NCBI GenBank assembly: GCA_965199495.1
Contig: CBDASK010000003.1
Coordinates: 416,001 to 480,000 of the forward strand
DNA length: 64,000 bases
DNA from: Abditibacterium sp.
GTDB taxonomy: Bacteria; Armatimonadota; Abditibacteriia; Abditibacteriales; Abditibacteriaceae
Direction of reading: 5' to 3'
Numbering within the stretch: position 1 is the first letter of the stretch; every line of letters begins with the position of its first letter. The notes under the pieces were generated by a model. The model ran no database searches. It saw nothing but the letters and a program-made list of their open reading frames with translations, and was not told where the DNA came from. The position numbers and the translations under genes were made by a program. This document shows positions 1 to 64,000 of the stretch, piece after piece.

Positions 1-1546
1 GCCACTCAACACGATGCACCAACGTTCGTATCAATTGCTGCATCTCTTGTGGCTCTGCGGCACCAAGTAACGTGTCAAATTGAGAGAGCGTGTCACGCAG
101 TTCCTGTGCGTCAAAGCCATTGTGAAGAGGAATTAAGGCTTGCTCAAGTCCGCGCTGCTCGATCTTAAGTTGCTCTTGCTCACGCTGTAATTCAGTCGCT
201 TTGCTGTTAAGCATAGCCAGCAGAGAACCCGCGACTTCGCCAGAGGTGATGCTTTCGATTAGACGATCCACCTTAATCTGATTCTCTCTTATGGCGTGAC
301 GATTGAGTTCTAAAGCCTGCTGCTGCGGTTCCAAATCCGCCGAACACTTGGTGCGCGCCAACTCGACGGCTCGCTCAATCAATCCTTCAACTTTCACCAA
401 GCTTTTCAGTTGTTCTTTAATCCATGATTCGGAGATTCTGGCTAAAACTCGGTTGCTGTGCCCCGCTCCTTTACGGCCATGCTTTTGGTGCTGGGCACAG
501 ATGTAGTAGTGAACGTAACTTGGATTAACCCGCTTCTCTTTGAGATTGGGCTTGTGAAAAACATAGTAAGGCGTCATTGAATGGCCACATTCCGAACAAA
601 AGAAACGGCCTTGCAACGGATATACACGGTCACATTGATTTTGGCTGTAAGAACGTGGTCTGCCGATTCTGTTCGGAGAAGCGAATGCCTTCTCTTTGCG
701 AACAGACTGAGCCAGCTCAAACAGCCCGACAGCGATGAGCGGCTCGTGAGGTGCCTTCACGATACGATAAGAGATGTCGCCGTGCAAACCTTCGACATCT
801 TTGTTCCTTTTGTTGATTTCAATTTCGCCGATGTAGCGGCGATTCATCAGCAAGTCGCGGATGGTGCCGACTGCCCAAACTTGGGCGCCACCAGGAGCCA
901 GAATCTGGTGAGCTTTAAGCCAATCACGCACGGCAAAGTCGGAGGCATTCTCTGCGTAAACTTGGAATATCTGAGTGAGTAAATCCAGCTTTTCGGGATC
1001 GGGGCTAAGGACATGATCCGCCCCGCGCACAAAGCCAAACGGCACCTGTCCGCCGTTCCACATCCCCTTTTCGGCGCGCATCCGCATTTTGATGCTGACC
1101 TTCTCACCGGTTTGCTCGCGCTCGTAAGCTTTGGCGCCGACCAGCATCATTTCCATGAACCGACCAGACGCCGTGTTACGGTCGGCGGGATCGTGCAAGG
1201 TGATGAATTCGACGTTGTGCGTGCGAAATTCTTTGTCCAGAATATAGAACTCGCGGCTACGAGTCAGGCGGTCATACCAGGTGCAGAGCACGCCATCTAC
1301 TTGATCGCTCTCGACAAGGTAGCGGATATGCGACAGACCAGGACGCTTGAGCGAGCCAGCACTATGTCCCTCATCCTTGATGATCTCGGTGACTTCCCAA
1401 TCTTTCAAGCGGCAGTGCGCTTCCAATTCTTCAACCTGCGATTCGCAGCTTGGGTAATCTTTCTTTGTCTGCTCCTGCGTGCTGACGCGGGCGTAAAGCA
1501 CCATACGCTTGGCGTTCACGGGAGTATTAGTCTTGGGATTTTTCAT
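1..1546 (-). CDS. Large serine recombinase (integrase), 3' end beyond left edge of window
   Basis: Not in the ORF track (no stop inside the window). Manual translation from ATG 1546: MKNPKTNTPVNAKRMVLYARVSTQEQ...DEGHSAGSLKRPGL...WYDRLTRS (catalytic YARVS and DRLxR motifs), followed by a CSECG...YYIC zinc ribbon and a coiled coil. Confidence 0.92.
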   Translation of the reverse strand, partial: MKNPKTNTPVNAKRMVLYARVSTQEQTKKDYPSCESQVEELEAHCRLKDWEVTEIIKDEGHSAGSLKRPGLSHIRYLVESDQVDGVLCTWYDRLTRSREFYILDKEFRTHNVEFITLHDPADRNTASGRFMEMMLVGAKAYEREQTGEKVSIKMRMRAEKGMWNGGQVPFGFVRGADHVLSPDPEKLDLLTQIFQVYAENASDFAVRDWLKAHQILAPGGAQVWAVGTIRDLLMNRRYIGEIEINKRNKDVEGLHGDISYRIVKAPHEPLIAVGLFELAQSVRKEKAFASPNRIGRPRSYSQNQCDRVYPLQGRFFCSECGHSMTPYYVFHKPNLKEKRVNPSYVHYYICAQHQKHGRKGAGHSNRVLARISESWIKEQLKSLVKVEGLIERAVELARTKCSADLEPQQQALELNRHAIRENQIKVDRLIESITSGEVAGSLLAMLNSKATELQREQEQLKIEQRGLEQALIPLHNGFDAQELRDTLSQFDTLLGAAEPQEMQQLIRTLVHRVEW

Positions 1547-1673
1547 GGCTTTGTTTTACGACTCGAAGGGCAATACCCGCCAGAATATCGGCGACAACTT
1601 CCAATCGCTGCTCTGGCGAAAGAAACTCGACTTCGCTTAGGTTTTGCTTCTCCTGTTCCTGTATTTGAGACAT
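1527..1673 (-). CDS. Small 48-aa ORF overlapping the recombinase start
   Basis: Manual translation MSQIQEQEKQNLSEVEFLSPEQRLEVVADILAGIALRVVKQSHEKSQD*; lies between a good sigma70 promoter and the recombinase ATG. Confidence 0.55.
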   Translation of the reverse strand: MSQIQEQEKQNLSEVEFLSPEQRLEVVADILAGIALRVVKQSHEKSQD

Positions 1674-1699
1674 GGTTTCCATTTACGGATTTCCACTTC

Positions 1700-1728
1700 A
1701 AATTACGCTTAAAGTTAATTACTGTCAA
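1700..1728 (-). promoter_or_regulatory. Sigma70-type promoter for small ORF + recombinase
   Basis: Minus strand TTGACA (1728-1723), 17-nt spacer, TAATTT (1705-1700). Confidence 0.6.
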
Positions 1729-1776
1729 CTGTTTAGTATAAAACAAGGCGAACAAAGTCGCCATTCAAAAACTTGC

Positions 1777-2316
1777 CTACTTTTTCTTTTTCCTGGGTTC
1801 GGCTTCGAGACCGGCAATCTTCAACAATAGACGGCCAAGGTAATAAAACCCGCGCTCCACCACTTTGAAAAAGAGCTTGATCGCGTGCATCACGATGTTC
1901 GACATCGCGGCTCGAAACTGCTTGCCCGCTTCTCCTGGCATGAACGCCGAAAGAAAGTAGAAGACGAACAGAATGATTATGACATGGGCAAACTTCTCGA
2001 CCAACCAGACGGCGGGACTTTTGAAGCCAGTTAAACCTTGGAAACTCAGGTTTGGAACCTGAGCGACGTTTAGCAGCAACCATCGTCCGCCGAAGAATAG
2101 TCCGGCCACGATGGCGAGACGACTGACCCAGCCCAGAGGAATGGAACTGGCGCCTTCTTCCAGGCTGTTGGTGCCACAAAAGTTACAAAAGAGCGCGTCG
2201 AACGGGTTGAGATGACGCGTGCGGCCCCGACAGAGCCGACCGCCAAACGATCTACCACAGTGAGTGCAAAGAGGGCCGCCACCAGAAAAGTTGCGGCAAC
2301 GCAGACAAAATCGCAT
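1777..2316 (-). CDS. Double zinc-ribbon protein with C-terminal transmembrane helices
   Basis: CLRC, CTHC and CNFC motifs followed by hydrophobic segments; divergent from the coupling protein gene. Confidence 0.75.
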   Translation of the reverse strand: MRFCLRCRNFSGGGPLCTHCGRSFGGRLCRGRTRHLNPFDALFCNFCGTNSLEEGASSIPLGWVSRLAIVAGLFFGGRWLLLNVAQVPNLSFQGLTGFKSPAVWLVEKFAHVIIILFVFYFLSAFMPGEAGKQFRAAMSNIVMHAIKLFFKVVERGFYYLGRLLLKIAGLEAEPRKKKK

Positions 2317-2382
2317 CCTTACTCCTTGGGGGTAAAATTCCCGGTGCTATTTTACACTGATGCACGGTATCTCGAAAACCTC

Positions 2383-3876
2383 ATGCTCACACGACTCATC
2401 GACTATTTTCTTATTGGCGCTCTGAACCGAACCGTTGGACGCCACGACAATCCCAGTCCGCCGGAACTCCCTGCGGCTTCCGCACCCGCCGATCACGCCG
2501 CCATCGGACATCTTATCGGCGAGGAAAGTCGAGTCACGGCCCAAGAAATCGCGCTTTCGCCCCAAGCGCGGATGCGTCATCTTTATCTGCTGGGCGCGAC
2601 GGGCACCGGCAAAACTAACCTGCTGCTTCGCTTGATTGAATCGGACATCGCTAACTCGCGCGCCTTTTGCGTTATTGACCTGCGCGGCGATTTGGTTGAC
2701 CGCATCCTGCTCCGGTTGGCGGCTCACGGGCCTCCCGAAGCGTGGAGCGAGCGGTTGCTATTGATGGACTTGCGCGAAGCCGATCATGTCGTTGGCTTCA
2801 ATCCCCTGCTGGGCGAAACCGACGTTTATAGTCGCGCCCTGCATCTGCTTTCCGTTCTCAAATACCAGTCGGATTCTTGGGGCGTGCAGCTTGAGGAAAC
2901 ACTTCGTAACTCGTTGTTGGCTCTGGCAGAAACTGGCGGTTCACTGTTGGAAATTGAGCCGCTACTGACAAACGCTTCGTTTCGAGCGGCGACGATGGCC
3001 CGCGTGAGCGATTCGCGGGTGCGCTCTTTCTTCGAGCGGTTCGAGGCACTTTCGTCCGCCAACCAGATGACTTGGACTCTGGCCGTTCTGAACAAGATCA
3101 CGCCGCTTTTGTCGGTGCCTTCGATGCGGCTGACTTTTGGGCAACAACAATCGTTTTCGTTCCGGCAATTGATGGATAATCAGCCTGGAATGATCGTGCT
3201 AATTTCATTGGCCGTTGATCGCTTGCACGATGCGGCGAGACTGGCTGGTGGACTGTTAGTGTCCGGATTTCAGAGTGCGATTATGTCGCGCGCCGATGTG
3301 CCTGAGCAGCAGCGTGTTCCGGCTCACCTTTATGTGGATGAGTTCGAGTGCATGGCCAGCGACCGTTTTGAATCCATCGTCGCCGAAGGTCGGCGCTTTG
3401 GTTTGGGGCTGACGCTTTCGCACCAGAACATCAGCCAGCTTTCGACGGGCCTTCGCAACGTGCTTCGCAACAATGTTCATACTCAGACTTACTTTCAAAC
3501 CGGCGCTTTGGATGCCGCTGAATTGGTCAAAGAAATCGGCTGCGAGATCAACGACGAAGTGCGTTCGACGCTGATTTCGCAGGGCGTGGGACAAGCATAT
3601 TTGGTGAGGCGTGGTCAACCGAGCGTTCGCGTGCAAGTGGCTCACTGCCCCGACCCGCGCGTGAGCGCTGCCAAAGTTGCGGCGGTAAAGGCGGCTTCTC
3701 TGGCGACTTACGCCCGTCCGCGCAGCGAAGTCGAAGCCGAAATCGCCGAACGCGAGCGCAGTTACTCCGCGCCAACGGTCTCGACACCGGCGGCGCCGGT
3801 TTACGAGATTCGCCATTCCCAAACCGCCAACTTTAAACCCAAAAAGAGAAAAGCGCCGGAGAGTGATGAAGATTGA
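2383..3876 (+). CDS. Type IV coupling protein (VirD4/TraD/TrwB-like ATPase)
   Basis: RHLYLLGATGTGKT Walker A, IDLRGDL, GFNPL, HLYVDEF Walker B, EGRRFGLGLTLSHQ. Likely start ATG 2383 within ORF 2212..3876; overlaps the relaxase gene. Confidence 0.85.
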   Translation: MLTRLIDYFLIGALNRTVGRHDNPSPPELPAASAPADHAAIGHLIGEESRVTAQEIALSPQARMRHLYLLGATGTGKTNLLLRLIESDIANSRAFCVIDLRGDLVDRILLRLAAHGPPEAWSERLLLMDLREADHVVGFNPLLGETDVYSRALHLLSVLKYQSDSWGVQLEETLRNSLLALAETGGSLLEIEPLLTNASFRAATMARVSDSRVRSFFERFEALSSANQMTWTLAVLNKITPLLSVPSMRLTFGQQQSFSFRQLMDNQPGMIVLISLAVDRLHDAARLAGGLLVSGFQSAIMSRADVPEQQRVPAHLYVDEFECMASDRFESIVAEGRRFGLGLTLSHQNISQLSTGLRNVLRNNVHTQTYFQTGALDAAELVKEIGCEINDEVRSTLISQGVGQAYLVRRGQPSVRVQVAHCPDPRVSAAKVAAVKAASLATYARPRSEVEAEIAERERSYSAPTVSTPAAPVYEIRHSQTANFKPKKRKAPESDED

Positions 3877-4751
3877 AACCTGCTGCCAAAAGCCGATCAC
3901 TTGAGGAAAAATCCGAGCCGCGCAGCCGATTTCAGCCGCAGAAAAGCGTTGGGATGCGTCTGGAAGAGCGCGATGAACAAATTTTGAGCAACCTATTTTT
4001 GCATCGTTTGATGGCGCGCGGGCAAATTGAACGGGTTTATTTTTCCTCGACCGTGCGCTGCAACGCGCGCTTGCGTCTGCTCTTCGATCACAAGTTCGTC
4101 TTACGCCACTTTCCGCCTGCCGCGCCGTTTGGAGCGCAAGCAATTTACAGCGTTGGCAAAGCGGCATTGCCGATTGTTTCTCGCCGCCTCGAAATGGATT
4201 TGCCCGAAGTCACCCGCTTTTATCGGCGCACCCAAACTCCGACGTTCATCGAACACACTCTGTCGGTAGTGGATATTTGGATCAAGATTCGAGAAGCGGT
4301 CGCAGACACAGAAAACTTGGCTCTCGATTTATGGTTGGCCGAAATGCAATGCCGCCATGAATGGGACATCCGAGCCGGTAGCGGCAAATGGCATAAGGAA
4401 AGTTTCAAACCAGACGCTTTCTTCCGTTTGGCGCACGGAGATACGTTTCACAATTTCTTTGTCGAAAGCGATCTGGGGCACACATCGGCAAAACAGTTCA
4501 CCGGCAAACTGCTCACGCATCAGCGTTACTTTGAGAGTGGTCTATTCCAGCAACGCTACGGAGAGGATGGCTTTCACACTCTGGTCGTGACGACGGGCGA
4601 ACGGCGGCTCAAAAATCTAAAAGAGTTGGCTGCCACTCAGAACAGCCAACTCTTTTGGTTCACCACTTTCGCTCGGCTCGAAAACGCGACCATTCTGAAT
4701 TCAATTTGGGAAAAGCCAAATCTAAACTCGGATGCTCTCTTAAGAATTTGA
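3873..4751 (+). CDS. Replication-relaxation (Replic_Relax) family protein, putative relaxase
   Basis: N-terminal wHTH-like region (RDEQIL...RLRLL), HTLSVVD, KPDAFF, FFVESDLG; overlaps the T4CP gene as is typical for this family. Confidence 0.82.
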   Translation: MKPAAKSRSLEEKSEPRSRFQPQKSVGMRLEERDEQILSNLFLHRLMARGQIERVYFSSTVRCNARLRLLFDHKFVLRHFPPAAPFGAQAIYSVGKAALPIVSRRLEMDLPEVTRFYRRTQTPTFIEHTLSVVDIWIKIREAVADTENLALDLWLAEMQCRHEWDIRAGSGKWHKESFKPDAFFRLAHGDTFHNFFVESDLGHTSAKQFTGKLLTHQRYFESGLFQQRYGEDGFHTLVVTTGERRLKNLKELAATQNSQLFWFTTFARLENATILNSIWEKPNLNSDALLRI

Positions 4752-5543
4752 TTCGCCAGATACGACGTTTCTGGCCTGCTCCATACCCGCTTGTCGCTCG
4801 GCGTCGATCAGAATTTTCTTCACCTCTTCCAAGGTCTGCTCCGCATTGGTAAAGATTGCGTTATATTCGTGGAGCGGTTGAAAGGCGAGCAGCTTTTCGG
4901 TGATTTGTGCTTGCTGCTCCGCGTTCAGAACCGATTCGCCTTCTGCATTTGATTCTTGCATTCTCATCATTCTATCGGTGACTTGCTGCACCTGCGTCGT
5001 CAATAAATTTAAGTCGTGAGAAATCTGCATCATCTGCTTTTCTACGGCGCGTGGCTGCTCGCGGTATTTGCGAGCGGCATCTTGCCAAGTCTCGGTGTAA
5101 GCATCAACCTGGATGCGTTTGCCCGCGATTTCTATCACCGGAGCGGCGTTGTTGGTTTCCCGTGACTCCGCATTTTCCTGAGCTTCTTCTCTTTCGATTT
5201 TGGCTTCTACCAAATCGAAAATTTCTTGATCCGTCATCGTATCAATCATATGCTCGATCTGAGCATTCTTATTTCTCGCGTTCTCAGATGCTTCTTCAGT
5301 TTTCAACTCTTGCATCGCCGATCCGAACACCTCTTGGTCGCTCATAGTGGCGGCCATACGATCGATCTCAGTTTTTCTCCTGTTTTCTGCCTCTTTAGCA
5401 TCTGATTCAGCCAATTCACGGTTCGCCTCCCCAAATACTTCTTCATCGCTCATGGTAGCAGCCATGTGATCAATTTCAGCTTTTCTTCTGGATTCTTCCC
5501 CTTGAGACGCCGCAGATTGAGAGTTAGGATTCTCGAAACTCAT
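4740..5543 (-). CDS. Hypothetical acidic helical protein with three internal repeats
   Basis: 267-aa ORF; repeats EIDHMAATMSDEEVF / EIDRMAATMSDQEVF / QIEHMIDTMTDQEIF. Confidence 0.7.
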   Translation of the reverse strand: MSFENPNSQSAASQGEESRRKAEIDHMAATMSDEEVFGEANRELAESDAKEAENRRKTEIDRMAATMSDQEVFGSAMQELKTEEASENARNKNAQIEHMIDTMTDQEIFDLVEAKIEREEAQENAESRETNNAAPVIEIAGKRIQVDAYTETWQDAARKYREQPRAVEKQMMQISHDLNLLTTQVQQVTDRMMRMQESNAEGESVLNAEQQAQITEKLLAFQPLHEYNAIFTNAEQTLEEVKKILIDAERQAGMEQARNVVSGESNS

Positions 5544-5621
5544 ATTAATTTGTTTAGTGCTTTGCGTTCACGCTACGCTTTCTGATAAATTGTGTCAACG
5601 AAGCTGGCGCGCGGAATTCTT

Positions 5622-6263
5622 ATGCTCACCATCCCCTTGCGAATTCATCATTGGCTCCCAAAAGTGCGCGACACTCTGGGGCCAGGAACGCGCGCCATCG
5701 TTTGGGTTCAGGGCTGCACGTTGGCCTGCAAAGGTTGCATGGTGCCCGAAACATGGTCTGCGGAAAACTCGACTGCCATCGAGCCGCAAGACTTGGCGCG
5801 TCAAATCTTGGAAATGCCCAACATTGAGGGTGTGACCGTAAGCGGCGGGGAACCGACTCAGCAAGCCATTGCGGTCGCCGAACTTCTTTCTATTCTCAAG
5901 TCCAAAGGCTTAAATACCTGGCTTTATAGCGGCTACACCATCGAAGAATTAGTCGAGCGCAACGATGCGGAAACCGACCAACTTTTGAGCTGCGTGGATG
6001 TTCTGGTAGATGGCCGCTTCCAACAAGAACACGCTGGAATTTATCGCTGGCGTGGTTCGGCCAATCAACGAATTATCCACTTGACGGACGTAATTCCGCA
6101 AGCCCTGACGGAAGGCGAAGAGTCGGGCGGCGTCGAGATTACCGTTGATGCCCAAGGCGAACTCATTGTCGTGGGCGTGCCTCCGCCCCATTTTTTAGAA
6201 CAGTTTCGGGCGCGTCTAAAAGAGCGCGGGGTGACTCTGAAAAGCGATGCGGTTTGGAAATAA
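5622..6263 (+). CDS. NrdG-like radical SAM / 4Fe-4S single-cluster protein
   Basis: GPGTR-WVQGCTLACKGC (CxxxCxxC), GVTVSGGEP, YSGYT, DVLVDGRF, WRGSANQR; start ATG 5622. No nrdD in the window. Confidence 0.88.
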   Translation: MLTIPLRIHHWLPKVRDTLGPGTRAIVWVQGCTLACKGCMVPETWSAENSTAIEPQDLARQILEMPNIEGVTVSGGEPTQQAIAVAELLSILKSKGLNTWLYSGYTIEELVERNDAETDQLLSCVDVLVDGRFQQEHAGIYRWRGSANQRIIHLTDVIPQALTEGEESGGVEITVDAQGELIVVGVPPPHFLEQFRARLKERGVTLKSDAVWK

Positions 6264-6341
6264 AATTTCTCAAGAAGTGGGTTGCAGAAGCTGGTTGAAT
6301 GAATTACAGTTTGTCCGTTGCTTTAAGTTTTCGGAGTTATT

Positions 6342-8987
6342 ATGCCCGTCTCCCAGGTCCACCGCTTCCTGTATGGCATCACGCCAATGACCGTTGAAAA
6401 ACGGCTGTGGATTCTTGGCGACACTCAAACCCACGACCTCTTTTTCCACAACCTCTTTCACGGTTGCGTCAGTCTTCGCCGCACTCTGGAGTTGTGGGCG
6501 CTGGAACACGGAACCGAATTGACCGCGTTTTTGGATGCTTCTGGTGAGATAGATTTCGATGGCAACGCCGATCCAGAAGCGGCCAAGCAGCTCTTTGATC
6601 AGCTCCTTCCGAATCGCACACCTCCTGAAGGATTTACACGACGCGCGCGACGCCAACCCCCCACCACAGAGGAAGCGTCGTCCGAGTCAACCGAAGCACG
6701 GGCGCAACAGGCGGCCAACCAAACCGACGATGCTCTGGGTGGCCAAGGCGCAGGACTTCGCAACACGTTTCAACATCTCGCCCACGCATTGGGCAACCGT
6801 GAGCATCCATTTCTGCTGATCGTAGAAGATTTTCACGAATTCATCGTCAACCGACTCGAACTCAATCCAGCGCGAGTCGAAATCGCTCAAGAACTCAAAT
6901 TTACCGTCCGCAAGAAATGGCAAGAGGCCGTCACACCATCGCCCAATTTGGTGGTTTTTCTCACCGATACGCCGCACGGTTTCAGATTTTTGTCCAATGA
7001 AGCTCTACCCTATCCAACGGTCGAGCAAAGGGAGATCAAAGAACCGACGATGCCAGAAGTCGAAGCCTCGATAGAGCGGCTGGCACTGCGACATCAGTTT
7101 GGGTTGAACGGGCAAAAAGCTATCGCCAAAACTTTATTTCGGCACAAACATTTGGAAGTTTCTCTGGCTTCCATTCGACGCGTTGTCAACGAAGGAAACA
7201 TGGAGGTTACTGTGGAAAACGTCTTGAGATTGCCGCCTATTAACGAACAAGCCGTCAGCGAAATCAAAGCCGAACTTGATCGTTTGGTCGGGTTGGATGA
7301 TTTAAAAGACAAAGTGCGACGCTTGGAAACCAAGGCGCGCCAGTTCCGGCAACGGCTGGAAGATGGCGAGTCCGATCTGCCCGAAGAAACTCTACACCTG
7401 GTATTCACCGGCAAACCGGGCACGGGCAAGACGACCGTCGCCGACATCGTGGCCCGGCTGTTTCACGCTTTGGGTTTGCTACGACTGGAAACCGTTCGTC
7501 CCGTTACCGCTTCGACGCTGATGAGTTCTAACGTGGGCGGAACACGGGAAAATATGCAGCGCGAGCTGACCGAATCGCTAGGCGGTGTGCTCTTCTTGGA
7601 CGAAGCTCACCAATTTGGCGACGCTCAAAACATCGCGGCTAAAGAAGCCGTGCAGGCTATCGTGCCGATGGCGTGGAATCACCGGCACGAGTTCGTGATC
7701 ATTCTGGCCGGATACGAAAACGAAATGCACGAGTTCTACAAGATGGATGACGGTCTGGATCGCCGCTTTCCAACCTTTAATCGTGTGCATTTCCCCGACT
7801 ACACGCCGAGCGAATTATGGATAATCTTGGAGCGTAAACTCGCCAAAAGTGGTTATTCTATCGCACCCGAAGTGCAGCCACGCCTTCGTTCTATTTTGAG
7901 TCAAAGGTCACAGCGCCAGGGTTTTGGTAACGCAGGTGGCGTGGACAACTTGGTCGCTGAACTACTGGAAACTCACGCGGTTTCCTCCGATCCAAGCTCG
8001 CGTGTTTTAACCGATGAAGCGTTGCCGCTTCTGGTGCGCCGTAACGCGAGCGTCTTCGATGCTGCGCAAGCCAAGTTGGACGACATGGTGGGACTAACTC
8101 CAGTGCGTGAGAAAATCCGTAGTCTCATTGATCGCATTGAATATCAACTGCAAGAAGTCGAGGAAGGCCGAGAATCCAACCTCAAACTTCATCCCGGCAA
8201 TATGCTCTTCGTTGGGCCGCCCGGCACCGGAAAGTCAACAATTGGGGCATTAATCGCCGATCTGCTTTTCGGCTTGGGAGCTATCGAGCGACGCATCTGT
8301 CATGTTGTCTCGCGCGGCGATTTGGTCGGTCAGTTCCAGGGACACTCCGCAGCGCAGGTGCGTTTGGCAGTGGAGAAAGCGCGCGACGGCGTGCTGTTTA
8401 TAGACGAGGCTTACGGACTTTCTCTCGATCCAAGGGATACATTTGGCAATGAGGCCGTGACCGAACTCGTCCGCCAGATCACAGACGGCCAAAATAGCGG
8501 CACGACTTTCATTTTGGCGGGCTACGAAGACGCGGTGACGGAGTTCCTCAACACTAATGCGGGGTTGGGGCGTCGTTTCGGCGAAACGATTCGCTTCCCC
8601 AACTTCTCGCCCGCCGATTGCGCTGAATTGGTGCGCCGACGGTTGGAAGAAGAGAATTACAGTTGGGAGGACGGCGTTCTGCAAGCCGTCGAGCGCATGG
8701 CTGATGTCACTGCCCGCGTCACGGGAGACAATTTCGGCAATGCGGGCTGGGTCGGAACCATTGTCACTCAGGCGCTTGATCGGATGATGTCACGCGTTAT
8801 TCAAAGTTCGATGCCGCGTAGTGACGCCAATCGTCGTCGGCTTCTAATCCAAGATTTGTTGAGCGATGGTTACGAGGAAGAGATACTAACCGCCGAAGCT
8901 CCAATTGACACAGAAGAAAACGGGGCTGAATCTGAGGAAGACTGTTCTCCAGAGGAGGTGGAAACCGATGACACCTCTGGGGCTTGA
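6342..8987 (+). CDS. Tandem AAA+ ATPase, CbbX/SpoVK/EccA-type, with N-terminal extension
   Basis: Two modules: LVGL..HLVFTGKPGTGKT..VLFLDEAH..ILAGY..RRF..FPDY..FGNA and MVGL..FVGPPGTGKS..LFIDEAY..ILAGY..RRF..FPNF..FGNA. Confidence 0.9.
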   Translation: MPVSQVHRFLYGITPMTVEKRLWILGDTQTHDLFFHNLFHGCVSLRRTLELWALEHGTELTAFLDASGEIDFDGNADPEAAKQLFDQLLPNRTPPEGFTRRARRQPPTTEEASSESTEARAQQAANQTDDALGGQGAGLRNTFQHLAHALGNREHPFLLIVEDFHEFIVNRLELNPARVEIAQELKFTVRKKWQEAVTPSPNLVVFLTDTPHGFRFLSNEALPYPTVEQREIKEPTMPEVEASIERLALRHQFGLNGQKAIAKTLFRHKHLEVSLASIRRVVNEGNMEVTVENVLRLPPINEQAVSEIKAELDRLVGLDDLKDKVRRLETKARQFRQRLEDGESDLPEETLHLVFTGKPGTGKTTVADIVARLFHALGLLRLETVRPVTASTLMSSNVGGTRENMQRELTESLGGVLFLDEAHQFGDAQNIAAKEAVQAIVPMAWNHRHEFVIILAGYENEMHEFYKMDDGLDRRFPTFNRVHFPDYTPSELWIILERKLAKSGYSIAPEVQPRLRSILSQRSQRQGFGNAGGVDNLVAELLETHAVSSDPSSRVLTDEALPLLVRRNASVFDAAQAKLDDMVGLTPVREKIRSLIDRIEYQLQEVEEGRESNLKLHPGNMLFVGPPGTGKSTIGALIADLLFGLGAIERRICHVVSRGDLVGQFQGHSAAQVRLAVEKARDGVLFIDEAYGLSLDPRDTFGNEAVTELVRQITDGQNSGTTFILAGYEDAVTEFLNTNAGLGRRFGETIRFPNFSPADCAELVRRRLEEENYSWEDGVLQAVERMADVTARVTGDNFGNAGWVGTIVTQALDRMMSRVIQSSMPRSDANRRRLLIQDLLSDGYEEEILTAEAPIDTEENGAESEEDCSPEEVETDDTSGA

Positions 8988-10362
8988 ATATCAAAACTCG
9001 CGCTGGCGAGCGAGCGGAATCGGCAACGAAGATTTCCCAGAAATACTTGCCGAAGGCGAGAGCGTGGAGTCCCTGCGCACGCTTTTGCCCGACCAGAATT
9101 GGGACGCCATTACTCTGGCGCTACCATACGGACTTTTGCGGCAAGAACCTCAACAAGTTGTAGAATTACGCCAGGAGTTAGAAAGCACCTTTCCTAACGC
9201 TGAAATCCGCGTAATTCCGCGTGCCGTCGCCGCTTCTGTTGCCGCGCTCTGGCCGAGGCGCACACCGGATCAAACCAAATTGCCCCTATTCGAGGGGCAA
9301 CATATCCTGGTTTGTTCTTTTGGCAACGAAAGCAGCGATTTCTTTATCATTCAGCGTGGGTCGGAAGAGTTGCCTTTGGTAGTAGTCAAGCAGCACACCA
9401 TTGCTTTTTCGAGCGAAGCTGTTGATGCCGCCTTAGTTGATGCTCTGCGGAATGCAAATCAACCAGTTGACAAAATTGCGCCTGAAATCATCGCTGGGTT
9501 ACGGCGCACTATCAGCCGAAATCTGAGTCGCGCCGTCGCAGGCCGCAAGGTAATTCCTGCGAGGGCGAAGTGGGCCGACGGACACGGTGTTGAAGTTCAA
9601 ACTGCATTGTCTGCCGAGCTTTACTTGGAAACTCTTGAAGTATTGCTTTCTGAAGCGCGCGAGAACCTGATTTCATTTTTGCAAGAACAGCAGTTAGATT
9701 TGCAATCTATCGCGCTATGCGGCGACGGGGCAGATATTCACGGAGTTCAGCAAAACATTGTAACTGCGGCTTTAACCCAAGTTTACGGCGCCGGAAGTTC
9801 CCTGCTCCAGCACCAAATTTCCGTCTTCTCGCCCCATGAGTTGGTAGCAACTGGCGCTGCTCTTTTGGCAGAAGGTAAAATATCATTTCAACAGAAATTA
9901 CCGTATAATGTTGGCGTCAGAATGCAAGTTGAGCCAAATAGTGCGTTGGCGGAATTGTTAAAACTACCAAAGGATTCGGCGGATTTTTGGCTCTATCCTT
10001 TGCTGTCACAGGGAACGGCATTGCCAGCACATTTTTGCAGTGAAGATTTAGAGATGTTCAATGTGTTGGAGGAAGGAGAAACTCTCGATTGGGAGTTGTA
10101 TTTAGCCGATGAGAGGACTCAGCATCAAAAATCTCAATCTTTGTGCTTCGACACACGAGCATCTACTGTTGTAAATTGGGAAATACTGGCGGACGCTCAA
10201 GGAACATTACATTCAAGATTTAGCGATGAAAACTCGCGGCAACTTGGCCATCAAGAAATTGAGTGGTTCGCCTCCAATTTGCCAAGTGCCGAAACGGGCA
10301 CTTTACCAACTATTTCCCCTGCTCAACTGAAGTATCAGCTTGATGCACAACAGAATGTTTGA
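8968..10362 (+). CDS. Degenerate Hsp70/actin-fold protein
   Basis: Hsp70-like motifs in order but decayed: ITLALP, IRVIPRAVAAS, ILVCSFGNESSD, IALCGDGADIHGVQ, PHELVATGAAL. GGAGG RBS before ATG 8968. Confidence 0.65.
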   Translation: MTPLGLEYQNSRWRASGIGNEDFPEILAEGESVESLRTLLPDQNWDAITLALPYGLLRQEPQQVVELRQELESTFPNAEIRVIPRAVAASVAALWPRRTPDQTKLPLFEGQHILVCSFGNESSDFFIIQRGSEELPLVVVKQHTIAFSSEAVDAALVDALRNANQPVDKIAPEIIAGLRRTISRNLSRAVAGRKVIPARAKWADGHGVEVQTALSAELYLETLEVLLSEARENLISFLQEQQLDLQSIALCGDGADIHGVQQNIVTAALTQVYGAGSSLLQHQISVFSPHELVATGAALLAEGKISFQQKLPYNVGVRMQVEPNSALAELLKLPKDSADFWLYPLLSQGTALPAHFCSEDLEMFNVLEEGETLDWELYLADERTQHQKSQSLCFDTRASTVVNWEILADAQGTLHSRFSDENSRQLGHQEIEWFASNLPSAETGTLPTISPAQLKYQLDAQQNV

Positions 10363-10386
10363 TCGGGCTTCAAATTTGGAATCGCT

Positions 10387-11451
10387 ATGCAAACCATCTC
10401 TCCTCAAAGTTCTGCCCCCTTGACCAATTTGCTCGGCGCCTTGCGGCGTCGGCGCAACTCTATCGCTTGGTCGGAATGGTTGCCGATTATCACCTTAGAT
10501 GCCGCAACGCCCGGCACATGGTTTCATTCGTTTAACGCGTTACCTGTCGATGAGCAGTGTGACGTGCTGGACTTACTGCTACGCCCAGATGCGGGGCCAC
10601 TATCAAACGTGCTTCTGATTGGTCTGGCCGCTCAAGCCGATCAGATCGAGGATGAGCAGGTGCGGCAAACCATTCTGCATGAAGTCGCTTCGGCGTGGGA
10701 AGCCAGCCTCGACGCCGTTAAGCATCAACTAAAATCGCTGAAGTCCAATGTTAGTAACTTTCAGAAAAGAGAGAGCGAGGCGTTTGATCTCGCGGCGAAC
10801 ATCCTGGAATCGGAGGGCGAATTAGCCGAACTGAGAGCCAACGAGTTCGAGATGGAAGAAGCATTCAGTCGGCTTCACGCTCTGGAAAGTAATTGTCAAG
10901 ATTTAGAGCGCCGCAAGAGAACTCTCGCACTTTATGATTTCAAGAAATCTGAAGAACGAGTTCAAACGCTGCAAAGCGAGTTGGAACAGGGCGAAGTTGA
11001 ACGTGCCGAGCTTGAAAGCGCAATCCAATCCTTAGACACTGACCTGAAGCGGTTGCGCGCCGATGTGGATAGCGCCAAAGTGCGGCAAACCGTTTTGCAA
11101 CCGGAAGTCGCCGGATTGGAAGCGGAACAGAACGAGTTGCGGAGTTCTGTTGCCGACGCACAAGCCTTAATTACGCAATTGCGCGATAGCAATGCAACGG
11201 CTCGCGCGCGCAAGAAAGAGTTAGAAGCAGAACAGCAAACACTCCAAACCCAGGCTGATAACATCGCGGCGGAAACAAGCGAGTGGACGACCAAATGCAA
11301 TCGTGAGCGCGAACGGCTCGAACAGTTACAGCGCGATGCCGAGAGCGCCCAGCGCACCGACATCAGTGACAAAATTAGCGAAGTCTTTCAACTTTTGCCC
11401 GCCGACCGAGCGGACGAAGGTTTTCATGCGACAGCAGGTAGCCGCAGCTAA
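10387..11451 (+). CDS. Long coiled-coil protein
   Basis: Heptad-rich E/Q/L sequence over most of 354 aa after a small globular N-terminus. Confidence 0.8.
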   Translation: MQTISPQSSAPLTNLLGALRRRRNSIAWSEWLPIITLDAATPGTWFHSFNALPVDEQCDVLDLLLRPDAGPLSNVLLIGLAAQADQIEDEQVRQTILHEVASAWEASLDAVKHQLKSLKSNVSNFQKRESEAFDLAANILESEGELAELRANEFEMEEAFSRLHALESNCQDLERRKRTLALYDFKKSEERVQTLQSELEQGEVERAELESAIQSLDTDLKRLRADVDSAKVRQTVLQPEVAGLEAEQNELRSSVADAQALITQLRDSNATARARKKELEAEQQTLQTQADNIAAETSEWTTKCNRERERLEQLQRDAESAQRTDISDKISEVFQLLPADRADEGFHATAGSRS

Positions 11452-11511
11452 ATTGCTGCGCGTTGTCTGCATCAACCTACTTTTTGCCAGTCATTTCAAG
11501 GAGAAAATACT

Positions 11512-13020
11512 ATGAGCGGCCCCAAAAGAGCGGATGTCGAAGCCCAATTGAAAGCAGCACAAAACGGCAAGCGCAAATGCGCCACGCTAATCGCCGATTC
11601 CGAGGTGCGCGCCCTGCTGCACCAGTTAAGAACAGCCGACAAGCTGGAAAACGAAGCGGCTCGCGTGTCCCACGAAGCGTCGCAGGCTCTCGACGGCCTG
11701 ACGCCCGAACTGCGTAATGCGGCGGGCGAAATTTTGTCCGATGTGACTTTTTTGGTGAACGAAGCGGCCAACCAAGCCCGTAATGCCAAAGTTCAAGGCG
11801 AGGAGGTTCGCGGTCTGCTCGACAGCGCACAAAATCAAGCGCGTAGCGCCGAAGCCACGCACAACAGAGCGACCCAAGCCCTCGATAGCGCCCAAGCCGC
11901 GCTGAGTGCCAAAGGCGGTCATTACCTGAGCGCCGAAATGCAGCAAGCCAGAGGCGCGACTCAACTCTTCAATCAGGCCGAGCAGGAGTTGGGTGAAGCC
12001 GCGCGGATTCGGCAGCAAGCCGCAGGACGCGCCAGCGACGCAATTCGCCGCGCGGAAGAGGCTAAAGCGACGGCTCGAAGCGCGGTGCAACGGGCGCAAA
12101 CCTTGCGGGCCGAAGCGCAAAAGCGCGTGAAAGCTGAGGAAGAAGCGCGCCGCATCGCCGAAGAGAAACAGCGACAAGCAACTCTGGCACTGAATAGTGC
12201 TCGAAGCGCGCTGGATTCGTTGCGTGATTCGTCGCACCAAAAGTTCCGCCCTGGCGCCTTAGCCGAGATGGAAAATTTGGTCAACACTGCCCAAAGCAAA
12301 CTGAACAGTGAGCAGTGGGACGAGTGCGTTCGCCAAGCCGAAGGGATCGAAAAACGTGGGCAACGGTTGATTCAAGAGATCGCCGAAGCGCAACGTGAAT
12401 ACGAGCGCAAACGGGCCGAATCGGAATCCCACATCCAAACTCTTTTGTCCGCGATTGACGGCGCCGACGGCGTGCGCATTAAGCAGTGGGCCGACGCGCC
12501 AAACGCTTACGCCGAAGCAGAAAAGGCGGCTCAATCCGCGCGCGAGGCGTTGAAGAGTGAAGCGTGGAGCGAAGCCAACTTCCTTTCGCAAAACGCACAG
12601 TCAAAATTGACACAGGCCATCGAAAGCGCGGCGCGCAACCAAAGTCAAGACGAAGTTCGCACCGAAATTGGCGAGGCTGTAATGGATGTTTTGGAAGACT
12701 TGGGCTTCGAGGTCTCTTCTAAAAACGGCTCTCGCAGCGAACCACTCCGCATTAAAGGCCAGACGCCTGATGCAAAGGGACGCGGTGATTTCGACGTTTC
12801 CATTCCCCTGTCAGGCGAAGTGGATTTCCACGTCGAAACGCCCGATGGCAGCACAAGCTGCGTCGCCGCCGTGCGCGAGTTACAAGACCGTTTGAAAGCG
12901 CGCGGCGTGAACTGGGAAACGACTGATTGGGGCCATGCTCAAGGCGCTGAGAATGCTGGGGGCAAAGTCAAAAGAACAGTCACTCAGACAGAACAAACCA
13001 AAATCAAGCAAACCCGTTAA
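11512..13020 (+). CDS. Ala/Gln-rich coiled-coil protein with small alpha/beta C-terminal domain
   Basis: AAGGAG RBS; helical repeats then VMDVLEDLGFEV...SCVAAVRELQDRLKARGV. Confidence 0.82.
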   Translation: MSGPKRADVEAQLKAAQNGKRKCATLIADSEVRALLHQLRTADKLENEAARVSHEASQALDGLTPELRNAAGEILSDVTFLVNEAANQARNAKVQGEEVRGLLDSAQNQARSAEATHNRATQALDSAQAALSAKGGHYLSAEMQQARGATQLFNQAEQELGEAARIRQQAAGRASDAIRRAEEAKATARSAVQRAQTLRAEAQKRVKAEEEARRIAEEKQRQATLALNSARSALDSLRDSSHQKFRPGALAEMENLVNTAQSKLNSEQWDECVRQAEGIEKRGQRLIQEIAEAQREYERKRAESESHIQTLLSAIDGADGVRIKQWADAPNAYAEAEKAAQSAREALKSEAWSEANFLSQNAQSKLTQAIESAARNQSQDEVRTEIGEAVMDVLEDLGFEVSSKNGSRSEPLRIKGQTPDAKGRGDFDVSIPLSGEVDFHVETPDGSTSCVAAVRELQDRLKARGVNWETTDWGHAQGAENAGGKVKRTVTQTEQTKIKQTR

Positions 13021-13047
13021 AGCTCAACGGATCAACTTTCCACGATT

Positions 13048-14307
13048 ATGCCCTCGCTCACCCTTGCGCTTTCGCATCCGCAATCCGTCGCCCGCTTTGA
13101 AGCGGCGGCGGAAGAGTTGCTGTGCGCGCAAGGGTTTTGGGACGAGACAATCGAAGCCAAACTCCGGCAAGAAGCGCAGGGTTTGCACGCGCTCGATGTC
13201 GAGCCGGTGACGAGAAAGGTGCGCGGTTTGGATTCGGTTCAGGAAGCGTTTGCAGAAGAGGCGCGCAAAAGGCCGCACGAGAAATGGTTTGAGTTAGTTT
13301 CAACCTCACCCTTTAAGTTGGCGATCATCGTTGATAATTCGGATAGCTCTTGGCCTTATGCCGAATCCATCGCCGAATACGCGCGCGAGTTGGAAGCAGC
13401 CGCGCAAGCGATGGGCGCCGTTCAGTTTTGGGCGTGGGATCAACCGACGGCAAGTTGCGCTTCGGCGATAAACGCCAGCCGAGGCAACGCCAGTTTGTTC
13501 GCGCCGGTGTGGAACAAGTTGAAGCCCGAATTGGAGACGGGCACGGTTACACACGCGATAGTGTTGGGCGCGGGACAACTGTTTGACATCGAGGATTACG
13601 CGGAAGAAGAGGCTATAAAAGACGTTAAGTTCGTTCCTTTGGCCCAAACGCTAACCGATGACATTATCCCTGAATATAGGCTTGATCCGGCCCAACTGCT
13701 CGCACAGATGACAGCAGCCAACAGCACTTGCTCCATCGGTAGCGAGGGCGCGATTCCAGTCTGGTGGGATGATCCGGCGTGGGTTTGGAATGGGAAGAGA
13801 TTGGAGTTCAAACAGGAGAATTCTAACGCGCGCTTTGGTTTGCGCTCGGCGTGGCTGTGCGCGGATGGTCAAACGCCTAATGTCAAGTCGGATGTGGATG
13901 CCGCTACTCTGCAAGTTCATTCGGCTGCCGTTCCATTCTCGAATCAACATCGCTGGCAAAACACGCATTACCAGACCGATTCGCTACCCGATTCCGTGAC
14001 CGATTTTCGCCTTTCGAGCGGCCATGAAGCGGACGCCCAAGACATCTCGCCTCTGGAGTTGGCGCCAGAACAAAAAGGTTGGCTGTGGCTCTCATTCAGT
14101 GAGAATCCGGCGTCAAAAGGGCGTTATGACGTGCAGTTTTGCGTTCATCCGACGGGTGCTGTCGTGCTTCAGGAAAGCGTTGAGGTGGCGTTGTCGCAAA
14201 GCGACGGCATTCACGTTTACCGATTCCGCAATGATCGCTGGGAAAGCCGTCTACTTTCGCAATCCCATCTCAAAATTAAGGAGAATATTTATGCGTTTGC
14301 TTTGTGA
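13048..14307 (+). CDS. vWA-like domain protein
   Basis: AIIVDNSDSS (MIDAS DxSxS), later ASLFAP and IVLGAG at the positions of the usual T and TDG motifs (degenerate). Confidence 0.55.
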   Translation: MPSLTLALSHPQSVARFEAAAEELLCAQGFWDETIEAKLRQEAQGLHALDVEPVTRKVRGLDSVQEAFAEEARKRPHEKWFELVSTSPFKLAIIVDNSDSSWPYAESIAEYARELEAAAQAMGAVQFWAWDQPTASCASAINASRGNASLFAPVWNKLKPELETGTVTHAIVLGAGQLFDIEDYAEEEAIKDVKFVPLAQTLTDDIIPEYRLDPAQLLAQMTAANSTCSIGSEGAIPVWWDDPAWVWNGKRLEFKQENSNARFGLRSAWLCADGQTPNVKSDVDAATLQVHSAAVPFSNQHRWQNTHYQTDSLPDSVTDFRLSSGHEADAQDISPLELAPEQKGWLWLSFSENPASKGRYDVQFCVHPTGAVVLQESVEVALSQSDGIHVYRFRNDRWESRLLSQSHLKIKENIYAFAL

Positions 14308-14947
14308 CGACGGTTTCCCGATGCTGGAGTTGCCCAGCTACGGCTTTGTCGTGGGAGCTTTGCCGTTTACCAAAGCGCAATATGAAAAGCTGTGGGCGCT
14401 CGTTGGTTGCCCGCGCAATTTGCCGCAGGAAGAAACACCGTTTAGTGACAATTGCTACGATGGATGTCTCGCGCTCAATCCTCGTCCCGCGAAGCAGTCG
14501 AAGATTATAAAGCCGCTCAACTTTTGGCTAACCGGCCTCTCGCCACAGCACACGGAGAGATTGCTTTCTCATCTGCCCAATGCCCGTTTGCCGGAGTCAC
14601 AAATTTGGTTGAACGTCGAAAAGTATCTGAGCCAAAAACCGTTTACCGACGAGGACAAATTGCAGTGGGAACAGTTGGAGTTGAGCGAAGCCGCGCGCCA
14701 TGCCGTTCGAGTTTTGTGGGGACAGAAGAAGCCACATAACTGGGCACAAGCCACTGCACTTCAAGATGGCATTTTGGAATGGGTCAAGTGGCAACAGGAC
14801 TCATGGGACAGAAATGCCTCTGACGTGGGAGCTTTAGGCAGCCCGCAGGGGACTTCTTTTGTGCCGCAGCTTGACGGGCCGCGTCGCCATAGCGCAACGG
14901 ACCAACCGGATGGGTGGAACGGATTTAGAGTTTGGAAAACTTTGTAA
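14291..14947 (+). CDS. FGE-sulfatase (SUMF1)-like domain protein
   Basis: PFTKAQYEK, ARLPESQIW, GILEWV and terminal GFRV match the spacing of FGE-fold motifs; AAGGAG RBS before ATG 14291. Confidence 0.65.
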   Translation: MRLLCDDGFPMLELPSYGFVVGALPFTKAQYEKLWALVGCPRNLPQEETPFSDNCYDGCLALNPRPAKQSKIIKPLNFWLTGLSPQHTERLLSHLPNARLPESQIWLNVEKYLSQKPFTDEDKLQWEQLELSEAARHAVRVLWGQKKPHNWAQATALQDGILEWVKWQQDSWDRNASDVGALGSPQGTSFVPQLDGPRRHSATDQPDGWNGFRVWKTL

Positions 14948-14951
14948 CGCC

Positions 14952-16646
14952 ATGAGCCATGCCAACACTATCAGTGCGCGCCAACTGATCTACACCAACG
15001 TCGAAGCCGACCAATCGCCCAGTAAGCGAGCCGGCTTTCAGATTCTGCTCGCCAGCAAAGGCATCAGTGAGGCTGACAAAGCGGAGGTTTCGCAAAGACT
15101 GGTCTATAGTTCTCCATCTAAAGAGAACGCGCCCACAAAAAACGTTTTCTATCCGACGCAGAGCGGCGATTTGCTGTTGGCGCAAATTGTTTTGCTGCCT
15201 GAACCTGACGGCGCCAACAGGTTCGGTCGCTATCTCGCGCACGCGCTGATATTTTCGCCCGCAGAATTTGAAGAGTTGAACAACGATCCATTTCCGATTT
15301 TCGAGAATTTCAGTTTCCTCGTGACAGTCCAAGCCGCTTTGGAGCGTGGCGACCGAGTAACAGGCGAAATCGCCGCAGAAGGCAGAAGCTCCGCAGAATG
15401 GGACAGAACGGGTTTGGATTCCACCCTTTCGAGAACGCGAATTTTGGACGAAGTAGATTCGCAGAACCGCCGACAACTGCTGTTGCTCGCCACGCAACTC
15501 GCCAGTAACGAGAACGAACGCAACTCGTTGGCGCTGTTTGGCGAGCCGACGACGGCTTACCGATATCTTTCGGCTTTGATAGCCATCACGCCCAAATCTC
15601 TGCGGCCTCGGTGTAGCTTCGACACGTTCGCTGGCGGCGGCAACTTGAACTCGGCGCATTACTGGGCGGTCGGACTACCCGCCGAAGCGCAACGAACGTC
15701 GCGTTTGTTCGCTTTCAACCTCGCACAAGAAGAATTTGACCAGGAGATTTTTCGCTCGCCTGAAACGACTTACCAAAAATGGTTGGACGAACAGAGCCAC
15801 CGCAAGGCATCGGAGATCGCCGAAGAGTCGGGTGTCGTGGCGCAGTTTATGGAGTGGTTGGAAAACCCAGAGACACGTTTAGTTCCACCACAAAATCGAG
15901 CAGAAAGTTTGGTGTTAACAACATTGACAAATCTCAACATGAACGCAATTGAGAAACGATTGCAGGATCGGTTGACGCAGCAAACCGGCGAGTATCTGGC
16001 GCCGGTGCTGGCGCCTCAAATCATTTCACCTCTGCTGCTTCAGCACTCCATTGGCAGCGCAATTACGATTTGTCAAAGAGGTTTTACCCTCGATCAGTTG
16101 GAGGATTCTACTCGGACGCTGTGCGTTAATTCAAAAATTGGTTTAACCCCTGATGTTTTAAGCGACATCGAAAGGTTTGCCAATGCCAACAACCTCAATC
16201 AACTCAAATTGGCAGTTTTGCGTTTAGCTCAACAGTGGGAACAGCTCACTAATGCACTGCACAAAGCCTCGGAGAGCGACTACCAATTTTTTGCGAACTG
16301 GGCTTTGGAGTCTCTACCGATACGTTTGCAGTGGAATATTGAACACAAAGGTAGTAGCCTCTCGTTTGGGCCGGAACTTAAGCTCGTAGGCGCGCAGAAA
16401 TCGGACCTTGAAGCAGATTTTTGTCCCTTGCTCTACGCACTTTTGGGTAAAACTTGGCCGGAGCAAACAAGTTGGTTCAATCCGGTCAGAAGACACCGCG
16501 AAGACGTTCCCGCGCACCCAAACATCAGGCGCTGGTTTTGGTTGATGGATGAACTCGAAAAAAGACACGACCAACGCACCCAACACAATCGTTCTTCAGC
16601 GCCAATTTCCACTCGCAAAATGAACCCAAATCCGTTTAAACGCTGA
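14952..16646 (+). CDS. GAP1-like (GTPase-associated protein 1, N2-type) protein
   Basis: N-terminal QLIYTNVE...AGFQILLAS...DGANRFGRYLAHALI, middle LIAITPKSLR..SFDT; directly upstream of a TRAFAC GTPase as in GTPase-centred ternary systems. Confidence 0.7.
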   Translation: MSHANTISARQLIYTNVEADQSPSKRAGFQILLASKGISEADKAEVSQRLVYSSPSKENAPTKNVFYPTQSGDLLLAQIVLLPEPDGANRFGRYLAHALIFSPAEFEELNNDPFPIFENFSFLVTVQAALERGDRVTGEIAAEGRSSAEWDRTGLDSTLSRTRILDEVDSQNRRQLLLLATQLASNENERNSLALFGEPTTAYRYLSALIAITPKSLRPRCSFDTFAGGGNLNSAHYWAVGLPAEAQRTSRLFAFNLAQEEFDQEIFRSPETTYQKWLDEQSHRKASEIAEESGVVAQFMEWLENPETRLVPPQNRAESLVLTTLTNLNMNAIEKRLQDRLTQQTGEYLAPVLAPQIISPLLLQHSIGSAITICQRGFTLDQLEDSTRTLCVNSKIGLTPDVLSDIERFANANNLNQLKLAVLRLAQQWEQLTNALHKASESDYQFFANWALESLPIRLQWNIEHKGSSLSFGPELKLVGAQKSDLEADFCPLLYALLGKTWPEQTSWFNPVRRHREDVPAHPNIRRWFWLMDELEKRHDQRTQHNRSSAPISTRKMNPNPFKR

Positions 16647-16706
16647 ATCAACAACCTCTTTTTTCTACCCGTTAAGCTCTCGAAAATTCGCTATTCCTAA
16701 TCCGCC

Positions 16707-17927
16707 ATGAACAGGTCATCTACTGCCGCCAAACAAAGAAAGCTTTGCCCTATGTGCTTGAAGTTCGTGGACGAGTTCTCCGTCGAGGAGGGCGCGGACG
16801 GTTCTTCGGTGCAAAGGTGCCCAGAGTGTGACAATGACGTGCCCTGGCTTTATGTGAGTGATTACGAGAAGTTTCCTCCAGCAGTTTTCAGCGTCATCGG
16901 GTTTCGGAGTCACGGCAAATCCGTGTTCTTAGGCAGCCTTTTTCACGAACTAACAGCCGCCGCCACTGCAAACTCACCCAAGGAATGGCCGCACTTTTCT
17001 TATTCATCGCTCGACCAGGCGGGCATGGATCAAGTTCTTGAAATTAAAAGGAATTTAGAAGACCGCAAGCTACCCGCGCCAACTTTAGAATCGTTTTTTC
17101 AACCCGCAATTTTGAAGATGAGGAACTTGCCCCAATTTGGCTCGCGGCACCTGTTGGCCTACGACACATCGGGAGAACTACTGCAACAAACCGCCAGAAT
17201 CAAAAGCTACCAAAAGGGTTATATCAGCCGAGTTTCTACGATTGTGTTGATCGTGAGTTGGAAGCAATTGGATGTCGCCGAACAATCAAAATATCATCTG
17301 GACGAGTTAATCACCATCTACCGAGAAGCGTTGATTTCCCTGGGCGGCGATCCACAGCAGCAAAGTTTGCTGGTTGTTTTGAGCAAAGGCGACCGCCTGT
17401 TGGGAGAATCAGGTTTGCCCGAACGCGTGACCGAGTTCTTGAAGCCCATCGCAGCAAACGAAAACGGTCAAGGCGTTCACGAAAACGGAGATGCCGCGCA
17501 TTTCGCGCGACTCGACACGCTGTCGCAGGAAATCGAGTTATGGCTGGAAGGCCAAAGGCACTTCAGCACTTTCGTGCGTGAAGCGCGCGCAGAGTTTCAC
17601 CGCGTCGAGTATTGCGTGGCAACAGCGACCGGACATGAGGCCAAAGATAACGTTTTACCCTACGATATCGCGCCGCGCGGAGTGCTTTCGTCTTTGCTGT
17701 GGACATTACGCCTCCAGACGCCCGACGCCCAGGAAGAGCAAGCCCACAAAGCCACTGTCGCCCAGGCCAAGAAACTTTTAGAGCATAGAGATTACGTCAA
17801 ATTCTTTCGTCAAGCCAATCGAGACAAGGATCGGCTACACGCGTTGGATTTTCTCACGGTTGGACGCGGGCGCACCCTGCCCGCAAAGAAATTAGTGTTG
17901 GAATTTAGAAACCGCAGTGAGAGCTGA
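16707..17927 (+). CDS. TRAFAC-class GTPase (DO-GTPase-like) with N-terminal zinc ribbon
   Basis: CPMC..CPEC; G1 GFRSHGKS, G2 PAPT, G3 YDTSGE, G4 SKGD, G5-like TATG. Confidence 0.82.
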   Translation: MNRSSTAAKQRKLCPMCLKFVDEFSVEEGADGSSVQRCPECDNDVPWLYVSDYEKFPPAVFSVIGFRSHGKSVFLGSLFHELTAAATANSPKEWPHFSYSSLDQAGMDQVLEIKRNLEDRKLPAPTLESFFQPAILKMRNLPQFGSRHLLAYDTSGELLQQTARIKSYQKGYISRVSTIVLIVSWKQLDVAEQSKYHLDELITIYREALISLGGDPQQQSLLVVLSKGDRLLGESGLPERVTEFLKPIAANENGQGVHENGDAAHFARLDTLSQEIELWLEGQRHFSTFVREARAEFHRVEYCVATATGHEAKDNVLPYDIAPRGVLSSLLWTLRLQTPDAQEEQAHKATVAQAKKLLEHRDYVKFFRQANRDKDRLHALDFLTVGRGRTLPAKKLVLEFRNRSES

Positions 17928-17964
17928 TGCAGACAAGTTCGACTAAACGAAGGAGATTACAAAC

Positions 17965-18819
17965 ATGGATACAAATTCACCAGATCACGACGTTTTCGGT
18001 GCAGCGAGCCAAGACCTTCAAAACGAAGCTAACACCTCAACTGGAGCTTTTAAGCTCTTCGGCACCATCGCTGTGCTTGCCGTTCTCGGAGTCGTTTCTT
18101 GGATGGGATGGCAGAGTTACTCTTCCAAAAATGAGGTTGCCGTAGCGCCACAACCAACGATTCAAGTAGCAGCAGCGCCTGAAACACCTGTTGCCGCTCC
18201 TGCCTCTGAAACTGCCGATGACCATGATGAACACAAGGCAAATCCGGCTGTTTCGGCGGAAGAGGCCGAAGGCGCGCATCACAAGCATTTCGAGGCCCAG
18301 GGCGCTCTGGTAACTAATCACGAAATCGCGTTATTCATGGAGACACAAAAGGCAGGCGGCGTCTCACCCTCTGAACGCGCGCAAATCGTGACGCAAAGAC
18401 TGAATGAGACGGCGGAATCTACTGGGCTTGACCCAGAAAAAATTGTGGCTCGGATGGAAAACGATTTGGCAACGGTTTACTACGCCAAGCCAGGCAAAGC
18501 GGGCTATGTTTTGGCGACCGTTGATCCCAAGACAGCCGCACAATTCGGTTTCGGCAAAAACCCTGCGCTTCTGACATATTGGTGGCGCGATGTTTTGCGA
18601 GATCATGCGTGCATTATTGCGGGCAATCCACCAATTTATACCACACCTTATTCGAGTATTTTGCAGAGGGTTTACTCGCTCTGTCAGGCAGAGCAAAAAG
18701 GAGTTCCTACTCACGAAAGTTTTGAAACCGCCATCAGCAAACTTTCGCGCGAAGAACACGATGCGTTACAGGGGCTTTATGTTCAGGTGCCCACCAACTA
18801 TCGTCCCCAGACCGATTAA
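17965..18819 (+). CDS. Single-pass membrane protein with His-rich linker and extracytoplasmic domain
   Basis: AAGGAG RBS; TM segment LFGTIAVLAVLGVVSWMGW; last gene before a terminator. Confidence 0.75.
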   Translation: MDTNSPDHDVFGAASQDLQNEANTSTGAFKLFGTIAVLAVLGVVSWMGWQSYSSKNEVAVAPQPTIQVAAAPETPVAAPASETADDHDEHKANPAVSAEEAEGAHHKHFEAQGALVTNHEIALFMETQKAGGVSPSERAQIVTQRLNETAESTGLDPEKIVARMENDLATVYYAKPGKAGYVLATVDPKTAAQFGFGKNPALLTYWWRDVLRDHACIIAGNPPIYTTPYSSILQRVYSLCQAEQKGVPTHESFETAISKLSREEHDALQGLYVQVPTNYRPQTD

Positions 18820-18832
18820 AAAAAGCAAAAAC

Positions 18833-18868
18833 AAAATCCCCGTATCTTAATTGGTGCGGGGATTTTTT
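18833..18868 (+). terminator. Rho-independent terminator ending the 10-gene operon
   Basis: AAAATCCCCG...CGGGGATTTTTT stem with T run. Confidence 0.75.
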
Positions 18869-18885
18869 GTTGCGCGGAAGCAACA
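18868..18885. promoter_or_regulatory. Palindromic operator GTTG-N8-CAAC (copy upstream of parB)
   Basis: TGTTG CGCGGAAG CAACA; the same motif recurs upstream of other element genes. Confidence 0.65.
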
Positions 18886-18977
18886 TAATTTGTGAGATTT
18901 CCATCGCGAGTTTATGGTGAAGGCGCAAAGAGAAGCGGCGCAAGTCGCAAATTTCCCTCTTTGACACAAGGAACACC

Positions 18978-20585
18978 GTGAAACTTGAAAACTCACCCTC
19001 TCCCCAGGTCAATGGCATGGCTTACGGCCCGTCCCATCGCCCCGCAACGAAATCTGAGCCACCAGCCCAGCCCAAAGCCGCTCCCGCCAACTGGCAGATC
19101 GTAATGATCCCCGTCGGTCAGATCGGCCCCAACCCGTATCAGCCACGCTTGCAGTTCGATGAGGAAGAGATGACCGAACTGATCGCCAGCGTGCGCGAAC
19201 GCGGCGTGCAACAACCGATCCTGGTTCGCACGACGCCGACTTCCAAAAGTGACGAAAGTGAGAAGCCGACACAGCAATACCAACTGGTCGCGGGCGAACG
19301 ACGTTTGCGGGCCTGCAAAGCCGCTAAACGTCGCCTTATCCCCGCCATCGTGCGCGACGACTTGAGCGATGTGCAAGCGGCTGAATTGGCACTTTTGGAG
19401 AACGTGCAACGCTCCAACCTTAACGTCATCGAAGAGGCCAGAGCTTTTCGGCGGCTGATGCTCGACTTTCGCATGAAGGAAGAGCGCATCGCCAAAAAGG
19501 TGGGCAAATCGGTGGCGACGGTGAAAGACACGCTGCGTTTGCTGGCACTACCAAGCGAAGTTCAGACGCTGATGATCGCGCGTAAGCTGACGGCTTCGCA
19601 CGGCCAACAGTTGCTTCGATTGGCACCTTTCGAGTCAGTGTGCCGCGAAGTGGCGCGCCGAGCAGCGACTGAAGGCATTCCGGCGACGGCGCTTTCGCAA
19701 GAGCCATTGCCAGGTGCCCGTCAACTCCGCGATAGCAAGCTGATTGTGGAACTGGACTTTCGCACCCGCTTCGACTGGAAGAGCGAATGCGGTTCTTGCC
19801 CGCATAAGGCTTACGTTGTGAGCGGCTACCATTCGTATTGCCTCAAGCCCGACGAATGGCAACGCAAGCAAAACGAAGCTATCGAACGAGCCAAACAGGA
19901 AGCGGCGCGTGTGCTGGACGAAGCCAAGCAGAACGACAACGGCGAAGTGGATACCGAGTCACTACCGCCTGGTTCGTATCGTGATTTGACTCACGCGCAA
20001 TTGCCCGCCGGATGCTGCGAAGTCTGCCCGTGTCGCGGCGAGACCACTGATCCGCGTGATCCAACGCAAAAGAAGCCTATTTGTCTGGCGCCAGAACGCT
20101 TTGCCGAACTGGTGCGCGCCGAACGTCAGGCTCACGAAGAAGCGCGCCAACGCAAATTCACCGAGTTCTGGCGCGAAGCACTGCGACGCTTAAACGACGC
20201 AGAGCAGGAACCCGTCGTCTCTTGGGCGACGCTTGCGCTTTGGCCCCTCGTCAAGGGCACGCATCTGCGCTACGGAGAACAGCAAAGCTGGAATGAACTG
20301 GGGCAGCAGGTCGCAACCGAACTCTCACTCGATTTGCCTTGGCAACTCTGGCAGGACGAGGAAACTTCGACCGACCAGCTTCTCACCGAGTTGAAGCGGG
20401 TCGAAACCAACGATCTGCTGCGATTCTTCGGCGCTCTTCTGCTCGCGCAGGAGGCGCTTCAAGCGATTCGCTACGGCGATGAAACGCCACTACTTTCTGC
20501 TGTTCTGGGCCACCAGACGGCGACTCAAGGAGAACTCTCCAATTCAGACGAAACGGAATCTTCCGATTCCGACGAAGAAGAGTAA
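18978..20585 (+). CDS. ParB/Spo0J family protein with Cys-rich C-terminal region
   Basis: PNPYQPR, GVQQPILVR, YQLVAGERRLRA, ENVQRSNL, HTH; later CGSC..C and CEVCPC..C modules. Confidence 0.9.
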   Translation: MKLENSPSPQVNGMAYGPSHRPATKSEPPAQPKAAPANWQIVMIPVGQIGPNPYQPRLQFDEEEMTELIASVRERGVQQPILVRTTPTSKSDESEKPTQQYQLVAGERRLRACKAAKRRLIPAIVRDDLSDVQAAELALLENVQRSNLNVIEEARAFRRLMLDFRMKEERIAKKVGKSVATVKDTLRLLALPSEVQTLMIARKLTASHGQQLLRLAPFESVCREVARRAATEGIPATALSQEPLPGARQLRDSKLIVELDFRTRFDWKSECGSCPHKAYVVSGYHSYCLKPDEWQRKQNEAIERAKQEAARVLDEAKQNDNGEVDTESLPPGSYRDLTHAQLPAGCCEVCPCRGETTDPRDPTQKKPICLAPERFAELVRAERQAHEEARQRKFTEFWREALRRLNDAEQEPVVSWATLALWPLVKGTHLRYGEQQSWNELGQQVATELSLDLPWQLWQDEETSTDQLLTELKRVETNDLLRFFGALLLAQEALQAIRYGDETPLLSAVLGHQTATQGELSNSDETESSDSDEEE

Positions 20586-20604
20586 CTTTCTCAAAACCCA
20601 CTTT

Positions 20605-20636
20605 AGCCCGCTCTTATGAGAGCGGGCTTCTTTTTT
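20605..20636 (+). terminator. Rho-independent terminator
   Basis: AGCCCGCTCT-TATG-AGAGCGGGCT followed by a T run. Confidence 0.85.
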
Positions 20637-20651
20637 ACGTTACTTTCGCTT

Positions 20652-20669
20652 TGTTGTCTCGACGCAACT
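20652..20669. promoter_or_regulatory. Palindromic operator GTTG-N8-CAAC (upstream of DUF932 gene)
   Basis: TGTTG TCTCGACG CAACT. Confidence 0.65.
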
Positions 20670-20761
20670 GGATTCGTTCTTTCACTCATTTCAGGCCAAT
20701 ATAAGCGGGAAGAGTAAAGCGCCTTGGCGTTTTAAATCTCACTCTTCGCACTTTGAAAAGG

Positions 20762-21913
20762 ATGAGTGAAATGACAATCGAAACCAATGAAGTGAAAGGC
20801 CAAAGCCTCGACTGCGCCCGCGAGTTCGTGCGCGCCGACGACGCTGGCAAGTGGGACACCATCGTGCCCCGACAAAATGTGCAAATGTGCGACGGTCGCC
20901 TGAGTTTCGGTGGCAGGGAGCAACCGCTCACGCCTTCGGGCTGGGCGACAGGACAACTGTGCGCCCGCCTGGGCATTCCGGCGCCCTACTTTCGCAAGTG
21001 CCCGACTGACTTGCAAGACGAGCAAGCCAACTACTGGCTGGAACATGGCCCGCAAAAGCACGGCGAAACGTGGCTGATGCGCGCCAAAGACGAGAATCTG
21101 CGCGCAGTCTTGAGTGATCGTTACAGCCCGCTCGATAACACGACGCTATTGGACGAACTACGAATGCTGTTGCCCGACAGCTATCGCGTGGACTGGTTCG
21201 GATTGCAGGACGAAAGTCTGCATTTGCGCGTGGTTGATCCCACGCGCACCCGCGAACTACTGCCTGACGATGCTTTGACGGTGGGTATCCACCTCGTCAA
21301 CAGCGAAGTCGGTCTGCGCTCGGTTACGGTGGATGCAATGGTTTTTCGCCTGGTTTGCACCAACGGCCTGATTCGTCTGGTCAAAGGGAAAAGTCTGCTG
21401 CGACAACGGCATCTGCACGTGTCGCATCACCGCTTTATCGGCGCGTTGGGCGAAGCCATCGACAACGCACTCAAAGAGTCGGAAGGCTTTTTGAACCAGT
21501 TGGCGACCACGACACAAACCCCCGTGCCCAATATCAGCGATGTGATGGAAAAGATCGCCGACCGGTGGAACTTGAGCGACGAAACGCAGGAGCGCGCGAA
21601 ACTGGCCTTGCGCCAGGAAAACTCGTCCCAGCAAGAATCGCTCTACGGCTTGGTCAACGCCTACACCTCTGCCGCGCAACGCTTGCCAGACTCTGGTCGC
21701 TACGATTTGGAAGTCCTGGCGGGCAATCTGGCCCAGCATGGCGTGGCGGCGTTTGCGCCCGATCGTTCTTCGGTTTCGCCGCGTTTACCCAAACAAAGCG
21801 AAACGAGAAACGGTGACGGCGACGAACCGTTCGACGTGGTGGAAACCGCGCGCGAGATGTTCGAGGCGCAGGTCATGTCGCGCTCTCCCCGCAAGGAGAT
21901 GGTGCGGCCATGA
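20762..21913 (+). CDS. DUF932-family phage/plasmid protein
   Basis: QLCARLGIP, RAVLSDRY..LDN, GIHLVNSEVG, RLVCTNG motifs. Confidence 0.82.
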   Translation: MSEMTIETNEVKGQSLDCAREFVRADDAGKWDTIVPRQNVQMCDGRLSFGGREQPLTPSGWATGQLCARLGIPAPYFRKCPTDLQDEQANYWLEHGPQKHGETWLMRAKDENLRAVLSDRYSPLDNTTLLDELRMLLPDSYRVDWFGLQDESLHLRVVDPTRTRELLPDDALTVGIHLVNSEVGLRSVTVDAMVFRLVCTNGLIRLVKGKSLLRQRHLHVSHHRFIGALGEAIDNALKESEGFLNQLATTTQTPVPNISDVMEKIADRWNLSDETQERAKLALRQENSSQQESLYGLVNAYTSAAQRLPDSGRYDLEVLAGNLAQHGVAAFAPDRSSVSPRLPKQSETRNGDGDEPFDVVETAREMFEAQVMSRSPRKEMVRP

Positions 21914-22716
21914 CGACACAAACGCAAGATAAACCTGTCGCGATGCAGACCGCCGAGATGACGTGGAGCGCGACGCGGCTCAAGTCTTACCTGACTTGTC
22001 CGCGCCAGTTCCGCTATTCGTATGTGGATGGTATCGCCTCGATCCCGACTTCGCCGCTCGTGTTTGGTCGCGCTTTGCATGGTGCCCTGTGCTTCGTGCA
22101 TGAGCGCCAAATGCAGAGCGGCTCGTTGCCGCCGGTCGGCGATGTGTTGGAACACTTCGATGCGCTATGGAGTGAAGCCTTAAAGGCCGATCCGTTCTTT
22201 CGGGACGGCTCGCCTTCGCCCGCACAGCACTTGACGATGGGCCACGAAATCATACGCGCATATCTGGCCGCGCCCGAAAACCAGAAATTGCCGCTCGCGG
22301 CAGAACTGGCGTTCGAGGTGCAAGCCGGAGACTACCGTCTTGCGGGTATCGTGGATCGTTTAGACGAGAGTGAGAACAGCTTAATCGTCGTGGATTTCAA
22401 GAGCGGAACGCGCAAGCCTTCGCCTAAAGACCTCGACGACGATTTGCAGTTCACTATTTACGCTTTTGCCATCGAGCAGATGATGGGGCGACCCGTTGAA
22501 AAGGTCGTTCACTGCCATCTGCGAACCGGCGATTGCTTTGATACGCACCGAAGCAACGATCACTTCGCGTGGTTGCTGGATGAGGTGCTACCATTTGTGG
22601 CCGGTGGCGTCGCGCGAGGCGAATTTGCTCCGCGTTCCGGTTACTGGTGCAACTGGTGTGACTACCGCGAACTGTGTCGCGCCGAAAATGCGCGAGACGC
22701 TGGGGAGGTGATGTAA
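21910..22716 (+). CDS. PD-(D/E)XK RecB-family nuclease
   Basis: SATRLKSYLTCPRQF, G..LH, GIVDRLD, VDFKSG, QFTIY, C-terminal CNWCDYRELC (Fe-S ligands). Confidence 0.9.
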   Translation: MTTQTQDKPVAMQTAEMTWSATRLKSYLTCPRQFRYSYVDGIASIPTSPLVFGRALHGALCFVHERQMQSGSLPPVGDVLEHFDALWSEALKADPFFRDGSPSPAQHLTMGHEIIRAYLAAPENQKLPLAAELAFEVQAGDYRLAGIVDRLDESENSLIVVDFKSGTRKPSPKDLDDDLQFTIYAFAIEQMMGRPVEKVVHCHLRTGDCFDTHRSNDHFAWLLDEVLPFVAGGVARGEFAPRSGYWCNWCDYRELCRAENARDAGEVM

Positions 22717-23262
22717 ATGGCGTATCCCATTCAACTAACGATTGGCACTGGAAACAAGGTGTCAGTCAATTACCAGTCACAGGAAGTGAATGTTTCTGTG
22801 ACTTACCAACTGGAAAGCGAAGACACCGATCTGTTGAGCTTCGCCCGCGACAAAGCGAGCGAGGTCGCAGCAGTTCACGGAATCGCCTGGAAGCAAATGC
22901 AAGGGAACGCTCAGGCGAAAACCGCGACTCGGACAAAAGTCAAATCTTCTGACGAACCGGATTCAAAACCTGAGTTAGCACCGCAGAATGCAATTCCAAA
23001 AACTGAAAATTCAGCGCCCCCATCTCCCATTACCGATGGACAGTTGGCGGCACTTGAAGCTCTGACACATCAAGCGGATTGGAGCAAAGAGCAGACGCGT
23101 GAGACACTTAGCGACCGCTTTAACAAAGCCGAGTTGAGCGAACTCTCAACGGCTCAGGCCGCGCAACTATTACTCGAACTGCAACGCGCCGAGCGCCTCA
23201 AAACGCAAGCGCGCAGCCGAGAAAGGCGAGCTGCCACAACCCGACAAAACGGTCATCACTAA
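22717..23262 (+). CDS. Hypothetical protein
   Basis: GGAGG RBS and abutting the nuclease gene; the C-terminal ITDGQL...LSELSTAQAAQLL helical motif resembles tails of phage recombination proteins. Confidence 0.7.
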   Translation: MAYPIQLTIGTGNKVSVNYQSQEVNVSVTYQLESEDTDLLSFARDKASEVAAVHGIAWKQMQGNAQAKTATRTKVKSSDEPDSKPELAPQNAIPKTENSAPPSPITDGQLAALEALTHQADWSKEQTRETLSDRFNKAELSELSTAQAAQLLLELQRAERLKTQARSRERRAATTRQNGHH

Positions 23263-23309
23263 GATGAACCGCTCCCCCTTCCTGATGGACGAGAGTCCAT
23301 CGTTTATCG

Positions 23310-23340
23310 CCGCGTTTGCCCTTGGCAGACGCGGTTTTTT
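23310..23340 (+). terminator. Rho-independent terminator
   Basis: CCGCGTTTGCC-CTT-GGCAGACGCGG then TTTTTT. Confidence 0.75.
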
Positions 23341-23509
23341 GTTGCGATTTGACCCGAAACGGTGCGAACAAAACCCCAATCAAGGTCACTCGTCCCAATT
23401 TGTGTCGATTTGAGCGTGAATGTGGCTTAATTCAGCCGTAGAAAAACCAGATTATATTGAGTAATTGCTCTTTCGTTTTCTTTCTCAATATTTTTGTGGA
23501 TGGGGTGAG

Positions 23510-23527
23510 GGTTGTCTGCTCGCAACT
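23510..23527. promoter_or_regulatory. Palindromic operator GTTG-N8-CAAC (upstream of small ORF + recombinase 2)
   Basis: GGTTG TCTGCTCG CAACT. Confidence 0.6.
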
Positions 23528-23596
23528 TGATGGGTTTAAACAGTAAGACCGAGCCATAATGGAGCAACCAAACATAAACCGAAAGGTAACATCTCC

Positions 23597-23770
23597 ATGA
23601 ATTTACCCACTCCAACTCCCCAACAAGTCAACGAATTCGCTACTATCTATAAGGAAGAATTTGGTGTAACTTTGAGCCATAGTGAGGCTTGGGAAACGGC
23701 GACGATCACGCTTCAGCTTTTCTATCTGGGCACCTACGGCCTCAAGACCAAAGCTCCCGATCCGACCTGA
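23597..23770 (+). CDS. Small 57-aa ORF preceding serine recombinase
   Basis: Manual translation MNLPTPTPQQVNEFATIYKEEFGVTLSHSEAWETATITLQLFYLGTYGLKTKAPDPT*; GAAAGG RBS; below the ORF-track cutoff. Confidence 0.7.
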   Translation: MNLPTPTPQQVNEFATIYKEEFGVTLSHSEAWETATITLQLFYLGTYGLKTKAPDPT

Positions 23771-23804
23771 ATACAAATACAATCAGCCGCTCTAATCTCA
23801 TGCT

Positions 23805-25421
23805 ATGCCTTACTTTCTCTACGCCCGCAAAAGTCAGGAAGACGACGGACGCCAGGTGCAATCCATCGGTGACCAGTTAAAGATCGGCCACGATTTAGCG
23901 GAGAGTTTGGGAACGACGATCAGCCATGTTTTTCAAGAGGCGCGCTCGGCCAAACGGCCCGGTCGTCCCATCTTCAACGAGATGATCGCCCGCATCGAAG
24001 CCGGTGAAGCTCAGGGCATCATTGCCTGGCATCCCGACCGACTATCCCGCAACGCCGTTGACGCCGGGATGATCATCGACCTGATCGACCGGGGCAAACT
24101 CGTTGACCTCAAGTTTCAATCTTACAATTTCGAGAACACGCCCGAAGGCAAATGGATGCTTAACATCGTGTTAGGTCAGAGCAAATATCAGGTGGATAAG
24201 CTGTCCAAAGACGTGAAGCGCGGTATCCGCTCGAAGTTGGAGAAGGGGCACTATCCGCAAGCCGCTCTGCCTGGCTACCAAAACGATAAAGAGCAGCACA
24301 CCATCATCGCTGATCCGGAACGCTTTGAGATGGTTCAGAGCGCATTCAAATTGATACTAACTGGCGCTTACAGTGCGCCGCAAGCTCTTAACGTTCTCAA
24401 TAATGAATGGGGTTTCCGCACCGCGCGGCGCGCCCGAACCGGCGGAAAACCGTTGAGCCGTTCGTCATTCTTCAGAATGCTTTCCAACGTCTTCTATACC
24501 GGACTGATGGATCACAAAGGAGAGATTTACCCCGGTAAGCATCCAGCGATGTTAACACAAGAGGAGTTCGAGCAGATTCAGCGTATTCAGGGGCGCAGAA
24601 ACATCGTGCAACAGAAGCACGAGTTCGACTTTACCGGCCTAATTCGCTGCGGATTATGCGGCTGCATGATTACCGCCGAAACCAAACGCAAACACTACAA
24701 AGGCACCAATCGCACCGTCTCCTACACCTACTATCACTGCACCGGCAAGCGTGGTGGTTGCGTTAAACAGAGCGTTACCCATGAGATGATCGAGGCGCAG
24801 ATTAAAGAACTGCTGAGTCGCGTGACGCTGCATGAGCGCGTGGCACGCTGGTGTCTCGATCCCGCGCGCGACTATCACCAAGAAGAATCCGGCACCAGCC
24901 ACAACGAAATTGAGGCACTGCAAAAGGCGTTGGCGGGCGCGCAGCGCAAAAAGACCAACCTCATCCAAGCCCAGTTGATCGACTTGGAGATGTTCTCTGC
25001 CATCGAGTTCAAACAGGAGAAAGAACGGCTACAAAATGAGATTAATCAGCTTCAACAGAATTTGAAAAAGGCCGAGCAGAAGTTGGAGCAAGTGCGCCAA
25101 ACCGTCGAGAATGTTTTCGACTTCGCGGTCAACGCCGCCTATAACTTCGAGCATGGCACTACCAAGCTCCGCAAAGAAATCGTCGCGCGATTGGGCGTGA
25201 AATACGTTCTCACTCTGGGAAAGCTCGAAATCGAGCCTCATCCACTGATGGTGCCAATCCTTGGGTTAGAACCTTGCGAAAGAGGCTCTGACAACAAGAA
25301 AGACGGCTCCGGTGAAGCCGTCCGTCCCTCTTGGCTGGCCATGTGGGACGAGATTCTCAATCTGGCTTCAGATTCAGAAGTCAGCGTATTCCCAAAAACA
25401 ATCTGGGGATGTCCGGCGTAA
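23805..25421 (+). CDS. Large serine recombinase (integrase)
   Basis: YFLYARKSQE, EARSAKRPGRP, WHPDRLSRN, recombinase domain (NVFYTG, GKHPAML), zinc ribbon CGLCG..YYHC, coiled coil. Confidence 0.93.
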   Translation: MPYFLYARKSQEDDGRQVQSIGDQLKIGHDLAESLGTTISHVFQEARSAKRPGRPIFNEMIARIEAGEAQGIIAWHPDRLSRNAVDAGMIIDLIDRGKLVDLKFQSYNFENTPEGKWMLNIVLGQSKYQVDKLSKDVKRGIRSKLEKGHYPQAALPGYQNDKEQHTIIADPERFEMVQSAFKLILTGAYSAPQALNVLNNEWGFRTARRARTGGKPLSRSSFFRMLSNVFYTGLMDHKGEIYPGKHPAMLTQEEFEQIQRIQGRRNIVQQKHEFDFTGLIRCGLCGCMITAETKRKHYKGTNRTVSYTYYHCTGKRGGCVKQSVTHEMIEAQIKELLSRVTLHERVARWCLDPARDYHQEESGTSHNEIEALQKALAGAQRKKTNLIQAQLIDLEMFSAIEFKQEKERLQNEINQLQQNLKKAEQKLEQVRQTVENVFDFAVNAAYNFEHGTTKLRKEIVARLGVKYVLTLGKLEIEPHPLMVPILGLEPCERGSDNKKDGSGEAVRPSWLAMWDEILNLASDSEVSVFPKTIWGCPA

Positions 25422-25452
25422 TATGAAAGGTAGATAAGCATCTTTTAAGACT

Positions 25453-27729
25453 TTACGGCGAGACCAAGTAGGAGCGAATCTTACTGTTTTGACAGGCGAT
25501 AAGCATAAGTGCAGGTCTTCCTTCAGGATGTAGCTTCTCAGTGAGCCACTGCATCTGTTTTTTGTCCTGCTTGCTTTCTTTGCAGGGAACGTTATCTGGA
25601 TGTGAATGCCATTCGCCGATGTAAGTGACTTGGTTCATCGTCACTTCGCCAACGCGTTTCAAAGTCTCTTCCATTCCTTCAACTCCCCTCTCGCAACCGC
25701 ACAATTCTTCTACAGAGTCAGCAGGAGCGGGCAACGCCTGGCAAATGTAAGCTCGCTTGCGCTGCATATCCAAGTAACCCAGCAGTGCGCCGCAAGTTTC
25801 GCGTGGCAAACATTCTGAACGGTATCCAAGGATAGTTCGCTTTAAGTCCTCGTCAAAAATTATCGTCCATCCATCTGCCTGATGCAAAACAGGTTTTGAC
25901 AAAGCAATATCTACACGCGTCACCGTCATCTCTTCCGAGTGACAGCGCCAAATATGCAAAACGGCCTCGGAGCTATTTGCAATGCGACGCACGGCACTGG
26001 CGCCGATGGCGGCGTGCAGTGCCACGGCCTCCTGCGAGATATGCGATGTCAAATCACGGCATCCACCGCTATAGCGGCTTTGTGTTTCAGAATTGCCGAA
26101 GTATCCTTCCAACCGAGCGTCTTCAAGCAGTGCGCGCAGATATTGAAGTTCGATAACATCTAACGGAATAGTGCGATTGCCGTCTTCGGCCATCGCAACC
26201 AAATCTAAACCGCTCGGACTTAAAAATAGCGAAGCGCGCTTCGAGACCGCTTTCCAATTTAAAGCGAGATGACGTGAGACCGCAACGGAAGCGCTCATGT
26301 CCAAAATCAATTCTGCGGCTTCGGCGCTTTTTTCTAAATCTGATGCATCAATCAACGGCGTCAAAACATCAGTAACTATGGCTTGCGCCAGAGGTGTGCC
26401 GTCAAACATTTGATTCGCTTGAGTTGCCATCTCGACTGCTTTCGCTAAACCAAAGCGGCTTCCCAGAATGGCATGACGCACGGCGTTGTGAGGCGCAAAA
26501 TAGTCGCTATCGACAAGCGTCCATTGTCCCCATCCTTGACGAGCAAGATTCTCAAAGACCTGAGAACCCAAAGCACCCATTCCTACCGCGAGAACAGAAG
26601 TTTTATTACGCGAATCCTGACCGCTCAATACGGATGCTCTTTGGGCTGTCAATTTGAACTCAGGCGAAAGCATGGTCACGCGCACTTGTTTGGCTCGTTC
26701 GCGCACGGTATCCAAAGACGTGAACAAAATTTGAGACGACGTTGCCGGTTTAGAGCCAGCAATAACGGATGGTGCTCGTCCCAAAATTTCGAGAGTGACA
26801 CCAAGCTCAACGGGATTAATATCTACTAAATGCCCAGATTTGAGGGTTTGACACCTGAATCCAAAAACATCGGTGGCCTCAGCATTTTGTCCGGCGTTGC
26901 GTGCTTTTGGAATTCCGACTACTAAAATAGTTCCGACAGCATTTGGCAGTAGCTGACTCGCTTTTTCCTGAAGTCGCCTCTTTAGATTGGCCGCGAGATC
27001 GTAACCTGCACGCTGACAAAGTTGGTCGAGATCATATAACGTTACCGGTTCAGCTCTTATGATGCCATGTTCTTGAACTGGTAATTGAAAGGGGAAAAGC
27101 AGGAAGGGCTGACCTGGACGCCCTTGTGCCATGCTGCCCAGCCTGTCTGCAATTAGGATTTCTCTCTCTCCGGTGTTCGCGCTATAAACCATCAACATTT
27201 CCAGAGCGGACGAGGTAAAAATATCAGGAGGCAAAATCAAGGGACGACTAAATCCGCCGATGAATGGCTCCAGACTTTGATCCTCTTTGTGCAAGGTGCC
27301 GCAAGCGGTTTCTCTAAGCCACCATAATATCCTCTCCCCCAGCAACGCGGGAGTCCAACGCAAGTTAAGGTCTTCTCTACGTTCTGCAAATAGACACAGG
27401 CTCTTGGGAAATTCCGATCTGGAAAGGTTCAAATGCGGGACTTGCGGGAAGTCCTCGCGCATGGACACGACTTCGGGTAAATGACTGGGGTCATCACCAA
27501 ACAGCACCGCCAATTGCTCTTCATAACGGATGTCGTTAATCGAACGTTGCGGCACCTGGGGTTTAGCGGTGACAATGATGATTTCAGAACCATTGATTTT
27601 GTAGCACTCGCCCAGTTCAAGATAAGGATTTAAATCGGACGAGACATAGCGAGCAAATGACTTCGCCCGCTCCAAAGACAATTCAGTGACCGAGATGAGC
27701 GACTCAGACTCGAAAAGTTCCATATTCAA
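25453..27729 (-). CDS. E2-E1(ThiF)-JAB fusion (Cap2/Cap3-like ubiquitin-conjugation and deconjugation protein)
   Basis: E2: PHLN...LCLF; E1: VGMGALGS, VDSD..HNAVRH, SGGC; JAB: ETCGALLG, YIGEWHSHP...SKQD. Confidence 0.9.
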   Translation of the reverse strand: MNMELFESESLISVTELSLERAKSFARYVSSDLNPYLELGECYKINGSEIIIVTAKPQVPQRSINDIRYEEQLAVLFGDDPSHLPEVVSMREDFPQVPHLNLSRSEFPKSLCLFAERREDLNLRWTPALLGERILWWLRETACGTLHKEDQSLEPFIGGFSRPLILPPDIFTSSALEMLMVYSANTGEREILIADRLGSMAQGRPGQPFLLFPFQLPVQEHGIIRAEPVTLYDLDQLCQRAGYDLAANLKRRLQEKASQLLPNAVGTILVVGIPKARNAGQNAEATDVFGFRCQTLKSGHLVDINPVELGVTLEILGRAPSVIAGSKPATSSQILFTSLDTVRERAKQVRVTMLSPEFKLTAQRASVLSGQDSRNKTSVLAVGMGALGSQVFENLARQGWGQWTLVDSDYFAPHNAVRHAILGSRFGLAKAVEMATQANQMFDGTPLAQAIVTDVLTPLIDASDLEKSAEAAELILDMSASVAVSRHLALNWKAVSKRASLFLSPSGLDLVAMAEDGNRTIPLDVIELQYLRALLEDARLEGYFGNSETQSRYSGGCRDLTSHISQEAVALHAAIGASAVRRIANSSEAVLHIWRCHSEEMTVTRVDIALSKPVLHQADGWTIIFDEDLKRTILGYRSECLPRETCGALLGYLDMQRKRAYICQALPAPADSVEELCGCERGVEGMEETLKRVGEVTMNQVTYIGEWHSHPDNVPCKESKQDKKQMQWLTEKLHPEGRPALMLIACQNSKIRSYLVSP

Positions 27730-28850
27730 CCCGCGCGGGTGGGAGTTTGTGTGGCTGCTGACGCCGGAGCCGGAGTTGAAGCAGACTCGATTTCAAAACC
27801 AGAGCTACCGATGTTCACGACCATCGGTTTAGGTGCTGTTGGCGAAGGATGCTCCATCGTAACTTTGAACTGCCCATTAACACGATTGATGTTTTCGACG
27901 TGATAATTTTTGGATTGAAAGTGAGGCGGCTGCGTTTGCTCCTGACTCATCACGCGTTCGCTGGTGGAAATAACCAAAGCTCGCTCCGACGCCATTTCAA
28001 ACCATTCTTTGATCAGGGGTTTGGGCACTGTTTTCGTTGCACCTTTGATGTCGCTCAAAGATTTGTAGCTACAATGATGAGGCAACTTGAAAACATCGAA
28101 CTCCAAGCGGTGCTGGTTACCATGCTTTTTGGATATGCTCACGATATCCTCCATTGAGACCCATGTGGTATCGCCACCAAAAATCACCCTTGTTTCAACG
28201 CCGCCACTCACAAAAACGGTCTGCATCACAATGGAATCTTGATTGCGATCTTCGACTTCTCGTTCGTTAATCCGGTGGGCGTGCGGCGAGTGCAGAAAGA
28301 ACTCGACTTTATCCTCATCTTTGGTAAAGCCCTCGATAGTCTGGCCCGCATCGGTAATAAGATGTTTGCGCGATTCCAGTGTCAAACCTTCGCCTTCGAG
28401 CCACTGTTTCAAACGCGCGGGTCGCCCAAAGACGCGAATGCCTTCACCTTTTTTGAGCCGGTGTCTGGCCTCAGCGCGCCAAATGCGCGAGTCGTCCTCG
28501 ACGCCAGCCTCAGTGATTGCGCCAGAAGGCACCCACAGCGTTTTGATTTTGTAGCGGCCTTCGCCCTGGTATTTTTGTGCGTGTTCCAGATGGAAGAAGT
28601 CGGCTGCTCCCGCAATATGATCGTTGTCGATATGGGTGATACAGAAAACATCGACATCGGTTCTCTTCTTGGCTGCCAGCTTCGCCGAAATATCCGATTT
28701 GATGTCCCATCTCAAGTCAAACTTATTGGTTGAACTCTTGACGTTCGCGTAATCAAGGACAAAAACTCGGTCGAGACCCGAAACGGTCTCCTCGAAGTCA
28801 ATGAAAAGAGTGTCGGCGTTGCCAAGAGGATAAAAGGTGAGTTGGTGCAT
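27726..28850 (-). CDS. Metallo-beta-lactamase fold (ComEC-like) protein with C-terminal Gly tail
   Basis: YPLGNAD, ITHIDNDHIAG, NQDSIV, FGGD, KLPHHCS; flexible tail ending ...TPTRAG; overlaps the E2-E1-JAB gene by 4 nt. Confidence 0.88.
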   Translation of the reverse strand: MHQLTFYPLGNADTLFIDFEETVSGLDRVFVLDYANVKSSTNKFDLRWDIKSDISAKLAAKKRTDVDVFCITHIDNDHIAGAADFFHLEHAQKYQGEGRYKIKTLWVPSGAITEAGVEDDSRIWRAEARHRLKKGEGIRVFGRPARLKQWLEGEGLTLESRKHLITDAGQTIEGFTKDEDKVEFFLHSPHAHRINEREVEDRNQDSIVMQTVFVSGGVETRVIFGGDTTWVSMEDIVSISKKHGNQHRLEFDVFKLPHHCSYKSLSDIKGATKTVPKPLIKEWFEMASERALVISTSERVMSQEQTQPPHFQSKNYHVENINRVNGQFKVTMEHPSPTAPKPMVVNIGSSGFEIESASTPAPASAATQTPTRAG

Positions 28851-29026
28851 AGTGAGTTATTTCTGAATTGATCCCGCTTAACGCAAAGATAAATACAATT
28901 ATAGCACATCAGGGGCCATTTATTCGGTTTCAGTGACCTGTATGAATACTTTGTCGCGTTTTCATCGTTAAAGAGCAATAGAAAATTACTATAAGAGGTT
29001 GAGGTTTCTTTGCCGCGAGCGAGTAT

Positions 29027-29743
29027 TTACAAATCTTCAATGGCTTCCAGCAGACGTAAAGCGTAAGCCTCTGCTCCAAGCCTCACGAAATTCTCGTTAA
29101 CAACAAAAAACCAAACTACAAAAGCGAGAATACACGCTCCCAAACTGAAAAGAGTTAATGGATTGGCAACTGTTACGCCATTAAAATCTCGGTAGAGCTT
29201 GAAACCTGACAAGGCGATCCCGCTTAGAGAAGAAGCGATCCCGTAATGGCGTAAGCCATAAAGGTTGCGCCGAAATCCGTAATTCATGTTTTCTTCTTTA
29301 ACTAATGGAAACTTTTTATCGTCACGCGTTAACCGGAGAAGAAAATTTCCACAAGAACGATACTGTTCATCGGCGGCGGCATGATCGTGGATTTCCTGCT
29401 GTGGAGTTGGAATTTGAACGTTCTCAATCGCTCGCTGGAGTTTGGCGTGATAGCGTTCTTTGGTAACTCGATCAATCGCAATGTCATTGTGCCTCAACAT
29501 CAAAACAGACGGTAAACCACCCCACTTTTGAACCAGTTGAGACTCCGCCTTCTTGCCAGCATCACGGGCAATAGAAATCAAAATAAATAGCACTCCGGCA
29601 GATACAGCCACGCCCGTCACGGGTTCGGCCAGGCTCTTGATGTTTGGCACCCAGGCAAGAAGGCCAAACAAAACAGGAAGTAGCGTCAAAAGCGCCGGAG
29701 AAAGCCTGGCTCGCAGATTATAAGCATCCATCAATTTGTTCAT
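29027..29743 (-). CDS. Four-TM membrane protein with central soluble domain
   Basis: Two N-terminal and two C-terminal hydrophobic helices flanking ..GGLPS..ENMNYGFRRNL; co-oriented upstream of the MBL gene; AT-rich. Confidence 0.75.
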   Translation of the reverse strand: MNKLMDAYNLRARLSPALLTLLPVLFGLLAWVPNIKSLAEPVTGVAVSAGVLFILISIARDAGKKAESQLVQKWGGLPSVLMLRHNDIAIDRVTKERYHAKLQRAIENVQIPTPQQEIHDHAAADEQYRSCGNFLLRLTRDDKKFPLVKEENMNYGFRRNLYGLRHYGIASSLSGIALSGFKLYRDFNGVTVANPLTLFSLGACILAFVVWFFVVNENFVRLGAEAYALRLLEAIEDL

Positions 29744-29895
29744 TGTCTTACATGAAGCATACGCTTCGTGATCATGTTAGTATCTCAATTTACTCTACCA
29801 TAATTGGTTTTCAGGTCAGTAACTCAACATTCATTTTTTCGTCAGCACAAGTTCATAAAGATGAGCTATGATGAAGTGAGTTCGGTTTTTGTTCG

Positions 29896-29913
29896 CGTTG
29901 CGTCCATGCAACA
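29896..29913. promoter_or_regulatory. Palindromic operator GTTG-N8-CAAC (upstream of XRE regulator)
   Basis: CGTTG CGTCCATG CAACA. Confidence 0.6.
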
Positions 29914-29978
29914 CCATGAGCCAATGTCTTCTGCCCGACTTAATGTAGGGACATCAAGCAAACATAAACCGAACGCTC

Positions 29979-30458
29979 ATGTCTTCATCCACGTTGGCCG
30001 TATTTTCTGCGGCCCCAACTAATCCACTTTCCATGCCTCGGTCTGCGCCGACTAAAATTAACGGCTCACAAGTCCACAATCGTATCATGGCGCTAATGGC
30101 GCACACAACTCGCTATGCGTTTCAGGGCGAAACACGCTTGGCCAATGATGCGGGCGTATCCAAATCCGCCGTTTCGCGTTTACTGACTGGTCAATCCAGT
30201 CCGTCTTTTGCGTTGGTCGTCGCTCTGACCAAAGCGTTAGAAAAGCGACTGGGGCGCCCCCTCGATCCGCGTGACCTGATTTCGCTGGACGGTAATTATC
30301 CGACGGCTTCCGCCTGCGAGTTAGCGGGTTGCAGAGGGTGTCTGCCAGCCGAAGCCTACGACAAACACAACCGGATCAAACCAGAATACAAAGACATAAA
30401 GCCGGGACAGTGGGCGGTTTCTTTGGATGCAACCGGCGCAATGAAGGAGGTTCGATGA
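29979..30458 (+). CDS. XRE-family HTH transcriptional regulator
   Basis: RLANDAGVSKSAVSRLLTGQSSPS HTH; C-terminal C..AGCRGC cluster; start uncertain. Confidence 0.8.
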   Translation: MSSSTLAVFSAAPTNPLSMPRSAPTKINGSQVHNRIMALMAHTTRYAFQGETRLANDAGVSKSAVSRLLTGQSSPSFALVVALTKALEKRLGRPLDPRDLISLDGNYPTASACELAGCRGCLPAEAYDKHNRIKPEYKDIKPGQWAVSLDATGAMKEVR

Positions 30459-31132
30459 GTCGCGTAGAAGATGCGGTGTCTCTCGCCGCTTTACTGGCAA
30501 CGCCTACACTCATTTTGCCGATGATCTTGTTACTGAATAGAAAAACTCAGACAGACATAGCTTCCACCAAACCGGAAAGTCCGACACCGCTGCCAGATTT
30601 TCACGAGAAATTCCAAGCTCAACTGCTCGACCTAAGCATCCAAAGTTATGAACAGCTCATCGCTCAGGTGCTACGCGCTGTCGGCTACGAGAACGTGCGC
30701 GTGTTGCGCGATCCGCGTCCTGCGAGGCGCTCTCACAAAGGGCGCAATCGGCACGGCGGTTTTGACATTACCGCTCTGGTCAGCACCGAATTCGATACGC
30801 AACCGATTTTGGTTCAAGTCAAACAATATCAGCGCCCGATCTCACGCCGGTTCGTTGACGAACTGCGCGGCGCGCTGCTGCGCACGCAGGCTCGTCAAGG
30901 TTTGCTGATTACCACTTCGACGTTTGCGCCACGCGCGCACCAAGCGGCCAGCGAAGATCATATCGGGCCGATTCACTTGATTGACGGTTCGGGTTTGCGC
31001 GATCTTTTGGTGCGCCACCGATTGGGAGTTGGTGAAAACAAGCGCGGAAAACTTTATCTGCAAAAACGCTTCTTTCGGCGCTTGGAACACTTCGTTACCC
31101 GCGCTACGGAGGCGACCTGGGAGCAAGTGTGA
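30455..31132 (+). CDS. Mrr-family restriction endonuclease (catalytic domain)
   Basis: YEQLIAQVL..GY, GGFDI, VQVKQY, GLLITTSTF..A, LIDG..L; AAGGAGG RBS before ATG 30455. Confidence 0.85.
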   Translation: MSRVEDAVSLAALLATPTLILPMILLLNRKTQTDIASTKPESPTPLPDFHEKFQAQLLDLSIQSYEQLIAQVLRAVGYENVRVLRDPRPARRSHKGRNRHGGFDITALVSTEFDTQPILVQVKQYQRPISRRFVDELRGALLRTQARQGLLITTSTFAPRAHQAASEDHIGPIHLIDGSGLRDLLVRHRLGVGENKRGKLYLQKRFFRRLEHFVTRATEATWEQV

Positions 31133-31656
31133 TGGGCCGAACTCACGCTCTCGCGGGCGTGGCTTCTTTGTGGTGTCTGCAACTGTTCCCTGCGGTTGTC
31201 CAGCCCGACTTACTGGCTCCTTTGAGTCTCTTGGCAGCATTGGGAGCGCTACTCCCTGATTTGGACGCGTCCCAATCACAAATCAAGTATTTGTCTTTCG
31301 CTGGTATCACGCCGTTCGTGCCCCTGGCTTCGCTGCTCAACCGCAGATTGGGACATCGCGGTTTATTGCATTCCGCTTTGGGCTGGGGCATCGTTTCCTT
31401 CTTGCTGCTGCCACTTTCTTTTCTCGGAGGCATTGCGGTTCCTCTGGCACTTTCTTTGGGATATGCCAGCCATCTGGCGACCGACGCTTGCACCAAAAGC
31501 GGCATTCCATTTTTGTATCCCAAACGCAAACGCTATCACCTGTTGCCACGCCCGTTGCGCCTGACGACCGGCTCGATGGCCGAAGATGCGGTCTTTGCGA
31601 TCTCCGCCGTTTTGGTGGCGGGACTGATGCTGCGTCAACTTCCGTTTCTCTCTTAA
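31129..31656 (+). CDS. YdjM-like membrane metal-dependent hydrolase
   Basis: MMGRTH, GALLPDLD, GHRGLLHS, GYASHLATDACT..GIP..YP. Confidence 0.88.
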   Translation: MMGRTHALAGVASLWCLQLFPAVVQPDLLAPLSLLAALGALLPDLDASQSQIKYLSFAGITPFVPLASLLNRRLGHRGLLHSALGWGIVSFLLLPLSFLGGIAVPLALSLGYASHLATDACTKSGIPFLYPKRKRYHLLPRPLRLTTGSMAEDAVFAISAVLVAGLMLRQLPFLS

Positions 31657-31795
31657 CACGACAAAAGTCGCCTTCCGCAAGCGGATAAGCGACCTTCCCC
31701 GGCTCCTTGTCCAAGAGTGGGTCAGCCGAGGCTGCCGCGCTCTCAGACCGGTCTGCCCTTTCAATTTATCCAATCCGCAAAGTCAAAGCTCATCG

Positions 31796-31813
31796 TGTCG
31801 CGTGTCGGCAACT
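31796..31813. promoter_or_regulatory. One-mismatch copy of GTTG-N8-CAAC upstream of rep-like gene
   Basis: TGTCG CGTGTCGG CAACT. Confidence 0.4.
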
Positions 31814-31843
31814 TCTGATTTATTTCTAATTTTAGTCATCCCT

Positions 31844-32689
31844 ATGATGTTTCCTCTCTTCCGCTACAACTCGGATCAAGAAGAACCCACTCAACCGCCT
31901 TTGAGTATTTTGGTGATGCCACGAGACGTAGGGCGAGAAGGAGCCTGGCGTCCTGACGCACTTATAGCACTGACCAAAACGTTGCGAACATCGGGCTTTT
32001 TAATGGCCATGCCACCCGAAGATCTAAAGAGTCTGTTATTTATGCTGACCTTCCTCTCGCCCAATGGTCACTGCACGGTGATGGTGCAGCAGTTGGCGAC
32101 GGCCTTTCACCTCTCTCCGCACAAGGCGCGCGCACGCATGAACCGATTAGTTGATTTTCGCTGGTTGGAGCAGCCGATTATTCGTTACCACAAGACCGAA
32201 AGCGGTGTAGAAACTTACGCGTTGATGCCAGGATTTCTACCGGTTGTGGAAGAGCGCCCTCAACCTCCCAAGACGCCGAAGCTGAAAGCGGTTCCGCGCG
32301 AAGTGATTATCGAACACTCGCGCCGGAAGTATGCTCGCACACGAGCCGAAGTCGAAGCAGAAATCGCACAACTTAATAATTGGAAACCCATCGGCGATAA
32401 AGCTGAAGTCAAACCCCTTGATCCACAGGTCGCCAAAGTGCGTGAGGAACTCATTAAAATCGGTCTTCTGACGCAGCAAGCGGATGATCTGCTGGATCGT
32501 TACGATCTCCCGCGCATCAAGCGACAGTTAGAATGGCTCCCGCAACGAGAAGCGCGCAGTCCCGTCGGATTCCTGTTGTCGGCCATCAATAACGACTACG
32601 AAGCGCCGCCTGGCTGGAAACCGGACGAACCACAAAAAGCGGTCGAACAGCCTCAAGAACTCTCCGAAGATGATGAATTCGACTGGTGA
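31844..32689 (+). CDS. Putative replication-associated wHTH protein
   Basis: Central wHTH-like region and C-terminal ...QLEWL..R..SPVGFLLSAI..DY motif typical of Rep C-termini. Confidence 0.55.
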   Translation: MMFPLFRYNSDQEEPTQPPLSILVMPRDVGREGAWRPDALIALTKTLRTSGFLMAMPPEDLKSLLFMLTFLSPNGHCTVMVQQLATAFHLSPHKARARMNRLVDFRWLEQPIIRYHKTESGVETYALMPGFLPVVEERPQPPKTPKLKAVPREVIIEHSRRKYARTRAEVEAEIAQLNNWKPIGDKAEVKPLDPQVAKVREELIKIGLLTQQADDLLDRYDLPRIKRQLEWLPQREARSPVGFLLSAINNDYEAPPGWKPDEPQKAVEQPQELSEDDEFDW

Positions 32690-33203
32690 GTCGTCGGGAA
32701 TGCCAGCTCCTTTCACCGCCATTCCCAACGCTCTCATAGATAAAGTAATGCCCAAGCTCAAAGACACAGAGTGGCGTTTGCTGTGCGTAATCGCGCGGCA
32801 AACTTTGGGTTGGGTTGAAAAAGGTGGAGGTCGCAAACAACGTGACTGGATGAGCCAAAGTCAACTCATCGCCAAAACCGGACGTAACAGCGCGGCCTTG
32901 AGTGCCGCGCTCGATGTTTTGGTGCGTGAAAATCTGATCGAGTGTCAGGCTGAAAGCGGCGAATCATTAGCCACGCCAGAACAGCGTCGTAGACATCGCG
33001 GGCGCGTATATTTCAGCCTATTACCCCAGCAGATGCAATCCGCGAAAAGTGAACTTCAAAAAGCGAATAGGACAAAAGAAAGGGAAGACAAAAGAAACCT
33101 TTTATATATGGAAGAGCAAAAATCCGTTCGTCGTTATAGCGGTTGGACTCCTGCTGGAGACGTAGCAAGAAGTCGAGTTGCCAAGATCGAAACGTCTCAA
33201 TAA
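32670..33203 (+). CDS. Phage replication protein O-like N-terminal HTH protein
   Basis: FTAIPNALID..L..TEWRLLCVIARQTLGW..DWMSQSQL..KTG. Confidence 0.75.
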   Translation: MMNSTGESSGMPAPFTAIPNALIDKVMPKLKDTEWRLLCVIARQTLGWVEKGGGRKQRDWMSQSQLIAKTGRNSAALSAALDVLVRENLIECQAESGESLATPEQRRRHRGRVYFSLLPQQMQSAKSELQKANRTKEREDKRNLLYMEEQKSVRRYSGWTPAGDVARSRVAKIETSQ

Positions 33204-33217
33204 ATAGGAATTTTCGC

Positions 33218-34306
33218 CTATCCTTTAAGATCACGGAGCAGACGCTCAAATTGCTGATCGTAAGTCTTCTTTTTCCGCCATTGGTTAAAATCTGGAATAT
33301 GCAACGCTCTCACATATCTCACCCAGTCTTCGCGCCATTCTCCGCTTTCCAACTTCTGATCTGCCAGTTGAAGTATTTCTTCGCCGAGTATGAAGTCGTC
33401 TAAACGCACTGGAAACAACTTTTGTGAGCCAGTCTCTCGCCCTCGCTCAATCGCGTCGAAGATTTCCGAGACGACGTTTGGCCGAAGCAGAGATTGATTC
33501 GAACACACAAGAATCAGCTTTTTGTGCTTGCTGATTTCCGTGCTGATTTGCGCTCTCCAGGGTTTCCCGCCTTTGAGATCGTGCTTGTAATGCCAGCAGT
33601 TGATGTTGTGACTCAACAGATCTTCTCGCAGACGGTCAGCAAAGGCTCCATCCTTCTCGGCATGAGACAAAAAACAGGAATTATAAACGGCGGGGCCATG
33701 AATCCTACGAAGCTGGCGGAGTTCATCTTTTGAGTAGCCCATGCCCTCCAAAAACATATCGGGCAAACCATTTATGCTGTTGCGAAACGTAAATTGGTCT
33801 ATGGAAGATAAGCCAGGATGAAGCAGCGAATCCAAGCCGTTGGCTTTGTGCAAATCACTACAAAGTTGAAACTGAGTCGCCAGCAGACGCACGCGATCCA
33901 AGTTTGCGCCCGATAGATAAACATTAAGTAGCTTGGCATCCTCCAGGTTGGCTGCGGTTAGATTCGCATCCGTGAAATTAGCGTTATCCAAAACAGTATG
34001 CGACAGGTCTGCGCCACTCCATTGGCTTGCCTGACACTGCGCCCCCGTTAGAACTGCACCTGCGGCGCGCACATTGGTAAAATCCGCCCTCTGTAACTCT
34101 GCATTATAGAAGTCGCATCCTTCTAAATTAGCACCAGCGAAGCTGGCTTCTCGTGCATCTGCCAAGATGAATTGTGCCCGGCGCAAATCCGCGCCTTGGA
34201 AATTGGCGAATTGAAGATTCCTCCCCTCGAAGTTGGCGCCCTCCAACGAGGGCGCGTCGATTTCCATGAGCGCCTCTCCGGTGCTTCGATGACGAATAGA
34301 AATCAT
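33218..34306 (-). CDS. Pentapeptide-repeat + TIR domain protein
   Basis: About 25 A(N/D)(L/F)xx repeats, then CFLSHAEKD..FADRL..DL, LILVCS..SL..VVSEI, LFPVRLDD. Confidence 0.9.
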   Translation of the reverse strand: MISIRHRSTGEALMEIDAPSLEGANFEGRNLQFANFQGADLRRAQFILADAREASFAGANLEGCDFYNAELQRADFTNVRAAGAVLTGAQCQASQWSGADLSHTVLDNANFTDANLTAANLEDAKLLNVYLSGANLDRVRLLATQFQLCSDLHKANGLDSLLHPGLSSIDQFTFRNSINGLPDMFLEGMGYSKDELRQLRRIHGPAVYNSCFLSHAEKDGAFADRLREDLLSHNINCWHYKHDLKGGKPWRAQISTEISKHKKLILVCSNQSLLRPNVVSEIFDAIERGRETGSQKLFPVRLDDFILGEEILQLADQKLESGEWREDWVRYVRALHIPDFNQWRKKKTYDQQFERLLRDLKG

Positions 34307-34389
34307 GAGGAATCTGAGTAGCCACTGACTGTTGACACAACTCCTTTTTTTCTGCTACGGTGCGCTTACCTTGAAGGAGGTAACGCAAC

Positions 34390-34710
34390 ATGAAAGAAAG
34401 TCTTCCAGAATACAAAGCGAATCTTCAGTCTACAGAACGTTCAGCCCATGAGCAGGAGCGTTTATCAGCCGATTGGAGCGAAAGTCAACGCAAAGCTGTT
34501 GTCATTGCGTTGGCATTACACATGAGAAAAGCCGCTGAGGGTGGCGGCGATCCTTATTACACGCTTTCCGCTTCGTCAGAAGTTATCTTACAGGTTTTGA
34601 CCGAGGACGCTGATTTCCTGCAATCGAACCGACAAGTTATTTTACAAGGACTGGACGAGTCCCAAATCCAACGATTCAGGGACGAACTCGAAGCATCGCC
34701 ATCGGATTGA
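34390..34710 (+). CDS. Hypothetical protein
   Basis: AAGGAGG RBS, 106 aa, followed by a terminator. Confidence 0.65.
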   Translation: MKESLPEYKANLQSTERSAHEQERLSADWSESQRKAVVIALALHMRKAAEGGGDPYYTLSASSEVILQVLTEDADFLQSNRQVILQGLDESQIQRFRDELEASPSD

Positions 34711-34743
34711 TTGCTCCGCCAGTAAACGCGATTGTCTGTCCTA

Positions 34744-34771
34744 AAGAGGAGTCTTTCTCCTCTTCTTTTTT
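34744..34771 (+). terminator. Rho-independent terminator
   Basis: AAGAGGAG-TCTTT-CTCCTCTT then T run. Confidence 0.7.
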
Positions 34772-34785
34772 CGTATAAATTTCGA

Positions 34786-34803
34786 TGTTGTCTGCGCGCA
34801 ACA
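34786..34803. promoter_or_regulatory. Palindromic operator GTTG-N8-CAAC (upstream of DUF6166 fusion gene)
   Basis: TGTTG TCTGCGCG CAACA. Confidence 0.65.
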
Positions 34804-34896
34804 CAACGAGATTTGAGCCTACTCATCTGTTACTTTGAGTGAGCAAAGAGAAGCCTGCACCGGCTAAATCACGCTCTTTGACAACAGGAGAAAGGA

Positions 34897-36081
34897 ATGT
34901 CTACACGAGCCGCACTCGCTCGACTCACCTGCGTCTCGCCCGTGAAATGGGCCGGACGCTACCACCATTGGGACGGCTATCCATCTGGATTAGGCGCGAC
35001 CCTGTGGGAAATGTATCACGGCCACTTCAAACACGACCTCGACCCGATGCTTAAGGTATTGCTCGATGATCATCCCGCCGGATGGTCGTCGCTCAATGCC
35101 GCCGACTTCGATCAAGAACCTGGCTTTGCCGATTCACTGGATTCGAGCAACCAATCCGCCGACCAACCGCAATGTTACTGTCACGGCGACCGCCAAGAAA
35201 CAGAATGGCTCGTCACTGATGAGAACGCTTCCGGCTCCGGTTGTGAATGGGCCTATGTCTTCACCTCGGCCAAGGCGAACGATGGCACTCAGCACAACAC
35301 CATGCTCGTGCTGTCGTCTTACTCGCCCTATGGCAAGATGATCGGAATGTTTGGCATGGGCGATGACGAAGCTATCTGGCCCGTCGTCGCTGTTGTGAAC
35401 TTGAAAGGTGAAGAGCCGAATTGGGAACAGATCGAAACGGCTACACCGCTCGATCCAATGTTCCCGCTCGATGATTACGCTCGCCGAGAATCCTCAAAAT
35501 CTCTTCATATCTGTCGAGATTGGGGACGACGTGGCATCTATCAAGTGTGCTTCAAAGGAGAAGTGTTGCACTACGTTCACGTCAGCACAGACGAGGTCGG
35601 AAATCGACAAATCTTCTGCACCTGTGCGACACCAGAAGACGCGGAGTCGCCCGACTGCGCTCACTCTCAAGCCGTTCTCGCACATTTGGAAACGCAACAC
35701 GCGAAGGCCAAGTCGCGCCAAGAGCGCGGATTGGAATATAGCGGTTCGCGTGTCCAGACAGGCGAAGAGCAGACGCAGGTCATGGCCATCGTCTGGGAAG
35801 CGGGTCAGCCACGGCTACTTGATCCCCGTCCCAGCCAACAACTGCACAACCATTCGCCTTCGGGATTTGAATGGGGTTATGACGGCAGCGGCCCAGCGCA
35901 ACTCGCGCTGGCAATGCTGCTCGACTTCTCCGGCGATGAAGAACTCGCTTTGAATAACTATCAAGCGTTTAAATCCCAGTTCATCGCGTCACTCTCGCAA
36001 GAAGATACGCAGTGGACGATCACCGGCAGCGACATCGCTGCTTTTCTGCACCAGCGTTCGATTCGGCATTCGCCCGATTGA
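34897..36081 (+). CDS. Multidomain mobile-element protein (YxHxDGYP domain + SWIM-like finger + DUF6166-like)
   Basis: MSTR...YHHWDGYP..LG; CTC...CAH; NHSPSGFEWGYDGSGPAQLALAML. Confidence 0.75.
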   Translation: MSTRAALARLTCVSPVKWAGRYHHWDGYPSGLGATLWEMYHGHFKHDLDPMLKVLLDDHPAGWSSLNAADFDQEPGFADSLDSSNQSADQPQCYCHGDRQETEWLVTDENASGSGCEWAYVFTSAKANDGTQHNTMLVLSSYSPYGKMIGMFGMGDDEAIWPVVAVVNLKGEEPNWEQIETATPLDPMFPLDDYARRESSKSLHICRDWGRRGIYQVCFKGEVLHYVHVSTDEVGNRQIFCTCATPEDAESPDCAHSQAVLAHLETQHAKAKSRQERGLEYSGSRVQTGEEQTQVMAIVWEAGQPRLLDPRPSQQLHNHSPSGFEWGYDGSGPAQLALAMLLDFSGDEELALNNYQAFKSQFIASLSQEDTQWTITGSDIAAFLHQRSIRHSPD

Positions 36082-36094
36082 AACGCCTACTATC

Positions 36095-36127
36095 CAGCCC
36101 ACTCGTTATGCGAGTGGGCTGTTTTTT
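36095..36127 (+). terminator. Rho-independent terminator
   Basis: CAGCCCACTCG-TTATG-CGAGTGGGCTG then TTTTTT. Confidence 0.85.
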
Positions 36128-36336
36128 GGCAGTCAATTCCACCCCAGCTTCAACTTGTTTACTTCGTGTTTATGTTCCCTTGAAAAGAAACGATTTTTCC
36201 TTACTTGGTGGGCGGATAATTTCCGAGTTACACCTTCCGCAAACGCCGATGCCCCGCCGTTGCAGTGGAGAAAGCTGCAACTACGGGGCACCGTGCGCTA
36301 AATATATTCAGCGTTTTAACGCCAAGTCTTCGGACA

Positions 36337-37050
36337 TTACTTCAGCAACAGTGGCACGTCGAGCAACGACGTGATGCGTTCGATACCGTTTGGCGCGCGC
36401 ATTATTCCAGTGCGGTCGAGCCACACGCCGCGCCATCCGACAGAGCGCGCGGCCAAGGCATCGTTTTCGATGTGATCGCCGATGTAAAGGCATTCGACCG
36501 CGCTCACGTTCGCCACCTTTTCGGCGAGGGCAAACGCCTGTGGCGACGGTTTGCGCGGGCCATTGGCGTCCAAACTCATGCGCACGGCAAAATATTCGTT
36601 CAGCCCCAAGCGTTCTAATTTGCGCTGCTGTTGATCGGCATCGCCGTTGGTCAGAACGCCCAGACGCTGACCGTGCAGCAGTTCCAACGCGGGTATAACG
36701 TCGGGAAAAAGTCGCCACTGTGCCTCGTAGAGCGGCAGATATAGCGCGAAGTATTCGTCGGCTTTGGCATCGGAGAGTTCGGGTTGCCCCAGAACTTCGC
36801 GGACGCGGCGGCGACGTTGCTCAGCGAAAGAAATCTCGCCGCGCTCGAACCGCTTCCAATGGCGTAGTGCGGCGGATTGCCAGATGCCAGGAAAATTGCT
36901 TTGATTCTGTGCCAACACGTCAGCGGCCAGAGTCACGCGCCAATCGAGCGCCGCCCGTTGCTGTGCGCCGCTATGATCGAGCAAGGTGTCGTCCAAGTCA
37001 AAGAAAATCATGAAAAATAGGCGGCGCCGAAATTGCTTTGGCACCGCCAT
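36337..37050 (-). CDS. HAD-family hydrolase
   Basis: FFDLDDTL, LTNG, KP, YIGDHIENDA. Confidence 0.9.
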   Translation of the reverse strand: MAVPKQFRRRLFFMIFFDLDDTLLDHSGAQQRAALDWRVTLAADVLAQNQSNFPGIWQSAALRHWKRFERGEISFAEQRRRRVREVLGQPELSDAKADEYFALYLPLYEAQWRLFPDVIPALELLHGQRLGVLTNGDADQQQRKLERLGLNEYFAVRMSLDANGPRKPSPQAFALAEKVANVSAVECLYIGDHIENDALAARSVGWRGVWLDRTGIMRAPNGIERITSLLDVPLLLK

Positions 37051-37058
37051 TGAAGCGA

Positions 37059-37598
37059 TTAACTGAAGGTGCCGCTCGGATACAAACCTTTGATGGTGTC
37101 GAGCGTGTCGCTCAAACCGGCCTGATTATCCTGCGTCGCGCTCAGGTTATTGGAATCGCCCGCTTCGTCCAGCTTGCCCGCGAGTTGCTCGACGTTTTTG
37201 ACTTGCGTATTCAGCGTCGCCATTTTGTCAGCGGGCAAACCGCTCGACTCGGCGGGCAAAGTTTTCACGATGTCGCGCACTTTAAAAGCGGCTTCGTGAA
37301 CGGTTTTCAGGTTCTTGGAGGCGATGACTTTATCGAGGTCGGCTTTGGCCGCTTCGATTTTCGTCCAGGTCGCTTTGGCCGAGGTGAAATCGGCGTTGCT
37401 CGCCATAGCGTCCGGCGTGGCTGCATTACTCGACATTGCATCAGCGGGAGCCGCGTTAGCCATCGCGGGTGCGGCGGTGTCGGGCGCAGTCGTCGCGTCG
37501 GTCGCTTTGTTGGAGCCGCAGCCGACGAGGGCCACGCTCAGCAGAAAGGCGCTCAGGCCCAGGAGGGCGGCGCGCGGAGTGAAGATGTGGTGAATCAT
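37059..37598 (-). CDS. Lipoprotein, four-helix bundle, possibly metal binding
   Basis: Lipobox LVGC, Ala/Met-rich linker, helical domain with VHEAA. Confidence 0.75.
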   Translation of the reverse strand: MIHHIFTPRAALLGLSAFLLSVALVGCGSNKATDATTAPDTAAPAMANAAPADAMSSNAATPDAMASNADFTSAKATWTKIEAAKADLDKVIASKNLKTVHEAAFKVRDIVKTLPAESSGLPADKMATLNTQVKNVEQLAGKLDEAGDSNNLSATQDNQAGLSDTLDTIKGLYPSGTFS

Positions 37599-37673
37599 GG
37601 TGTTAAAAGTGGGCGTTTCGAGAACGCCAAGTTAAAGGCGCGCGGAGTTTTTGCGCGCCGCGCGCGAGTTCGT

Positions 37674-40600
37674 TCAGTCGGAGTTTGGGGGCACCGTTTT
37701 GGTGGTCGGTGCTTCGGCGTGGCTGTTGATGCCGTCGCCATCGGTCGCCACTTCGTCAAGGGGCACGTGATCTATATCGTCGCTATCGCGCTTTTGCGCT
37801 TCGCTCGACTCGCCGTTTAGCGGCGCGCTGTCCAAATCCACGCCCGAAAGCAAGTCATCAAACAGATGGCGGTCGGGGTCTTCGGCGATTAAACCGCGCT
37901 CGACGGCGCGTTCATGCGCGTTGCGCTCGGCGATAATTTTGTCGCCAATCGGCTTGCCGAATCGCCAGAACAGCGCGGGCGTGACGACTTGATCCAAGAG
38001 CGTCGAAGTAATCAGGCCGCCCAAAACGACGACGGCCAAGGGCTGCAAAATCTCTTTGCCGGGCGCGCCTTTGGCCAAAGCCAACGGCACCAAAGCCAAA
38101 CCCGCCGTCAATGCCGTCATCAAGACAGGAACCAATCGTTCGAGCGAGCCGCGCACGATCATCTGTTTCGTCCAGCCCTCGCCTTCCTCGCGCATCAGAT
38201 GTTGGTAGTGCGAGATCATCATGATGCCGTTGCGACTGGTGATGCCGAACAGCGAAATGAAACCGACCAGCGAGGCGACCGACAAAACGCCGCCGGTGAG
38301 GTAAACCGCGATGATGCCGCCGATGATGGCCAAGGGAATGTTGACCATCACCTGAAGCGCCGCGCGTGGATGGCCCAGCGCCATTTGCAAGGTCAGGTAA
38401 ATCGCTACCAAAGAGAAGAGCGAGAGGAACAGAATCAGACGCGAAGCCGATTGCTGCGCCTCGAATTGGCCGCCGTATTCGACAAAGTAGCCGGGCGGCA
38501 TTTGGACGCTCGCGCCGACTTTACTTTCCACGTCCTGCACTACCGAACCCAAATCGCGGCCCGCAACGTTGGCGCTAATCACGATGCGGCGCTGCACGTT
38601 CTCGCGCATAATCGCGTTGGGGCCGAAACCTTCTTCGATGTCGGCCACGCTCGACAAGGGAATTTTGGCGCCGCCCGGAGTGTCAATAAGAACGCCTCGA
38701 ATCGCGTCCAAATTGCCCCGTGCGGCATCGTTGAAGCGCACCAGAACTTCGTAAGATCGCTGGCCTTCCAAAACGATTCCGGCGTTTTGGCCCAGCATCG
38801 CGGTTTCCAATGCTTCGCTCACTTCACCACTCTGCAAGCCGTAGCGCGCCAGAGCGTCGCGCTTCATGCGAATCTGAACCTGGGGAATCTCGACTAACTT
38901 CTCAACCTTCAAATCCACGATGCCCGGAACGCCCAACATCGCTTGCCGAATCTCTTCGGCTTTGGCGCGCAGTGTCGGCAAATCCGGCCCGAAGACTTTA
39001 ACCGCCAACTGCGAGTTGACGCCCGACAGCAAATGATCCAAACGGTGCGAAATCGGTTGGCCGATGTTGAGCGTCACGCCCGGCAAGGTGCCCAACTTCT
39101 GCCGCACATCGGCCAGAATAATTTCTTTGGGACGACCTGCTTTGAGTTCAACCTCGATCTCGCTGGAATGAACGCCCTCGGCGTGTTCGTCCAGTTCGGC
39201 GCGTCCCGTCCGGCGCCCTGTTTCGGTGACTTCGGGGATTTGCTTCAAGAGCAGTTCGGCGGCGGTGCCCAGACGATTACTCTCTTCCAGACTGGTGCCG
39301 GGTTGCGCCAACATATTGATGGTCAGCGAACCTTCGTTGAAGCCGGGCAAAAATTCCTTGCCCATGAATGGCGTCGTCGCCATCGCCACAACGAACAGTA
39401 GACCGGCGCCAATTAGAATCGGCATCGGACGGTTGAGCGTCCAGCCCAGCAAACGCGTGTCCACTTTCTTAAGCCAACGCACCAGGGCGCTGTCTTTTTC
39501 AACGTGCGTAATCGCCTTAGATTTGGGCAACAGATACGACGCTAAAACCGGCGTCACCGTGAGCGACACAAACAATGAAGCGAGGAGCGAGACGATGTAG
39601 GCGATGCCCAAGGGCGCGAAGAGTTTGCCTTCCATACCCGACAGCGCAAATAACGGGATGAAGACCAGCGCCACGATAATTGTGGCGAACACAATCGAGT
39701 TGCGAACTTCGCGGCTCGCCTCGTAGATCACTTGAAGCGGCGGACGTGGCTGCTGTTCGCGGGCGTTCTCGCGCAGACGCCGAAAGACGTTTTCCACGTC
39801 CACAATCGCGTCGTCCACCAATTCGCCAATCGCGACCGCCAAACCGCCCAGCGTCATGGTGTTGACGCCGACGCCGAACTGCTTGAACACAATCGCCGTG
39901 ACCAAAAACGAAAGCGGAATTGCAGTCAGGGTAATCGCCGTCGTGCGGAAGTTGAGCAGAAACAGGAACAAGACGATGGTGACCAGAATCGCCGCGTCGC
40001 GCAGAGCTTCCTCGACGTTGCCGACCGCCGATTCGATGAAGTTGGATTGTCGGAAAATCTGTTTGTTGATCTGCACATCGGCGGGCAAACTCTTTTGGAT
40101 GTCGTCTAAGGCCGCGTCTACTTTACCGGTCAGTTCGAGCGTGTTGGCGCCCGGCTGTTTTTCTATGTTGAGAATCACGGCGGGCGCGGCGTTGGCCGAG
40201 CCGTCGCCACGCTTGAGCTGCGCGCCCGCTACAACCTGCGCGACTTGGCCGACCGTAATCGGCACGCCCGCGTTGCTTTCGATGGCGGTATCCGCGATGT
40301 CTTGCGGCGTTTGGACGCGGCCCAAATTGCGAACCAGATACTCTTTGCCGCCCCGATCAATCCAGCCGCCAGTCGTGTTGACGTTGCTCTTTTCGACGGC
40401 GGCAGTGACTTCGTTCAAGGTCACGCCAAACTGCTTGAGCTTGGCCGGATCGATCAGAACTTGAAGCTGCTTGCGCCCGCCACCGATGTTGATGACCTGT
40501 GCCACGCCCGGCACAGAAAGCAATCGCGGACGCACCACCCAATCGGCTAAGGTTCGCAACTGAAGCGGGTCGGTCTTACCGTCTTTGGACGACATCGAGA

Positions 40601-41024
40601 TCAGCATGATGCTGCCCATGACCGACGAAATCGGCGCCAGTTGAGGAGCCACGTCGGGCGGCAACTGCTCGCGCGCCTGCGCCAGTTTCTCGTTGACGAT
40701 CTGGCGGTCGGTGTAAATATCGGTGCCCCAGGCGAAATCGACGTAAACGATGGACAAACCCGGCGCGCTCGACGAGCGCACGCGTTCGACGCCACTCGCG
40801 CCGTTCATCGAAGTTTCGATGGGCAACGTGACCAGAGTTTCGACTTCTTCGGGCGCCAGACCGTTGGCCTCGGTCATGATGGTGACGACGGGCCGATTGA
40901 GATCGGGCAGCACGTCAACTGGCAAGTTGGCTGTCACGATGCCGCCGTAGACCAGGATCATGGCGGCGAGCGCCATCACGATGGGCCGGTGCGCCAGCGA
41001 CCAAGCGATGATTTTGTTGAGCAT
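37674..41024 (-). CDS. CusA/CzcA-family heavy-metal RND permease
   Basis: PVDVLPDL, APEEVE, NTMTLGGLAVAIGELVDDAIVDVEN, ERLVPVLMTAL, PLAVVVLGGL. Confidence 0.95.
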   Translation of the reverse strand: MLNKIIAWSLAHRPIVMALAAMILVYGGIVTANLPVDVLPDLNRPVVTIMTEANGLAPEEVETLVTLPIETSMNGASGVERVRSSSAPGLSIVYVDFAWGTDIYTDRQIVNEKLAQAREQLPPDVAPQLAPISSVMGSIMLISMSSKDGKTDPLQLRTLADWVVRPRLLSVPGVAQVINIGGGRKQLQVLIDPAKLKQFGVTLNEVTAAVEKSNVNTTGGWIDRGGKEYLVRNLGRVQTPQDIADTAIESNAGVPITVGQVAQVVAGAQLKRGDGSANAAPAVILNIEKQPGANTLELTGKVDAALDDIQKSLPADVQINKQIFRQSNFIESAVGNVEEALRDAAILVTIVLFLFLLNFRTTAITLTAIPLSFLVTAIVFKQFGVGVNTMTLGGLAVAIGELVDDAIVDVENVFRRLRENAREQQPRPPLQVIYEASREVRNSIVFATIIVALVFIPLFALSGMEGKLFAPLGIAYIVSLLASLFVSLTVTPVLASYLLPKSKAITHVEKDSALVRWLKKVDTRLLGWTLNRPMPILIGAGLLFVVAMATTPFMGKEFLPGFNEGSLTINMLAQPGTSLEESNRLGTAAELLLKQIPEVTETGRRTGRAELDEHAEGVHSSEIEVELKAGRPKEIILADVRQKLGTLPGVTLNIGQPISHRLDHLLSGVNSQLAVKVFGPDLPTLRAKAEEIRQAMLGVPGIVDLKVEKLVEIPQVQIRMKRDALARYGLQSGEVSEALETAMLGQNAGIVLEGQRSYEVLVRFNDAARGNLDAIRGVLIDTPGGAKIPLSSVADIEEGFGPNAIMRENVQRRIVISANVAGRDLGSVVQDVESKVGASVQMPPGYFVEYGGQFEAQQSASRLILFLSLFSLVAIYLTLQMALGHPRAALQVMVNIPLAIIGGIIAVYLTGGVLSVASLVGFISLFGITSRNGIMMISHYQHLMREEGEGWTKQMIVRGSLERLVPVLMTALTAGLALVPLALAKGAPGKEILQPLAVVVLGGLITSTLLDQVVTPALFWRFGKPIGDKIIAERNAHERAVERGLIAEDPDRHLFDDLLSGVDLDSAPLNGESSEAQKRDSDDIDHVPLDEVATDGDGINSHAEAPTTKTVPPNSD

Positions 41025-41204
41025 GAAAATTCTTGGTCACCCGTAATCTTAGTGCTATGGGCAACACTCTAACCGTTAAATCTGGCTGCGCAAAAACAGG
41101 CATTCGCCCACGAAAAAGCGAATTTCGTAGCGCAGACGCAAGCCACATTCGAGATTGTTAATACCTATCCGGTCGTGAACCAATTCACGCGTTAAATGTG
41201 AACG

Positions 41205-41237
41205 CTGAATTCCGGCTCAAGGAGAGCCGGAATTCAG
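41205..41237. terminator. Strong hairpin / terminator after cupredoxin gene
   Basis: 14-bp perfect stem CTGAATTCCGGCTC...GAGCCGGAATTCAG. Confidence 0.6.
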
Positions 41238-41249
41238 TTTTGGGGCCGT

Positions 41250-41627
41250 TTACTTAGCGGTGATGGTGCCCTTGAACATCCTCATTTTACAGGCAAAGCC
41301 GATGATCTGGCCCTTTTTCGGGGTAAAGACGATCTCCTTTTTCTCGCCTTTTTTGAGGCTCACGTCCTGCTTGAGAGCTAGAATAGTGAAGCTATTGGCG
41401 CAACCTTCGCCTTTGGAAACGAAAGTCAAGCGGACTTCCTGTCCGGGCTTAACTTTGATGGCTGCCGGATGAAAGCCTTTGGCGTCAATCGAGACGGTGA
41501 CTTTCTGGTCTTTGTGGGTTTTGGTGTGGTCTTCGCCACCGTGAGCCGAGGCGATTTGCGGCGCCATCGAAGCGCCGAGTAATCCGGCGCCCAGCGCCAG
41601 TCCCGCGAGAATTTGTTTGCTGTTCAT
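41250..41627 (-). CDS. Secreted cupredoxin-like protein
   Basis: Signal peptide, AHGGEDH, GFHP..I.VK.G, GCA, FTP, FACKMRMFKG. Confidence 0.85.
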   Translation of the reverse strand: MNSKQILAGLALGAGLLGASMAPQIASAHGGEDHTKTHKDQKVTVSIDAKGFHPAAIKVKPGQEVRLTFVSKGEGCANSFTILALKQDVSLKKGEKKEIVFTPKKGQIIGFACKMRMFKGTITAK

Positions 41628-41699
41628 GTGTGTGTAACTCCTTGTGATTTTGTGTCCCGCGCCGTCGCATCGAAGTGCCTCGGCGCGGGACGGTCGGTG

Positions 41700-41951
41700 T
41701 TAGCCCAGAAAGCTGGTCATCATAGCGCGCAGTTCCACCGGATCAACGGCACAATCTTCCGTTGTCATCTGTTCGCTTATGTGTTCGAAGAGCAGATCAA
41801 AGAAAAGCGCGTTTAATTGCTCACGCAAATCGCACAAAACGGACAAGGCTACGGCGTTTTGCTGCGAATTCAACAGGGGTTGCAACTCGTTCAAGCGTGT
41901 TTCCAGTTGCCTCAATCGCTCTTTGGCCTCACTTCGCGTTAAGTCATTCAT
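41700..41951 (-). CDS. Hypothetical small helical protein
   Basis: 83-aa ORF filling the operon gap; loosely resembles the CsoR/RcnR helical size class but motifs are not clear. Confidence 0.5.
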   Translation of the reverse strand: MNDLTRSEAKERLRQLETRLNELQPLLNSQQNAVALSVLCDLREQLNALFFDLLFEHISEQMTTEDCAVDPVELRAMMTSFLG

Positions 41952-41971
41952 AATGTTCCCTGATTAGAAGC

Positions 41972-43120
41972 TCAGTGCGAGTGCGGCTTGGCCTCGTCCC
42001 CACCGTGCGGCGCCGCTTCGCCCTGCGCGCCCGTGGTCGCAGCCACGTCCACCACAAACGCCGCCGTGATGATGCGATTCTGATGCTGGAACTGGCCCCA
42101 CACTTTGTAAAGCCCGGCCTTGGGGAAGTTGGTGTGAAACATCACGTCCGGCCCGCCGCTCATCGGTTTGTCGAGCTTAATCGCGCCAGTTTTGGCATCG
42201 GCACTTTTGGGCGCATCCATCTTCATATCGCCCATTTTGTCGTCGCCCATTTTCATGTCGCCCATCGAATGATCCATGCCCGCCATTTTGCCATCGGCTC
42301 CCATCGGGTGCGAGTGCAGATACAAATTGGTATCGTTGGACAGAATTACGCAATGGCCCATCGCGCCCAAATAGGGCTGCAAATCTTTGACGGGCACGCC
42401 TTTATCATTGCGAATCTGAAAATGTAGCATGGTGTCTTGGCCCGCGACAATCGGCGAGGGCATCGGCATCAGCGCGACTTCGTAAGGCTTGCCACCGGTC
42501 TCTTCCGGCTCGCCTTCGGGATGCGAGTTGAATTTGTTCACCAGCCACATTCCCTGCGGTTTGTCGGGCGTTAAAGTCACGTTGGCCGCTTTGACGGTTT
42601 CTCCGGCGGTGGCGAACTCGAACTGCGGAATTTCCTGTCCGATGCCCTTAACGGTATAATCGGCGTAGAGCTTGTAAGTGCCCGCAGTGGGCAACGCGGT
42701 CGTGACGACGAATTTGCCGTCGCCTTTAAATTCGGGATGGATGTGGTTGAACCACGACAGATCGTTTTTGACCACGATGAGGTGCATCTTTTTGGTCATC
42801 TCGATCTCGAAATCGTTGATGTTATCGCCGCTTTTGGCGTCGGTGATTTGCAGCGTCCAAGTCGCCGGTTTGCCGACCGGAATCGCGGCGGGCGCGCTGC
42901 TAAAAGCGAGTTTGGTGGCGTTGGTGGGCGGCTTCATTTCGCCCATCGCATCGTCACGACGCGCGCTGGCTTTAGCGTCGTCCGCAACGGCCACAACGTT
43001 CGCATCGCTGGTGTCAGCAACTTCGGTTGTCGTTGGTGCCGCGTTGTTGCAGCCCGCAATGAAGAGCGCGCCACTGAGAAGAGCAAGGCCCAGAACGGGC
43101 AGTTTGAGGTAAGTTTTCAT
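41972..43120 (-). CDS. Heavy-metal-binding lipoprotein with duplicated Ig-like domain and Met-rich insert
   Basis: Lipobox IAGC; MHLIVV..DLSWFNHIHP and LGAMGHCVIL..YLHSHP; FPKAGLYKVWGQF; MGDMKM repeats. Confidence 0.85.
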   Translation of the reverse strand: MKTYLKLPVLGLALLSGALFIAGCNNAAPTTTEVADTSDANVVAVADDAKASARRDDAMGEMKPPTNATKLAFSSAPAAIPVGKPATWTLQITDAKSGDNINDFEIEMTKKMHLIVVKNDLSWFNHIHPEFKGDGKFVVTTALPTAGTYKLYADYTVKGIGQEIPQFEFATAGETVKAANVTLTPDKPQGMWLVNKFNSHPEGEPEETGGKPYEVALMPMPSPIVAGQDTMLHFQIRNDKGVPVKDLQPYLGAMGHCVILSNDTNLYLHSHPMGADGKMAGMDHSMGDMKMGDDKMGDMKMDAPKSADAKTGAIKLDKPMSGGPDVMFHTNFPKAGLYKVWGQFQHQNRIITAAFVVDVAATTGAQGEAAPHGGDEAKPHSH

Positions 43121-43160
43121 GTTGGTGTTTGGTTGGTTATTTTGGAGTTATGGAAGTGGT

Positions 43161-45860
43161 TTAGGCACCACGCGCCGCTTGAGCGCGCAACGCCGCCGCG
43201 CCCTCGGTCACCACGACATCGCTTTGTCCGATGCCGCTTTTGATTTCAGTGCGCCCGGCACTGGTGTTGCCGGTTGTGACTTCGCGGCGCTCGTAACGAG
43301 AGCCTTTAACGACGAACACGATTTTGGCGGCGCCGTCTTCCAGAACCGCGTCGGCAGGAACGGTCAGCGAGGGGTTGCCCACGCCGGTTTGGATTTGCCC
43401 GCGCACAAATACGCCGGGGCGCAGAGAGCCGGGGTTATCAATGGTGGCGCGCGCCGTCAAAGCGCGGGTTTGCGGGTCAACCTGCGAACCGATATAAGAG
43501 AGACGGCCCTCGAACCGCTTGCCGGGCGCGGCATCGCTGGTTAAAGTCACACTGTCACCGATATTCACGCGCGCAGCGTCGGCCTCGAACAAAGCCGCTT
43601 CGAGCGCGACGCTATCGAGATTGACGACCGTCATCAAAGGCGCGTCGGCTTGCACCAGTTCGCCCAAAGCCACGTCACGCGATTGCACGATGCCCGCGAT
43701 AGGCGCGCGAACCGGCATGTCCACACTGGAACCGGGCGAACTTTGCAGCAGCTTGAGAGCATTGCGCGCGGCGTCGGCATCGGCCTGGGCGCTCACCAGA
43801 GCGGCGCGCGCGGCCTGAATTTGCGCGGTGTTGTTGAGGCCCGCGTTGTAAACCTTGCGTTCGCGCCCCAGCGTCGAGTTGGCGACCTCGAGAGCGCGTT
43901 GCGCTTTATAAAGTCCAGCCTGGGCGCTCTGCACTCCGGCGCGGGCGTTGCCCAACTGACTACGATTGGCGATGTTCGCGCTAAAAATCTTCGATTCCCG
44001 ATCCAGTGCCGCCTTTGCCAAGCGCACGCCCGATTGAGCTTGCGCGACCTGCGCGGTGCGCGTGGCTGCATCGGCGCGCGCGCTCGCGAGGGCGCTTTGC
44101 GCCGCCGCGACTTCGGCGGTTCCGTTGACGTTGCTGGCCGCGATTTGCTTCTGGCGCGAGAGTTCTTGCTGAGCGGTTTTCTCGTCGGCTTGCGCGGTTT
44201 GCAGACGCGCGGTCGCGGTGTCGAAGGCTTGCTGCGCGGCTTCCAAATCGCGGCCCGAAACCAAACCCTCGCCGATTAAAGATTGAGCGCGCGATAGATT
44301 GGCGCGTGTCGTTGCCACTTCGCTCTGCGCCGCCGCGCGCGCCGATTGCGCCGCAACGAGGGAACGTTGCGCTTCCTGCGCGGGCCGCGAAACGTAAGCG
44401 CCCGACTGCGCGAGTTGCTGGCGCCTTTTCAGTTCGGCTTGTGCGCCTTTCACGCTGGCGTTGGCGTTGTTCAGCGCCGCTTGCGCAGTTTTGAGCGCCT
44501 CGGTCGCTTGCGATGCTTGAGCGCGCGCCGCTTCGAGCGCGGGATTGGCGTAACCTCCGGCACCTGCGGTTCGCGTCGCGGTGTCGAGGGCAACGCGCGC
44601 ACTTTGCAACGCGGCCTGTTGCACGCGCACATCTCCGGCGGCTTCGGCTTGCGCGCGCCGCGCGGCTTCCAGAGGAGCGCGCGAAAATACGCCCGCGTTG
44701 GCCTGAGCGTTGATAACTTTCAGATTGGACTGCGCGTTTTGCAAGCGCGCCTGAGCCTGAGTAAACGCCGATTGCGCTTCGCCGATGTCACGGCTTTCGA
44801 CGACCGCGACGACTTGGCCTTGTGTCACTTTGTCGCCCTGCTTCACGTTCAGGCTCGTGACCCGGCCCGGCACGAGCGACGACACGCGCACCGACGCACC
44901 TTGATCGGGCGCAATTTGTCCGTTGAAGGCAATGCCCGTTGCCAACTGTGCGACCTTAACCGGCGCGGTTTTGATGTTCAATAAACGCGCGGTTTCGTCA
45001 GGCAACTTGACTTCGCCGGGCGCCAGAACATTGGGCGTTGCCGTCGTAGTGCGCGCAATCAAAGTGATGCGCACGTTGCCCGCTTTCTGGGTTGCGCTCG
45101 TCTGGCCGAGTTGAATGTTGGGCGTCGCCGCTACCGCCGAAGCGGCGGGCGCGGGTTTCTCATCGTCTTCGCCGCCGTGCGCCCACACCGCTTGCGCGCC
45201 CAGGCCCAACAGCGCGACGCATAATAAGGCGGCAGTCACGGTTTCGGGCGCGGGTTTTTCGACTTTGGTGAGGCTCACGTCCGCATCTAAATCATGACGA
45301 GGACGCGATTTGCGCCTCTTGATGAGCCACGCGATGACCGCCAACGCCAGAGCGCCCAGAAGCCACGGCAACGCGCGGCGCCACAGAGTCACAGCGACGA
45401 CGGCTTTGGGCAAAACAAATGTCACGGTGGTGTCGAACGGCTCGCCGGTTTGAGGAGTAACGTGCAGTTCGAGCAGATAAGTTCCCGGCTCGGAAAACTG
45501 ATAAACCGGCGCATCCTCGGCGAAACGGACGATGTAATAACCGGGCGTTTTCTCCGGCTCGGCGGTCACGCGCGAGAGCAAATCGCCGTCGTCGTGCTTC
45601 AAAAAGCCGCGCACTTTGGCGTTCGCCAAAGGCGCTGAAGTGCCCGCCGCGCTTTGATTCAAATCTTCGAGATGAATTTCCAGTTCGGTTTGGGTGGCGC
45701 CACTCGGAGCGGTCGCGGCGGCGGGTTCGGACGCGGCGGCGTGATCTTCGTCGCCGTGCGCGCCCGCGCGAAGCGGCGCAGAAAGTGCCGCGATTACCAA
45801 GCACAGCGCCGTCCATTTTGCGAGAGTTTTTAAATGTTTCATTTCGGTTGGCAAAACCAT
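43161..45860 (-). CDS. RND periplasmic adaptor (CusB/CzcB-like), unusually long
   Basis: Lipoyl halves (VSSLVPGRV..VKQGDKV; VRAPIAGIV), beta-barrel and LRPGVFV; long Ala/Gln helical insert; two AHG.ED N-terminal segments. Confidence 0.9.
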   Translation of the reverse strand: MVLPTEMKHLKTLAKWTALCLVIAALSAPLRAGAHGDEDHAAASEPAAATAPSGATQTELEIHLEDLNQSAAGTSAPLANAKVRGFLKHDDGDLLSRVTAEPEKTPGYYIVRFAEDAPVYQFSEPGTYLLELHVTPQTGEPFDTTVTFVLPKAVVAVTLWRRALPWLLGALALAVIAWLIKRRKSRPRHDLDADVSLTKVEKPAPETVTAALLCVALLGLGAQAVWAHGGEDDEKPAPAASAVAATPNIQLGQTSATQKAGNVRITLIARTTTATPNVLAPGEVKLPDETARLLNIKTAPVKVAQLATGIAFNGQIAPDQGASVRVSSLVPGRVTSLNVKQGDKVTQGQVVAVVESRDIGEAQSAFTQAQARLQNAQSNLKVINAQANAGVFSRAPLEAARRAQAEAAGDVRVQQAALQSARVALDTATRTAGAGGYANPALEAARAQASQATEALKTAQAALNNANASVKGAQAELKRRQQLAQSGAYVSRPAQEAQRSLVAAQSARAAAQSEVATTRANLSRAQSLIGEGLVSGRDLEAAQQAFDTATARLQTAQADEKTAQQELSRQKQIAASNVNGTAEVAAAQSALASARADAATRTAQVAQAQSGVRLAKAALDRESKIFSANIANRSQLGNARAGVQSAQAGLYKAQRALEVANSTLGRERKVYNAGLNNTAQIQAARAALVSAQADADAARNALKLLQSSPGSSVDMPVRAPIAGIVQSRDVALGELVQADAPLMTVVNLDSVALEAALFEADAARVNIGDSVTLTSDAAPGKRFEGRLSYIGSQVDPQTRALTARATIDNPGSLRPGVFVRGQIQTGVGNPSLTVPADAVLEDGAAKIVFVVKGSRYERREVTTGNTSAGRTEIKSGIGQSDVVVTEGAAALRAQAARGA

Positions 45861-47561
45861 TTATGGAGTCGCGGGCAGAGTTCCCGGCCCAATGCCGGTC
45901 ACGGGCAAATCGCTCGATGGCGGGTTAATCGGCGGCACGACGTTGGGCGGAATCGTGTCATCGGGAATCGTTCCGGGTGCAGCCACGCCGGGCGGCGCAT
46001 CAGCGCCCGTTGGATTTGAAATCGGGCCAAATAACGTGGCGGGAGGCGCGGCACCTAACGCACTTTCGAGCGCCGCTTCGCCCGTGCGCGTGCCGACTAA
46101 AGCTTGCAAATACTCGGTTTGGACTTGGCGCAGAGTGCGTTGCGCGTCCAAAACTTCGAGATAAGTCGAGGCGCCCGCCGCATAACCGATTTGAGTTTTG
46201 CGCAGCAAATCGAGCGTTTGCGGCACGATCTCGGTGCGATACCGCTCGACGGTTTGCCGTTGCTGCTGCAAGCGAATCAACGCCTGTTCGACTTGCGTTG
46301 TCGCCTGTTGACGCAGGGCTTCTAATTGCGCTTGTTGAGCACGCACTTCGGCCTGTGCCGCCTTTTTCTCGCGGCCAATGCTGCCAAAATCGAAAATCGG
46401 AAGCGTAACTACCGCGCGCAGTGCCGTGCCGCTGGAACCGTCGAAAAAGCTGCCGCGCCGCGCTTGTAATTCGACTTCAGGCAATCGCTGGCGACTGATA
46501 GCATTGACCTGCGCCTGACGCGCTTCCAAAGTCGCCTGTGCGCTCACGATGTCGGGCCGCACCAACGCGCCCGGCAATAAAGCGTCGCGTTGCGCCACTA
46601 AATCCGAGCCGACCTGCGACGAGGCCGGAAGCGGTGCGCCACCGTTTGTCGTGGCGTTCGCCGCACCAACTGGCGCTGGTGAAACTGACACGTTAGGTAA
46701 CGCTGTGCGCGGCACGTTACCTTCGAGCGAGCCGCCCGCCGCAGGAGAATTGGCGTTCGTTGAGCCGCGAACGGTTGCCGTTGAATTTAACGGCAAAGTG
46801 GCAACAGGCACTTGCAGCACCGACGCGAAATCGGTGGCGAGGGGTAGCGAAACGCGGAGCGGCGTCTGCGGCGCGCGTCCGACGAGTTGATTCAAAGCGG
46901 CGCGGCGCGCCAAACGTTCGGCGCGCGCGGCATCGAGTTCGTCTTCGACGCGCGCGAGTTCGAGAGCGGCGCGTTGCGCTTGAACGGCGGGCACATCGCC
47001 AACCGAAGCGCGGCGCGCGGCGGCCTCACGGAACAATTGCGCGACTTGAACTTGTGTTGCACCCAGATTTTCGGCTTCCTGCGCGGCGAACAAATCGGCG
47101 ACCGCGTTTTTGACCTGAACCACCAGACTGCGCTCGGCCAAGGTGTTTTGCGCCTGCGCGCCGCGCACGTTGGCGGCGAAGACTTTAGCACTCGCGCGTC
47201 GTCTGCCGAACAGATCGAGCGGCTGCGAAATAATGATTTCGGTGTCGGCGGCGCCTCGGTCGCCGATGATGCGCGGCACGGCTTGAATCGTCGGGTTGAG
47301 AACCACGCGCGCACCGGCGGCGCGTTCTTTCGCGGCGGTCAGATTTTCGCGGGCGATGGGCAACTGCGGGTTATTTTGCAGTGCCATCTGAATCAGTTCT
47401 TCGACGGAAATTTCGGGTTCCGCCGCCAATTCGGGCGCAAATGCGACGACGGGCGGCGTGTTGGGCGCGGGCGGCAACTCAGTTTCTACGGACTGCGCGT
47501 GCGCGGCGGAAACTAACGCCAGGGGCGCGATGACTAAACAAACTTTGGGGAAAACGGACAC
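45861..47561 (-). CDS. TolC/CzcC outer-membrane efflux protein
   Basis: ALQNNPQL, SQPLDLFG, RPDI, LPIFD, GASTYLEVLDAQR; GGAGG RBS before GTG 47561 (start approximate). Confidence 0.9.
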   Translation of the reverse strand: MSVFPKVCLVIAPLALVSAAHAQSVETELPPAPNTPPVVAFAPELAAEPEISVEELIQMALQNNPQLPIARENLTAAKERAAGARVVLNPTIQAVPRIIGDRGAADTEIIISQPLDLFGRRRASAKVFAANVRGAQAQNTLAERSLVVQVKNAVADLFAAQEAENLGATQVQVAQLFREAAARRASVGDVPAVQAQRAALELARVEDELDAARAERLARRAALNQLVGRAPQTPLRVSLPLATDFASVLQVPVATLPLNSTATVRGSTNANSPAAGGSLEGNVPRTALPNVSVSPAPVGAANATTNGGAPLPASSQVGSDLVAQRDALLPGALVRPDIVSAQATLEARQAQVNAISRQRLPEVELQARRGSFFDGSSGTALRAVVTLPIFDFGSIGREKKAAQAEVRAQQAQLEALRQQATTQVEQALIRLQQQRQTVERYRTEIVPQTLDLLRKTQIGYAAGASTYLEVLDAQRTLRQVQTEYLQALVGTRTGEAALESALGAAPPATLFGPISNPTGADAPPGVAAPGTIPDDTIPPNVVPPINPPSSDLPVTGIGPGTLPATP

Positions 47562-47652
47562 AAAAAACCTCCACATTTCGCTCTGAAACGGCTTTAGCAA
47601 CGCGCCACAAGACGCGCGAAAAGCGAGGTCAAACTTCGAGAGTCGACCTGAT

Positions 47653-48204
47653 TCAGAGGGAAACGGGAGGGGCACGCCCAATCAAGGACGCGAGCGAAAG
47701 CCGTTGAGGTTTGCCAATTGGTGGCCCGGCGCGCGAGTTCAAACCGCGCAACGCATCGAAGCGGTAAATCGGCAACGCGCTGGCGGCGGCATAAATAACC
47801 GCGTGCAAATCGGCTTTGTGTTGGTGCGGCGAACCGATGGCGACAACAGTCGCGTTGACCGGTTCGCTCGAACAGGAACAGCAGGTCGCCGGAGCCTGTA
47901 ACGTCGCGGCTTTAACGGCAACTTGCGCGTGATCGTGATACTCGCTGGCGTCATCGGAGTGATGGGACGCGCCAGAATCTTCATCTGCGTGAGAGTGAGA
48001 TTCGCTCACTTCGACGCCGTGCGAATGCCCGCCCGCTTCGAGCGAACAATCCATCGAAGCCGCGAAAGGAGTCGAAACGAAAAGCAAGAGCGCCATCAAC
48101 AGCGGCCACGCCGGACGACGCACGCCGATGCGCCACAGAGCGACCAATCCGCCCCATAGCGCGGCGGAGATGTTTCCGCGTGCGTCGTTAGTTGGCTTTC
48201 TCAT
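47653..48204 (-). CDS. His/Cys-rich small exported protein (CzcI-like position)
   Basis: Hydrophobic segment, HSHG..HSH..HH, CCSC and terminal RAPP motif; first gene of the efflux operon. Confidence 0.65.
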   Translation of the reverse strand: MRKPTNDARGNISAALWGGLVALWRIGVRRPAWPLLMALLLFVSTPFAASMDCSLEAGGHSHGVEVSESHSHADEDSGASHHSDDASEYHDHAQVAVKAATLQAPATCCSCSSEPVNATVVAIGSPHQHKADLHAVIYAAASALPIYRFDALRGLNSRAGPPIGKPQRLSLASLIGRAPPVSL

Positions 48205-48269
48205 TTCGATTTTTGCCGTTGCGATTCGACCTGAGCAAAATTTTACGACAGTTGGACGCGTCCTGCAAT

Positions 48270-48286
48270 ATACGCCAGATGGGTAT
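48270..48286. promoter_or_regulatory. CsoR-like operator
   Basis: ATACGCCAGATGGGTAT (ATAC-N9-GTAT) between divergent metal genes. Confidence 0.55.
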
Positions 48287-48451
48287 AACGCAAACAACAG
48301 AACTGGGTTCCTGTTTAGTGGATTCCGACTCAGCTATGGCGCCCGCGAAATCATAACTTTGAAGACAATTTCAAACGTGCATCAACATCTTTGCATTGAC
48401 CAAGGCAGCGATTTTCATTTATCATGGAGAAAATTTATAAGTTCATCTCAC

Positions 48452-48811
48452 ATGAAAAATATCCTGCCTTACACTCTTTCTTTCGCCCTGCTGGGAGCGG
48501 CATTGGGCGCCGGAAGCACTTACGCTTTAATCCGACAAAATGAGAAGCCGCTTTTGACGGTGGATCATAGCTCGATGCAAATGGCCTCTAATTCTATGGC
48601 AGACGGATTGAAAGGCAAAACCGGCGATGAGTTCGATAAAGCGTTTATTTCGCAGATGATCGAACACCACGAAGGCGCCGTCACAATGGCAGTGCAGGCG
48701 CACCAAAACGCGCGTCACGACGAAATCAAAGCGATGGCCGAAGATATTATCAGCGCGCAAACCCGCGAAATCGATCAGATGAGAAATTGGCAGAAGCAGT
48801 GGGGTTATTAA
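48452..48811 (+). CDS. DUF305 (CopM-like) protein
   Basis: FDKAFISQMIEHHEGAVTMA...IISAQTREIDQM; start ATG 48452. Confidence 0.88.
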   Translation: MKNILPYTLSFALLGAALGAGSTYALIRQNEKPLLTVDHSSMQMASNSMADGLKGKTGDEFDKAFISQMIEHHEGAVTMAVQAHQNARHDEIKAMAEDIISAQTREIDQMRNWQKQWGY

Positions 48812-48952
48812 TCGGCATCTTGCCTTGATAATAGCAGTGAAGATTTGGCCGACGCGCAAATCGCCGGGCCGCGTGGTGATTTACGCGTTGCCGTGAAACC
48901 AAAAACACCCGTTCGGCTCTCGCGGAACGGGTGTTTTAATTGCGACTTTTCT

Positions 48953-50008
48953 CTACTGCACTACGTTGAACACGCGCGCCATGCCGACTGGCGAACCGTC
49001 GGGGCCGCTCATCATCGAGTTGCTGGTGTGATGCGGGACGTGGCAGTGAAACAGCCATTTGCCCGGTTTGTCGGGCGTGAACTCGGCCTCGAAGAAGTTG
49101 CCCGGCCCTTCGTCTTCGGTCGTGACCTGGAACTGTGCGGCGGCGGGGACTTCGTGGCCGTTGTTGGAGACGACGGTCATGTCGAAGTCGTGCTGGTGCA
49201 TCGAGTGGAACTGGTTGCTGGCGTTGTAGATGCGAATGCGAACCTTTTCGCCCACGCGCGCGGGCAGTTCCGAAGCGGCGTCGCGTGTTTTGCCGTTGAT
49301 GGTGTGGGTATTGAAGTCGCCTGTGCCCGGTGGAAATGGCATCACCGGCTGGCCCTCGCCCGGAATGAAGAACTGCTGAAGCACCATCGCGTAGTCGCGG
49401 TCAACGTGTTTGCTGACCGATTCTTTACGCGGCAACACCAGCAGAAATCCGTCCAAACCTTTCAACTCCTGCACCGCGCTATCGAAGTGAGAATGGTAGG
49501 CAAAAGTGCCGGTGTGTTGGGGCGTGAATTCGTAGGTGTAGGTTTCGCCGGGCGCAATGGGATTTAACTGGCTGATGCCAGCCACGCCGTCGTCTTCGTT
49601 GGGCGCGTGCGCGCCGTGAAAGTGAACCGTCGTAGGTTCGGGCAGTTCGTTTTTGACCACGAAACGCAATTTTTCGCCCTCGTAGGCGATGGCAGTCGGC
49701 CCTGGCGTTGAACCGTTGTAGCCCCACACTTCGGCGGTCTGATTAGGGAAAGTTTCGATCTTTTGCTTGAAGACCTGCGCGGTCAGATGAAACTCGCGCG
49801 CGCCATTGACCATCGTCGAGGCCAAATCCGGCACATCGGGCGTGATCGGCATCGTGGGCGCAACCTGTTGGGACGATCCCGATCCGGTCGAACCCGTGTT
49901 GCTGGTGAGGCCGCTTCCGCCGCCGCCACATCCGCTCAGGGCGGCCAGAATCATCGAACCGACCAGCACAAACTTCAAAGACTTCTCGAAATAGAACAAT
50001 ACAATCAA
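48953..50008 (-). CDS. Two-domain multicopper oxidase lipoprotein
   Basis: LSGC lipobox; GYNGSTPGP, HFHG, YHSH, HSMHQH, HCHVPHH. Confidence 0.9.
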   Translation of the reverse strand: MIVLFYFEKSLKFVLVGSMILAALSGCGGGGSGLTSNTGSTGSGSSQQVAPTMPITPDVPDLASTMVNGAREFHLTAQVFKQKIETFPNQTAEVWGYNGSTPGPTAIAYEGEKLRFVVKNELPEPTTVHFHGAHAPNEDDGVAGISQLNPIAPGETYTYEFTPQHTGTFAYHSHFDSAVQELKGLDGFLLVLPRKESVSKHVDRDYAMVLQQFFIPGEGQPVMPFPPGTGDFNTHTINGKTRDAASELPARVGEKVRIRIYNASNQFHSMHQHDFDMTVVSNNGHEVPAAAQFQVTTEDEGPGNFFEAEFTPDKPGKWLFHCHVPHHTSNSMMSGPDGSPVGMARVFNVVQ

Positions 50009-50085
50009 CTCCTCGCGTTTGGTAACGCACTGCGAAAAAGTCAGAGTTGGAGTCGAAAGAAGTCGGACAGCACCGCTATCGCCTC

Positions 50086-50102
50086 ATACCCTGCGGACGT
50101 AT
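50086..50102. promoter_or_regulatory. CsoR-like operator
   Basis: ATACCCTGCGGACGTAT upstream of the multicopper oxidase. Confidence 0.5.
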
Positions 50103-50290
50103 TTTATAGAGAGAATGAAGGGCTGTCAAGGGAAATTTGAAGGTTATTTTTCAGGTGAACGCGCGGCCAACGGGAGTTGGCGCCCAGACTTGGAACAGCG
50201 ATGAATTTTAACTCGAAATCCACGCCGCGCGAACCTTTGCCGTAACCCTTGTGAAGCAGTAGGGTTTCCCCTCAATTGCTGTTTTTTACG

Positions 50291-50342
50291 ATACCCTGGC
50301 ATGGTATCCGCAATTATGCGTATATTACTCCAACCGGAGTAA
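50291..50342. promoter_or_regulatory. CsoR-like operator pair upstream of copper storage gene
   Basis: ATACCCTGGCATGGTAT (50291-50307) and TTACTCC-AACC-GGAGTAA (50325-50342). Confidence 0.6.
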
Positions 50343-50352
50343 AGGAAACACC

Positions 50353-50688
50353 ATGCAAACACTTTCTTCCGAGATGCAGACCTGCATCCAAAACTGCCTC
50401 GAATGTCATGCGACCTGCCTCAATATGCTTTCCAATCACTGTTTGGAAGCGGGCGGCAAGCACGTTGAGCCGAAGCACTTCAAGTTGATGATGGATTGCG
50501 CGCAAATCTGCATCACCAGCGCCGACTTCATGTTGCGCCAATCGGATCATCACCCGCATATCTGCGCCGAGTGCGCCGAAATCTGCACGGCGTGTGCCGA
50601 TTCGTGCGATGCCGTTGGCGATATGCAAGCGTGCGCCGACGCCTGTCGTAAGTGCGCCGCGAGTTGTGGCGCGATGGCCAAGAGCTAA
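50353..50688 (+). CDS. Four-helix bundle copper storage protein (DUF326/Csp3-like)
   Basis: Repeated CxxxCxxC pattern over 111 aa; no signal peptide. Confidence 0.92.
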   Translation: MQTLSSEMQTCIQNCLECHATCLNMLSNHCLEAGGKHVEPKHFKLMMDCAQICITSADFMLRQSDHHPHICAECAEICTACADSCDAVGDMQACADACRKCAASCGAMAKS

Positions 50689-50770
50689 CGCTCGCCGCCG
50701 ATCCAATGCGCCCGAAGCTCGCATCCGACTTCGGGCGCATTTTGCCGCCTTCCTCTCGGATGCTCACACC

Positions 50771-52378
50771 ATGTCTCACACACTTCTGAAAAAGTCTTTG
50801 ATCGCGCCCGCCTTCGGTCTGGGCGCCGCGCTCGTCCTCTCCGGCGCATCCGCACCCAACGCGGGGGCTGAACCGCGCGACGAAGTTTCGTATATGCGCG
50901 GGCCGCAAAACGCGGGCGGTCGCGCTTTCTTTCAACGTATGCCGGAATCGGAAAGTTACTCGGCGGGCTTCCACTATCATCACGGCAAAGAACACGATGT
51001 GCTGGCCAGGACGCCTTACGACGAGATGTCGAAAACCGATCACGACTTCAACGTTTCGGTGACCAACTTCATCTACGAGAAAAAGGCCAAGACCGGGCCT
51101 TCGATGGAGCTTTACGGGCCGTATACCGCGCGGCTGGCGTGGGATTTATTTCGCACCATCGACTGGACTCACGAACATCACGAACAGACCTACGATGTTA
51201 TGGCCTCCAGGAGCGTGCCCTACGCTCAGAAAAAGGCGATGACCGATAAAGCCGTGCGCTACTATCTGGAGAAGAACCCCGACGTGGCTCGTTCGATTGC
51301 GCCGCTCGACATTACCATGCGGCGCGCGGGCGTGATGATGAAGCCGTATTTCACCTTGTATCGCAACTACTCGCCCGAAAGCAATTCGGTGGCGTGGGTG
51401 GCGCACTGGTGGCATCCGGCGATTTACGAGGCGCAGATCATGGGCGGCAACGGCCCGCTTCAAGATCAGATGGTTGATCAGACCAACAAAACGATGTTCA
51501 ACCAGTTCTTCGCGGTGCGGCCCGAACGCATGATTTTGTCGCGCGAACTGATGCCGCGCTATTCGCGCATGAGTCCCGAAACCGCCAACATTTTCGACAA
51601 CCTGCATATGCTGCACGGCATCACCTACGACATCATGTTGTATAAGGGCTACACGCCGCAGCAAAAGCGCGACGAATTGTATCGCGTCATCAAGGCGATG
51701 GGTTATCAGCCGGGCGACGAGAAGTATGTCCGCAAATTCACCGAGCCGCATCCCGATGTTGACCCGCGCGTTTACGAGCCTTGGATGGGCACTTACGAGG
51801 GCGAGATGAGCCGCATCATGGGCGAAATGCTGGACGAGATGATGCCGATGATGATGCCGGGCATTTCGGACGAGGATAAGGCGCGCGTTATGGAACAGTT
51901 CAAGCTCAAGAATATGCAGGGCATTCAGTCGGGCGAGAAACCCGGCAGCTTGATGGACGCTTTGAAAGCGGTCTATCCGCAGATGAAGATGAACCCGGAA
52001 ACTATGAAAGCCGGAGTCGAGCCGACGATGATGGTGAACATGATGCTCAAGGGCTGGATGGAGAAATACGCCGATATGCCCGACATCCCCGCTTACGACA
52101 TGAGCGTGGAGCCAGCCACGGCGCCGGTCTTACCAGTTGAGTATCAGAAGTTGATGGATTCGTGGCCCAAAATTGGTGAACCGCAATACGGTCTGATCGC
52201 GCGTCAGGCGATGCCGACGGTCGAAAACACAACGCCCGAAGGCGTCGCCGCGCAGTTGGCGATGATCAACGCGCAGAACGGCGCCGCCGTCGCCGATACG
52301 CAAGGCAAAACCGGCATCGCGCGCCCGCAGTTCGATCCCAAAACCGCGCCGATGATGATGGCCAAAGCCAGCAAATAA
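50771..52378 (+). CDS. Exported Met/His-rich protein of unknown function
   Basis: Signal peptide; HYHH, HEHHEQ, HWWH, FDNLHMLHG; very Met-rich C-half. Confidence 0.8.
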   Translation: MSHTLLKKSLIAPAFGLGAALVLSGASAPNAGAEPRDEVSYMRGPQNAGGRAFFQRMPESESYSAGFHYHHGKEHDVLARTPYDEMSKTDHDFNVSVTNFIYEKKAKTGPSMELYGPYTARLAWDLFRTIDWTHEHHEQTYDVMASRSVPYAQKKAMTDKAVRYYLEKNPDVARSIAPLDITMRRAGVMMKPYFTLYRNYSPESNSVAWVAHWWHPAIYEAQIMGGNGPLQDQMVDQTNKTMFNQFFAVRPERMILSRELMPRYSRMSPETANIFDNLHMLHGITYDIMLYKGYTPQQKRDELYRVIKAMGYQPGDEKYVRKFTEPHPDVDPRVYEPWMGTYEGEMSRIMGEMLDEMMPMMMPGISDEDKARVMEQFKLKNMQGIQSGEKPGSLMDALKAVYPQMKMNPETMKAGVEPTMMVNMMLKGWMEKYADMPDIPAYDMSVEPATAPVLPVEYQKLMDSWPKIGEPQYGLIARQAMPTVENTTPEGVAAQLAMINAQNGAAVADTQGKTGIARPQFDPKTAPMMMAKASK

Positions 52379-52443
52379 GTCTCGCGTGGGGCGGCTGATG
52401 TTCGAGCTAACTCAGCCACCGCGCCACGAATCCCCCTTCTAAC

Positions 52444-53199
52444 ATGAACAAATCTCACATTCTCTTCGGCGTGGCTGCATCGGTTGTGCTGGCATCAACG
52501 GCGCACGCCGACGATCACATTAACCTGGAGCCGGGTCTGCCGCTCGAAGTCGAAGACGCCTACGCGACCGGTTATCTCAACCGCGAGTTTCAATTGTCGG
52601 GCCGCTACGAGCGCACCGCCGAGGGCAAAAACCAATACACCGTTGATCCGCGTTTGGAATACGGTTTCGCGCGCAACTGGCAGGCGCGCATCCGCGTGCC
52701 GTTTATCTTGGGGAGCGGCGATAAGCGCGGTTCGGGCGACATCGGCGCCGAGGTTTTCTATAACTTCAACACCGAGAGTCTGAAACTTCCGGCATTCGCC
52801 GCTTCGGTCAACTTAACCGCTCCAACGGGCCGCGACTCGTCGGGCATTGACACCGAGTTCAAACTGATCGCCACCAAAAGTCTGGGCTATGCCGAGAAGT
52901 TGCAGCGCGTTCACCTGAATTTGACTTACTTCAACAACGCCAGCGCGCGCGCCGACGAGCGTTCCAACGGTTACGCGGCGGTCGTGGGTTACAGTCAGCG
53001 CGTCGGGCCGCAAACGATTTTCCTCGCCGATTATGTGCGCCAACAGCAGAAGGAACGCAGTGTAACCTACGATCTCCTCGAAGTCGGCCTGCGCTATCAA
53101 AAGACGCCACTGACAACTCTATCCCTCGGTTTGGGCACTGGCGTCAGCAAAGACTCTCCCGATTTTCGCGCGACATTGGGTCTGCAACGCTCGTTCTAA
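52444..53199 (+). CDS. Outer-membrane beta-barrel protein
   Basis: Signal peptide, alternating amphipathic strands, C-terminal Phe (LGLQRSF). Confidence 0.8.
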   Translation: MNKSHILFGVAASVVLASTAHADDHINLEPGLPLEVEDAYATGYLNREFQLSGRYERTAEGKNQYTVDPRLEYGFARNWQARIRVPFILGSGDKRGSGDIGAEVFYNFNTESLKLPAFAASVNLTAPTGRDSSGIDTEFKLIATKSLGYAEKLQRVHLNLTYFNNASARADERSNGYAAVVGYSQRVGPQTIFLADYVRQQQKERSVTYDLLEVGLRYQKTPLTTLSLGLGTGVSKDSPDFRATLGLQRSF

Positions 53200-53266
53200 A
53201 TCGAACTCGTGACATCAAAAATCTGGCGAATTATTCGCCGGGCTTTGGTGTTTGTGGGATTAGGAG

Positions 53267-53982
53267 TTAGTCGCTCATGCCGAGCAGCAAAAACAGCAGA
53301 AAGCCGCCGAAAAATGCGGCGGTCAGCCAAGGCAATTCGGGTTCTTCGTGGGCTTCGACCAACAACTCTTCGGTGACCAAAAACAAAAGCGCGGCCAGGC
53401 CAAACGATAAGACCAGTTCGATCCATTCGTCGCTCAGGCTGGAAAGTAGCGTCGCGCCCGCTCCGGCGCCGACCAGAAACAGCAGTGCTAAACCCGAAAC
53501 GGTGCCGAGATTACGTGCGCGGCTCAAGCCCGCCTGTCCCAGCGCCGCCGCCGTTGCCAAGCCCAGTGATAACAGTTCGGTCGCCAGCGCCAGCGTCAGC
53601 AAAACGCCCTCTTTCTGGCCCGCCGCGAAACCGATGCCCAAAAGCAATCCGTCAACGGCGATGTCCACGCCCACGCCAAATAACAGCCCATTTGACGCGC
53701 CTCCGTCGTTTTCTTCGCCGCCCGCTTTGCGCTCGTTCCAAGCGCGCACTCCCAACGGCACAGCCACGCCCAGAGCGAAACCGATGGCGACTTCGAGCGG
53801 GCGATGGCGCGACACTACATCGGGCAACAGTTCGACGGCCACGACCGAAAACACCACGCCCGCCGCGAAGTGCAGGATCGCGCTGCGCCATTTGGAGTTG
53901 GGCGGGCGCCAGACCGCGACCGCGCCGCCGATGATCATGGTGGTGACCGGCAGTAAAGCGAAAAGAAAAATTTGCCAGAAGT

Positions 53983-53986
<4 letters not shown>
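53267..53986 (-). CDS. ZIP-family metal transporter
   Basis: LHFAAGVV..ELLP, VDIAVDG, LFLVTEELLVEAH; start overlaps the ATPase stop (ATGA). Confidence 0.85.
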
Positions 53987-56181
<2,195 letters not shown>

Positions 56182-56203
56182 GAGAAATTTGAATGTCGAG
56201 GGG

Positions 56204-56235
56204 TTGACCCTCAAGCAACTGGAGGCATTTATAAT
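56204..56235 (+). promoter_or_regulatory. MerR-type long-spacer promoter with dyad operator
   Basis: TTGACC-20 nt-TATAAT containing CCTCAAG-CAA-CTGGAGG. Confidence 0.8.
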
Positions 56236-56258
56236 GCTTTTAGGAGGAAGGTTGAGCT

Positions 56259-56945
56259 ATGCAAATCGGAGAATTGGCCAGGCAAACGGGTAAAAGCGTG
56301 GCGGCGCTGCGCTACTACGAGCAGGTCGGCTTGCTTTTGCCATCGCAGCGCACCGAAGCGGGCTACCGGCGCTATGAGGCCGCAGCGGTGGAGCGCGTGC
56401 GCTTTATCGCCGAGGCCCAGGCGCGCGGCTTTTCGCTGCGGGAAATCAAGGCGCTGTTGTTCCTGAGTGACACAGGGCAGACACCTTGTCCAAGCGTCGC
56501 GCGAGCAGCTCGCAAAAAGGTCGAGCGTCTGGAACGACGCATCGAGCAGTTGCGCGAGCGGCGCGCTTTGCTGTTGGAAGCGGTTCGGCTGTGGGAGGCC
56601 GGATTGTTGCCCACCGCTCCGTTTTGCCCAATGCTCAACGTTCTCCCCAATTCCGATCAAAGGAGGTGTATAAGCATGAAACGATCAATAGAAGTGTTCA
56701 TCGCGGGCTGCCCGTTGTGCGACGAGGCCGTAAAGCTGGTCAAGTCAACGGCGTGCCCCAGTTGCGAAGTCAAGGTCTACGACCTACGCGAAGGCTGCGC
56801 GACCGATGAGTGCCGCGAGTTGGCGGCGCGCTACGGCGTCAAAACGGTTCCGAGCGTGGTGGTGGACGGCCAGATGGCTGACTGCTGCCAATCCGGTGGC
56901 GTGACCGAGGCCGGACTGCGCGCGGCGGGCGTCGGTGCCGGATAA
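56259..56945 (+). CDS. MerR-family regulator fused in frame to thioredoxin/glutaredoxin-like domain
   Basis: MQIGELA..LRYYEQ.GLL..GYRRY..GFSLREI; second domain IEVFIAGCPLC..VPSVVVDG..CC with its own AGGAGG + ATG at 56676. Confidence 0.88.
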   Translation: MQIGELARQTGKSVAALRYYEQVGLLLPSQRTEAGYRRYEAAAVERVRFIAEAQARGFSLREIKALLFLSDTGQTPCPSVARAARKKVERLERRIEQLRERRALLLEAVRLWEAGLLPTAPFCPMLNVLPNSDQRRCISMKRSIEVFIAGCPLCDEAVKLVKSTACPSCEVKVYDLREGCATDECRELAARYGVKTVPSVVVDGQMADCCQSGGVTEAGLRAAGVGAG

Positions 56946-56952
56946 GGCACCG

Positions 56953-56989
56953 CGAAAAGTTGGGATGGGTTGCTCATCCCAACTTTTCG
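56953..56989. terminator. Bidirectional hairpin/terminator
   Basis: 15-bp perfect stem CGAAAAGTTGGGATG...CATCCCAACTTTTCG between convergent units. Confidence 0.7.
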
Positions 56990-57026
56990 TGCGCGCAACT
57001 CTTGGGCAGCGTCGCCGTCCATACGG

Positions 57027-57119
57027 CTCGACGCTTTCCATGCGCGCCAGCCGATTGCGGATAAGTTGCTCTTCGGTCGGGCAGTCCATGCCCGCGACAT
57101 AAAAGGTGGATTGTTTCAT
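57027..57119 (-). pseudogene. 5' fragment of a second CadA-like ATPase
   Basis: Encodes MKQSTFYVAGMDCPTEEQLIRNRL..; 57057-57120 matches 56119-56182 at 61/64 nt. Confidence 0.8.
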
Positions 57120-57136
57120 GGGATTTAAAGTGACTT

Positions 57137-57739
57137 TTAGGTTTGCTCTGACGAGGCGTCGCGCCACGAATCGAAACCCGAATAGAGTGCCACGCCCGCA
57201 ATAGCCAACGCTACGACCGGATCGGCCCACCACCAGCCAAAGAGCGCGTTCAACCCCAATCCTATCAGAAGACTGAGCGAAAGGTAATTGGAAATGCGAG
57301 TTTCCTGGGCCTGAGCCAGCACGATTTTGTTGTTCGATGCGCGCCCGTAGCGATCCTGAGCGAGCGCAATGGGAACCATGAACAACAACGCCACCACGTT
57401 GAGGCCGATGCCCAACGGAGAAGGTTGTGGGTCGCTTGCGCCAAACAGCGTTCGCAGCGACTCAAAGGTGACATAAGCCGCCAGCAAAAAGAAGGTGGCC
57501 GCGATAAATCGCAAGGCTTTCTCTTGACGCGCCCCGCCGCGCAACTGCCAGATCACGATGCCAGCGGCCATCACTTCGATGGCCGAGTCCAACCCAAAAC
57601 CCACCAGAGCTACCGAACCCGCGCGCAGACCCGCCGTGACCGCAACGGTGCCCTCGATCACGTCCCACACCACGATAAACCACGCGAGAAACAAAGCCCG
57701 GCGCAGAGCGGTTTGCTCGTTCATCGGCGGTGACTCCAT
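57137..57739 (-). CDS. CDF-like cation transporter (TM domain only)
   Basis: AGSVALVGFGLDSAIE, WWWADPVVAL; six TM helices. Confidence 0.85.
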   Translation of the reverse strand: MESPPMNEQTALRRALFLAWFIVVWDVIEGTVAVTAGLRAGSVALVGFGLDSAIEVMAAGIVIWQLRGGARQEKALRFIAATFFLLAAYVTFESLRTLFGASDPQPSPLGIGLNVVALLFMVPIALAQDRYGRASNNKIVLAQAQETRISNYLSLSLLIGLGLNALFGWWWADPVVALAIAGVALYSGFDSWRDASSEQT

Positions 57740-58029
57740 GCTTTCGGATCATCGTCAAAGCCGTTGTCCCGGCAACACTTGGCCAAGCGGCGCGGCGCGC
57801 AAGCGTGCCCGTCGTGCGCCCGGTCTTTGGGCACGATTTTCGGCGCGAATGGAGCTTGCGGTTGGTCACTTGCTCCGGCAGGAAGTTCGTGGGCTACGGC
57901 TTTGATGGCGGGCGCGGCCAAGGCCGGTTGAGTCATCTGCGGTTCTTCGCCCACGCAACTCCAGGGCAACGTCATGGCGATTACGCTCACGGCGCCCAGG
58001 CGGGCGCATTTGAAAAGTGTGGAATTCAT
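57721..58029 (-). CDS. Hypothetical exported small protein
   Basis: Fits the operon between neighbours; hydrophobic N-terminus, C..CC. Confidence 0.45.
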   Translation of the reverse strand: MNSTLFKCARLGAVSVIAMTLPWSCVGEEPQMTQPALAAPAIKAVAHELPAGASDQPQAPFAPKIVPKDRAHDGHACAPRRLAKCCRDNGFDDDPKAWSHRR

Positions 58030-58032
58030 GGT

Positions 58033-58617
58033 TTATTTTGTGGTCTGCGCCAGTTGTTCGACGGCGCGGTCAACGGATTTGCGGACGAACTTCAGCAGCA
58101 CTTCGTCCAGGGGGATATTGCGCTTGCGGATGCCGCCGTGGAGCCACCAGACATCGCCCCAGTCGAGCGTGACTGTCTTCTGTGCCAGAATCCTTCCGGC
58201 AGCATCAACCAAGCAAATTCTGGTGGTGACAAACGTGCCTTTGCGTGTTAGAGCACGCCAGCCTATCACGCCAGGCGGCAATGAAATCGGTAGCGAAACG
58301 GTGCCCCTCACAAACACAGGGGCGGTTGTCGCTTGTATCGAAGCGACTTGCTCGACAGTCGGGGCGACGTGTCGCTTAAGCAACAGGCGCTCGGCGCGCT
58401 TGCCAGCTTCGATGCTCAACTTTTTGAGAATGGCGTCTTGATCTGCGCGCTCCGGTGAGCCTTCGAGGATTTGCGGCTCGATTGTGAAAGGAAGGACGGC
58501 AATTTTTTGCCAGCGTTGGCCACTTTGCGTGTCTTCTTTCGCGCTGGCAAAAGAAGACAATAGCAGCAAGCAAAGCAGAGAAAGTCCGTAAAGATGAACG
58601 GATTTGAGAATTTTCAT
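58033..58617 (-). CDS. Hypothetical exported protein
   Basis: Signal peptide, KIAVLPF motif; in operon. Confidence 0.65.
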   Translation of the reverse strand: MKILKSVHLYGLSLLCLLLLSSFASAKEDTQSGQRWQKIAVLPFTIEPQILEGSPERADQDAILKKLSIEAGKRAERLLLKRHVAPTVEQVASIQATTAPVFVRGTVSLPISLPPGVIGWRALTRKGTFVTTRICLVDAAGRILAQKTVTLDWGDVWWLHGGIRKRNIPLDEVLLKFVRKSVDRAVEQLAQTTK

Positions 58618-58642
58618 GAGATCGTTTTCCTGTTTGTCTACA

Positions 58643-58945
58643 TCAGTCTTCGTGTTCTCCGGTGCGGATTTTCACCGTGTCCTCGATGGGAATCACGAAC
58701 ATGCGCCCATCGCCCGACTTGCCGGTGTGAGCAGTTGCCTGAATCGCGCCCATCACGGCGCCGACGAGTTCGTCGGGCACCATAATTTCGAGCTTGGTTT
58801 TGGTGACCGTCTGGCGGTTGCCCGACTTCACGCTGATGCCCTGCACTTCGCCCACCGTCACGGCGGGCAAATCTCCGATTTGCTGCAACGCATCCAAAAC
58901 ATGGTTCAGCATGAACGGCTGAATGATGGCTTTGACTTCTTTCAT
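58643..58945 (-). CDS. PII-family protein with short T-loop
   Basis: MKEVKAIIQP, KTKLEI, TGKSGDGRMFV, IRTGE; AAGGAG RBS before ATG 58945. Confidence 0.9.
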   Translation of the reverse strand: MKEVKAIIQPFMLNHVLDALQQIGDLPAVTVGEVQGISVKSGNRQTVTKTKLEIMVPDELVGAVMGAIQATAHTGKSGDGRMFVIPIEDTVKIRTGEHED

Positions 58946-59023
58946 CTTGATTTCTCCTTTAAGGTAGTGCGCTCCAGCTTCGCGCAACGACGCTATTTGG
59001 CGTCGTTGCGCGAAGCTAAAAAT

Positions 59024-62000
59024 TTACACTTCGACATCCTGCGCTTCGTCGCGCTCGAACCAGTTGTAGAGCGTGGGCAACACGAACAGCGTCAAGATCG
59101 TGGACGTAATCAGCCCGCCGATGACCACCGTTGCGAGTGGCTTTTGCACTTCGCCGCCCGCGCCGTGTCCAAAGGCCATCGGGATGAAGCCAATCGAAGC
59201 GACGGTCGCCGTCATCAAAACCGGGCGCAATCGGGTTTCGCAGCCGCGCTGCACCGCTTCGCCCAGAGGCACGCCGCTTTGCCGCAGCTCATTGATGAAG
59301 GTCAGCAACACCACGCCGTTGAGAACGGCCACGCCGAACAGGGCGATAAAGCCGATGCCCGCCGAAAGCGAGAAATGCAACCCGCGCAGATAAAGCGCGA
59401 GGATGCCGCCCGTCACGGCGAAGGGAATACCGGTGAACACCAGAGCGGCTTGTTTGAGCGAGCCAAAGGTCGTGAAGAGCAACAAGAAGATGACCGCGAA
59501 GGTGATGGGCACCACGATCATCAAGCGCGCGCGGCCCGACTGCAACTTCTCGTAGGTGCCGCCGTATTCGACGCGATAGCCGGGCGGCAAAGCGACTCGC
59601 TGCGCGACGCGCTTTTGCAGCGCCTCCACGACCGTTCCCAGGTCGCTGCCGCGCACGTTCATTTGAACGACGGTGCGGCCTTCGCCGTTCTCGCGCGAGA
59701 GTTGAACCGGCCCATCGCTTTCCACGATGTCCGCGAGTTGGGCGAGCGGAACATCGGGGCCTGAGGGCGAGTGGATCAAAATGCGCCCGATGGACGCGGC
59801 ATCCGAGCGATACTGCGGCGCCAAACGCACCACGAGTGGAAAGCGGCGGTCGCCTTCGATGATGGTCGAAGCCTGTTTGCCGCCCAGGGCGCTTTCGACG
59901 ACGGAGTTCACATCAGAGATGCTCAGGCCGTGACGCGCCACCTCGTCGCGGTTGATTTTGATGTCGAGGAGCGGCAGACCGGCGGTGGTTTCGACCGACA
60001 CATCGACGGCGCCGGGAATTTTACGGGCGACATCGGCGATTTTGTCGGCAAATTTGGCGCGAACATCGCGGTCAGGGCCAAACAACTTGATGCCGACATC
60101 GCCCCGGATGCCCACGCCCTCGATGAGTTCGTTCATCCTCATCTCGATGGGCTGCGAGAACGTGGTGCCCACGCCGGGCAAGTCGCCCAGCACGCCCTCC
60201 ATCTTCTCTACGAGTTCGGCCTTGTCGTGCGCTCGCTTCCAGCCGCTCTGGGGTTTGAGAGAAATCAGCACGTCGCTTCCGCTGACCAGATCGGGGTCGG
60301 TCGCCAGTTCCGCCCGCCCGATGCGCGCGAACACAGTGTCGATCTCGTCGGGAAACTCGTCTTTGAGGTGACGGCTCAACACCGTTTGGCGCCACACCGC
60401 CTCTTCCAGAGAAATGCTCGCGGGATAGGTTGCCCGCACCGAAATCGAGCCTTCATCCAATTTGGGAATGAACTCCGAGCCGAGCAACGGAAACAGCGCC
60501 AAACAGCCGACCAGAAACAGGCTCGCCGCGCCGGTCGTGAGCCAGCGATGTTTGATGGTGCGCGCCAGAAGCGGCGCGTAACCGCGCCGCAACCGCTCCA
60601 ATACCGGGTTGTGCTTTTCAACTTTGACGTTGAGAAAAAAGGTGCAAAGCGCCGGAACAACGGTGAGCGAAATCACGACCGCGCCCAAGAGCGCGATGAT
60701 CACGGTTTGCCCCATCGGGCGGAACATCTTGCCTTCGATACCAACGAGCGTCAAAATCGGGATGTAGGCCGCGATGATGATGAACGTGCCGAAAACCGCA
60801 GGCTTGAGCACTTCGGTCGCCGCCTGCGCGATCACGCCTTCGCGCTCGCCTTGGGTGAGGTCGCGCCCCAGTTCGCCCCTTCGTTCGCTCAGCAAGCGGA
60901 TGGCGTTTTCGACGATGATGACCGCACCGTCCACGATGAGGCCAAAGTCCACTGCGCCCAGACTCATCAGGTTGGCCGAGATGCCGAAGTAGTTCATCCC
61001 GATGAGCGCAATGGCCATTGCGAGCGGAATCGCGCTCGACACAATCAACCCGGCCCGCAACTGAAGCAAGAACAGGAACAACACGGCGATGACCAGAACG
61101 CCGCCTTCGATGAGGTTGCGCGTCGCCGTCCCGATGGCGCGGCCAATCAGTTCGCTTCGGTCGAGAAAGCCGTTGAGCTTAAGTCCCGGTGGCAAGGTTT
61201 TCTGGATTTGCGCGACTTTGTGTTTCACGCGGTTCACCACGACGCGCCCGTTTTCGCCGAGCAAGAGCAGCGTGATGGCGTAGACCTGCTCGCCCTCGCC
61301 GTTGCGGATGGTGGCGCCCTGGCGCACCGCCGCGCCAAAACCGACCGTGCCGATGTCGCGGATTTTGACCGGCACGCCGTTTTCCGCCTTGATGACGATG
61401 TTGCCGATGTCGCTCACACTTCGCACCAAACCCGAACCGCGAATCAGTTCTTGTTCCGAGCCTTTGGTGATGTAGGCGCCGCCCGCGTTCCCGTTGCCAT
61501 TCTCCAGGGCCGTCAAAACTTCGCCCATATCCAGGCGCCGTGCCGCGAGTTTGGCCGGGTCAACTTGCACTTGATACTGCTTCGCCTCACCGCCCAGGGT
61601 GTTCACTTCGGCGAGGCCGGGAACGGTTCGTAGTTGAGGAGCGACCAGCCAGTCCATAATGGTGCGCCGCTCCATAAGCGAGTATTGTTTGGGCGATTTG
61701 GGGTCGTTGTCAAGCGAGATATAGTAGATTTCGCCCAGCCCCGTCGAAACCGGCGACAAGTCCACCGCCGAGCCTGTGGGAAGTTGTTCGCGCACCTCGT
61801 TCACCCGTTCATTGACGAGTTGGCGCGCGAAGTAGATGTCGGTCGCGTCGTCAAAAACGACCGTGACCTGCGACAAGCCGAACTGCGAAACCGAGCGCGT
61901 TTCCACCTGATGGGGCAGGCTGGACATGGCGATTTCAAGCGGAAAAGTGATCTGCCGCTCGATGTCTTCCGGGCCAAGCGAGGGCGACTTCACGTTGATT

Positions 62001-62143
62001 TGCACCTGCTTGTTGGTCACATCCGGCACGGCATCAATGGGCAGTTGCAGCGCCGAGTAGACGCCATAAGCTAACACCATGAAGGCAGCGATTAAGACGA
62101 ACACGCGCTGCTTGATGGAAAATTCGAGGATTTTTTGGATCAT
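59024..62143 (-). CDS. CzcA-family heavy-metal RND permease
   Basis: LPIDAVPDVT, NLMSLGAVDFGLIVDGAVIIVEN, RLRPVLMTA, QKPLATVVIGGL. Confidence 0.95.
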   Translation of the reverse strand: MIQKILEFSIKQRVFVLIAAFMVLAYGVYSALQLPIDAVPDVTNKQVQINVKSPSLGPEDIERQITFPLEIAMSSLPHQVETRSVSQFGLSQVTVVFDDATDIYFARQLVNERVNEVREQLPTGSAVDLSPVSTGLGEIYYISLDNDPKSPKQYSLMERRTIMDWLVAPQLRTVPGLAEVNTLGGEAKQYQVQVDPAKLAARRLDMGEVLTALENGNGNAGGAYITKGSEQELIRGSGLVRSVSDIGNIVIKAENGVPVKIRDIGTVGFGAAVRQGATIRNGEGEQVYAITLLLLGENGRVVVNRVKHKVAQIQKTLPPGLKLNGFLDRSELIGRAIGTATRNLIEGGVLVIAVLFLFLLQLRAGLIVSSAIPLAMAIALIGMNYFGISANLMSLGAVDFGLIVDGAVIIVENAIRLLSERRGELGRDLTQGEREGVIAQAATEVLKPAVFGTFIIIAAYIPILTLVGIEGKMFRPMGQTVIIALLGAVVISLTVVPALCTFFLNVKVEKHNPVLERLRRGYAPLLARTIKHRWLTTGAASLFLVGCLALFPLLGSEFIPKLDEGSISVRATYPASISLEEAVWRQTVLSRHLKDEFPDEIDTVFARIGRAELATDPDLVSGSDVLISLKPQSGWKRAHDKAELVEKMEGVLGDLPGVGTTFSQPIEMRMNELIEGVGIRGDVGIKLFGPDRDVRAKFADKIADVARKIPGAVDVSVETTAGLPLLDIKINRDEVARHGLSISDVNSVVESALGGKQASTIIEGDRRFPLVVRLAPQYRSDAASIGRILIHSPSGPDVPLAQLADIVESDGPVQLSRENGEGRTVVQMNVRGSDLGTVVEALQKRVAQRVALPPGYRVEYGGTYEKLQSGRARLMIVVPITFAVIFLLLFTTFGSLKQAALVFTGIPFAVTGGILALYLRGLHFSLSAGIGFIALFGVAVLNGVVLLTFINELRQSGVPLGEAVQRGCETRLRPVLMTATVASIGFIPMAFGHGAGGEVQKPLATVVIGGLITSTILTLFVLPTLYNWFERDEAQDVEV

Positions 62144-62145
62144 GA

Positions 62146-64000
62146 TTAATCTTCGTCCGCGAGTTCTCCTTTCATGGCCTGCGACTTGACCACGAACGCG
62201 CCTTGGGTCACGATCTTTTCGCCGGGCCGCAGCCCGTTTTGGATCGCGGTCTGGCCGTTTACGCTCGCGCCGACCTTCACCGGACGCGCCTCAAATTCAT
62301 GGGCTTTGCCGGTCGCCACGAACACGACGGTTTTGTCGTTCATCGTCTGCACCGCGTCCGAGGGCACGCTCACGCCGAGTTTTCCGGCGGGCGTGGCAAT
62401 CTGGCCGCGCGCGAACATTCCGGGCCGCAGATCGCCGGGATTATCGAGGAGGGCGCGCGCGGTCAGGGTGCGCGTTTCCGCGTCGAGTTGCGCCCCGATA
62501 AACGAAATGCGCCCCCGAAAAGTGCGACCGGGAAACGCGTCCACGTTCGCCGTGACCGGCGCGCCGACGCGAATGCGCGCCACGTCTTTCTCGTAAATCG
62601 CCGCTTCGATGGCGACGTTTGCCAGACTCACCAGCGTCATCAACTGCTTGTCGGCCTCGATGGTCTCGCCCTGCGCCACGTCGCGGCTTTGCACCACACC
62701 GGCAATCGGCGCGCGAATCGGCACCGAGGCGGTGCCATTGGGCGAACTTTTGAGCAGCGACAGCGCGCTGCGCGCCGCCGTGAGATCGGCCTGCGCGCCG
62801 TTATAGGCGCTTTGCGCCGCCTGAACCTGGGCGATGTTGTTGAGGTTCTGTCCTTGAATCCGCCTTTCGCGTTCGTAGGCGGCATTGGCGACTTCGAGCG
62901 TTTGGCGCGCTTTGTTCGAAGCGGTGCGCGCGTTTTCCAAGGCGCTCTGCGCGCCCGAAACTTCGCGGCGGTTGGCGATGTTTTGCCCGACGGTCGCGCG
63001 TTCACGCGCCAGAGCGATGCCCGCCAAGCGCACGCTTTCGCGCGCGCGCCTGAGTTCGGCCTCGCGCGTGGCTGCATCGGCGCGCGCACTCGCCAGGGCG
63101 CTTTGGGCCGCGCCGACTTCGGCGGTTCCCGCGACGTTAGAAGACGCTAATTTCTGTTGCCTTTGCAGCTCCTGTTGCGCGGTGTTCTCGTCGGCCTGCG
63201 CGGTTTGCAGACGCGCGGTCGCGGTGTCGAAGGCTTGCTGGGCCGCTTCCAAATCGCGCTGCGAAACCAGACCTTCGGCGGCCAATGATTTGGCGCGCGC
63301 GAGATTGGCGCGCGTGGTGGCGACTTCGCTCCCAGCCGCCGCGCGCGCCGACTGTGCCGCGACCAGAGCGCGCCCCGCTTCCTGCACCGGGCGCGCGACG
63401 TAAGCGCCGCCCGCCGCCAGTTGGCGACGGCGTTCGAGTTCTTGCGCCGCGCTTTGCGCGCTCGCGCGGGCGTTGGCCAAAGCGGCCTCGGCGCTACGCT
63501 GGGCTTCAGATGCGGCGGCGGATTGGGCGCGGGCCGCTTCGAGTGCGGGATTGGCGAAACTGCCCAGCTTGGCCTGTCTTTGCACGTTGTCCAAAGTAAC
63601 GCTCGCCTGACGCACGGCGGTTTCTTGCGCGCGCACATCGGCCTGAGCTTCGACCTGAGCGCGTCGCGCCGCTTCGACCGGCGCGCGCGAAAACACGCCC
63701 GCGCGCGCCTGTTTGTTGACGACGCTTAAATTCGATTGCGCGTTGTTGAAGCGCGCCAGGGCTTGAGCGTAAGCCGACTGCGCCTCGCCGATGGCGCGGC
63801 TTTCCACGATGGCCAAAACCTGACCTTGCGTCACGCGGTCGCCCTGCGAGACATTGAGGCGCGTCACGCGCCCCGGCACGAGGGAAGCCACGCGCGCCAC
63901 GCCATTGGGATCGGGCGCGATTTGGCCGTTGAACGGCACGCCGCCCGTCAGTTGCGAGACCGCAACCGGACTGATTTTCAGCCCGGCCAGACGCGCCGAT
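62146..64000 (-). CDS. RND periplasmic adaptor (CzcB-like), unusually long; 5' end beyond right edge
   Basis: Close paralog of 43161-45860 with the same extended helical hairpin; no plausible N-terminus inside the window. Confidence 0.9.
   Translation of the reverse strand, partial: SARLAGLKISPVAVSQLTGGVPFNGQIAPDPNGVARVASLVPGRVTRLNVSQGDRVTQGQVLAIVESRAIGEAQSAYAQALARFNNAQSNLSVVNKQARAGVFSRAPVEAARRAQVEAQADVRAQETAVRQASVTLDNVQRQAKLGSFANPALEAARAQSAAASEAQRSAEAALANARASAQSAAQELERRRQLAAGGAYVARPVQEAGRALVAAQSARAAAGSEVATTRANLARAKSLAAEGLVSQRDLEAAQQAFDTATARLQTAQADENTAQQELQRQQKLASSNVAGTAEVGAAQSALASARADAATREAELRRARESVRLAGIALARERATVGQNIANRREVSGAQSALENARTASNKARQTLEVANAAYERERRIQGQNLNNIAQVQAAQSAYNGAQADLTAARSALSLLKSSPNGTASVPIRAPIAGVVQSRDVAQGETIEADKQLMTLVSLANVAIEAAIYEKDVARIRVGAPVTANVDAFPGRTFRGRISFIGAQLDAETRTLTARALLDNPGDLRPGMFARGQIATPAGKLGVSVPSDAVQTMNDKTVVFVATGKAHEFEARPVKVGASVNGQTAIQNGLRPGEKIVTQGAFVVKSQAMKGELADED

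Follow-up and report, generated by a model that had tools for sequence, protein, structure and literature searches.

A composite radical SAM, AAA+ and GTPase gene cluster as a candidate conflict system in an Abditibacterium integrative element

Ten genes between a relaxase and parB

In the 64,000-nucleotide stretch of DNA analysed here (the window), ten tightly spaced open reading frames, g1 to g10, occupy the forward strand, flanked by the relaxase and parB genes of an integrative element of the soil bacterium Abditibacterium. The mobile-element context is given by a TrwB-like coupling protein and a Replic_Relax relaxase upstream of g1 (2212..4751), and by the ParB of the element downstream of g10, on the far side of the cargo hotspot (18978..20585), both on the same strand. 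This agrees with the cargo position proposed in an initial annotation made from the sequence alone. Its description of ten co-directional, tightly packed or overlapping genes was also borne out, with intergenic gaps of -20 to 78 nt and two overlaps, of g2 with g3 and of g6 with g7. Shine-Dalgarno-like sequences are found ahead of g3, g5, g7 and g10. The g5-g6 spacer measures 27 nt, and the terminator scan listed no terminator-like site in it on the forward strand. The claim that the genes end at one terminator did not hold: the scan gave 22 terminator-like sites against 24.2 expected, which is not above chance, and only a weak hairpin (18868-18885) lies 3' of g10. No terminator or promoter signal above chance was found for the operon.

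The first gene, g1 (5622..6263), encodes an orphan radical SAM enzyme derived from NrdG (Fer4_12, 5.9e-36), and its start at 5622 agrees with the homologues. The protein carries the CxxxCxxC cluster motif and the GGE motif of the radical SAM superfamily. Within its family, CxxxCxxC, the SAM-binding GGE and RGSxNQR are invariant in 18/18 sequences, all radical SAM catalytic motifs being kept. Similarly to the NrdG and PflA activases, g1 is small and shows the Fer4_12 fold and the GPGxR...GCxxxCxxC, GGE and RGSxNQR motifs, but it differs from them by a C-terminal extension of ~50 aa that is conserved in the g1 family. We rejected g1 as a true NrdG (the activase of anaerobic RNR), since it scored 118.2 bits against TIGR02491, under the equivalog cut-off of 126.1, and since the genome holds no cognate NrdD or glycyl-radical enzyme. 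Indeed, the NrdD/glycyl-radical domains PF13597 and PF01228 were absent from the 95%-complete genome in a search that included positive controls, and no glycyl-radical motif was found in any module protein encoded beside g1. The host genome has a single g1-family gene.

The product of g2 (6342..8987) is a tandem AAA+ ATPase of SpoVK/EccA/CbbX type, with a Walker A and a Walker B motif in both of its AAA domains. It matched SpoVK (6e-92; 307 bits, cut-off 423), EccA (5e-87; 293 bits, cut-off 467) and CbbX (6e-80; 269 bits, cut-off 459), below the equivalog cut-off in each case, and was thus rejected as an orthologue of any of them and kept as a member of their clade. Its N-terminal domain of ~300 aa is family-specific (32 clusters among 1.84 billion representatives), and a C-terminal Trypsin_2 domain present in 14 of 21 long relatives is absent from window g2. 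The adjacent g3 (8968..10362) had no Pfam match itself and was assigned as a truncated, catalytically degenerate Hsp70 nucleotide-binding-domain protein via its orthologue in the sister genome G096, which matches HSP70 (PF00012) at 6.9e-19. In window g3, the phosphate-1 segment at the N-terminus is missing and the phosphate-2 motif is degenerate. The protein is therefore not an Hsp70 whose ATP-binding motifs, phosphate-1 and phosphate-2, are both intact, and the label "decayed Hsp70" given to it earlier is correct. For the same reason, g3 cannot be the ATP-driven partner of the AAA+ protein, and the AAA+/Hsp70 pair of the initial annotation has to be corrected in that respect.

Two long helical or coiled-coil proteins follow. 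Coiled-coil protein 1, encoded by g4 (10387..11451), is specific to the SpoVK-type pentad. The product of g5 (11512..13020; pLDDT of the predicted model, 87) is an elongated helical protein whose N-terminus (MSG) is conserved, as is a small alpha/beta domain at its C-terminal end; it is the orthologue of the helical protein of Clp-type cassettes. Comparison of g5 with PspA/ESCRT-III gave no match beyond the level of any helical protein.

On the basis of a DxSxS motif and a predicted model, g6 (13048..14307) encodes a vWA-fold protein with a beta-rich C-terminal part. The fold covers residues 87-225 (Z 11.6, rmsd 2.9, 137 aligned), whereas hhalign comparison with vWA proteins that are Pfam-positive gave a weak result; a C-terminal zinc ribbon of g6 relatives is lost in the window copy. 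The product of g7 (14291..14947), without a direct Pfam match, was assigned through relatives alone as a reduced FGE/FGS-like protein of C-type-lectin fold: PF03781 was passed by two of seven family members, and hhalign linked the family to FGE/FGS (74.8%, E 2.6e-5). The next two genes encode a GAP1 protein whose N-terminal domain is of N2 type (g8, 14952..16646; PF20013, 1.1e-12, 48.6 bits, cut-off 24) and a DO-GTPase2 that carries a CxxC...CxxC zinc ribbon at its N-terminus (g9, 16707..17927; PF19993, 6.4e-8, 33 bits, cut-off 27); the translation of g9 shows GxxxxGKS, DxxGE and SKxD. Finally, g10 (17965..18819) encodes a single-pass membrane protein of unassigned family, the only one of the ten products with a TM-like segment. 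Altogether, Pfam and equivalog profiles, predicted models and relatives confirmed the domain calls made initially for all ten genes. The system itself probably consists of nine genes, g1-g9, and not of ten as first proposed, g10 being probably cargo that travels with the element.

Distribution of the two modules

We refer to g1-g5 as module A and to g6-g9 as module B. Homologues of g1-g5 in the same order were found in G096, which belongs to the same genus and has the same element backbone, and on three metagenome contigs; the radical SAM gene adjoins module A in four of five loci, window included. All four other loci (4/4) lack g6-g10, and no GAP1 or GTPase was seen on those contigs. GAP1 modules were without g2-g4 in 11/11 loci examined; of these loci, 6 contain g6, 7 contain g7, 6 have a GTPase and 4 a Clp-D2-type AAA+. 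Among 401 genomes of the phylum, g3 had matches in 2 and g8 in 15, with both in a single genome, and the full combination was seen in the window lineage only. The operon is a composite of two modules, each of which also occurs alone.

The TrwB-like/Replic_Relax backbone recurs in G096, G084 and G266, and the cargo of the relaxase-ParB hotspot differs among them. A type I RM system lies beside the hotspot in G096, an E2-E1-JAB fusion, Mrr and a TIR protein are encoded near the operon within the window, and module A is flanked on metagenome contigs by PIN, TacA-GNAT, HicB, WD40, kinase/PP2C and FGE proteins. The position of the cluster between relaxase/coupling protein and ParB, together with the resemblance of g2 to EccA, would also fit accessory genes of the conjugative element, namely a set of EccA-like chaperones for secretion or transfer, together with a housekeeping NrdG. 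However, module A is found on metagenome contigs that have no conjugation genes, the backbone recurs in G266 with g1-g9 absent, the window showed no further type VII parts, and g1 falls under the NrdG cut-off in a genome without NrdD or another glycyl-radical enzyme. We regard this explanation as already largely refuted and very improbable.

The modules share part types. In G084, a g1-family radical SAM gene lies between GAP1 and GTPase genes, and in G051, G142 and G236 it adjoins the GTPase gene; a g5-like protein is also encoded within GAP1 clusters in G084, G142 and G236 (jackhmmer 2e-11 to 8e-32, and by alignment). The four genomes G084, G051, G142 and G236 have the closest module B architecture, and module B comes there with a radical SAM and a Clp-type AAA+ of its own, the AAA+ gene being directly upstream of the vWA gene. 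Module B of the window has no Clp AAA+, radical SAM or g5-like protein of its own, and the place of the Clp AAA+ is taken by module A. More widely, g1-family matches occur in 59/401 genomes of the phylum; in 14 of the best 20 neighbourhoods the radical SAM is paired with a Clp AAA+ (12) or a DO-GTPase (2), and a g5-like protein is also present in 8 of the 12 with Clp. The clades of the radical SAM tree follow gene context, not taxonomy, and window g1 belongs to a SpoVK clade (support 96/97) separate from the GTPase-linked clade (99/98).

The orphan radical SAM is the common denominator of the compared relatives, and the two modules are linked through relatives of g1 and g5 and a Clp-type AAA+ in GAP1/GTPase clusters of other genomes. 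The two halves joined in the initial annotation are thus separable, as the module A and GAP1 loci indicate, and linked through shared part types. Module A itself is one rare subtype of a cassette that is widespread; literature searches returned no name for this cassette, and its core consists of radical SAM, g5-like helical protein and AAA+ unfoldase. The window has all three in one operon, the radical SAM being NrdG-derived and the helical protein of the g5 family.

The g5-g6 junction is bridged by contigs X3 and X7 from two other studies (~96% identity) and spanned by X2/X6, identical contigs from a third. The indels listed in the bridging contigs are in-frame, compensated or intergenic. These contigs are close relatives and do not represent independent joining events.

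It is possible, if less probable than a single system, that two independent conflict systems lie side by side in the same hotspot with no mutual dependence. Such an arrangement would agree with the solitary occurrence of each module and with the unrelated cargo of the hotspot in G096, G084 and G266, but it leaves aside that the part types missing from window module B are supplied by module A, at the AAA+ position. G167 and G391 have minimal GAP1-GTPase-vWA sets that lack both AAA+ and radical SAM, and the window radical SAM is of the pentad clade, both as expected for separate systems; the AAA+ directly upstream of vWA and the radical SAM beside the GTPase in G084, G051, G142 and G236 argue in the other direction, as does the short g5-g6 gap with no forward-strand terminator-like site listed.

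In weighing these readings, we counted for one system the recurrence of module A and of the parts of module B, the shared part types, the order of the radical SAM tree by context, the single g1-family gene without NrdD, its intact motifs, the operon features, the contigs bridging g5 and g6 and the conflict-gene surroundings. Counted against it were the self-sufficiency of both modules elsewhere, the placement of the window radical SAM in the SpoVK and not the GTPase-linked clade, the restriction of the full combination to one lineage, the terminator and promoter signals at chance level, and a PADLOC search that matched no system.

A proposed conflict system

Since the usual AAA+ and radical SAM of module B are absent and module A stands at the Clp position, we favour an integrated system over two merely adjacent ones, with confidence that is evenly balanced. 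Genes g1-g9 (5622-17927) may well form one composite NTPase-gated conflict system with a radical SAM effector in the hotspot of an integrative conjugative element, and its role would probably be abortive anti-phage or anti-mobile-element defence. PADLOC-DB v2 gave no system match for the operon, and the assignment to defence therefore rests on genomic context.

In the mechanism that we propose, the GTPase/GAP1 pair, together with the vWA and lectin-like FGS proteins, would sense an invader or envelope signal and act as a switch. The AAA+ motor would next unfold or remodel the helical g4/g5 scaffold, with the dead Hsp70 (g3) as a putative passive adaptor. This remodelling might free or arm the radical SAM enzyme, whose effector chemistry would be directed at a protein or nucleotide target.

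An unlikely alternative is a non-defence machine, in which GTPase-switched, chaperone-driven remodelling of envelope-proximal or cytoskeleton-like coiled-coil structures would serve stress or development. A membrane-proximal role and cytoskeleton-like assemblies were noted for GAP1-N2 systems (Kaur et al. 2020, PMC7159879), a PSP survey linked DO-GTPases and tandem AAA+ to membrane stress (bioRxiv 10.1101/2020.09.24.301986), and g4 and g5 are long helical proteins; g5, however, resembles PspA/ESCRT-III no more than any helical protein does, and none of g1-g9 has a TM segment. Moreover, the patchy distribution of g3 and g8, the carriage on a mobile element, the variable hotspot and the neighbouring RM, TA and TIR genes speak against such a machine.

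Comparison with known systems

In agreement with the initial annotation, no described system was found for the full combination: literature searches turned up no name for the operon as a whole, and PADLOC-DB v2 returned no named anti-phage system, only protein-level matches to generic AAA/coiled-coil proteins (IetA, LmuB, JetC) and a weak one to pVip (2.8e-4).

Kaur et al. 2020 (PMC7159879) predicted GAP1-N2 GTPase-centric conflict systems in silico, and module B corresponds to such a system; the earlier statement that GAP1, GTPase and vWA/FGE domains mark GTPase-centred conflict systems agrees with that description. Shared with the operon are GAP1-N2, the zinc-ribbon TRAFAC DO-GTPase2, the vWA protein, mobility and an FGS-domain protein, the latter reported there for planctomycete versions. 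The Hsp70 "theme" of some versions is represented in the operon by a truncated, inactive protein, and GrpE and DnaJ, unlike in those systems, were not detected in the operon. GAP1 is typically downstream of the GTPase there, whereas g8 precedes g9, an order also seen in G084, G167 and G391. An FNIII-repeat protein is listed there, but g1-g10 had no FNIII Pfam match at E<=0.01, the beta-rich C-terminal part of g6 being modelled at low confidence. The main text of that paper describes no radical SAM, SpoVK- or Clp-type AAA+ or g5-like protein with GAP1-N2 systems, and mentions radical SAM only in FtsH ternary systems.

An unnamed Clp-D2-like cassette of the same phylum comprises radical SAM, helical protein, AAA+, vWA, FHA, PP2C and Ser-Thr kinase. 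It shares with the operon the orphan NrdG-derived radical SAM, the g5-family protein with its conserved C-terminal domain and an AAA+ unfoldase, and its vWA gene directly follows the AAA+ position, as in module B. Its AAA+ is a single Clp D2-type protein, whereas that of the operon is tandem, of SpoVK/EccA type, and has an N-domain of its own; the operon also adds the Hsp70-NBD protein and another coiled-coil protein. Where the cassette has a kinase/FHA/PP2C switch, the operon has GAP1/DO-GTPase in its stead.

The TerY-P triad is a validated defence system. The operon was rejected as such a triad, since it has only the vWA-fold g6 and no PP2C or Pkinase match in g1-g10; relatives of the window system carry vWA-FHA-PP2C-kinase. 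The CoCoNuT paper (PMC11090510) presents TerY-P triads (vWA, PP2C and Ser/Thr kinase) as defensive cassettes, and both have in common a vWA protein that serves the switch module of a conflict operon as its adaptor. CoCoNuT extensions described there have a tandem SpoVK-type AAA+ inserted between vWA genes, comparable to the operon, but these proteins keep the motifs in the C-terminal ATPase domain only, whereas g2 keeps both sets. In MoxR-vWA chaperone pairs (for example NorQ-NorD, and the ternary systems that Kaur et al. describe), an AAA+ is coupled to a vWA/MIDAS protein. Gene order suggests a like coupling in the operon, and the g6 model aligned to the NorD vWA domain with a Z of 10.7, but the AAA+ of the operon is not of MoxR type.

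Mobile element and cargo site

The locus represents a previously undescribed form of predicted NTP-dependent conflict system, in which a radical SAM-AAA+ cassette of a rare SpoVK/Hsp70 subtype is joined to a GAP1/DO-GTPase module. It lies within ten plus-strand ORFs (g1 to g10, 5622-18819) that are spaced by -20 to 78 nt and occupy the site between the relaxase and ParB genes of a mobile element. Probable starts of g1 (5622), g3 (8968), g7 (14291) and g8 (14952) were assigned from homologues and Shine-Dalgarno-like sequences. The ten-gene observation of the initial annotation was real and carefully read, and its interpretation was partly right. That the operon ends at one terminator was not confirmed: the promoter and terminator scan gave nothing above chance, with 22 terminator-like sites against 24.2 expected, and the sole candidate after g10 was a weak hairpin at 18868-18885.

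The mobile-element genes comprise a serine recombinase (2-1546, minus strand), a TrwB-like coupling protein (2212-3876), a Replic_Relax relaxase (3873-4751), ParB (18978-20585) and a second serine recombinase (23805-25421), together with DUF932 and PD-(D/E)xK nuclease genes. G+C content was 0.47-0.57 in the first ~36 kb of the window, compared to 0.55-0.66 from ~42 kb to its end. The same backbone, TrwB-relaxase followed by ParB-DUF932-PDDEXK, was found with differing cargo in the window and in three other genomes of the phylum set, G096 (loci L003/L004), G084 (L025) and G266 (L091). In the G096 element, ParB and DUF932 are separated by a type I RM system, and that of G084 has an IS110 transposase; the ParB, DUF932 and PDDEXK genes of G266 are apparently broken into pieces. 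A 267-aa acidic protein with three ~35-aa internal repeats is encoded on the minus strand between the relaxase and g1 (4740-5543); it had no Pfam match and no relative in the loci examined.

The last gene, g10, encodes the sole protein of the ten with a TM-like segment. No known family was found for it, and searches of the Atlas and of PDB sequences gave no usable match and no match, respectively; its own family comprises 17 clusters. The cargo site of G266 carries a g10 homologue (47.5% identity) together with vWA_4, kinase and DUF6166 genes, with none of g1 to g9, and g10 relatives were absent from the GAP1 and pentad (g1-g5) loci examined elsewhere. We therefore treated g10 as separate cargo.

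Further gene groups were noted in the rest of the window. Just outside the second serine recombinase, the minus-strand region 25453-28850 encodes a 758-aa protein fusing Prok-E2_A, ThiF (E1) and Prok-JAB; just downstream of this fusion is a 374-aa protein without a Pfam match (27726-28850, minus strand). Together they look like a compact ubiquitin-like conjugation conflict system. A defence-island-like run at 29979-36081 contains genes for an HTH protein, an Mrr-type restriction endonuclease, a YdjM membrane protein, a phage Rep-O-like protein, a pentapeptide-TIR fusion and a DUF6166 protein, the last being shared with the cargo site of G266. Adjoining the island, an RND efflux set (AcrB-family pump, HlyD/CusB-like fusion protein and outer-membrane factor) with DUF305 and multicopper oxidase genes (37674-50008) resembles a cluster for copper or metal resistance.

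Products of genes g1 to g9

The g1 product is a Fer4_12 radical SAM protein (5.9e-36) whose top NCBIfam match, NrdG, scored 118.2 bits, under the cut-off of 126.1. The catalytic motifs are invariant in all 18 g1-family sequences compared, and g1 is the only member of this family in its genome. No NrdD or glycyl-radical domain was found in that genome, whereas the controls gave matches in 6 and 3 of the 14 reference genomes, and a search of the module proteins for the glycyl-radical motif matched only two short, probably spurious ORFs. A role of g1 as a housekeeping NrdG was rejected.

The two AAA domains of the g2 product fall in the SpoVK/EccA/CbbX clade, and both have Walker A and B motifs as read from the translation; every score fell under the equivalog cut-off, and identities as a T7SS EccA or a CbbX were rejected. 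The N-terminal domain of this protein belongs to a rare family, which accounts for 32 of the 1.84 billion representatives. We scanned the 21 g2 relatives of at least 830 aa, excluding 10 fragments and the window's own protein, and found a C-terminal Trypsin_2 domain in 14 of them. An unfoldase-protease fusion is thus the commonest form, which is an ATP-dependent-protease-like architecture; the window copy lacks this domain.

The g3 product had no Pfam match; its orthologue in a sister genome matches HSP70 over the nucleotide-binding domain (6.9e-19), and Hsp70 clusters were listed for g3 in the Atlas. The phosphate-1 and phosphate-2 motifs are kept by four of six family members. In the window protein and in P0002, the only other truncated relative (encoded on an 8.8-kb contig), the first motif is missing and the second is degenerate, indicating a maintained, truncated and catalytically dead form. 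In one metagenome contig (L035:5595-7380), the Hsp70 gene is split into two overlapping ORFs by a frameshift or an assembly error.

Gene g4 encodes a coiled-coil protein. The g5 model (pLDDT 87) is elongated and helical, with a small C-terminal domain of four strands plus a helix. Fold searches with this model retrieved only generic long-helix proteins (best Foldseek E 0.034), and the best VIA match (Z 14.0) was within the usual range for helical models, so no meaningful structural relative was obtained; a likeness between the C-terminal domain and the spermine synthase N-domain (Z 9.1) was too weak for use. A PspA/ESCRT-like identity of g4 and g5 was rejected, a PspA_IM30 match being absent from the Pfam search. 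Aligned g5-family members all start with MSG and share an invariant Trp and an invariant Arg; most of them also keep a cysteine in the small C-terminal domain. From the alignment, these conserved residues are candidate sites of modification by the radical SAM enzyme. Complex prediction for g1 and g5 gave a score of 0.00, which is no verdict and weighs neither way.

The overall g6 model was poor (pLDDT 56), and residues 87-225 matched vWA domains (top Z 11.6, rmsd 2.9, 137 aligned; NorD vWA, Z 10.7). A DxSxS motif is present. Comparison of the g6 family with Pfam-positive vWA proteins by hhalign reached only 10.7%; the vWA assignment depends on the fold match. No direct Pfam match was obtained for g7; two of seven relatives passed FGE-sulfatase PF03781, and the family profile matched bona fide FGE proteins (74.8%, E 2.6e-5). 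Genes g8 and g9 encode a GAP1-N2 and a DO-GTPase2 protein, respectively.

Relationship between the two modules

Homologues of g3 were detected in 2 and those of g8 in 15 of the 401 phylum genomes, and both occur together in the window's genome only. The Abditibacterium MAG G096, which shares the element backbone and was the one match of a g3 profile search against genome contigs, contains g1 to g5 in order (60, 47, 30, 32 and 36% identity) without g6 to g10; in their place, the pentad is followed by genes for a 203-aa, a TPR and an ankyrin protein. The pentad was also present, with no g6-g10 relative, on three metagenome contigs. On L033, the AAA+ protein is fused to a C-terminal trypsin-like protease (711-3947) and no radical SAM gene is adjacent; on L034, the radical SAM protein is divergent, with a kinase and a PP2C downstream; on L035, PIN, TacA-GNAT and HicB genes and two FGE-sulfatase proteins flank the pentad. 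No relative was found on viral contigs with the narrower alignment. Such separate occurrence is what would be expected if g1-g5 and g6-g9 (module B) were two adjacent systems, a reading that we consider less likely than one integrated system in view of what module B contains elsewhere and of the junction itself.

Among 14 other genomes with GAP1 matches, 11 neighbourhoods were fetched, G321, G268 and G048 being excluded for weak or short matches. In G084, of the same genus and with the same backbone, the order is a Clp-D2-type AAA+ (AAA_2, 1e-52), g6-like, g7-like, GAP1, g1-like radical SAM, DO-GTPase2, a g5-like 497-aa protein and a 172-aa protein; G051, G142 and G236 have this gene set in differing orders, the radical SAM-GTPase pairs of G142 and G236 being on L075 and L073, respectively. 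Over the 11 loci, several of them on contigs of just 5-9 kb, relatives of g6 were detected in 6, of g7 in 7, the GTPase in 6, Clp AAA+ in 4 and radical SAM in 2. In these relatives of module B, the AAA+ gene is directly upstream of the vWA gene and the radical SAM gene adjoins the GTPase gene, usually with a g5-like protein. All three are absent from within module B of the window, and module A (g1-g5), which has all three part types, stops 27 nt short of the vWA gene.

The g5-g6 junction was bridged by contigs from other public runs, X3 (11743-13685, 79 differences) and X7 (12514-14950, 92 differences); X2 and X6 are identical pieces across it. The indels listed in bridging contigs are in-frame, compensated or intergenic. 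These contigs show close relatives in which the arrangement is maintained, and not an independent origin. Taking these observations together, we favour one integrated system formed by modules A and B, at about even odds. The window appears to be a natural experiment, in which a GAP1/GTPase module that normally has its own AAA+ and radical SAM proteins borrows both; it therefore offers a compact 12-kb construct for studying module interdependence and a reason to seek new radical chemistry in immunity.

Proposed radical SAM output and known systems

The g1 family was found in 59 of the 401 phylum genomes (E<=1e-10). Among the best 20 radical SAM neighbourhoods, eight had the order radical SAM, g5-like protein, Clp AAA+; in four, Clp adjoined radical SAM with the g5-like protein undetected; in two, a DO-GTPase adjoined it; and six had none of these, five of them on contigs of <8 kb. 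In the long versions, vWA, FHA, PP2C and Ser/Thr kinase genes follow. In an IQ-TREE phylogeny of 18 radical SAM proteins, the grouping followed context and not taxonomy, with GTPase-linked (99/98), Clp-FHA-kinase (100/98), radical SAM-helical-Clp (100/99) and SpoVK (96/97) clades; the last contains the window protein and one long-branched Clp-type protein, L066, and long branches were flagged for L025 and L066. Thus, a single small radical SAM enzyme, which descends from the anaerobic ribonucleotide-reductase activase but has been left without the substrate of that activase, is shared by four or more types of cassette, and its phylogeny tracks partner type. This makes the enzyme a specific candidate for the output step, and one that can be assayed.

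In the proposed mechanism, the GTPase/GAP1 pair would be the switch (Kaur et al. 2020), the vWA and lectin-like FGS proteins would serve as binding adaptors, and the AAA+ protein would unfold the helical g4/g5 proteins, feeding a fused protease in most relatives. The dead Hsp70 may be a passive adaptor, and output chemistry would be provided by the radical SAM protein. A wider reading, which we hold to be improbable, is that this orphan NrdG-derived enzyme is the shared effector of a superfamily of NTPase-gated immune cassettes with Clp-AAA+/kinase, SpoVK-AAA+/Hsp70 or GAP1/GTPase gates, the operon being a natural hybrid with two gates wired to one enzyme. An activated AAA+ motor would then free the enzyme from the g5 helical protein, or present it with that protein, and a protein-based radical or a modified nucleotide would be produced; if true, such radical-based chemistry in immunity would differ from that of viperin.

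Of the bacterial immune systems predicted so far, GTPase-centric and AAA+/vWA "ternary" conflict systems make up some of the largest classes. No experimental test of either was found in the literature searched, and their effectors are mostly guessed. In line with the suggestion that the full combination is not a described system, PADLOC and the literature searches gave no match; radical SAM cassettes, including TerY-P with radical SAM, were not found described either. Module B agrees with the GAP1-N2 systems predicted by Kaur et al. 2020 (PMC7159879), except for gene order and an undetected FNIII protein. The main text of that study names radical SAM for FtsH ternary systems only and contains no SpoVK, EccA or CbbX. 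The CoCoNuT paper (PMC11090510) describes the insertion of a tandem SpoVK-type AAA+ gene between those for vWA proteins, and predicts poor ATPase activity for Hsp70-like domains. CoCoNuT is a useful analogue of the window operon, yet a different system.
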